Under the pieces are notes generated by a model. It worked only from the letters and a program-made list of their open reading frames with translations, did no database searches and was not told the DNA's origin. From Nemertoderma westbladi (lineage: Eukaryota; Animalia; Xenacoelomorpha): a stretch of 48,170 bases of DNA. The position numbers and the translations under genes are program-made. Positions 1 through 48,170 of the stretch are shown piece by piece; position 1 is the first letter of the stretch, and every line of letters begins with the position of its first letter. The DNA lies in contig JAUCBJ010002933.1 of NCBI GenBank assembly GCA_032718475.1, positions 1-48,170 on the forward strand, written 5' to 3'.

Positions 1-821
1 CAGCCATTGCTGTAATTAGTGATGGCAGAGACGGCTGATCATCAGCCATGCAGCCATGGTAGCCATAGCCTGGTCTTCCTCTATAAGCGATGTGGGTTTT
101 CATGGAAGAAAATTCACTACACCAAGTTTTCCTTTTTTAATGCCTTTGTTGGGACTCACACCTTTCCGTTTTCCGGCATTGACGCTTACTTCAGGTACTC
201 CTAATTGCACCATCTCTTGCCTGTAGTCGGACATCCGACTTTGTAATTTTAGTACCCAAAGTTGAATCCCTGTTTTATCGAGAGGATCTTTCGATTTAAG
301 TACAGGAAAATTCTCAACCAACAACCCTGCCACAAATTCGAACTGGTATTGCTTTGGATATGGGGCGAATTTAAACATCTCCTGTACGCTGTACCAGTGG
401 GGTCAACAAGGAAGACTTTCGCTTCTTCATACATACTAGTTCCGAAACCTCTTTGAGGCCATCTATCCGCTTCACCACATCCAGCCCGTAGTCTGGAAAA
501 GAAAATGTACATTCAAAGGCTGCCGAAGTATGCTGCCGAATCCGAGCCTGAGACTATCCGATGGACAAGCATCTTCCCCATGCGGATTTAGATTAACACT
601 GCCACTAGCTGACTAGCGATTGGAACATTGCAACTAGCAATTGCGTCCTGTCGTGCCGACTTTACCAGCCACTGCTGAGCAACTTGGAATTTTAACGATA
701 ATAATGTCTCCTCAGGTATTAATTGAAGAACTTGTATACTTTTAATACCTGCATCTTTAAATTTATTAACAGTATCATCTGTAAATTAGTATCTTGCCAG
801 GAACTCATTCCATGCATCCAT
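1..821 (-). pseudogene. Degenerate SAM-domain / SAMD3-like gene (often transposon-associated); runs off the window start
   Basis: Manual translation from ATG at 821 gives MDAWNEFLARY*FTDDTVNKFKDAGIKSIQVLQLIPEETLLSLKF (SAM-like). ORF 100-378 has YP...VAGLLVENFPVLK...W..KL..RMSDYR...GVPEVSVNAGKRK...VNFLP, resembling SAMD3-like proteins. Stops and frameshifts present. Confidence 0.5.
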
Positions 822-1805
822 TATAAAGATAAACCTCAGAATAATCATAAATATACAATGCAACAATAGTTTAAATTGATTACACGATACACATTTGGCC
901 TAAGCTATGTCAGTATATACAGCACAGCTGCAGGCTGCAGCCGTTTACAGTCAGACAGTACCGGTACTGGTCTGCCGGTACCGCAGTCTGGCAGTACCAG
1001 TATCGAAATAATATAAACCTGTCTGCCGGTCCTTTCAGTCTTTAGGCCTTCCAGTCAGCCAGTGACAACGTTACCTCACCTCTGTCGGTACTACAGTACT
1101 GCATGCACTTCGAACAGGCAGTAGGCAGACCAGACAGCCAGATTCAGACTACTGTCTGACTCTGACTGTACTGCTGTAACAGTCTGACAGTACCGCCACC
1201 AGGCTGTACCGGCATTATTAATTCTGTAATTAGGGTACGGTACCCATTGCTCAGGGTACCGGCAGACCGGTTCCGGTACCTTACCACACTACCGGTCTGC
1301 TCTCTGCTCTGCTGGCTGGCTGGTTGCAGTAGTCCTACTGACCAGTAGTCCAGTAGCCCGCTGACCATTACCGTGAATTGGGGCTACTTTGATCAATTTA
1401 CGACTATCCTTGCCTTCCCACATCGACTGGGATATGTTTCGGTTATAAAAACATTATCAACATGCATTTCACTAATTCCAACCATAAAAAAATTGGTTGG
1501 ATGCAGTGGAATGTTTTTTTTTATATTTTTTCAACTGATCAATGTTACCCCATGGGTGGGGCGGGGCTAATTTGATCACCCTTTATTTCCAATCAAAAAT
1601 CAATGTAGCCTCATCTATGGGGCTTTATTGATCACTTAACATAGTTTCCCACTCCTTAAAATGTTTTAAAATCTAGATTTTTCTAATATATATGTATCTA
1701 TCTATATTACTACTTACTAGCCTATGCATGTAGCCTTCTGGTAATGCATAATTTCTGTGACATCTCGGATCTTCATAAAATCGTTTGAAATCGTTTGACA
1801 GCCAA

Positions 1806-1951
1806 TGACTTCCTCAAACGCCTGCTCAAGGACACAGGACTTGAGAACAGGAATGAACTGGGAAAGTGTATGGCTGACCGCGAGATCTGGGGGCGCTACG
1901 TTGCTGGGTCTGCCGGCCCTGCACCTTAGTGCAAGCCGATCATCGTCATCA
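1806..1951 (+). mobile_element. 5'-truncated 3' end of an RTE-like LINE inside the pogo element
   Basis: GC-rich island in AT-rich UTR translating DFLKRLLKDTGLENRNELGKCMADREIWGRYVAGSAGPAP*, like RTE ORF2 C-termini (DTGL...DR..W), followed by a short (CAT)n-like tail. Confidence 0.5.
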
Positions 1952-2288
1952 TGCAGAGGCGCACGCTATTTTGTTGTTATGTTACAAAACTCAGATTGAT
2001 TCTGTCTGATTGCATTCATATACCATTTACAAATTTAGAATTTAAACAAAACAAAAATTAACAAAAAAATTTTATAAAGTGATAGTACTGTACTGTATTG
2101 CATAAAATTAATTGCATATGAGTAGGCTTATTGCAGTTTCTTTAGGGCGATAATATTACAGTATTATTGCATAAAATTAATTGCATATTTTAAGTTGGCT
2201 ATTGCACAGTTTAGGTGAGACTCGAATTTAAAATGGCTGAACTGATGAGTTATGAAGATCACACAGACCAGTTGTGGGGCGAGTTGCT

Positions 2289-3886
2289 CTACTGGCAACA
2301 GTAATAGGGCTCATCGTCTCCTTCACTATAGAGCTCCGGTGGTACACAATCTCCACAGTACCATTTCTCGCACAGGTCACACATGACCCAATTTGGTTGA
2401 TTATCATCTCTATTCTCCCAAGAGAGATCGCAGTCGGCACAGGTGGATTCTGACACTGATGGGACAGTAGCTAGACAAAGAGCAGGGCCAATAATTGCGT
2501 CAGAAACAGATGATGTTGGTGTACTCGTGGTTATCCCAGAAGTTCCTGCTAAATCAGCTACAGTGATGGCTCTTCCAGGAGTAACCCTCCTTCCTCGTGA
2601 CTGACGTTCTACTGTGGCAGAACGTGTACTTCCTTGGAGCTCAGATTTCAGAATCTCGATAACTGCATCGTTAATGCAACTATATCTATCCAAATCCACA
2701 TTGGGATGTTTTGGGATATGGCGCAGTGCCTTCTCTTTATCTAAGGGGGAGATCCCACACGAACTAAACCCCTTCCTTATATTTGATTGGCTTGTTGCTG
2801 AAAGCTTACCATGAAGACGTTTCAACAAAGAGGGGAACTGCGTCTTGGGTATAGCACCCTTTATTCTGCTTTCCCTTCTCCATTCTGCTAAAATCTTACG
2901 CCATGCAGTTTTGGCAGGTTTAAAAAAAGCAACATCCAATGGTTGCAGAATATGGGTAGTGTTCGGTGGAAGCGGGACAAAGCGGATATTGTTCTCTTCG
3001 CATGACTTCACTACATCTACAGACATGTGAGATCCAAGGTTGTCGCCAATAAGGAATTTACGACCAGGCAGATGTTCAATGGATGGTTTGTATACTTCAA
3101 AAAACCAGGTTTCAAATCTATCCATTGTAAACCATCCAGATTCTGTGCTGCTGTAGAAAGCTCCCTCTGGTCCCCCAAGTTTCCAACCTTCATACATGTT
3201 CTTAGCTTTGTGAACGACCATAACTGGGTTCATGGTGCCATCTGCTGATCCGCTATACATCACAGAAGTCATTTGCTTCAAATTATCGATAACTCTCTCC
3301 ACTCGTTTTGCTCCCCTCCGACATATAACGCGCTTGGTTCCAGGTTCATTCGAGAATCCAGTTTCATCGTAGTTACATATGTTTTCTGGAGGAACACCGT
3401 CAATCTCATTTTTCAGTTCACTGAAAAAGTTGTCATGGTCTTCTCCGAAATCTTAGCCCGGGCTGGCTTGATATTAGACGCAAAACGCTGTGTCATATTG
3501 TGACGATTAAGAAAACCTCTGACCCACTCAACTCCTGGTAAATTATCCTGAAACTGATCTACTGTAAGCCCTTGCTTGTTTAGGAAATTTCGGGTAAGTT
3601 GTTGTACTTCGAAATGATCCATGGGCTTTTTCCACACCACAAATGTGTCTATGGCGTCCGCTATCCTTTTCTCATCAGCTAGGATTATGGCAGGGGGATG
3701 ACCAACTGATTCCTAATGTCGTTTGTTAACGTGGTTCCAAATAGTTCCATAAGATATCTTGAACCTCCTCGACGCCTTTCTTATACCCATTCCATTTCCA
3801 ATTGCAGAAACAGCTTTACTCAGGGCATCTTTGGTAAAATTCTTGTAGGTCCGCGCACCCAGTGGGGTCTTATAGTGTCGAACCAT
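2289..3886 (-). pseudogene. Disrupted pogo-like transposase: HTH, CENP-B-type HTH, DDE_1 domain and C-terminal PHD-like finger
   Basis: MVRHYK...GIRKASRRFKISYGTI (HTH); PGVEWVRGFLNRH; NYDETG; GDNLGSH...QPLD with 35 residues between the last two Asp; C-terminal CADC...CDLCEKWYCGDC...YYCC. One in-frame stop and frameshifts split it into ORFs 3413-3640 and 2289-3302. Confidence 0.88.
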
Positions 3887-5329
3887 GACAGTTCTGTAGC
3901 ATAGACTTCAGCAGTTCCTATAGGCCTACGAAAGGGCTAGCACCTGCTGCTGCTAGAATGATAGGCCTAGATACCAGTACAGGGCTTACAGTTCACAGTT
4001 GTACCCTTAACAGTCAGACAGTAGGTCTAATACGTGTAAAAAAATATGGCCTAGTGGCCTACTACCGGTAGCCTAATCCAGTAATCAGTACCTAACTGCC
4101 TAAGATGCTAGATTATATTCATTAGGTATATTCAGCTTATTCATCATGTGAGGGATGTAATTAGCTTAATATGTGTATAAATTTCCACTTGCCACAACAA
4201 GGTGATCAAAATTTCCCCACCCGATCAAAGTTTCCCCAGGGATCAAAGTAGCCCCAATTCACGGTACATTGCTGCACTGTCTGGCCGTTACATTGCTGCA
4301 CTGTCTGACTAAATAGGTCATCTGTCTGTCTGTATGCTGTAGGCTGAGACAATCAGACATTACTGCATTACAGCATTAGCTAGTAATAGCAGCTACCGGT
4401 CAGCCGGTGACCGGTACAACTGTAGAACAGTAGAAACCCAGAAACCTACTCCTGCCCTGCGCCAGCACTAGTTTCTATAATTATTGTAGGTATGCCTACA
4501 GCAGTACAGCTGTACAGACGACAGACAGACAGATGTAGATTAAGATATTTCTCTATTAGGCCTACTGCTGTACTGCATAGTAGCTACCGGTACAGCCAGA
4601 CAGCTGCACTGCAAACTGCAACAGTTATAATAACAGAGAATGCATTAATGTACCGTACTGAAATAAAATGTATACAATGTGACCGACCGCCGGAATTCAA
4701 ATCTGCCTCCAATTTAATCATATTTCGGTTAATTAGGATTTTCCTTAAATAATTTATGGTCAAAAATTTGCAATTTCTGGTGAAAATATACAAGATGTCA
4801 TAAAGCCACAGGCCATAAAATAATTATGGCGAAACACCTAATGTTGTTTATGAAAACTTAACTTAATCATACGGTGAAATTTATTCGTGATTATGTTAAA
4901 AGGTGATTTACCATATAGAATACGGCCAATTTATGTGGCATTAACTAAGGTAAGGTAGTTCACTGAATGATTTTTTACAGTGTATGAATCGGATTCATCA
5001 GCTGGATCATATCCATATCTCCTCCTCTGGGTCCGTTGTCTTTGGTAGTATTTCGATGCCATTCCCCCATAAAAATGCCCCTATTTATTAGTTTCTACCT
5101 AATAAATTTATGTACTACTGGTGTACCGGCAACCGGTAGTTGTACAGTAAGTAATTAAAATAAACAATAACACTGTTTCTGGTTTGAAAATCCCGCCAAT
5201 CTTGGTAGGGTGCAATTGGATATGACCAAGAACAGTGCGGCAAACCTATAGTATGCCCCTACTACTGTCCTAGTGCAATCTGTTAGCCGCAATACTCAGT
5301 AAGATACAATGGAGTAGATCTAGGCCCTA

Positions 5330-6570
5330 GGACACTACCAGGTGGACTAGATCTAGTCCCCAGACCGGAAAGGGTTAAGGGGGATAACATCGGGTGGCCT
5401 ACAGGATAACCCTGTTAGCATAAAGACCTTCGCGAACAAGGTCGAGAAGGCGTTAATCGTGCTGAAGACGCTAGACGCGCCATACAAACTCAATGCATCT
5501 AATAACATCACCACGATAGCGCAGGCACTGCCGATCTGGCTGCGGAGCAAGTGGAGGAAGATCGCCTTCTCCACTCGGGAGAAGAAAGGTGCAGAGCCAG
5601 GGCTAGAGGAAATGTCGAACTTCCTCAATTACAAAGCAGAGTTGATTACAGACCCAGTCTATAGTGAGGATAGTTTGGGGAAGGCGCCGAAGACCGAATA
5701 CAGCAGGCCTAAACCCGAACACAATCCTGCAGATCCATTCCCGAGAGTAAGACAGTCGCTACCACACGTGGCCACACAGGGGGCTACAAGCCCACAGTTA
5801 GCTGGGAGTAGGGCCACACCGTGGCAGGGACAGAAAGAAAATAACACCACAAATAAACATAATCCCAACATACCCAGATAACCAAAACACTAAATCTGTA
5901 GATATAAACCTACGCGCAATACGTGAAGGACTATACAGGGAACGCTACAATCCGGGATTTGAATGTCAGTTGCATAGGGATGGAACCCATAAGACCATGA
6001 GTTGCAAGCATTGGCAAGCGTTGCCCAAACAAGATCGTGTAGCCTACACAGACGCAAACGGACTATGTCATCGTTGTGTGGTAGAAGGACACAGATCCGA
6101 AGAGTGTAGAGAAACAGCAATGGGGGACGATGAGACTGGAGGCCAAACGATGGCTACGAGCACAACAGTAGCAAGAAGAAAGAGGAAAGTACTACTCGGG
6201 GTAGTAACAGTGAAGATAACAGGGAGGGGCGGCCGATCAGTCACAACATTAATGCTGGTCGACAGCGGTGCAGCCTTCACACTGGTGGATAATTGGGTGG
6301 CCAAAGAGATAGGGCTAAAGACGAGCCCGAGTAGGATGGCGGTAACTACCATCTCAAGTAAGGATGAGGTCCTGGAGATGAGGACGGGACGGTGCAAGAT
6401 ATCAGCGATTGCACCGGGATGTGACTATGGGGCGACCATCGACCCCATTCAGATCATAGAATCGATCAATATTAATGCCAGGAGACCAACCAACATCGAG
6501 GTCGAGCAGTACCGGTTCCTGGACGATATCGATTTTTCAATACCGGAGGTGGACGTGATTAAAGTGAATG
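5330..6570 (+). pseudogene. BEL/Pao gag-protease relic
   Basis: LPIWLRSKWRK and EMSNFL gag motifs, zinc knuckle CHRCVVEGHRSEEC, aspartic protease motif LVDSGA; split across ORFs 5459-5881 and 5970-6575. Confidence 0.8.
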
Positions 6571-6826
6571 AATAAAGTATGCGGGGGCGGTTTGCTGTGG
6601 GTTAAAGGGGACCAGAGGCCAATGCCCCTGGCCTGGCCGTCTGGGCCATTGAGGGTTACGCTTTCATGCCTGACGTCTTCGATGGAGACGGGCAACGTGT
6701 ACTGCCACATGCGTTTCTCTCCACGTCGCTCTTCTTCACAGGAGAGCAACAAAAAGTAAGTTTTTTAATTTATAGTTTAAAACAATAATTAAACCTATTC
6801 AAAAATGAGATAAAAAAATTCACTAA

Positions 6827-7544
6827 CCCTATGAGACTCGAATTAGGTTCCCATCATTAGCAAAAATATTTTTGGTTTTTAACAGGTTATTTTAGATTTA
6901 AATAACATAATTTGTTAAAGGTGAAATTTATTCGAACTTTTTACTTTACTTTCACTACCATATTGAATTGCCGCATGTGTTGTATTGGCCACAGGGTATC
7001 AAAGAGTGAGGATTATTGCAAATAAATATTTATAGTTACCTAATTAGCATTTATCTTTTGTTTTAAATTTAAATCTATGTAATAATTATGTACCAAGTGG
7101 CACGGTAAGGTTCGACCTTTTCGGTTTCATACAGACAACACAGCCATAGACTCAAAAAAATTGCATCCTGTTATAGAAATTGAAGTAATCGGGCAGCATC
7201 TAACGTGAGAAAATCATAAAAATGGGGTGTAAACGCTACGCCGTCAACCAATTTATGTTATTTATTAATTGAGGGAAAGAAACAGGTTACAGTGGAAGTT
7301 TATTCTAACCAAAACAATACATGAGAGTAACGAACTTAGGTTACATTTTAATATTTGCTGTTGTTGGCAGTGGTTGTCGCTTGTCGGCGTAGCATGTACA
7401 CACTAAAAATGGACATGTTATTGGCTGCCTTTATATGGCTTACTGGACATGTCAGATGGCAGTATATAAATATAATATTGCTTTTCCACAGTACCCTCTA
7501 AATGTGGCAGGCCCGTATAGGATAGGGCCTATGTTCTCAAAGGG
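6827..7544. mobile_element. Possible piggyBac-type MITE
   Basis: Ends CTAA|CCCTATGAGA and TCTCAAAGGG|TTAA (9/10 inverted match, TTAA-like flanks); AT-rich non-coding interior. Confidence 0.4.
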
Positions 7545-7999
7545 TTAACTTTATAATGAACTTATGTTTAATATTTTCAGACGCAACAACAGGTGGTCCC
7601 ACATCTTGAGGCCCAGGACCACATAAACAGGGAGGTTCAACAGTATGGAGATAGAGGGTGGTACATCCTCGACTGGGGAAAGTCAGGGTGACGAAAGTGG
7701 GAAACATCGAGGGTGTGCCAGAAGCCGCTCGCCTTCACATCGCCCGCATTGTTCCCACAGACCCTCTCTTCAACTTTAATGTTTACGTGGTCGGGGCTGG
7801 GGCTGGGGGAGTGCCTGGGGGTGAAGGCATTGCAGGGGCAGGGGTCGCGGCTTGTGCTGGGGGTGGGGCCGGGGCTGGGGCCATGGCCGGGGGCGGGGCA
7901 GGGGTGGGGCCAGCAGGGCCGGGGTGGGGCCAGAGGCAGGGACGGGGGCGGGGCCAGTGGTGGAGCCGGGGGCGGAGCCATGGATGAAAATGGATGATA

Positions 8000-8850
8000 A
8001 AAAGCCATGGATGACCTCTGGAATAATTAAATCATGAATATAAAAAAATAGTATGTACGCAGCTCTATCAAAAAACCAAACTGATGAAAAACTTAACGAA
8101 TATAACAAATACTGTAATAAATTCACAAAAATCATAAAATTAGCCGAAAGAACATATTATGCAAATGAATTTGAGAAAAACAAGAACAACATGCGAAAAA
8201 CATGGACTACTATAAACTCAGCGTTACACCGAACAAAAACGAAAACGTCACCTAAGAAACTAATTTTAACGGACAATAACGGTAATGAACATGAGACTAC
8301 TGATACCAAGGAGATTTGCAGTGTATTTAATAACCACTTTGCTACAATAGGATCTCGATTTGCACAAGACATACCTACTACAACCAATAACCCAACACGT
8401 TACATAAATCATAAAAAACCCAACTCGTTTTCACTTGTTCAAACCTCAAACGCTGAAACCATTTACAATATATTACATCTTAACTCCTCAACCGCAACAT
8501 ACGATAGCTTTCCTATAACCATAGTTAAAGTAGCAGCACGATATCGAACCCCATCTAACATATCTTATAAATTTCTCTATTAAAACCGGTTCATTCCCCA
8601 CCACTCTTAAATCAGCCAAAATTACACCAATCAAAGTCCGGCGACCCATCTGATAAAAATAATTACAGGCCAATCTCATTACTGTCTGTTTTCAGCAAAA
8701 TATTTGAACGCGTAATAAATTCCCAATTAATTTCTTATTTAGACAAGTACTCTATACTCTTACAGTATCAATACGATTCAGAAAACACTCCACAACAACA
8801 GACGCCCTACTGACTGTAACTGAAAGACTACAAAATATTCTAGAACTGCA
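8000..8850 (+). pseudogene. LINE (CR1/L2-like) ORF2 fragment: linker and start of RT
   Basis: KPWMTSGII...YNKYCNKFTKIIKLAERTYY...RKTWTTIN...FNNHFATIG, then LKSAKITPI and NYRPISLLSVFSKIFERVI; several frameshifts. Confidence 0.85.
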
Positions 8851-9565
8851 AGAATCGGCCTTTTTGAACCCAAAATGAGACCCAAAAGGCCAGAACACCT
8901 CTAAGAAAGCCTACAATAAGAATTATTCGCATATACTTAGCAATCTATCGCATCGCGATTAGGCTGAAGTCTTGGCTTGTGAAATACAGGCCTCACAATA
9001 CAGTAGCTTCATAATACTGATAATTTGGTCTTAAAAGTCAAAGTTAAAACAGGCCTCTAGCTGTCTAGTACAACTAAATCTACCATTGTGGTTCCAATGA
9101 AACCAAAATGAGTCACAAAGCACCACTAAACGAGCACCATGACACTATGGGGTATTTTTATACCCCATCTTACCTAACTAAGTTGTTTTCAAATTAAGGG
9201 CCCATAACATTTTTCATAAACAAAATTTTATGGGTTTGACCCACACAATCGTTAGATTACAAGTTTTTTGGAAGATACTATGAAGTTGGACATACATATT
9301 ATGAGAGATTGTCGAAAAATATCAAAAGTAATCCTCTTGGGGTATTATTTTACCCCACGTTACCGGGTGAGGGTTAAAAGATAATTTCGACCAGTTCTCC
9401 AAGCCAAAATAATATATTTTCCTTCTCAGCTAATTTGTTGGAGCCATTTTCGGATAGGAAAGTGACTCAAGGGTCATAAAATCCACAAGGTTGACTTTTG
9501 GGCAGCAACTAAGAAATTTAAATAACACTTAATTCGAAGATCTGCCAAAATGTTGTTATCAGATT

Positions 9566-9965
9566 TTGATAAACGATACAAAGCGAAAGAAAGATAAACT
9601 ACCAACCTACTACAGGCAGCAGGTAGTTGGGAAAAGAGGAAGGACTGTGCCAGCACTAATTACTAAAGATATGATTCGTACCATCAGAATTATTATTAAT
9701 ATAAACTACAGACCAGCCGTTGATACTTTGCATGTGCCAACTATTGTAGTGAAATCTACATTACTGGTCATGATGAATTGTCATTCAGAATTAGCAGGAT
9801 TACAGGCTCCAGAAAATATGCTATCAACGAAATTACAGAAACAAATAGCTCAACAAGATCTTGTAGATCCCTTCTTTATCATTTAATTTAAACTAATCAC
9901 ACCATTAGTTTAGGCATATATTATGCCAATTTTAGCAAATTTTATGGATAATCTACATATTCAAA
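9566..9965 (+). pseudogene. Degenerate tyrosine-recombinase-like (Crypton-like) fragment
   Basis: GKRGRTVPALITKDM and PENMLSTKLQKQIA recall the GKRGRKVP...STKLRKHIAT motifs of metazoan YR-like repeat proteins; LANFM follows near 9930. Recognised from memory only. Confidence 0.5.
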
Positions 9966-9987
9966 TTGTACAGGAAGTAAAGGAAAT

Positions 9988-10160
9988 TTATTAATATTGG
10001 GTGATTTTAACGGACACATGGGAACAAGGAAGACGACACAGCATATAAGTCACAACATTATTGGGCAATACAATCTAAGAGATATCAACCAAAATGGAAA
10101 AATACTGCTGGACTTCTACCAGGCTTCCAAATAACCATAGCAAATACATTCTTCAGGTCA
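9988..10160 (+). pseudogene. LINE APE-endonuclease fragment (RTE-like)
   Basis: LLILGDFNGHMG...IIGQY...NQNGKILLDF...IANTFF. Confidence 0.75.
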
Positions 10161-12618
10161 TAAAGGTACTATTGCATATTGCTAGAAGTGGTTTTGGTCT
10201 GTATTGACATGAAAATGATCGGCACCATGTAATTACAGTTTGCATCTCTCAGCTCTCAACTGAATAGCCAATAACTCATGCTCATTAACAACACACCTGG
10301 TTTTAGCATCATTCAAAAATCGTGATCCATACATGATGATCATATAAATATATATGTTTATTGACGCTAGAGGAACATAATTAATTATAATAACAGCACC
10401 AGCACTGCAATACAATAATCCGATATTATATATCATTATGAATCCAAGGCTGTTTTTTCATTTTTTAAGCCTGTTATAATGTCATTAAATCCAAATAGTT
10501 GTCCCCAACATCACATTTGATATTGTTTGGTATCATTGCTAAATTTTTCATCAAAGAGGGATTGGCTGATAATAATAAAGACGGTGAGGGATTGTCTGAT
10601 AATAATAAAGGCACTTCTGAGATCATCATCATTGTTCAAGATTGATTTTGGAAAACTGTAAGCATTAAACTGTATACTTATCACTATAGACAAAGTCGTC
10701 ATCTACCGATCGAACCAAGACTAACTTGGACTTGACTTGAGTTTTAACTCCTTATTATTTAACTCCTATAACTCCTTATGACATGTCATGAGATAATGCT
10801 TCTCTGTCGAGTTGCTATTGGGCTATCCATTCGTGCTTTGAATGCTCAAGGTTTTTGTTCCCAGACTTGGTCCTGGATTCTGTTTAACTGGGAGTTAGCT
10901 GAGATTGCACTTCGGAAATTAGACTCTATTATGCAGTTGTGTGGACCAATCATGGCCCTGCAACAAAGACAGTAATTGAGACTTATAATAAGGGTGAAGG
11001 AAATTGTTCATTCATGCCTAGCCTGGAAACAAAAATGTGCAAAGGGGAGATTCTGAAGATAGGGGGGCCTAACTCGACTAGGCCCGAGGGCTGGTTGCAT
11101 ATGTTTGAGTTAATCTTGTGTCCGTCATCTGGTGTCATGATGACACGCAAGTGCTAACTTACAATTTGTCACCAGTATAGGACCTATCTTATATATATAC
11201 ACCCTAGGGCTACTTGGTTATCTTTAAGGGGAATGTATCATTCCAGGTTCAACAAATTGAATTTATTTTTTAATTGATTCTAAATCAAAATTCTTCCCTG
11301 ATTTTGATAATGAAGACCGTTTTGGAATAGCTTCTCTGGTTCTCGAGATATTAGGAGACAAATGAACCATAGATTTAGGGCTTTTCACAAATTTGTTCAT
11401 AGGACTCTAAATTTTGAAATTTAAAAAAAGTTAAAAGCTACTCAAAACATATTAAGTAATGAAATCAAATTTTTTTAAATAATATTTTTAATTTTAATAA
11501 TAATTATATTAATAATTAATAAAAAACATCATAGCATATAACAATATGCCAATTTTGGAGAAAAAATGGGTCTGGCATTCTCAATTTTGAAATTTAAAAT
11601 GTTAATTAAAAGATCATAAGTGATGATATTAAAAAAAGTTAAAAGCTACTTAAAACATAATAAGTAATGAAATCAAATTTTTTAATTCAATGTCAGTCAC
11701 TCAGGGTGTACCACAACCATCCACAGACAGTACACCACTACCCACTGCATTGACTAAGATGCTGCTATGTTCAACCTCTCAGAGGAGAGCATCAATGGCA
11801 TTACAAACAAATGCTGCTCTGTAAGAAACGTTTGTTGTTTTCCGTTTGTTAATTTGATCGCTTTATTATAAAACCACTCCTCCAACGTTGAGGAGGCAGA
11901 CAATTTATGTGTTGGGTTCTGATCTCGCCCAGTTCTTTGAGGTTGGATGACTGCTACAAGGTTCATGAAAGAATCCTGAATAAGGGAACAGAAGAAAACG
12001 AAACAGATAGGTTTTATAGATTGATTATAGGTATATATATATATAGGTATAGATTATAGGCTGATAGATTGCCATGGGCAATCCTCACCGAAGTGGCATG
12101 CAGCGTCATCGTGTCCGCTTCGGCGTCAGCACCAGGAGAGGCTTGGAGTAAGTTATATAGATAATATTATTATTTTACCGCTACTTTAATGTATCCCCCC
12201 CCCCCCGACCCCCCAATCACATTAATTATTGTATAGTATACTGTGGTACCTACACAGGTGAGGTACACTGGACGCCCCCCCCCCCCCCCCCCCCCCATTC
12301 ACATGTCAATATGTAGCAACGCAGTCAGGGCGAGCTTTAGTGCACAATTATAATTAGAAAATAGGCCAACATTTAATTTCTGTCTGTCCGTCTGTAATGA
12401 AAAATTTATTCGTAAATAACTTTTGAAGATTTTAACCGTTTTCAACTAAATTTTATATGGCTTTTATAATTTTATATTCTAAATTCTATGGGCCACTGAC
12501 GCCCATAGAGATTACACAGATATAACTAGAACTATAGAATATTATAAAAAAAAGGACAAGGATGTTCCCCCCAACCATTGTACTACTTCAATCAATGAAT
12601 TTAAAAAGAACAAAACAC

Positions 12619-12726
12619 AAGCAAACTTAAGTCAAAGAGAAAAGAAAATGAAGCCCTCACCATCTGGCTATAAAGCAAACTTAAGTCAAAGAGAAAAGAA
12701 AATGAAGCCCTCACCATCTGGCTATA
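12619..12726. repeat. 54-bp tandem duplication at the end of a BEL fragment
   Basis: AAGCAAACTTAAGTCAAAGAGAAAAGAAAATGAAGCCCTCACCATCTGGCTATA occurs twice. Confidence 0.9.
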
Positions 12727-12729
12727 TAT

Positions 12730-14373
12730 CTCCTCAGCTTCCGAATCTCCTCCTTCCTCCTCTAGTGCTACTTCCCCTGAGCCCAGGTCCACCTTCTTCA
12801 TCGGTGGCCAGGCTGTCCTGTTGTTCAGGAATTGTGGCCCGTGCTGCCACAGTACTTCCTTCTTCAAGAAAGTAGGGCGTGCCACGCCCCTCGATAACAA
12901 GTCCGCTGGGTTCTCATCCATTGGGCATTAGTGCCACCTTTCCAATTCCGTCGTTGCTCCTATTTCGTCCACCCTATTTGCGACGAATATAGGGTATCTC
13001 GTCCTTTCATTGTGTAGCCAACCAAGCACTACCATGGAGTCCGTCCAGTAGTGTGTTTCCACTATGTTGGGAATAGCGTCCATCAAGTAGGCTGTGGCCC
13101 TAACTCCTAACCTCGCAGCTGTCAACTCGAATTTCAGAACTGATGCTGAATCTGGCGGTGTCGACTTCGCTTTGCTGAATGCGAGTCTGGGCTTGTGAGC
13201 CCCCTCTCGTTGTACTAAGTAGAGTGCCGCTCCGTATGCCTCTAATGACGCGTCGGAGAACATATGTAGATCCAGATTCGTCATGTCCCCATCCGGGAAA
13301 TACACACGTGGCATGCTGTATGTTCCCATCTGCTCTAAACTCTCTGTCCACTTGCACCACTGCTTGCTGATCTCTTCCGGTACCTCTGTGTCCCACTCGT
13401 CCTTTAGCTTGTATACCTTCTTAAGTATTTGCTTCCCCGTGACTAGTAATGGGGATGCTAGGCCTAAGGGATCGTATATCCTTGCTATGTACAATACATA
13501 GCCCCTCTTTGTGTGGATGTCTGCCCCCTCCAGGCTTAACTGGTACTTCAACTCGTCTGTCTCTCGGTTCCACACGATCCCTAATGCCTTCTGTTGGGAC
13601 TCTACCCTTTTGTTCACCATGTCCTGTCCCTTGGCTGTCGTGGGATTACCCATGGTCGACTCTGGCCTCCTATCCTCTATGGCTTTCATGAACTCTTGCG
13701 AGCTGGATTGGAACTTGGTTAGGTTAAACCAGGATCCTTTTAGGATGTCGCGAACCTCGCGCCCCGTATCCAGTAGTTCCTTAACCGTATTTCCAGACTC
13801 CATCCCGTCGTCTACATAGAAGCTGCGTCGAATCATATCGACGGCTTTGGCGCTATATTTATCTTCCTTCCCTTCTACCGTGTCCCTCACGGCCACAGTC
13901 GTCGTGAAAGAGGATGACTTGGCCCCCATATTCTGTACTACCATCTTGTACATCGGTATTGTTGTCGCCGTTGTACCATAGGAAGTGCTGACTGTCGCTA
14001 TCCTCTTCCGTTACACGGACTTGGTTGAACATGCCTTCGATGTCGCAGGTGAAGGCGTGTTTCCCGTTCCTGAATCTGAGTAGGACCTCGATCCCTGAGT
14101 TATAGATATTGGGACCCTCCAACAGATAATCGTTTAGGCATTTGCCGTTGGTCTTAGCCGATGCGTCAACTACCATCCGCAGTTTACCTTTCTTTGGATC
14201 TAGAGCCACGTGGAGTGGCAGGTAATAGGTCCTGTCCGTGTTTGGTTCATCGACCGGTAACTCTACGGCCCATCCTTTCTCGACATACTTCCTAATCGTC
14301 TTATGATTGTACTCATTCTTTTCGGGGCTGCTGCGCGAAGGTCCCACGAACGTCAACGCTTCTTCTGGCCATT
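12730..14373 (-). pseudogene. BEL/Pao pol fragment (RT and RNase H)
   Basis: YYLPLH, RMVVDASA, CDIEGMFNQV, FYVDD, YDPLG, FSDAS, WTDS, NPADLLSRG; frameshift near 13955 and stop at 12928. Confidence 0.92.
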
Positions 14374-14375
14374 CC

Positions 14376-15020
14376 ATTCTTTTTTCATCTTTCATTATAT
14401 ACCTTATTTCGTCTTCTTTCATTACACCTTTTTTGTAAATCGATTTACCATTCCTGTATTGACAGTATTTCAAATGATGCACTTTTTCCGCTTCAGCAAA
14501 GAAGTGTGATTCAATATTTGGGCATTGAATAATCTTTTGATTTGGATGATTTTTTCGACATTTTCTTATATGTCTGACGAATCCTCTCTTGTGTTTCTTA
14601 ATCATCTTGTGTTTCACAGATGATGGTCCAAAATAACCATTCAATGAAATATATACATTATAAATATCATTCCTATGTACTTTAGTCTTCACTTCATTAT
14701 TCATACATATATCATCATGTCTCAAACGGTCCAGGAAATCACGTGGGTAGCCAGATACAAAACAATCAGTTAGATATCTGTCTCTCGCCTTATTATATTC
14801 AATAGTATCTCCGGTTAAACGCCAAAACCTAGTCAGTTTACCTTTCTCCACTGATTGTAAAAGGTGGTTACTATGGAAACTATTATAAGGTATTGGTAGT
14901 TTGTGGGATAAGGGTTTGAAAAATACACTAGTATTAATGAGTCCATTATTGGGGTTGTGTTTAAGGTTTAGGTCTAGGAAGACTCTATATGAGTTGGAAA
15001 AATCAAAAGTAAAACCCAAA
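14376..15020 (-). pseudogene. Penelope-like element RT C-terminal/thumb fragment
   Basis: VFLDLNL...TSVFFKP...SFHS...GKLTRFWRL...GYP matches the PLE thumb pattern (FLD...VY.KP...S.HP...R..R...GYP). Base composition shifts at the junction with the BEL fragment. Confidence 0.7.
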
Positions 15021-15101
15021 GTATTGCTACTATAGTAATAGTACTATAGTAATTGCCATATTTAATTTATTTTATTTATTTTATTTAATTGCCTACTTTA
15101 A

Positions 15102-15816
15102 CCCTTTGCATACTGATTCAAAAATAAAGTGTCCTGCGAGAATCCTTATATTTTCACAGGTGTTATTTTCGAACTAAGTAAAATCTATATATAATACTTT
15201 AGTGCATGAAGCTATGGTAGACCAAAAGGAACATATTATTTTGATAAATTTTTCTGGGCCATTGCCCTTTGGTTGACATTAAATGTTTGACGTACTAGGT
15301 ATTTCATGCAGCGCCATACATGACATACTTAGTATGTATATCAGCGCACTTGCATGATATACATAGTATGTATATTAGTGCTCTTGCATGATATACTAGG
15401 TATGCATAGCAGTCCTCTTGTATGACATACTGGAGCGCATTCCGATGTCTCTTATACTGTAATACCCCATGTTGTTAGATCAAAAACTAAGGAGAAAATT
15501 GCATTATCTTGAATATAATATGAATATAGCCAACTGAGCCTATCCCAACATATAATATGATAAAAATATGATATATTATCAACTGAGATAACACTGAGAC
15601 AATGAGTGATCTTGCCACTATACACACACAGTCCACACTATGCCTTATTTGTATCAATATGATAACGCTGGAAACAGTTACCAATACAAAGACCATGCTT
15701 GTCTGTGCAGGTTTGGCATTGAAATCTGGATACTTTACGTACCCCTTTGGTGAAACATACTCGGCAGCATTTTTGGGGCCTTTGGACATTCTCTGTAGGT
15801 AGGATTTTCATTACAG
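15102..15816 (-). mobile_element. piggyBac transposon 3' end with Cys-rich C-terminal domain
   Basis: TTAA|CCCTTT terminus at 15098-15107, imperfect subterminal repeats ~15290-15430, and PQKCCRVCFTKGVRKVSRFQCQTC...LCIGNCFQRYH (piggyBac CRD) in ORF 15638-15838. Confidence 0.8.
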
Positions 15817-16345
15817 TAGGGTTGGGGGAATCTAGCACTTTTCCGAAATTTGAAAAATGCCAGGCATCTTTGCCATTTTTTTATGAGGAATCCGAATTCG
15901 TTGGAATTTTGGACTAAAAATGTTCCTAGATGGTGGTGACATGGCACTTTTTGAAATTGAGACAAACTGGGTGTCAAAAATAGCTTTTTTTGTTTACAAA
16001 AGGAAATAACATGACTAAATTCATATGATAATTGTTGGTTCTATGGTTTTCTGGGTTGCTGAATCCAAATATGATGTCAAAGTTATAGGAAGGATGTTGT
16101 ATTTATGTAGGGTTGAAAGGGGGTACAAAACTATGAGCAAAGATGCTGCTAGTGAAATAGTAGCTCAAGAATTTGTTCATGATTGGATTGCAAAAAATGT
16201 CTATCCTAGAACAGTACGATCTGCTGCTAAGCAGATAGCAGCAGATTTTAAGTCGTTTAAAGCACTCCGAAGGGAAGAAAGGCGGACGTTTAGAAAAAAC
16301 GTGATAAAATGGGTTAAAAAGCTGAATAATTTAATATTAAGATGA
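15817..16345 (+). mobile_element. hAT (hATm-like) left end and transposase N-terminal fragment
   Basis: TAGGG terminus truncating the piggyBac ORF; ASEIVAQEFVHDWIAKNVYP...QIAADFKSFKAL resembles hATm-type N-termini. Confidence 0.5.
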
Positions 16346-16359
16346 CAAGTAATGCATAT

Positions 16360-16810
16360 GACATACGTTCGGAGAGCCATCAGATCCATGCATTGGCCGA
16401 GGACTGCGATAGTCTGCGCTTTCTTTGGTATCCAAAAAAAGGATCTATCAGTTGAGCCAACCACATACCAGATGAAAGTGCGGATTTTCGGGGCCCGAGA
16501 TAGCCAGGACGGTGCACTGTTTGTCCTTAAAGAAACAGCAAAGAGACAAGCAGATAAGTTTGCTGCCGATGTAATACACACAGTCCAACACGACTTTTAC
16601 GCAGATGATGGCTTAAAGAGCTGTGTCACTGAGGAGCAAGCCATTAACATAGCTCACAACTTACAGGACTGCTTAGTGGGTGGCGGATTTAAACTGAAGA
16701 AGTTTGTATCCAACTCTGCCGCACTTGTTGAATCTTTCCCAGAGGAAGAACGTGGGAGTGGTAATATCGAACTCGAGTTCGAGCCAATGTCTGTTTCCAA
16801 GGTTCCTGGA
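16360..16810 (+). pseudogene. BEL/Pao RT fragment
   Basis: YQMKVRIFGARDS...DFYADDGLKS...GGFKLKKFVSNS. Confidence 0.85.
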
Positions 16811-17539
16811 CGAGTTTACAGTGGATACGAGTATCCATCTACCATATATCAATCAGCAGTTACTCTCATAGTTTCGAGAGTTTGCATAGTTCTAAAGGTC
16901 GTTCATTAGTCTCTGCTTAGGAAAATTATTTTAAGACAAAACAGGACGAGCTCAACAAGGCTATGAAGGAGAAGAGTATTGTAAAACTAAAGATGTCATA
17001 CTTAACTTAAATATCCCTCGTTAGAAGGTTTACAAATGGCAGTTAAAGTGTGTAAGGGCAAACTGGAATGGATCTCTGTTTCTACAACTAGATTATCACA
17101 AACTGATAGCATCGCCTTCATTCATACATTTTTTGGGAAAGATGGTGTTCGTATATCTAATATCATAAATCATATTTTCGATTTTTAAGAGCCACCCTAG
17201 CAGCTATTCCCCGGCATTTAGCTTGCAGTAATTCAATATGAGCCTAGTTTTATATGTGGTTGGTTAGTTATTAACACAACTAATTTGAGACAGCTTTAAG
17301 ACAACCTCTAACCGGAATTATTTTGATATCGTCCTACATTTTCACATTGTAGATTGTTATTTTAGTATGATATTCACCCGATGTATTGTAGTAAGAACTG
17401 TATCTGACAGTCTATTATTTATTATTATACTGTAGGACAATCTACATTAGGTCCATCTCAGTAATTCTTTTTAAGGGTAAATCTTTACGACCTCTGCATA
17501 GCTCCTAGTAGTTCTTAGTTCAACTACTTAAAAGTAAGA

Positions 17540-19130
17540 ACCACCCATCATTCCATGACAGAGATAGTTAAGAATATCGTATTGGGTTATTTCAACTCTG
17601 CATCATATTTCAAGGGGAAGCCATTCATTTCTAAGGTCAACTGGACAAGCGCAAATGATTGCATCAAACTGATAAGTCAACGACAACTCGTGAAATTAAT
17701 CAATAGTAAGTACAGGTGTGGAATGAAGGATTTCACAAGAAACAGGGCATCTGCCAGAGTCTTATCATCAAACTCAATCATTGAGTTTACCTCCTTCTCC
17801 TGTCTCTCTAGGGATGACCAAAGGGTGATAGTTTTGCGGAAGCTCTTGATAGCCTCTCTGGCCAAGGAGATCTTGGATCATAGGTGAGATGATATTTCAT
17901 CTGCACCAGTTGATCCACTTCAGGTGGCCATCTAAACTTTCACCCTTTATTCCACATTTCTCACGCTCCTCTACCATCACCAACTTCTACTGCCCAATAT
18001 CACAGACTGACAGTTCTACAAAACCCTGATCAGTGGTGCCCAACTGCATCTGAACCTGGAATTCAATAGTAGCAAACGTGTTGAGGTTTTGCTTGACATA
18101 TTTTTGACTGTTACGTTGATCCTCCTCAATGGAGTCCTTCCATTTCTGGAGAACCTGTACATGGGTCGGATCAAACCTTAGGTAAAATCATGTATTGCAA
18201 GCTTGCTCTTAACCGATTGTGCACCCCAGTCATAGTCAGTTGTGACACCCACCTCTTCGCAATCACTATCATCATCAATAACTCTGAGGCAGTTAGGAGG
18301 TGGTATGATCTCTCCTTCACTATCAGCATCATCTGAGGCATAACAAAAACTCAGGTTCCTCCTACAACCTTTGTCCTCAAGGACAGAGTCGCTTCAAGGA
18401 TGACTGAACAATGGGTAGTAGGGGAAGGCAAGTTTATCATTGAAGGTGATGCTGAAAGTGAAGGAAGATCTACAGCAATCTGCCCCTCATTAAGGTCTCC
18501 GTTGCCAATACCAGCGGGGCTGGTTGCAGTCGCAGTACTGGTAATAGTCTGACTAGGCCTACAACTTGCAGCATAACCGCTATTAGTGGAACTAGTAGTT
18601 CCCAAGCTAGTGGCACTAACAGTGGTACTGATTGGCACACTAGATGGAGCTAGAAGTACCACAAATATCAGCTACCAAAACCCCAGCACAAGCAATGGAG
18701 CCTCTGATACCACTACCTGCCTGACTTCCTACATTTCTATATTTTATAAAGTCATTGCCTCTTAATGATATAACTTTGTTTAGCCCTTATCACCTTTTTT
18801 ACCTAGCCACGAAATAACCCAATCAGACAATACTTCAGCCCCCGCCCCAACATTGTTTGCACCCATAATTTGCCTAACTACTGTATAAATAGAATCTTCT
18901 AGATTATTGATGACCTTTGTAGATTTAGATTGGGACTGTGCTTCTTTAAATTCTTGCATTCGTAGTTTGGATTCTTCCTTACTTAAATTATGAACTTTCT
19001 GAAGATGTGTAGGGAGGTACTTCTGTGGCCTAGTGGGATCGCAGATAGTGCAGTCGTATATATAGCGGATTGGTTTCGAAGGAATAACTTTGGAGGGTCC
19101 AGTGCCAGTTGGGGTAGAATCATCTGAATC
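17540..19130 (-). pseudogene. Decayed unidentified ORF with an N-terminal C2H2-like finger
   Basis: CTICDPTRPQKYLPTHLQKVH near 19050-18990, then Ser/Thr-rich and acidic stretches; several stops and frameshifts. Confidence 0.4.
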
Positions 19131-19991
19131 AGAATAAGACTTTAGATAAGAAAGAATGGAGAGTGAAAAAAGCCTATTCCTAAACCTATTCTTAAAACCT
19201 ATTCTAGGTAGGTGGGGTGCAGTGCCGGATTAAGCCTCAGATGGCCCTAAGGCACATTTTAGTAATTTCCAAAAATGGCCCGAAAATTGATATTTTTCCG
19301 CAAACCCTTTCAAAAGAAAAGCTGCTAAAAACAACTGAAATTGTGAAAATGTTGCGAAGGAAATATCAAGTTTTTTTGTCGGATTACTGCGTGCAAATAA
19401 GTACTAAGTACTTTAATAATAAGTACTTCGCAAAAATAGTTTTCATCAAGAATTTTGAACATTACTAAACGGCATATTATGCCTATAAATCCTTTGCTAT
19501 AAAATGTGTAATGGTTTTGGTAGAACTTCCGAAGCTTTAATTTTTAATATATCAATGGGGGACCATTACCCCAAATCTATTTGTTTTATTTATAAAGCTA
19601 CTATTCTGAAACTTTAATACAATTATCTGTGATCTTATATATACTATTAAATAGCTAGCTTCATAAACTCTTTGTTCGAAAAATATGGGACTTTTTGAGC
19701 AGGTCGGTTTTTTCAAAAATTCTATAAATTTGTGGCATTTCTATGTAAATTAGCTCATGTTTAAGGATCTGTAATACCCTGCATTTAAGTTCTTGGTCCA
19801 AGACTTTGGTAAAATGGACCTAAAAAATGTAGGCTATTTTCTATGATGATTTTAGCACAAAATTATTGTTTTTGAAAAATTTAGGGGGGTTTTAGTATTT
19901 CCGGGCTATATTTTGAGAATAAATATTTTGTGATAGACAAAGTGTAACAGTTACAAAATCGGTTCTAGAAGATCCAATGGCCATGTTTTAA

Positions 19992-20864
19992 CCCTTTCCG
20001 GCCGACTGTATATTTTTGTATACACTGAATTTATTTCACTACGAATTGCATAATTTTAACTAATTATAGTTGGTTTCATCCAATTGAGGCACTATCACAC
20101 TTCCCTTACTTATAAATTACCGATTCTGATTGGATAATTGTAGTAGAAGGCTTCAATGAACGAACGATTTTAGATGCCGTGTTTTCAGGTATTGACATGA
20201 TGACTACCTGGCATAGGAAAGATGGTTATTTAAATGCTTTGGCAAAGCGATATTGAGAATTTTGATTGGGTATTCCAAAGATGGATTGTCCAATGAGATA
20301 ATAATACTTCCAGAATAAACTTTACAGTACAGGTAGGCTGGTTATTGATAAACCACTGTATACATTTGTCTACGTTAGGTTTATACAGTTGGGGAGTAGA
20401 AGTGGTGCAGCCACAGTTGTGGAGTAGATGTGGTGCAGCACCGTTGGGGAGTAGATGTGATTCAGCCATCGTTTGTGTGATGTGGTGCTTCCACCATTGG
20501 GGTGTGTGTAGGCCTAGATGTTGTGGTGCAGCCACCATGGGGAGTAGATGTTGAGCATAGGATAGTAGAGGTGATGTAGCCACCATTGTGGATAGATCTG
20601 GTGCAGTCGCCATTGGAGAGTAGATGTGGAACAGCCTTCATTGGGGAGTAGATGTGGCGTAGCCACCATAGGGGTGTAGATGTTGACCATTGGGCCTTGG
20701 GAGTAGATGTGATGCAGCCACTATTGGGGAGTAGATGTGGTACATCCACCACCGTAGGGGTGTAGATATGGTGCAGCCACCATTGGAGAGTAAATCTGGC
20801 GCACCCACCATTGGGGACCAACCAATTTTTTTTCCTAAATTAAATTAATTCAGGCCGGAAAGGG
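19992..20864. mobile_element. piggyBac-type MITE carrying a minisatellite
   Basis: 12-bp perfect TIR CCCTTTCCGGCC / GGCCGGAAAGGG; TTAA on the left, TTTTAA on the right. Confidence 0.65.
20385..20818. repeat. ~29-bp minisatellite, about 15 degenerate units
   Basis: Consensus near GGGGAGTAGATGTGGTGCAGCCACCATT, head-to-tail. Confidence 0.9.
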
Positions 20865-20998
20865 TTTTAAAAAACCAACGATAGTAGTACTAAAGCTGCA
20901 GAGCATTTTGGTATATGTTTGATGGAAATCGAGTAAAAAATAAAATAGTAGTAGGGAATTTAGTGATGAAAAAAAGTCAAAATTGACAACCTGAGAAA

Positions 20999-21949
20999 AC
21001 GCCGATATATTTATATGTAACTTTAATATGTAATGCGATCGACACTGCCAGATATTTTCCAGGTATTTATTCCTTCTACTAATAGATATTAGTTTTCTTA
21101 ATGATTTTATGAAATTCTTGTAATCTTACTCTTATTTTTTTTCCTGTATTTTATATTTATGTCATATATATCTTATATGTTTCTTATATGTATATTATAT
21201 GTATCTTATGTATCTTGTATCTTATATGAATCTTATATGTATCTTATATATCTTGTATCTTATATGTATCTTTTATATATCTTATCTATCTTATATTCTC
21301 AATCTTAAAATTTAATACAAATTAATCTCACTATAATATACTATTTAGTAATGATTATGTCGGCTGCTCTGAACTTATAGACCTATCTCTTATAAGAACT
21401 ATAATACTTATATTTACTATATCCTTATATTACTATATCGTTATATTATTACTATAGCTCTGTATTATATTTTATACGCCTACTCTATTTATAATATATA
21501 ACATTTGTTTACTATCTGTTTAAAATATTTTTAAATGTGGTTGATTTTCAGAATTACTATGTAAGCTTAAGTTATAATTATGTAATAGTAATTACGAAAA
21601 CATAATTATTGTGTCATTTATGCCTGCTAATATAGTACAATGTCATATAATTTTGCACCACTTTCACTACTAGTAATGGTTTTATAACTATGTGGGGCGA
21701 GCCACGAAGTGAGCGAAGCCTTAGAATATGGGTGCCATTGGCGATTTGTTGTCAAACTTGGCACGTTATGTAGTGCGTCAAAAGCTTAGAAAGAGTCTGA
21801 AGTTAGGTCAAAAAGAAACTAACACAACACGGCACTACATGAGGACAATTATTGTGTTGAAGACTTTTTACTAACGGCAGACAACTCGTTAATGTTTCCC
21901 ACATGCTAAAGGCTTTGCTCACTTCGTGCTCCGCAAAGGCCTCATGAAC
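20999..21949. repeat. ~950-bp AT-rich direct repeat, copy 1
   Basis: Nearly identical to 22674-23627; contains (TATCTTATA)-like simple repeats and an internal inverted repeat (~21698-21724 and ~21906-21931). Confidence 0.95.
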
Positions 21950-22371
21950 ATGTATGCTCATTATGTAATCCCGCCCTGGAAATAAATATTTTATTATCTA
22001 TTATTTACAAAAACCTATACTTATTCTTTATAATATTTAATATAAACGTATACAATAGTGTAAATAAAATTTTGATACCTACATAAACATAAATTATCAC
22101 ATATTATATAGAAACACTTACATCATGAACACCATTGTGTTGTAACTTAGTCGAGGTTTTTTGGACGGCTGTTCTCCTTTTCTGTCCCTTTTCTTTTTCA
22201 CTCCGTTAGATACATGCAGTATCACAGCTTCCATGAAGGTGTGAGTCGAAGTCCCTCCCCTGGCCACTACTGCTTTAAGTTCAGTTGGAAGATTATTCAT
22301 TATATTATAAGGAGATTAAAGATTAAATTAAATGAGATTAAGTAAATATTTCTTAGTATTGCTAATTCTTA

Positions 22372-22638
22372 GTATAAATACAGAAAGATCTACTGTATAA
22401 ATACAGAAAGATCTATTGTATAAATACAGAAAGATCTACTGTATAAATACAGAAAGATCTACTGTATAAATACAGAAAGATCTATTGTATAAATACAGAA
22501 AGATCTACTGTATAAATACAGAAAGATCTATTGTATAAATACAGAAAGATCTACTGTATAAATACAGAAAGATCTATTGTATAAATACAGAAAGATCTAC
22601 TGTATAAATACAGAAAGATCTATTGTATAAATACAGAA
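22372..22638. repeat. 23-bp tandem array, about 11.5 units
   Basis: GTATAAATACAGAAAGATCTA(C/T)T repeated, with the C/T variants mostly alternating. Confidence 0.95.
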
Positions 22639-22673
22639 TGATAGGCATCATATTGCCCTGAATTGATTACACC

Positions 22674-23627
22674 ACGCCGATATATTTATATGTAACTTTA
22701 ATATGTAATGCGATCGACACTGCCAGATATTTTCCAGGTATTTATTCCTTCTACTAATAGATATTAGTTTTCTTAATGATTTTATGAAATTCTTGTAATC
22801 TTACTCTTATTTTTTTTCCTGTATTTTATATTTATGTCATATATATCTTATATGTTTCTTATATGTATCTTATATGTATCTTATGTATCTTGTATCTTAT
22901 ATGAATCTTATATGTATCTTATATATCTTGTATCTTATATGTATCTTTTAAATATCTTATCTATCTTATAATATTCTCAATCTTAAAATTTAATACAAAT
23001 TAATCTCACTATAATATACTATTTAGTAATGATTATGTCGGCTGCTCTGAACTTATAGACCTATCTCTTATAAGAACTATAATACTTATATTTACTATAT
23101 CCTTATATTACTATATCGTTATATTATTACTATAGCTCAGTATTATATTTTATACGCCTACTCTATTTATAATATATAACATTTGTTTACTATCTGTTTA
23201 AAATATTTTTAAATGTGGTTGATTTTCAGAATTACTATGTAAGCTTAAGTTATAATTATGTAATAGTAATTACGAAAACATAATTATTGTGTCATTTATG
23301 CCTGCTAATATAGTACAATGTCATATAATTTTGCACCACTTTCACTACTAGTAATGGTTTTATAACTATGTGGGGCGAGCCACGAAGTGAGCGAAGCCTT
23401 AGAATATGGGTGCCATTGGCGATTTGTTGTCAAACTTGGCACGTTATGTAGTGCGTCAAAAGCTTAGAAAGAGTCTGAAGTTAGGTCAAAAAGAAACTAA
23501 CACAACACGGCACTACATGAGGACAATTATTGTGTTGAAGACTTTTTACTAACGGCAGACAACTCGTTAATGTTTCCCACATGCTAAAGGCTTTGCTCAC
23601 TTCGTGCTCCGCAAAGGCCTCATGAAC
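22674..23627. repeat. ~950-bp AT-rich direct repeat, copy 2
   Basis: Nearly identical to 20999-21949, offset 1675 bp. Confidence 0.95.
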
Positions 23628-23714
23628 GTCATGATCGTGTCATTGTTGATAATTTAGAATATTATAGCGTTGCGGCGCGAATAATAGAACTAGGGAAATT
23701 AAAGCTTTAATGTG

Positions 23715-26700
23715 CTAATTATGAACAATATCGAATCTCATTTTATTTATTTGTTGGGTATTACAAATACAATATCGATCCTCTTCGGACGGGTTTTCGT
23801 CCTTTTCAGCGAATTCCTGGGTCTCTAGATTAAAATATTTCGTCATCTCTTGTTGGGTTTTCTCGGTCTCCAGAAACAAATCCTCGTCAAGGTCCGTAGC
23901 TGAGCAATAACCCACGGAGGTTGCATTCTCTTTAATCTGACATTTGGGAAGATAGGTATAGGTGTCAGTAGTTTTTTCCTTAATGCCGCAGAGTGTCCAT
24001 CCCATTATTGTTTGTTCAGCATAAAAACCGTCATCCTGCTTTATAGATCGGGCTACGTCTCCGGTGGGGATGTGTAATTCTGGTGTATCAAGTCCGATCA
24101 GTAGGGTGATGCGGTTTACATCCAACGGCGGGCACCTTAGGTCTACGTCGTCTCGATCGAGCTGTATAAGGGGGGCGTACTCGGCCGATTGTCGGAACCG
24201 CACTCGGAGGTCTGTGTGTACCAAGGCGTTCTTGATGGTGACCTTAACCGTCTCGTAGCCCTTCATTACTCCTTCCATCTGTAGTTGCACCTCCCCGGAT
24301 TCTAGCTCTCTGTGGTCGGTAATAGTTTGTATGGGCCGTTTGCAAGGTTCATAGTCTAGGCCGAGTTGCTCGAGGAAATCCCGGTCGATGATGGTTCCGT
24401 CCGACCCGTTATCAAGGAACGCAAGCGTCGTCAAGGATTTGCCGACTCCCTGAATTCTTACTGGGATTACCTTGGCAAAGACCATGTAACGGCGATTTAT
24501 CAGGTTGATCGTGGCTGAGATATTTGTCACTTGTGATGCGTTAGTGGAGGTTTTAAACGGGTTGGTTTCTCTCCGTTGGGTTGTCCGGGATCCTTTAGAA
24601 ATGTGGTTCGTTTCTCCTCTTCGCTTTGTTTCAATCCGAAAGGGGAGGGTAGTGAAGTCAAAGTTTGCGGGGATGTGGAGGAGCGTGTGATGACGTAGGT
24701 CGTTACAAACCGCACAACACGACCTTTGGTCGCACTCCCGAACGTAATGACCTGTACCAAGACACCGGAAGCATCCTCGGTGTTTCATAATCGCTTCGAA
24801 GCGTGGGACGAGTTCGGCAAACTGGAACTTCCTGCAGAATTCAACTTTATGTTTCTCTCCACAATAGAGACAGAGCAGTGAGTTTGTGATGCCTTCCCTC
24901 TCGGGTGCCCAATTCGCGAGGTAACACGCCCATTCCTCGGCTGATGTCGGTTCCTCGTAGTCTTCGTCATCGGAATCCTCGGCCATGGTGATGGCCATCG
25001 TACTCACCGGAGGAGGGCGGAATCTCGGTTTCTGAGTGGGTGTCTTACTCCTGGAGTTGCTCTCTATTCCGTCCAACTTGACGAGACTCTGTTTCGAGAA
25101 CATCGAGTCATTCATAGCTTCGGAGATATCGTCCAGGAATGCCGACATTTCAAGGAAGCTGGGATCTCGATCTGGGTGTCTGCGCAGGAGGTCTACGCAT
25201 TTATAGGCCCACTTACTTTGCAGCCATCCGGGGAACTTTCGGGCGATCTGACGGAGGTTTAGAATGTTGTTCACCTGGTCCTCCTTATTTAAGGGCTTTA
25301 GAGTGTAGTAGGCATCCTTCATGGAATCTGAGAATTCCTGGACGTTCTGTGGGTCCCCTAGGGATCCCGTGTCTTGTATCAGTTTCTCTAGAGTTTTATT
25401 AATTATAGTCCCGGTATTTCCGTATCTTTTGTCTAGAGTTTTCCATGCGTCGTAGTATGCTTCATGAGAACCTCCCACAAAACAAGCAATGATTCGGCGT
25501 GGTTTGTCACCCAGGTATTGTGATAAAAATACCAGTTTTTGTGCGTCGGCTATGTCCGTTGAACCAATCTGCACAAAGAACCGTTTCTTGAATCTGAGGT
25601 AATCGATGGGATCTCCTTCGAAGGTGCGGATCTCCATCTTGGGCATGGCAAGGCGGTTTTCCAATGCCCGTATAATGCCGACGTCGTCTGAAATGGAGTG
25701 ACTCGGAGGGTTATAGTTATTGGCACTCTCTCCCATACTCGATGGATCAATGATAGGTGGAGTTTTAATGATGACGCGACTACGGGTTTGTGGTGTGGAT
25801 GTAAACGGGTTGTTGGATCGAGGAGTGGCGTCCCGTTCCGAGTCCCTTTCAGGCTCGTACTTGGGTACACTCTTTGCTGTGGGGTTGGATGGGAAATACG
25901 GTTCCTCATTTTTAAGCGTAACCAGTGGGGGATGGAACACCGGTGCTTGTGCCGATAACGTAGACTGTATGGTAGGCGGGATCTCGGGTTTCGGAAGTTT
26001 CGCCACCTGCGGTGTAAATGACTTCTCTAATTCCGGTATCGGTATTGGTGCATAGTCCTGATCTATATCCCTTTCCCAGTCCTCGTATAGTTGAATATCT
26101 CGTTCTATAAGTGCGGCTTCGTATTCCGCGAGTTTTGCAATATCCGCATTCTTTTTGTGGGTGAGAATCGCTTGGGCCTCGGCGTGTTGTTTACGCATTT
26201 CTGCTTCCCATTTACGTTGTTCAATCTCTTGTCTGGCCTCTCATTCACGTTGTTCAGCCTCCTGTTTGGCCTCTCGTTCACGTCGTTCAGCCTCCCATTT
26301 ACGTTGTTCGATCTCTTGTCTGGCCTCTCGTTCATGTTGTTCAGCCTCCTGTTCAACCTCTCGTTCACGTTGTTCAGCCTCCTGTTTGGCCTCTCGTTCA
26401 CGTCGTTCAGCCTCATGTCTACGTTGTTCGGCCTGTTGTTCAGCCTCTCGTTCACGTTGTTCAGCCTCCTGTTTGGCCTCTCATTCACGTCGTTCGGCCT
26501 CCTGTCTATGTTGCTCAGCCCACCGTTCGACCTCTTGTTCGGCCTCCCGTTTTTGCATTTTGGCAGCAAAAATATCTTGCTCGGTTCGCAGTTGAACGTA
26601 CTCATCTTCCATCCGAGCTTTGAGGGCTAATGCCTTATGTTCTCGTAGCTGGACTCGGAGTGGCTGACCCCCTTGAGAGCTGTGTGCTGAACCGGACACC

Positions 26701-27191
26701 GTGCTCCTAGTGCTGGAGTGCTGGTTTCTCGAGGACCCTGATCTCCTTCGATGTACTGCTGTCCTGGTGCTGGAGGTTTGCACTGATTCTGCGTCTGTTC
26801 TTTCAGCTCTCTTGTAGTACTGTTCTTCATAGCCTCTCACAAGGCTGAGGGTCCTCCGGTGTTGTTTGCGGAACCCATCTAGATGTACAACGTGTTCTTC
26901 TAACCTGGGGTAGTTTTCCTGATCGGTGGAGGGAATGAGCTCTTGGTACGCCTGTATCATTCTTTCATATCGCTGTAAGATGTTTCGGATACCCAGAAGC
27001 TGAGTTTGTATCTCGTTGAGGGGGTTTTTGACTCCCTTGAGTTGTTTCTCTATCCGTTGATACGCTCGAGTTACTCCGCCCTTGAGAGCCCCTAGTCGAC
27101 GGGTCATGTTCTTGACGTTTGGTACCTCGTCGGCTTCCGAATCTGTGTGGTGGTCCATCTCATCGGTATCGGATACGTTGTTCGCCATCAT
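23715..27191 (-). pseudogene. Element A: BEL/Pao gag-protease, truncated before RT
   Basis: ORFs 26481-27191 and 23715-26198 share a frame, separated by TGA stops at 26481 and 26241. FEGDPIDY gag motif, three Cys/His boxes (CLYCGEKHKVEFC, CFRCLGTGHYVREC, CAVCNDLRHHTLLH), protease FLDNGS, charged coiled-coil repeats. Confidence 0.9.
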
Positions 27192-27359
27192 TCCAACGCC
27201 TCGTCGATAGCTAGATATGCGATGTCGTAGAATAGTTCCTCGTAGGTATTGTACTCAGCCTGGACCACCCAAACGGTAATCCTGAATCGTCCGACGTTCG
27301 TTCCTTGTACTTCCACCTCAACATGCCAGATTCCTGGCTCAACTTGGATGATATCAATG

Positions 27360-28545
27360 TGTAAAAGCTTTTGTGGGATAACTGATTCGTTTGCCTTGCT
27401 AACCAGTTCCCCCCAGGCGCTGGAATACTCTAAAAAGGGATCTATAACTCGAATAGCGCAAGCTACCGGCTGATTGGCTGATTTGCTGTGCGAAGGGATC
27501 TGGGCTACGTTTGATTGTCCAACCAGCTTGGGAAAGTTGCCCCACAGCCCTGCTGTCTGTATCTGCCAATAGGATTTGAGTTGATTTTGATTTCGACCTA
27601 TCACAGATCTACTGAACTGAATTTTCCTATCTGTATGCTCTTTCTCTGTGTTGGGTGGAAGCCTTTGTAAATAAGGTTATTCTTATCAGTTTTCAGTGTT
27701 GTTGGTCTTTCTGTCCTGAGCCAGGAGAGAACGGCTTGGAAATATTTTGTGCTTTTCTGTTTTTAGCTCAACACTAGTAGGCTTAATTATAAGGACATAT
27801 ATCCGTTATCATAACTAAACAATCAATCCAATCCATACAAAACTGATGTTTGGTCTTTCTTGCATACTTTTATATTGTTATACTGCTATTTACTGTCAGT
27901 TCTTCATAATATGGTTGATGAATTATTATATTTGGAATAACGCTAAATAACCCCGAAACCCAATATTCTTGATATACCGAAGGTAAGAGAGAAAGGTTAC
28001 ATATAACGATTGTGACTTATGTTAAAGTGGTTTGAAGTGAATCTAATGTTATTTGATAGACCCTACATGAGTCAGTCCGTGTTCCTTTTATATATAACTA
28101 AAATCAGTGAAGATCGGCAGATCAGTGTGCAGTATTGTGCAGCATTGTGTATGAGTGAGCCTGATAACGAAGCATTTCCTAAAGAATGCGCCATATATGT
28201 GAATTATAACTAAGCCATATCGTTGTGAGTAGTTTAAGTCATAACTCTGTTTATATGGGTAAAGCGCCATGTCCTAAAGGAACTGTTAATATTCCCCGAA
28301 GGTGAATAATATTGTCAGAGATTATATAATACTGTCAGTCGAATAATACATTAGGCTTACATAGCAATAAAATTAAGCCGTCGAACCCAATCTCCCGGGT
28401 ATATCCAGCGGGTGAATGATCGCGCACAGATTGGTTTCGACTAGTGTAGTGAATTAAATACTTGTCATAGGCTAAAGGTGATTTATTATCTAGAAGACAT
28501 CCTAATTTGGCGGGTTAAACTGCCAAAGGTCTGAAAGCGCGAACA
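27360..28545 (+). repeat. 5' LTR of element B (1186 bp, TG...CA)
   Basis: TGTAAAAGC...GCGCGAACA; diverged homologue of 41423-40191. Confidence 0.85.
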
Positions 28546-28556
28546 ATAACGGATAT
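28546..28556 (+). promoter_or_regulatory. Non-tRNA primer-binding site of B, complementary to 27799-27809
   Basis: ATAACGGATAT abuts the LTR-terminal CA; its exact reverse complement ATATCCGTTAT lies at 27799-27809. Confidence 0.75.
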
Positions 28557-28909
28557 CGCTTCTTTATTGCAGTAAGCAATAAAGTTGAAAGTACCGGTCA
28601 ACCGGTAAACCTGAACGGTACTTCAGTAGGTCAGTAGGCCCAACCGCCAGAACCGGTACTGCCGTAGGTCCGTAGGTCCAACTGCCAGAACCGGTACTTC
28701 TGTAGGTCCGTAGGCCCAACTGTCCTAACCGGTACTTCCGTATAAGTACATTAGTATTATTCGATTTGATTGTTGCATACCGGTAGGCTGTTTAAGAGAT
28801 TAGGGACTGTACACCCCTTGTTTCTTTTGGAGCTTACTTATTTCTGTCAGTTTTATTTTATTTGTAGGCCAGTATTGAACAGAAGGCGTGTAAGCCTGAT
28901 CAGATTGTA

Positions 28910-29485
28910 CAGACAATTGGTAGGCTGAGCTGTTGTCTGATTGCTGTTAAGTCTGAACGGATTGCAGTGTGAGTGGATCACCTGTCCGATAAAGAACGGT
29001 TAGGAAGTAGGGGCAGCCAATGCTGTAAGGTAAACCCCCAACTAAAGAATAAGTCGTACTACTGGGTTAGAACGCATACTACCTAATCATTTCGGAGTCT
29101 GCATGTCCTGTAGTTTATTTAGGCTTGAGAGTAGTCTGCCATCGTTTAGTCTGTACTTTGTTTGTGTAAGTCTGTACGGGTAGCGTATAATATTTATTTA
29201 GATAATTTGTAGGCTGGATAGTTGTCTGGCTGTTATTAGGTCTGAACGGATTGTAGTGTGTGTAGAGCCCTTGTCCGATAAAGAACGGTTAGGAAGTAGG
29301 GGCAGCCAATGCTGTAAGGTAAACCCCCAATTAAAGAATAAGTCGTACTACTGGGTTAGAACGCATACTACCTAATCATTTCGGAGTCTGCATATACCGT
29401 AGTTTGTTTAGGCTTGATAGTAGTCTGTCGGTATTTGGTCTGCATTTTGTTTGAGTATTTGTACGCGTAGCGTAATATTTATTAT
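28910..29485. repeat. ~290-bp tandem duplication in the B leader (counterpart in C at ~39290-39810)
   Basis: Block GTCCGATAAAGAACGGTTAGGAAGTAGGGGCAGCC...GGAGTCTGCAT occurs twice. Confidence 0.85.
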
Positions 29486-30799
29486 TCAGAGTTTATGCGA
29501 TTATTCGCAACATTCATTCCCCAAGTTTGTTCCTACAATAATTGTGTTTGTTATACATACCGCTATAGTTAAATTAACCCCGGTACTACACGGGCTGCTT
29601 GGCGTAGGTAAAGACTGGTGATTTTGTGCACCGGTCACTCCAGCAGATGCCGTGGTTCTTTTAGCTGTTCAAGTATATTTAACTACTGATTATCTGTTGT
29701 ACAAGTACTCGTACCTAATTTAGGGTTTAGTGTACAGTGCTTTCCGAGAGTAATTAGTGTAGGCATTATATTTGTGTTGTAAAGTGGTTGATAGGCACAT
29801 TCGATTAGCTCTATTAACTTCTAGGTAGGAACACTCCGTGATACATAACGTAGTACCTCTAGCGATACGGCTATAGGTCGTCAGGTGGTGGTATTTCCTA
29901 TCTGGACAACGCAGTGTATTTACTACTACTTATTATTTTCAAATACCGTAGTACCCTGTCCGTTGTAATAACCAGTTTCCTAACCCTTTGTTAGGCTGGT
30001 TTGTAGACTTCTTGTAAAATTACCCTAAAAATTCGTATTTTGTGTTTTTGTAAATTTTTGTGTTTATTTAGAGATTGTAATCTCACCCGAATTGTACGTA
30101 ATTTGTTGTATTAAGTAACTTAGGTAAATTAGAATCATTTGTTTTAGTGTCCTATAAGTTACACTTCACTGAAAGCGCACCGCTTTGTGTAGTGATTGTT
30201 CCCCAGAAATATTAAAATTTATTTCAAACATTGACTAAACCCATTAAAACGGGTATATATATATTATAAATCAAATCTAACGATTTATAAATAGTAGGCC
30301 TACCATACAACCATTAGGTCTCAATATCAGTTGGATTACTGCTCAAAAAACGGTAATAAAGTAAGTAAAGTAACCAAGTAACCCTAAAATTCAGAAATTC
30401 AATTATTTAAAATAATTGATATACCGGTATTTACGATAGGCCTATTATCTTTATTTCTATAAATTTAGGCTGAAATTATACCGGTACTTTATAATTAATT
30501 CTAGTCCAGAATTATAATTATATACTACAAAACTGTAAGCTGTATACCGGTATTCCCGATAGACCTATTATATATTTATATATATTTGTGCTAAAATTAT
30601 ACCGGTATTCTGTGATAAACCTAGTCTGTAATAATAGTTATATATACTATAAGCATACCGGTATTCTAATATATTATATATATCACGCTACACTGAGTAG
30701 CAGTACCGGTAATTAATTACTAGGCTAGCAGTTAATACTGAGTTACTAGACTTGCTCAGACTGTAATACAGCAATAGACATTCAACTGTACACATAAAC

Positions 30800-33036
30800 A
30801 TGTCTGATACTAAGCAGAACCTGTCAGACAGTTTATTAGATGTAACTATCTGCGACTCAGATAGAGGCGTAGAACCGTCTAGTCGTAAGTTCAGTTCACC
30901 TCCCACTGTGAGGAAAGTCATCCCTCCAGTAGTAATAAAAGAACCTAGGCTGGTCCAACATCGTAGGTCTATCATAGGCACTCGAGCTCAGGTCAAGCGG
31001 GACCAAGAAGCAGCGGGACAGCAACAACCCGCGAGCCAAGAACTTACTTCTCAACGGCCCAGCAGCTCCAGTAGTGAGGATACTGTAGAACTGACACCAG
31101 AACGCGGAGCAAAGATGATGGATGCGGTTTATTCGGATCCCCTTCTCATCCTTCCTGCAGCCGTACTCACTAGGTTATTGATCGCTGTGGAAGAACACCA
31201 GATCGATTGGGCGAGAAGCCAGCGTTCAACTAGAGATAGTTATGCTGGATACACAAGGGAAGAACTGAAGTCCATGGTCGAGTCGCAATGGAACTTCCCC
31301 GGACCCGGACTCCCGTTTGATTTATCAGAAGCTGCCTGGGAAGACATACACCGGATGGGAGTAGCCAAAGAAACCATAGATCCCGCTGTGTGGAAGAGGT
31401 CCGCAGCCGGATACGCACAGGGATTCTTCAGCTCTATGGAGCGAGTAAAAGGACAACTGTTTCAACAACCACAAGGACCTCAAGAGCAGGGACAACTGCT
31501 TTATCAAGTTAGAGAAAGAATTCTACGAATCAGGCTAATATTATCGGCCTTTGAGGAGGCTTCTAAACGAAGACAAGACACGTCGTTGCAAGTTGCCGTA
31601 AAGACTTGGTTTCAAAGGGTGAGTCTCCAGGTTCAAGGAACAGCTCAGTGGAAAGCTCAGCTGGAGGAGCGCTCAACCCATGGAGAATCAACAGACGCTA
31701 CTTTTTCCCAAGTGGAAAGTGAAGCGACGGCAGAGAAACCGCATAAGAGGGATGCCATTGACATCTATCTGTCAGACTATCAATGTTTTTTAGGTGATGA
31801 CGAGTTGAGGAGAAGGTTAGATGGACTTAGCCCTAATAGCGAAGGAACTCAGCGTGTGTTGGATGCCATCGATGTGGAAATGAGGGCTGCGAATCAGGCT
31901 AAATTTGATGAACAACTCCGCCTGACACGAGTCCAAGAAGAACAAGTAAAGAAAAAACGTATAGAAGACAGAAAGAAAGCAGCAGTGGTAGCTGCGGAAG
32001 CAAAAAGAAAAGCGGTAGCGGCAGAGGCAGCGGCAGAGGCAAAAGCGGCCGAAGCTGAAAGAAAAGTGGCAGCGGCAGCGGCAGCGGCAGAAGCAAAAGC
32101 GGCCGAAGCTGAAAGAAAGGCGGCCGAGGCTGAAAGAAAGGCCGCAGAGGCAGCGGCAGCGGCAGAAGCAAAGGCGGCCGAAGCTGAAAGAAAGGCGGCC
32201 GAGGCTGAAAGAAAGGCCGCAGAGACAGTGGCAGATGCCGAACGGAGAGCGACTGAAGAAACCACCCAATTAGAATTGGAAAACATTCAGGAGAATCAAG
32301 ACTGCATAAATAAACAGTTAACAGCTAGTAATATGCAGATGATGAATCGATCTACTCCCAAAAGACAGGGATATACATCATCTGAGGAAGGCGATACCAC
32401 CGATACTGAAGGCAAAGGAAATAGATCTCGTTTAAGCAGACGTAAAAGAACATTCCACCGTCAGAAATTGCCTGATTTGCCTCCAGCTGTTAGAAGGCAA
32501 CTAAATAACACCAACTTAGGTAGTACAGAGCCCACAGACCAAACAATTAAAATAGAAAGACTCCCTACGATAGTAGATGAGCCTGAAATAATTAGGCCTG
32601 TTCTTGAAATCACCCCTTCGGTGATAGACACACCTGTGCTCCCTGAGACTACCTCTAAATTCCCTCTGCATAGCACTAAGCTACCTGTGCCCCGTAGAAC
32701 TGCCCAGGAGACAGTTCAGGTCCTGGACCCCGAGCGAAATATTCATGATTTGTCGCCCGTTGTCCCTCGTCCGCCCGCTACAACGTTGGCGACTCCCGCT
32801 TCGGCGGTCGAATGGGTGGACGAGAGACGGCGGGGGATGGATCTCCTGCTCGGGCAGATGCAGGAGACTGTTCAGCAATTCAAGGGCACAGTAAGGGAAA
32901 GTAGGCTAGAGTTGCAAGAAGTGCAGCAAAGTATCGCGCTAGAACGTGATAAATTAGTAAATACCCAAAAGGGTATACCACCACCCTCTGTAACAATGTG
33001 TCAACCTGTTAGGTCTGAAGTATCGCATGCGCAAGG
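30800..33036 (+). pseudogene. Element B gag, N-terminal part, cut by the insertion of C
   Basis: 753-aa ORF homologous to the N-terminus of the C ORF, with AEAERKAA repeats; homology breaks at HAQG and resumes at 41429. Confidence 0.88.
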
Positions 33037-33660
33037 TGTTCGCGCTTTTGAAGACCTTTAGCAGTTTAACCTGCCAAATTTTATATGTCTTTTAGTTAAT
33101 TAACACACCTTTAGCATACGACAATATTTTATGCTAATAAACAAAACATTAGCCAAAGCCAGCCCATGCGCGATCATTCACCCGATGGATCTACACCCGG
33201 GAGGCTGAATTCGGATGCTTAGATTTTATTATTGCAGTGTAAGGTTGCAGTGTAAACCTATTGTATTATTCGATAGATCACTAATATGTAATTTCTGACA
33301 GATATTATTAACTTTCGGGAAATATTAACAGTTCCTTTAGGACGTGGCGCTCTATCTATTTAAACAGAGCTAGGACTTATACTAAACGCAACGATAAGGC
33401 TTATGATTAAAGTATAAGTCGCATTCTTTAGGAAATGCTTTGTTACCAGTCACATCACACTCACAATCATGCACACTATTCTGCAGACAGTCAGTATATT
33501 TGATCACACATAAAGAGAGCAGTAATTGACTCACGTAGTGTCTACTAAATAACATTAGATTCAATACACACCACATTGATATAATATAAATAAAAATAAA
33601 TTACATAATAATACATACATAAATAGAAAATAAAAACAAATATAAAATGATATAGTCACA
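33037..33660 (-). repeat. 3' LTR of C (short form, 624 bp)
   Basis: 33037-33584 matches 40191-40738 (one mismatch seen). On the minus strand it begins TGTGAC directly after a PPT-like GGAGTGGGCG (33670-33661). Confidence 0.85.
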
Positions 33661-33678
33661 CGCCCACTCCACATGCTA

Positions 33679-36600
33679 TCACGTTATGGAGTCCCTAGAT
33701 ATTTGTCGGATTAGGGAAGTAGTCGTAGGAAGAGTCGCTTGCGTCCTTCTATAGTTTCCGGACAGTTTTCTGTCTCTTTCCAGTAAACATAAACGACTAG
33801 CTGGGCGATTGAGTTGTTGTGTTACTTTCTCCGCTCCCTTGGCCTGTCTAATTTCTGCCGTGGTAGGATGAGGAGGCCATTCTTCTTCTTCTTTACTTAA
33901 GGAGTCGGATCCACCTAACCAGCCTGGAGTATCTATCAGTTCTTGAGGAGTTGCTCCTCTGGAAGCGATGTCGGCTGGATTAATCGTCCCAAGGCAATGT
34001 CTCCATTGATCTACATTGGAGTTAATATCGTCATTATCTGAGGAGTATGGTGTTACCTCAGTGGGTTCGTCCACTTCACTGCTCCCCTCTTCCCAATCCT
34101 TTACTTGAAGTAGCCGGTCTTGTGGCAATCTTTCTTCAAGAGTTCTGCGGGAAGGGCCAGTAAAGTACCAACCTACTCTAGTTCTTACCGCATAGGTTTG
34201 CAGTGGCTGCGGTTGAGCAGGCCGTTTCTCCAATGGCTCGAGCGCCTCATGCGCGTTTTGGCCGATGAGTATTTGCACTCCAGGATAATCTGTCTGGAAT
34301 CGAGGTATCTTAAGATGTTGGATGCTCTCATCCTCGTCCCAATTATAAAGGTCTGCTTGGGTAGTAGCGAAGTTCCTTATAGCCACCATTTTTACTGACC
34401 TTATACTTTGTGCTCCTAATTTATCCTGGGGGGTGGACAACGCACCTACATAGTAATCTGCCGTTATGGTAGATTTCCAAACCTGCATAATTCCGGACAT
34501 ATTCAACTTAGTTTGGAATTTGGGTTGTCCAGCAAAGATATCTTCGGCCAGTTCTTGATCGATGAATGTTCCTGTGCTGCCGGAGTCAAGGAGTGCGTTC
34601 ACTATGTAACTTTTGTTGGGACCGTGAACTCTTACCTGCATTACAGGAAATTCTCTGATTCCTACATTGGAAGTTGGAGTTTTCCAAGATGGTGGTTTGT
34701 CAAAAGTAGTTGGGGGAAACTCATTGGTGGTGTCTTTTTCGTACGTAAGTGCTCGATACACTGCGGTATTTATTAGATAACAGGATTCGTTGGCATCGGA
34801 GAATTCGTCTGTATAGAATCCTTCCCACTCAGAACCTTGGTCAGTGTCGTTCACATCACTGAATTGGACATGTAATTCGGGCTCACTTACCTGACTCGGG
34901 TTGTCTCGTTCGAACTCACTGTGTAACAAAATGTGATGTTTCGCGCCACACTTTGCACACTTTGCGTCGGAGTAACAGGTTCGCCGTTGGTGTCCTGATC
35001 TGAGGCAATTATAGCATAACCGCTTATTCCACAGGACTGTACGTCTGTCTACAGGGGATTTCTTTAGAAATTCAGCACACGCACTCAAACGGTGAGGCCC
35101 GTCGCACAGCGCACATTTTGGTTTGATGTTACTCACCTTAACTTGGTTAACGTTATGCACTCTCGTTCTTTCTTCGGGCTTTCTTCCGTGAATTCTCTTA
35201 GGAGACGTAGGAGGAGTTGTTGTTACCTGTTCTCTCCTGTCACTGGTTCGAGACTTGTATTTACTTACGTCTTTATAGGTCTTGTTGTCATAGTAAGATT
35301 TTGCTGTGTCTTTCCCGCTGTCCTCTTCTTGAGAAGCTTGGCTTTCGCCGTCGTCAGTATAACACACTGGTATTATCCTTCTCCTAGAATCGGGTTTCTC
35401 ACTTACCTTATTTTCCGATGTTTTCTCTCTGGCCTGCCTTATGAGTTGTAATTTTACTTCACTATCTAAGAAAGACATGAGATCAGCCATGGTAGGACTT
35501 CGTCGTTGTTGTTCATTCATGTACAACACTTTCTTGTCCCAGCGTGTACATACTCCACCCTTTGGTAAAGTAGAGACTACGGCTCCAATAACCATGGAAC
35601 TCTGGTATTCGTGCGACTTACCTAACCAGTCCAGTTGTCTACAGATCTCTTGAATTTCATCGGAAAACTCTATAATCCCACTACTAAGGAAGTGTCGGGG
35701 GGCTACTAATTTTGCATACAAATACTTAGCTATGTTATCCTTGTTACCATACCTGATGTTTAGTGTATCCCAAACTTGTCTTAATCCATCTGGATGTCCA
35801 ATAAACTTTAACGCCATTAACTTGGGAGGTCCTTCCAAGCACTTGATGAGGAATCTAAGTTTCTCTCCGTTAGATAGTACAGAGTTCTGTATGCTATCTT
35901 TGTAATATTCGTTGAAAGGTAACCATTTCATCTCATCTCCATTGAATTTGACGATCTCTCCAACTTTGACCGCTTGGCGGGCTTCTGTTCTAGCCATCTG
36001 ACGCGTAAAGCTTTCTTGGACCATCGTGTTATTTAATGTCGAATTATCGGTATATAAATTTCTCGGATCATTATTAGATCTATAGGGAATATCATTAATA
36101 ACAGGTCTATAATCACCCTTAATAGGGTTTGTTATAGGAGTTTCAACTTCACTAGCAGTATAGATGCGTGTAGGCTCCACACCTTGCGCATGTAATACTT
36201 CAGACCTAACAGGTTGACACAATGTTACAGGGGGTATTGGTATGCCCTTTTGTATATTGACTAATTTATCGCGTTCTAGTGCGATACTTTGCTGCACTTC
36301 TTGCAACTCTGCTCTACCTTCCCTCACTGTTCCCTTAAGTTGGTGGACAGTCTCCTGCATCTGTCCCAGCAGGAGATTCATCCCCCGCCGTCCCTCTTCC
36401 ACCCACTCAACCGCCGAAGCGGGAGTCGCCAACATAGTAGCGGGCTGACGCGGGACGACGGGAGACAAATTATTGATTTCTCTCTCTGCTATCTGGACAG
36501 GGGTATTTGCATGGACTGTTCCACCGGGTACAGGCAGTGTAGTGCTATGTAAAGGGAATTTAGAGTTAAGCTCTGGAAGTGTAGGGGTCTCTAGCACAGA

Positions 36601-37932
36601 AGTGACTTTGGGAACTACAAGCCTAATTATTTCAGGTTCATCGACTATAGTAGGGAGTCTTTTGACCTGGATAAATTGTTCTATGGGTTCTGCACTACCT
36701 AAATCTGTGCTAGTTAGCTGTCTTTTAACAGCGGGGGGCAAATCAGGCAGTTTATGACGGTGAGATGTTTTTCTACGCCTGCTTAGACGAGATCTATTTC
36801 CTCCGCCTTCAGGATCGGTGGTCTTGCCTTCCTCCGATGATGTGTATCCTTGGCGCTTGGGAGTAGATCGACTCATCATCTGCATTTGATTAGCAGTAAA
36901 CTGTTTATTTATACTGTCTTGTGTCTCTTGCAGATTTTCCAACTCCAGTTGGGTAGTCTGCTCAGAGGCTCTCCGTTCTGCTTCGGCCACTGCCCTTTCC
37001 GCCTTTGCTTCTGCCGCCGCTGCCTTTCCTTTTGCTTCTGCTTCTGCCGCTGCTGCCCTTCCTTTTGCTTCTGCTTCTGCCGCTGCTGCCCTTGCTGCTA
37101 TTCTTTCTGCTTCTACTTCTGCCATAGCCGCCGCCTTTGCTGCTTTTCTTTCTGCTTCTGCATCTGCCATAGCCGCCGCCTTTTGTTCCTCTATCCTTCT
37201 TTTCTTTATTTGTTCTTCTCGGACTCTAATGAGGCGGAGTTTTTCATCACATTCAGCTTGGTTTGCAGCTAACATTTCGGCATCGATTGCGTCCAACACA
37301 AGCTTGGTTCCTTCACTATTAGGGGAAAGTCCAGACAGCCGTCTCCTCAACTCTTCGTCTCCTAGGAATCGCTGATAGTCGGACAAATAAATGTCGATAG
37401 CGTCTCTAGTTCGCGGCTTCTCTGCTGATGTTAATTCGCTTTCCACTTCGCTTTCCACCTCGCTTTCCACTTCGCTTTCCACCTCACTTTTCACTTCGCT
37501 TTCCACCTCACTTTCCACTTGAGAAGAAGTGGCGTCGGTTGATTCCCCACAGGCTGGCCGCCCATCATAAACCGTATCCGCCATCTTCGCTCCGCGTTCT
37601 GGCGTCCGCTCAACAGTATCCGAACTACTGGAGCTATCGGGCCGCTGAGAACCAGGTTCTTGGCTAGGAGGTTGCTGCTGTTTTATAGCTTCTTCTTGAT
37701 CCCGCTTGACTTGGGCCCGAGTGCCTATGGCAGACCAACGGCGCTTCACTAACTTCGCAAATTGCGAAATCTTTTCTACCAACCTAGGTTCTGTCACAAC
37801 CACTGCAGGGGTTGCCCTTCTTACAGTATGAGGGGTTTCAGACCTCGGTCTGGGATTCTCTACACTTTGATCTGAGAAACAGGCTGTTGTTTCTAGGAGA
37901 CTATCTGACAGAGTTTGCCTTGTGTCAGCCAT
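33679..37932 (-). CDS. Intact 1417-aa BEL/Pao Gag-protease with only remnants of RNase H and integrase
   Basis: FNGDEMKW gag motif, three Cys/His boxes, LLDSGS protease, then a jump to QWRHC..NPADIASRG and to RPASRLCLLE; no YxDD and no integrase core. Confidence 0.88.
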   Translation of the reverse strand: MADTRQTLSDSLLETTACFSDQSVENPRPRSETPHTVRRATPAVVVTEPRLVEKISQFAKLVKRRWSAIGTRAQVKRDQEEAIKQQQPPSQEPGSQRPDSSSSSDTVERTPERGAKMADTVYDGRPACGESTDATSSQVESEVESEVKSEVESEVESEVESEVESELTSAEKPRTRDAIDIYLSDYQRFLGDEELRRRLSGLSPNSEGTKLVLDAIDAEMLAANQAECDEKLRLIRVREEQIKKRRIEEQKAAAMADAEAERKAAKAAAMAEVEAERIAARAAAAEAEAKGRAAAAEAEAKGKAAAAEAKAERAVAEAERRASEQTTQLELENLQETQDSINKQFTANQMQMMSRSTPKRQGYTSSEEGKTTDPEGGGNRSRLSRRRKTSHRHKLPDLPPAVKRQLTSTDLGSAEPIEQFIQVKRLPTIVDEPEIIRLVVPKVTSVLETPTLPELNSKFPLHSTTLPVPGGTVHANTPVQIAEREINNLSPVVPRQPATMLATPASAVEWVEEGRRGMNLLLGQMQETVHQLKGTVREGRAELQEVQQSIALERDKLVNIQKGIPIPPVTLCQPVRSEVLHAQGVEPTRIYTASEVETPITNPIKGDYRPVINDIPYRSNNDPRNLYTDNSTLNNTMVQESFTRQMARTEARQAVKVGEIVKFNGDEMKWLPFNEYYKDSIQNSVLSNGEKLRFLIKCLEGPPKLMALKFIGHPDGLRQVWDTLNIRYGNKDNIAKYLYAKLVAPRHFLSSGIIEFSDEIQEICRQLDWLGKSHEYQSSMVIGAVVSTLPKGGVCTRWDKKVLYMNEQQRRSPTMADLMSFLDSEVKLQLIRQAREKTSENKVSEKPDSRRRIIPVCYTDDGESQASQEEDSGKDTAKSYYDNKTYKDVSKYKSRTSDRREQVTTTPPTSPKRIHGRKPEERTRVHNVNQVKVSNIKPKCALCDGPHRLSACAEFLKKSPVDRRTVLWNKRLCYNCLRSGHQRRTCYSDAKCAKCGAKHHILLHSEFERDNPSQVSEPELHVQFSDVNDTDQGSEWEGFYTDEFSDANESCYLINTAVYRALTYEKDTTNEFPPTTFDKPPSWKTPTSNVGIREFPVMQVRVHGPNKSYIVNALLDSGSTGTFIDQELAEDIFAGQPKFQTKLNMSGIMQVWKSTITADYYVGALSTPQDKLGAQSIRSVKMVAIRNFATTQADLYNWDEDESIQHLKIPRFQTDYPGVQILIGQNAHEALEPLEKRPAQPQPLQTYAVRTRVGWYFTGPSRRTLEERLPQDRLLQVKDWEEGSSEVDEPTEVTPYSSDNDDINSNVDQWRHCLGTINPADIASRGATPQELIDTPGWLGGSDSLSKEEEEWPPHPTTAEIRQAKGAEKVTQQLNRPASRLCLLERDRKLSGNYRRTQATLPTTTSLIRQISRDSIT

Positions 37933-40178
37933 GTTTGATTGTACAGTCGAATGCCTACTGCTATATTACAGTTAAAGCAAGTCTAGTAATTCAGTATCAC
38001 TGTTAGCCTAATAATTAATTACCGATGCTGCTACTCAGTGTAGCGTGATATATATATAATATATTAGAATACCGATATGCTTATAATATATATATAAGTA
38101 TTATTACAGACTAGATTTGTCACAGAGTACCGGTATATAATTTTAGCACAAATATATATAAATATATAATAGGCCTATCGTGAATACCGGTATACAGCCT
38201 ACACTTATAGTATATAAGTATAATTCTGGACTATAATTAATTACAGAGTACCGGTATGATTTCAGCCTAAATTTATCGAATAAATATAATAAGCCTATAG
38301 TGAGTACCGGTATGTCAATTATTTTAGAATAATTGAATCTCTGAATATTTTAGGGCTACTTGGTTACTTTAACTTACTTTGTTACTGTTATTTAAGCAGT
38401 AGTCCAACTGATAGTGAGACCTAGTTTTTGTATGACAGGCCTACTATTTATAAATCGTTTGATTTGATTTATAATATTTATATACCCGTTTAAATGGGTT
38501 TTTTGTCAATATTTGAAATAAATGTTATTATTTCTGGGGGTCACTACACAGAAGCTGTGCGCTCTCAGTGAAGTGCTATTTATTTGACACTAAAACTGAT
38601 AATTCTAATTTACCTAAGTTACTTAATACTACAAATTACTTACGATATGGGTGAGATTAATTCTCTAATTAAACACAACAAAATATTACGTACGAAATTT
38701 TTAGGGTAATTTTACAGGAAGTCTACAAACCAGTCCAACAAAGGGTTAGATTTCTGGTTATTACAAAGGACAGGGTACTACGGTATTTAAATAATAAGTA
38801 GTAGTAAATATATTGTACTGTCCAGATAGGAAAATACCACCGCCTGACGACCTATAACCGTATCGCTATAGGTACTACGTTATGTATCACGGATTGTTCC
38901 TACCCAGAAGCTAATAGAGCTAACGAATGTGCCTATCAACCACTTTACAACACAAATATACTGCCTACACTAATTACTTCGGATAGCACTGTACACTAAA
39001 CCCTAAATTAGGTACAAGTACCGGTATAACAAATAATCAGTAGTTAAATATACTTGAACAGTTAAAAGAACCACGGCATCTGCTGGAGTGACCGAAGCAC
39101 AAAATCTCCAGTCTTTACCTACGCCGAGCAGCCCTGATGTAGTACCGGGGTTAGTTTAACTATAACGGTATGTATAACAAGCACAATTACTGTAGGAATA
39201 AACTTGGGGACCTGAATGTTGCGAATAATCGCATAAACTCTGAATAATAAATATTACGCTACCCGTACAGAATACTCAAACAAATACAAACCAACTGGCA
39301 GACTACTATCAAGCCTAAACAAACTACAGTATGTGCAGATTCTGAAACTGTTAGTTAGTATGCGTTCTAACACGGTAGTACGACTTATTCTTTAAGAGGG
39401 GATTGACCTTCAGCATATGGCTGCCCCAACTTACTAACGGCACTTGATCAGACCAACTCTACACACGCAGCAATCTCTTCAGACCTAATAATAGCCAGAC
39501 AACAATCCAGCCTACAAAATATCTGAGTAATAACTATTACGGTACCTGAACAGACCACACAAACAAACACAGGCTAAAACACTGGCAGACTACGATCAAG
39601 CCTAAATAAACTACAGTATATGCAGATTCTGAAACTGTTAGTTAGTATGCGTTCTAACACGGTAGTACGACTTATTCTTTAAGAGGGGATTGACCTTCAG
39701 CATATGGCTGCCCCAACTTACTAACTGCACTTTATCAGACCAACTCTACACACACCGTAATCTCTCCAAACTCAACAACAGTCAGACAGCAGCTCAGCCT
39801 ACAATTATCTGAACAATCTGAGCAGGGTCACACGCCTTCTGCTCAATATTAGCCTACTAGTAAATAAAACCGACAGAAATAAGTAAACTATACAAAAGAA
39901 TGAGGGGTGATCAATCCCTATTCCCCTGGCAGCCTACAATATACAATAGATCACAATCGAAATAATACTAAATGTACTTGTACAGCAGTACCGGTACCGG
40001 TGATGACAGTTAGGCCTACTGACCTACAGAAGCACCGGTTCAGTTTTACCGGTCACTACGGTATTTTGCAACCTTATTGCTTACTGCAATAAGATCATAA
40101 CTGTTACTGTTCGACAGAACAGTATTAAACTGTATTTAATGCCTACACTTGCAACCTTATTGCCTACTGCAATAAGAT

Positions 40179-40190
40179 TATAACTGTTAC
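40179..40190 (-). promoter_or_regulatory. Non-tRNA primer-binding site of C, complementary to 40931-40942
   Basis: Minus-strand GTAACAGTTATA abuts the LTR end; its exact complement lies at 40942-40931 inside the LTR. Confidence 0.75.
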
Positions 40191-41423
40191 TGTTCGCGCT
40201 TTTGAAGACCTTTAGCAGTTTAACCTGCCAAATTTTATATGTCTTTTAGTTAATTAACACACCTTTAGCATACGACAATATTTTATGCTAATAAACAAAA
40301 CATTAGCCGAAGCCAGCCCATGCGCGATCATTCACCCGATGGATCTACACCCGGGAGGCTGAATTCGGATGCTTAGATTTTATTATTGCAGTGTAAGGTT
40401 GCAGTGTAAACCTATTGTATTATTCGATAGATCACTAATATGTAATTTCTGACAGATATTATTAACTTTCGGGAAATATTAACAGTTCCTTTAGGACGTG
40501 GCGCTCTATCTATTTAAACAGAGCTAGGACTTATACTAAACGCAACGATAAGGCTTATGATTAAAGTATAAGTCGCATTCTTTAGGAAATGCTTTGTTAC
40601 CAGTCACATCACACTCACAATCATGCACACTATTCTGCAGACAGTCAGTATATTTGATCACACATAAAGAGAGCAGTAATTGACTCACGTAGTGTCTACT
40701 AAATAACATTAGATTCAATACACACCACATTGATATAAATCGCAATTGTTATATATAGCCGGTCTCTCTAACCTGTAGTGTATCAAGAAAATTGGGAATT
40801 TGGGTGATTTATCCGTATTATCCAAAGAGCAATATTTCCATCAACAAATAGGTACAATTAATAACTGACGGTAAATAGCAGTACAAACAATATGATTAGT
40901 GCAGTTAAATTAAGTGAGGTAACACCGCCGGTAACAGTTATACTTTCTATAATCTAAGCAGTTTACTAGAGTTCTTCCCAAAAAGCCGGTGTTTCTGGCT
41001 TAGACAGCAATAACAACAAAGTATCAAGTAAGAGCAGTAAGACTGAACACTCTCCTTATGATCGGCTGAAAAGCTACACGTCGACAGGAAAAATCGCTCT
41101 GATTGGCTCAAGCCAAACAAAGAACCATGCATCCAATGGCTGTTTCCATGTCAGCAACCAGCTGTTAGATGTCGTAATATGAATCATCACGGCTAAGCTG
41201 TGAAAGGTAGTTGGTGCATTACAGGTTTTTTGCCTTACCATGTCCGCCAAAACACGTATATAGCAGAATGACTTTTATGTCCGTTAAAACACCTGTAACG
41301 GTACCTTGCGGGCGAGGGGAATATATATACAGTTAGAGAACCTTTTTAGAGTATTCCAGCGCCTGGGGGGAAACTGGATTGCGAAGCAAAAGGGGCCAGT
41401 TATATCCCACAGAAGCTTTTACA
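40191..41423 (-). repeat. 5' LTR of C (long form, 1233 bp)
   Basis: Minus strand TGTAAAAGC...GCGCGAACA, bounded by the TSD and homologous to the B LTR. Confidence 0.88.
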
Positions 41424-41428
41424 CAAGG

Positions 41429-43508
41429 TGTGGAGCCTACACGCATCTATACTGCTAGCGAAGTAGAAACTCCTATAGTGAACCCTATTAAGGGTAATTA
41501 TAGACCTGTTGATAATGATATTCCATATAGAACTGATCATAATCCGAGAAATTTATATACCGATAACTCGATATTAAATAACACGATGGCCCAAGAAAGT
41601 TTTACGCGTCAAATGGCTAGAACCGAAGCCCGGCAAGCGGTGAAGGTGGGAGAGATCGTCAAGTTCAATGGAGATGAGATGAAATGGTTACCTTTTAATG
41701 AATATTACAAAGATAACATACAGAACTCTGTACTATCTAATGGAGAGAAACTTAGATTCCTCATCGAGTGCTTGGAAGGATCTCCCAAGTTAATGGCGTT
41801 AAAGTTTATTGGACATCCAGACGGATTAAGACAAGTTTGGGATACACTAAACATCAGGTATGGTAATAGGAATAACATCGCTGGGTATTTGTATGCAAAG
41901 TTGGTAGCGCCCCGAAAGTTTATTAGCAGCGGAATTATCGAGTTTTCCGATGAGATTCAGGAGATCTGTAGACAATTAGATTGGCTAGGTAAGTCTCAGG
42001 AGTATCAGAATGCTATGGTTATTAGAGCAGTGGCTTCTACTTTACCGAAGGGTGGGGTAGGTACACGCTGGGATAAGAAAGTGTTATATATGATGGAACA
42101 ACAACGACGAGACCCTACCATGGCTGATCTCATGTCATTCCTAGATGGAGAAGTGAAATTACAGCTCCTGAAACTGTCCAGAGAGAAGACACCGGAAAAC
42201 AAGGTAAGTGAAAAACCCGTCTCTAGGAGAAAGGTAACACCAGTGTGTTATACAGACGACGGCGAAAGCCAGACTTCTCAAGGAGAAGATAGCGGGAAAG
42301 ACACTGATAGATCTTATTATGTCAATAAAATGCCTAAAGATCAGGTAAGTAAATTCAAGTCTCGAGCAAATGACAGGAGAGAACAGGTAAGAAAAACTCC
42401 TCCCACGTCTCCCAAGAGAATTCCGGTGAGAAAGCCCGAAGAAAAGGCAAGTGTACACAATGTGACTCAGATTAAGGTGAGTAACATCAAACCAAAATGT
42501 GCGCTATGTGATGGGACCCATCGCTTGAATATGTGTGATGAATTTCTAAAGAAATCATTAACTGAGAGACGTGAAGTCATGTGGGACAAGCGGTTGTGTT
42601 ATAATTGCCTCAGACAAGGACATCAACGGCGAACCTGTTACTCAGACATAAGGTGTGCAAAGTGCGGTGCGAAACATCATATCTTGTTGCACGCTGAATT
42701 CGAGCGAAATAGTCCGAGTCAGGTAAGTGATTCCGAACTACATGTCCAATTCAGTGATGTGAACGACACTGATCAATCTGAGATGGAAGGATTCTATACG
42801 GATGAGTTCTCCGACGAAAACGAATCCTGTTACATGATAAATACCACAGTGTATTGAGCACTCACATATGAAAAGGATACAGACAGCGACTTCACTCTAA
42901 CTACTTCTGAACGACAACCATCTTGGAAAGAGCCATCTTCCAATGTAGGGATCCGAGAGTTTCCTGTGGTGCAAGTAAGGGTTCACGGACCTAAGAGGAG
43001 TTATGTAGTGAACGCCCTCCTTGACTCCGGTAGTACAGGAACATTCATCGACAAAGAGCTAGCCGAAGATATATTTGCTGGACAACTCAAGTTCCAAACT
43101 AAGCTCAACATGTCCGGCATTATGCAAGTTTGGAAATCTACAATAACAGCGGATTATTATGTAGGAGCGTTGTCCACCCCTCAGGACGAACTAGGAGAAC
43201 ATAGCATAAGGTCAGTGAAAATGGTGGCTATAAAGAACTTCGCTACTACTCAAGCAGACCTTTATAATTGGGACGAGGATGAGAGCATCCAACATCTTAA
43301 CATACCTCGATTCCAGACTGATTATCCAGGAGTGCAAATACTCATCGGCCAAAACGTGCATGAGGCGCTAGAGACATTAGAGAAACGGCCTGCTCAACCG
43401 CAGCCACTACAGACCTATGCGGTAAGAACTAGAGTAGGTTGGTACTTTACTGGCCCTTCCCGTAGAACCCTCAGAGAAAGACTACCACCAGAGAGCGTTT
43501 GCCAGGTA
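41429..43508 (+). pseudogene. Element B gag (continued) and protease
   Basis: ORFs 41379-42857 and 42966-43532 share a frame with one TGA (42855-57, Arg in C); Cys/His boxes and LLDSGS. Confidence 0.9.
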
Positions 43509-44779
43509 CCCAAGGAGGTGAGGTCTCTATAGGGGTGCCTGCAACAGGCGGCGGCGGACTCGCGAGGGTCTGGGGGCACGTTAAATCGACGCTATAGTGC
43601 AAGGGAGTTACTGAAGGCCCTCGTGTCTTGCGAACCATGAATCAACATGGTGCCGTGGTACCGTCTAGTCGGCCTGTTGCCGTACTGCCAGTCCTGTACA
43701 CAGTAGGGGTGGTGGCTTAGTCTGATCTGTGGTTTATGTGGTTTATGTGGTAGGTCTATGTGTGGTATGTATGAGTTGACCAGACTCTTTACTGTCTCCA
43801 ATCGGTTGCCAAAACGTGTCTTTTCCCAGGGTAGCACTATTGGAATGGAGGTGTTGCATCGGAATGGACAGGTTCCTGATGATTCTGTTGGTACTACTAT
43901 TGGAATGGAGGTGGCACCCGGAATATCGGCTGCAAGGAGGGGTTGGTGTTGTAGTGTGGTCCGAGTGAATGATACTCTGGAATCTGTGGTTTGTGTGGGT
44001 ACGTGGTATACGTGAGTGTATGTATGGCCACTGCGAGTGAGTATGGGAACCCTTACCGGTTGGTTCAGTCGCCGCTGGTTATTAGTAGGACCATATTTTA
44101 CTGCGCCCCAGCATACTTTGTGCACACAAAGTTATTTTACCCTGTCGGTAAAATAAAGTACTCTCGACTTTTTATTAGTCGATACAATTTTGTCCCCTCT
44201 GATTTTGTCACCGATTTTGTCTTCCCCGATTATGTCCTCTGTGTGTGTGTGGTATGCGTCAGATTTTGTGTTTAACGTAGTGTACTTGATTTCGTGAGCA
44301 TCTATTGAGTACACGTGTACAGTGACTGGTAAGTGGTTACTTGTTCCTAGCTTTCGAGCTAGTCAGTATTGTTTGCGGAACCGACTTCCCCTCAATACTG
44401 CCGGCGAGGCGGGTGAAAACGTGTCAATATTCCATGCTGGGTAGCGCAAGCCCACATGGGACAAGACCGTCGGTTTGGCTCAAGGGCGACCTTGATGCTC
44501 GATCGCTATCGACTGGTCCACCCACCGGTTGACTCTCTGAGTTGGCTCAATGTACAGTCAGGCCACAGCAAGTTGACAGTAGCCGACCATCTGGCTACAC
44601 CGACGAGTTGTGCCGGTGTGATCGGAGGATTGAAAAGTGAACCCGGGAAGCATCGGGCTACCCTCCGGCCCGGTCTGATAAAAACATCAGTCGGACTGGC
44701 CCCAAGGGTGGTGGGACAGCGTCCGCCTCATGGGTGCGCCTCGGAGTCATCGGAGAGGAGCCCAGAAGGACGCAAGCAT
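43509..44779. mobile_element. Insert D: unclassified 1.27-kb hairpin-rich insertion in B, no TSD
   Basis: Absent from C; removing it gives CAG GTA AGT GAA TGG (QVSEW), colinear with QVKDW in C. Confidence 0.75.
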
Positions 44780-47700
44780 AGTGAATGGGAAGATGATACT
44801 AGTGAGGGAGACGATTTAACTGAGGTAACTCCATACTCCTCAGATAACGACGACATTCACCAGCTTTTTGATGAGGAGAATACCATCGATCTCCTTAAGG
44901 AAAACGAGGCTTGGCAAAACCAAGTGAACTTATGTCAACTTCTTTATCCATCTGAACGAGAAGCTTATAACGACGAGTTAAATGACGTCATTGAGCGTCA
45001 TACTGCCAAGACTCGAGATGAACATGCCGTACGATTCTTTACGCAAGAGGCGGTAGAGCCCAATTCCTACGATAAAGCCTTGTCGGTGGAAGAGGAAAGG
45101 GCCAAGCAGATCCAAGAGACAACTACACGTTTCCTCAAAGATCAAGGTAGGTATGAAGTCGGTCTACCTTTCCGCAAGAAAGAACCGAAGTTCATCAATA
45201 ACAGACCCTTGGCGGAAAAAAGAATCGCGCAACTCCATCGACGCCTTACGGCTAATTCTTCAGCTAAAGCAATGTATCAAACACAGCTGGAGAAATTTAT
45301 TAGTAAGGGATACGCGGAGAGAGTACCGGAAGAAACACCTGTGACTGAAAGAACGTATTACTTAACTCACCATTACGTTCCTAAACCCGGTAAGCCACAT
45401 GAAGTGAGAGTAGTGTTTGATGGCTCCGCTCTTTACATGGGTCAATCCCTTAACTCTGAATTGTTACCCGGACCCAACTTACTTCAATCTTTGTTGGGAA
45501 TTCTTTTAAGATTGAGACAATATTCGATTGCTTTCGCCTCCGATATAGAAGGCATGTTCTTACAAGTCAAGGTGCTAGATAGGGATCGAGATAGTCTACG
45601 ATTTCTGTGGTGGCCCGAAGGAGACCTCAACCAGAAACCGGTGGAGTACTGGATGACCATCCAGGCCTTCGGGATAATCTCAAGCCCTTCCAACGCCTGT
45701 TCGGTAGTGCGTACCACTGCAGAGGACAACCGAGAGGCATTCTCTAAGGAAGTGATCGACAACATCAAGAGAGACATATATATGGACGACAATCTGAAGT
45801 CCCTTCCATCAGTTGAGGAAGCCATTGAGGTCGCTAAAGGAACGGTAGAGTGCTTAAAAAGAGGTGGGTTTCGATTAACGAAATTCACCAGCAACTCCCG
45901 TGAGTTTCTGGAGTCGATCCCTGCGGAAGATCGAGGGGCGAAAGATCTAGATTTGATCAAAGATGATCTGCCAGAAACCAAGACACTCGGCTTGAAATGG
46001 GACACAGAGCGAGATATCCTGTTTTTCCAGCTAAAACAGCGAGATAATCCAGTTCGAACCAAACGGATTTGCTTAAGTATACTGAGCACTTATTTCGATC
46101 CATTGGGATTTATTAGCCCAGTTATATTGATTGCTCGTAGTTTGGTACAACAAATGTGGCTTGAAAACCACTCATGGGACGATCCACTTAAGGGAGAATT
46201 ATTGAAGAAGTGGATGGAATGGGAAGATTCTCTGCCGGCTATCGAGGATTTTATAATTTCCCGTTCATATTTTGGTCATGTTCTCCCTACGTATTCCTAT
46301 CAACTCCATGTGTTTGGAGACGCCAGCGATATGGGAATAGGTATAGTAGCCTATCTAAGAGTGGAAACTCCGGATGGAATCAAAGTCGCCTTGGTTACTT
46401 CTAAGGCATTAATCAACAACAAGTTGAAAGTTCCTCGAGCGGAGTTAAAAGCGGCTCTATACGCTACAGCCATCGGCCGGAATGTAACAGAACAGATTGA
46501 CTATCCATTAGAGAAAACTGTCTATTGGACCGACGCTTTACTCGTGTTAGAGTATATAACCAATGAAGTCTGTCAGTTCAGCGTCTTCGTTACCAACAGG
46601 GTAGCCATCATACTTAGTCGCACGACGATGGACCAATGGAGACATTGCCCCGAAACGATTAATCCAGCAGACATCGCTTCCAGGGGAGCGACTCCAAAGG
46701 AATTGGTAAATACTCCCGAATGGTTAGGAGGACCTGACTTTCTCTACAGAGAAGAAGAAGAATGGCCTCCCCATCTCACCACAGCAGAGATCAGACAGGC
46801 CAAGGGAGCGGAGAAAGTTAAACCCAAAACTCGAGCGAGTAAATCGAAGTTGTTTAAACCTGCGGTTGATCTATCTGTATTATTTACTTCCGGAGAGGAT
46901 GCTTTGGATCAGAAACCCACCGCCACGGATAAAGAAGTCTTGGAAATCCGTGACAAGGATTGGAAATCTGGAATACCAGATATCTCACAAGGACTCTCAC
47001 CTCTCTTGCAGAGAGCGATACGTCACTACAGTTCCTGGAATCGGCTCTGTAAAGCTGTCACCTATTTAAAACGATGTTTTCATCATCGTTACTCCGGGAC
47101 AAAGACCCATAGTGATGATGCTCCATCAACATCTGCACGAGTCCATGTTGTTAAAGACCTTCCCCAATACAAGATATCCGACAGGTTTCTAAAGGAGAAG
47201 ATCAGTTACCAGGAACATGATGAAACCAACAAACAGATGCTGAGACTCCTACAATGTTATGAGGATTCCGATAAGTATTTCCTGTTGTTAAGAAATCCAC
47301 AGATGCGCTTAAGGGATCGCTTCTCTAGTACCATGATAGATGGGTTAATACGTGTTGGAGGTAGGCTGACCAACGCCCCATTATCCTTTGACACTAAGTT
47401 TCCCATCCTCATTAGAAATCTTGACATACAAATCAAGATGATTGTAGATGTTCATAGCAAACTGTACCATGCTGGTAGAGAACGAGTTCTGAGCGAAATT
47501 CGAACTCGCTACTATTTTTATAAACCCCGTAGGGCTCTGAACCAAGTTCTTAGGAACTGCATACCCTGTAGGAAAGCATTCAGTAGGCCTTTGACACAGC
47601 GAGAGGCAGAATTACCTAGGGAAAGAGTAAGCTTTTATGAACCACCCTTTACTAATACCGGTGTGGATTTATTTGGCCCTATTGAAGTATATCGTGCCCG

Positions 47701-48170
47701 GACTATAGTTAAGAGATGGTGTGTCATCTTCGTTTGTATGACTTGTAGAGCTATCCATCTCGATATGGTAAACGATCTATCCACCAACAGCTTTGTGTTG
47801 AGTTTACGACGACAGATTGCTCGTTTCGGAACCAGTAACACGATGAGATCAGATAAGGGAACGAACTTCATTGGCGCCAACAACGAAATTCAAGCTTACG
47901 TAAAGGACTGGAACAAAAGACAGGTGGACGATCAGCTAAAGATAACAGCGTCTAGCTGGACCTTCAACGCCGCCGACGCCCCTTGGTGGGGAGGAAGTTG
48001 GGAGAGATTGATTAGAAGCGTGAAAACTGCGTTCCACTTTATTGTACCTTGTCGCGCTTATCTCACCGACGAACTATTGCGGACGTTAATGGAGGAAATC
48101 GCCGCCTATCTCAACGAAAGACCGCTTATGCCAGTCTCTTCAAGTCCGGATTCCCTGGAAGCGCTAACTT
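44780..48170 (+). CDS. Element B pol (RT, RNase H, integrase); frame apparently open to the window end
   Basis: YEVGLPF, RVVFDGS, SDIEGMFLQV, YMDD, FDPLG, FGDAS, WTDA, NPADIASRG, H..LYHAG...CIPC, GVDLFGP, RSDKGTNF, GGSWERLI. The ORF track reports no terminated ORF in this frame, consistent with no stop. Confidence 0.9.

Follow-up and report, generated by a model that had tools for sequence, protein, structure and literature searches.

A BEL/Pao retrotransposon lineage that probably primes reverse transcription with its own RNA

What starts reverse transcription in a BEL/Pao retrotransposon that has no binding site for a host tRNA? The question is raised by two elements, designated here B and C, in a 48,170-nt stretch of the genome of Nemertoderma westbladi (contig JAUCBJ010002933.1, positions 1 to 48,170, referred to as the window). 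BEL/Pao elements (Belpaoviridae) are described as having an 18-nt primer-binding site (PBS) for a host tRNA, and their replication is called poorly understood (ICTV, PMC8742986). An earlier note on this DNA had pointed out that the nucleotides adjoining the 5' LTR of B and C are complementary to a partner site inside the same LTR. It had proposed that these elements prime with the first bases of their own transcript, in the manner of Tf1 of Schizosaccharomyces pombe.

B and C are BEL/Pao-type LTR retrotransposons, with C nested in B (Table 1). C is bounded by the CAAGG duplication inside the gag gene of B, and the TG...CA LTR ends and target-site duplication expected of a BEL/Pao element are present at both of its ends; a start of its LTR at 41331 was dropped, because the target-site duplication check failed there. 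For B, the 5' LTR alone lies in the window and the 3' LTR outside it. The LTRs of the two elements are 76% identical (849/1111 columns), and both end with GCGCGAACA directly before the PBS. The Pfam domains (DUF1759, aspartic protease, Peptidase_A17 comprising RT-RNase H, Integrase_H2C2) follow the BEL/Pao gene order, and PF05380 was found in all of the best 120 of 925 homologues (36-44% identity), among which the named hosts are mostly marine invertebrates and fish. From these marine hosts one may guess at a link to the Sailor lineage (Sinbad, Sparrow, Surcouf) or to the Suzu clade, as these groups are named in PMC6238403 and PMC8556966. Judged from sequence, B and C are filed as BEL/Pao by Pol ancestry alone and depart from the family in the PBS trait. 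C is defective, with the integrase and most of RT/RNase H gone; since its LTRs differ at one base, it was inserted recently.

Table 1. Features of elements B and C in the window
Feature	Position	Strand	Remarks
B 5' LTR, 1186 bp, TGT...ACA	27360..28545	+	end-to-end alignment with C LTR
B partner site, putative self-primer, unsplit	27799..27809	+	LTR position 440-450
B AATAAA, candidate poly(A) signal	28366..28371	+	motif scan; function putative
B predicted U5 structure running up to the PBS	28417..28545	+	folding and pair check
B PBS ATAACGGATAT, no TGG	28546..28556	+	adjoins LTR
9-bp hairpin just 3' of the PBS	28562..28584	+	C counterpart 40177-40155, minus strand
B gag, 5' part, broken by C	30767..33036	+	
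CAAGG target-site duplication, left copy	33032..33036	+	5 bp, flanks C
C 3' LTR, shortened to 548 bp, without partner site	33037..33584	-	1 difference from 5' LTR
C gag-protease ORF (DUF1759), then two short pol remnants	33679..37965	-	
Second copy of C PBS, in a 48-nt duplication	40097..40107	-	still 11 nt complementary to partner
C PBS GTAACAGTTATA, no TGG	40179..40190	-	adjoins LTR
C partner site, putative self-primer, unsplit	40931..40942	-	LTR position 482-493
C 5' LTR, 1233 bp, TGT...ACA	40191..41423	-	ends fixed by target-site duplication
CAAGG target-site duplication, right copy	41424..41428	+	5 bp, flanks C
B gag (DUF1759) and protease, 3' part	41424..43532	+	stop at 42855-57
B pol ORF (Peptidase_A17, Integrase_H2C2)	44417..48169	+	Pfam; continues past window edge

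The leaders between PBS and gag (28546-30766, plus strand, and 40190-37966, minus strand) are unusually long and contain 38-nt repeats and a ~288-nt tandem duplication; their 2.2 kb compare with about 20-300 nt in most relatives shown below. Between protease and RT, B has ~1.3 kb (43482-44772) without counterpart in C, which includes a 179-codon minus-strand frame with no Pfam match. The minus-strand region 23715-27359 contains a third BEL/Pao gag-protease (DUF1759, ~26% identical to that of C), which ends where the B LTR begins. B seems to have inserted into this third element, whose LTR and PBS lie outside the window. Broken BEL/Pao pol pieces of other families (Peptidase_A17) are present at 12667-15043 (minus strand; on a very long branch) and 16346-16810 (plus strand). 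The window further contains a 954-bp direct repeat (99.4%) around a 23-bp tandem array at 20999-23627, in which no TG...CA ends were seen, a DDE_1 transposase fragment (2289-3452, minus strand) and an aspartyl-protease fragment (5357-6575, plus strand).

The PBS of B is the exact reverse complement of its partner site over 11 nt, and that of C over 12 nt (minus strand, 40190-40179 against 40942-40931). The expected chance count of such a partner within the element's own LTR is 8.4e-4 for B and 9.9e-4 for C, and 4 of 2191 and 4 of 2195 leader positions, respectively, reach 11 nt if the PBS positions are counted in. The partners start 747 nt (B) and 752 nt (C) from the LTR end, at the same place in the LTR alignment. 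Positions 1, 6 and 8 differ between the two PBSs, and the partners differ at 11, 6 and 4, the mirror positions, so that 3/3 changes are compensated; the chance of three mirrored changes with eight unchanged positions at 24% divergence is roughly 6e-5. If PBS and LTR are exchanged between the elements, the match falls to 5 nt in either direction, and the predicted stability of the duplex to -2.7 and -5.1 kcal/mol as against -12 and -13 kcal/mol for the cognate pairs. TGG is absent from the first 40 nt past the LTR in both elements, ARAGORN found no tRNA in the window, and the best alternative partner that splicing could create reaches 6 nt in B and 5 nt in C. What the earlier note had read from the letters, i.e., the coordinates, the exact pairing, the homologous position of the partners, the missing TGG-type PBS and the compensation of all three differences, was thus found again on re-checking.

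In DNA runs of the host, the family is abundant. Within the PBS, variation among its copies was found at 28546 (41-56% of depth in runs X1-X3) and 28550 (54-56%). The copies align up to ~27810 and diverge sharply directly past the last base of the partner (27811-27876). Of the 26 listed pieces, 12 end at 27808, and the read depth over 27805-08 amounts to 45-59% of the value for 27797-800, which would be compatible with partner changes at 27809 and 27805 that mirror the PBS variants. The stretch ~27760-27810 is conserved among the host copies; at its start are a pyrimidine tract and AG (27767), which resemble a splice acceptor. No splice-type joint was seen in run X4, which is only guessed to be RNA.

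For a comparison with other elements, we aligned the RT-RNase H region of B with 40 of those 120 homologues and used the alignment as the query. This yielded 45 loci on animal contigs that stand in prokaryote bins, the best 80 among 558 metagenome loci, and a further 20 regions from five of the prokaryote bins. The 45 loci from the bins (L001-L045; several with both LTRs) stand in records filed as bacterial or archaeal genomes, and these bins likely contain animal host DNA. The fetched loci fall into two groups: distant BEL/Pao elements, whose site is of the TGG type, and a lineage nearer to B, in which the site varies and is not of that type. Note that the metagenome set was picked by likeness to B, and the grouping is therefore partly ascertained. 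Partners were sought with a spacer of 0-6 nt allowed between LTR and PBS and with GT-AG introns of 45-700 nt allowed within the partner.

In 13 loci of the lineage, the LTR end is fixed by two LTR copies (for L018 and L069, a near-identical family mate was also drawn on). A perfect partner of 10-12 nt was found in 12 of these 13 (9/10 families), ten of them matching solely across a GT-AG intron and two unsplit; the remaining locus, L002, reaches 8 nt, with one mismatch in 11. Under the same rules, none of 14 TGG-type controls exceeded 6 nt, and none of 198 cross-family pairings reached 10 nt (maximum 9). Among 59 loci with an inferred LTR end, 22 reach at least 11 nt (20 spliced, 2 unsplit); the others comprise one artefact at 11 nt or more, three loci at 10 nt and 33 below, and the matched null gave 7/260 at 11 nt or more, two of the seven within one family. 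A 25-nt match in L126 was not counted because it belongs to a long inverted repeat, nor were the 10-nt matches of L057 and L061, which lie inside the null range. Wider rules, applied to 31 re-examined loci, brought in L056, L004 and L052. Many non-matching loci contain little LTR sequence; six (L006, L080, L085, L114, L118, L119) have ~890 nt of upstream sequence and no convincing partner. An unanchored inverted-repeat scan proved too noisy, a pattern search of viral contigs gave 28 matches of which none was confirmed, and a search for a tRNA gene behind the TGG-type controls gave 17 matches, those that were placed lying at or beside elements already seen.

In a pooled set of 43 loci, 19 of them picked for having scored in the inferred-end test, 34 match over 10-15 nt. 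Among these 34 loci there are 27 different PBS 11-mers, which differ from one another at 6.4 of 11 letters on average, and every one finds its match in the LTR of its own element; the covariation that the earlier note had suggested looking for in a larger alignment is thus present. In L001 and L003, three PBS letter differences are mirrored across the splice junction. The pairing starts 0-4 nt from the LTR end in 33 of the 34 loci. Furthermore, the PBS begins with GT or AT in 31/34, B and C among them, and the partners end with AC or AT in 31/34, again including B and C. A site that lies near the LTR end, is not a tRNA site, varies freely and has its match in the element's own LTR is best understood as the site of a self-primer. 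On this comparative sequence evidence, we consider it likely that this BEL/Pao lineage, B and C included, primes reverse transcription with its own RNA. This part of the earlier interpretation stood; the Tf1-like start of transcription at the first base of the partner fared worse, as discussed below.

In a quick tree of 56 rows, the unsplit members are scattered among the spliced ones. B appears as a long-branch sister of the lineage (best identity 44%), its join having an SH-aLRT of 89 and no star. Its partner and that of C lie 736-740 nt from the LTR end, as compared with 44-216 nt in most relatives. With this long branch and this distant partner, the self-pairing of B could have arisen separately. 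Two loci inside the self-pairing lineage, L093 and L113, have a variant TGG-type site just upstream of gag (the LTR end is an inferred one), which either persists from the ancestor or marks a reversion to priming by tRNA.

An intron of 67-478 nt interrupts the partner in most relatives, with 3-10 partner bases before the junction and 4-8 past it. The donors are GTAAGT, GTAAGC, GTGAGT or GTAAGG in 26 of the 28 junctions, and the pyrimidine tracts at these 28 junctions are richer than at other AGs (0.71 vs 0.54). In addition, a comparison of L104 (6924-7206) with its sister L105 (7566-8083) reveals the exact loss of a 168-nt GT-AG LTR intron at the partner-forming junction. L104 may be RNA-derived or a DNA copy of an intron-less element, and either way the splice sites were used. 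Two candidate introns in B and C were discarded. The first, at B LTR positions 308-407, has no clear counterpart in C. The second would begin at a GT inside the partner and finish at an AG 30 nt short of the LTR end; it has a poor donor, B lacks the AG, the site is part of a conserved hairpin, and the intron would take in AATAAA.

We find it reasonably probable that the lineage exchanged tRNA priming for a primer assembled by the spliceosome. The spliced 5' copy alone would then pair and be cut, the unspliced 3' copy would protect R and pass the intron on, and B, C, L005, L115, L075 and L104 would be intron-less offshoots with a finished primer. In the mechanism that we propose, transcription would start somewhere upstream of the partner, not necessarily at it, and the 5' leader, after splicing in most relatives and as it stands in B and C, would pair with the PBS over 10-16 bp, so that the RNA folds back onto its own PBS and primes minus-strand synthesis. 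By analogy with Tf1, the element's RNase H is predicted to cut at the partner 3' end (27809 in B, 40931 in C), which would free a 3'-OH ending in AC or AU. Reverse transcriptase would copy U5 and R only back to this cut. Since copying at the 5' end would be limited to RNA downstream of the cut, an intron that lies upstream would be inherited via the 3' LTR copy. This split 3' copy could not be cut by mistake, and its splicing would give intron-less offspring such as L104; B and C perhaps descend from an element that lost the intron.

Structures around the PBS may help to present it. Helices in U5 are predicted in common for B and C, although from two sequences only; in B, 28417-25 is predicted to pair with 28537-45 (8/9), and a predicted inner hairpin (28506-27) has one-sided changes between B and C. 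The hairpin just past the PBS may contribute as well, but in whole-leader folding the PBS-partner duplex was in the best structure in only 2 of 10 trials. A U5-IR-like stem-loop next to the PBS reportedly occurs in the Tf1 literature, to judge from a paper title.

Where does the primer RNA begin? According to the earlier note, transcription starts near 27799 in B and 40942 in C, so that the first 11-12 capped bases would themselves be the primer. This sub-case of self-priming is in line with the unsplit partner, the absence of a spacer and a length of 11-12 nt as in Tf1. When folding was started at 27799, the B duplex was formed with a mean probability of 0.94, and the conserved block ~27760-27810, which includes the 40 nt ahead of the partner, might act as a promoter. 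However, folding from 40942 did not give the C duplex, the B duplex can be extended by 7 pairs into bases upstream of 27799, and the sole TATAA near the B partner sits 11 nt before it, which is too close. A TATA-like motif occurs 18-36 nt upstream of the partner in 3/29 elements (background 1/87), and since the donor in 28 relatives is preceded by only 3-10 partner bases, transcription beginning at the partner would need an implausibly short first exon. Such a short exon and the rarity of TATA-like motifs make a longer leader the more likely primer, and we regard a start at the partner itself as unlikely.

Another sub-case of self-priming is priming in trans, in which the genomic RNA would be primed by a short LTR transcript made separately, by either of the two LTRs or by a solo LTR, and spliced in the relatives. 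In many relatives AATAAA or ATTAAA follows soon past the partner, in L001 and L003 immediately; besides, the family is abundant in the host, and retention of the intron would be explained equally well. In B and C, however, AATAAA lies about 550-560 nt past the partner (LTR positions 1007 and 1040), and the fact that each PBS strictly matches the LTR of its own element is more simply explained in cis. Trans priming therefore appears improbable to us. A slightly smaller chance still we give to a pairing that is real but structural or regulatory (packaging, dimer formation, masking), with something else as primer, e.g., a protein or the transcript 3' end. Other conserved helices do flank the site, but the pairing starts close to the LTR end, the place at which a primer has to end, and is seen in loci that lack the TGG site; moreover, the partner precedes the candidate poly(A) signal and is thus not the RNA's 3' end. 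Finally, a host tRNA half or other host small RNA as primer, with an incidental LTR match, is hardly credible even though half-tRNA priming exists in plant Ty1/copia lineages (PMC6317226), since 27 PBS 11-mers are too varied for a host RNA, host copies vary at PBS positions 1 and 5, and changes are compensated in B/C and L001/L003. Self-priming by the elements' own RNA, probably from a longer leader, thus remains the reading that we prefer.

If so, the splicing-built primer would link the onset of reverse transcription with RNA processing by the host and account for the persistence of an intron inside an LTR, and tools that demand a tRNA site would miss or mis-score such elements. In titles and abstract openings of the open-access literature, neither self-priming nor a spliced primer was found for BEL/Pao; an earlier mention elsewhere may exist. 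A BEL/Pao element of Caenorhabditis elegans is said to encode its own tRNA-like primer, a report for which the open-access search gave no match. A term search in the accessible text of BEL/Pao surveys (PMC3118150, PMC554778, PMC6238403, PMC8556966, PMC11117352) returned no mention of PBS or tRNA, and the consulted sections of PMC8220671 and PMC3601003 add nothing on BEL/Pao priming.

Compared with Belpaoviridae as described, which have LTRs of 0.2-1.2 kb, gag and pol, and metazoan hosts (ICTV, PMC8742986), B and C agree in LTR size, in gag and pol and in their metazoan relatives. However, the 18-nt tRNA PBS is absent in B, C and the sister lineage, whereas more distant BEL/Pao loci have a TGG-type site. 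The Tf1/sushi and Tcn1 groups are described as self-priming and the TAR lineage is predicted to self-prime (PMC6317226, PMC4600332, PMC7175516, PMC5443660); in Tf1, RNase H cuts between bases 11 and 12 (PMC7175516). Like Tf1 and Tf2 (S. pombe), Tj1 (S. japonicus) and the Tf1/sushi and Tcn1 groups as these sources present them, B and C have, instead of a tRNA site, a PBS of ~11 nt beside the 5' LTR that is complementary to their own LTR RNA. They differ from these Ty3/gypsy elements in belonging to another superfamily (Peptidase_A17, DUF1759); they are not Tf1/sushi members and have no chromovirus Pol. Furthermore, the partner may lie inside the RNA and not at its 5' end, and in most relatives it spans an exon junction, a trait undescribed for Tf1-like elements in the text consulted. 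With the TAR lineage (Houba, Osr-1) they share a self-priming predicted from PBS-LTR complementarity alone, but TAR elements are plant Ty1/copia and no intron-split partner is described for them (consulted part of PMC6317226). Self-priming has so far been reported in Ty3/gypsy and predicted in Ty1/copia; a self-priming BEL/Pao lineage, if true, would complete the three LTR superfamilies and point to repeated invention.
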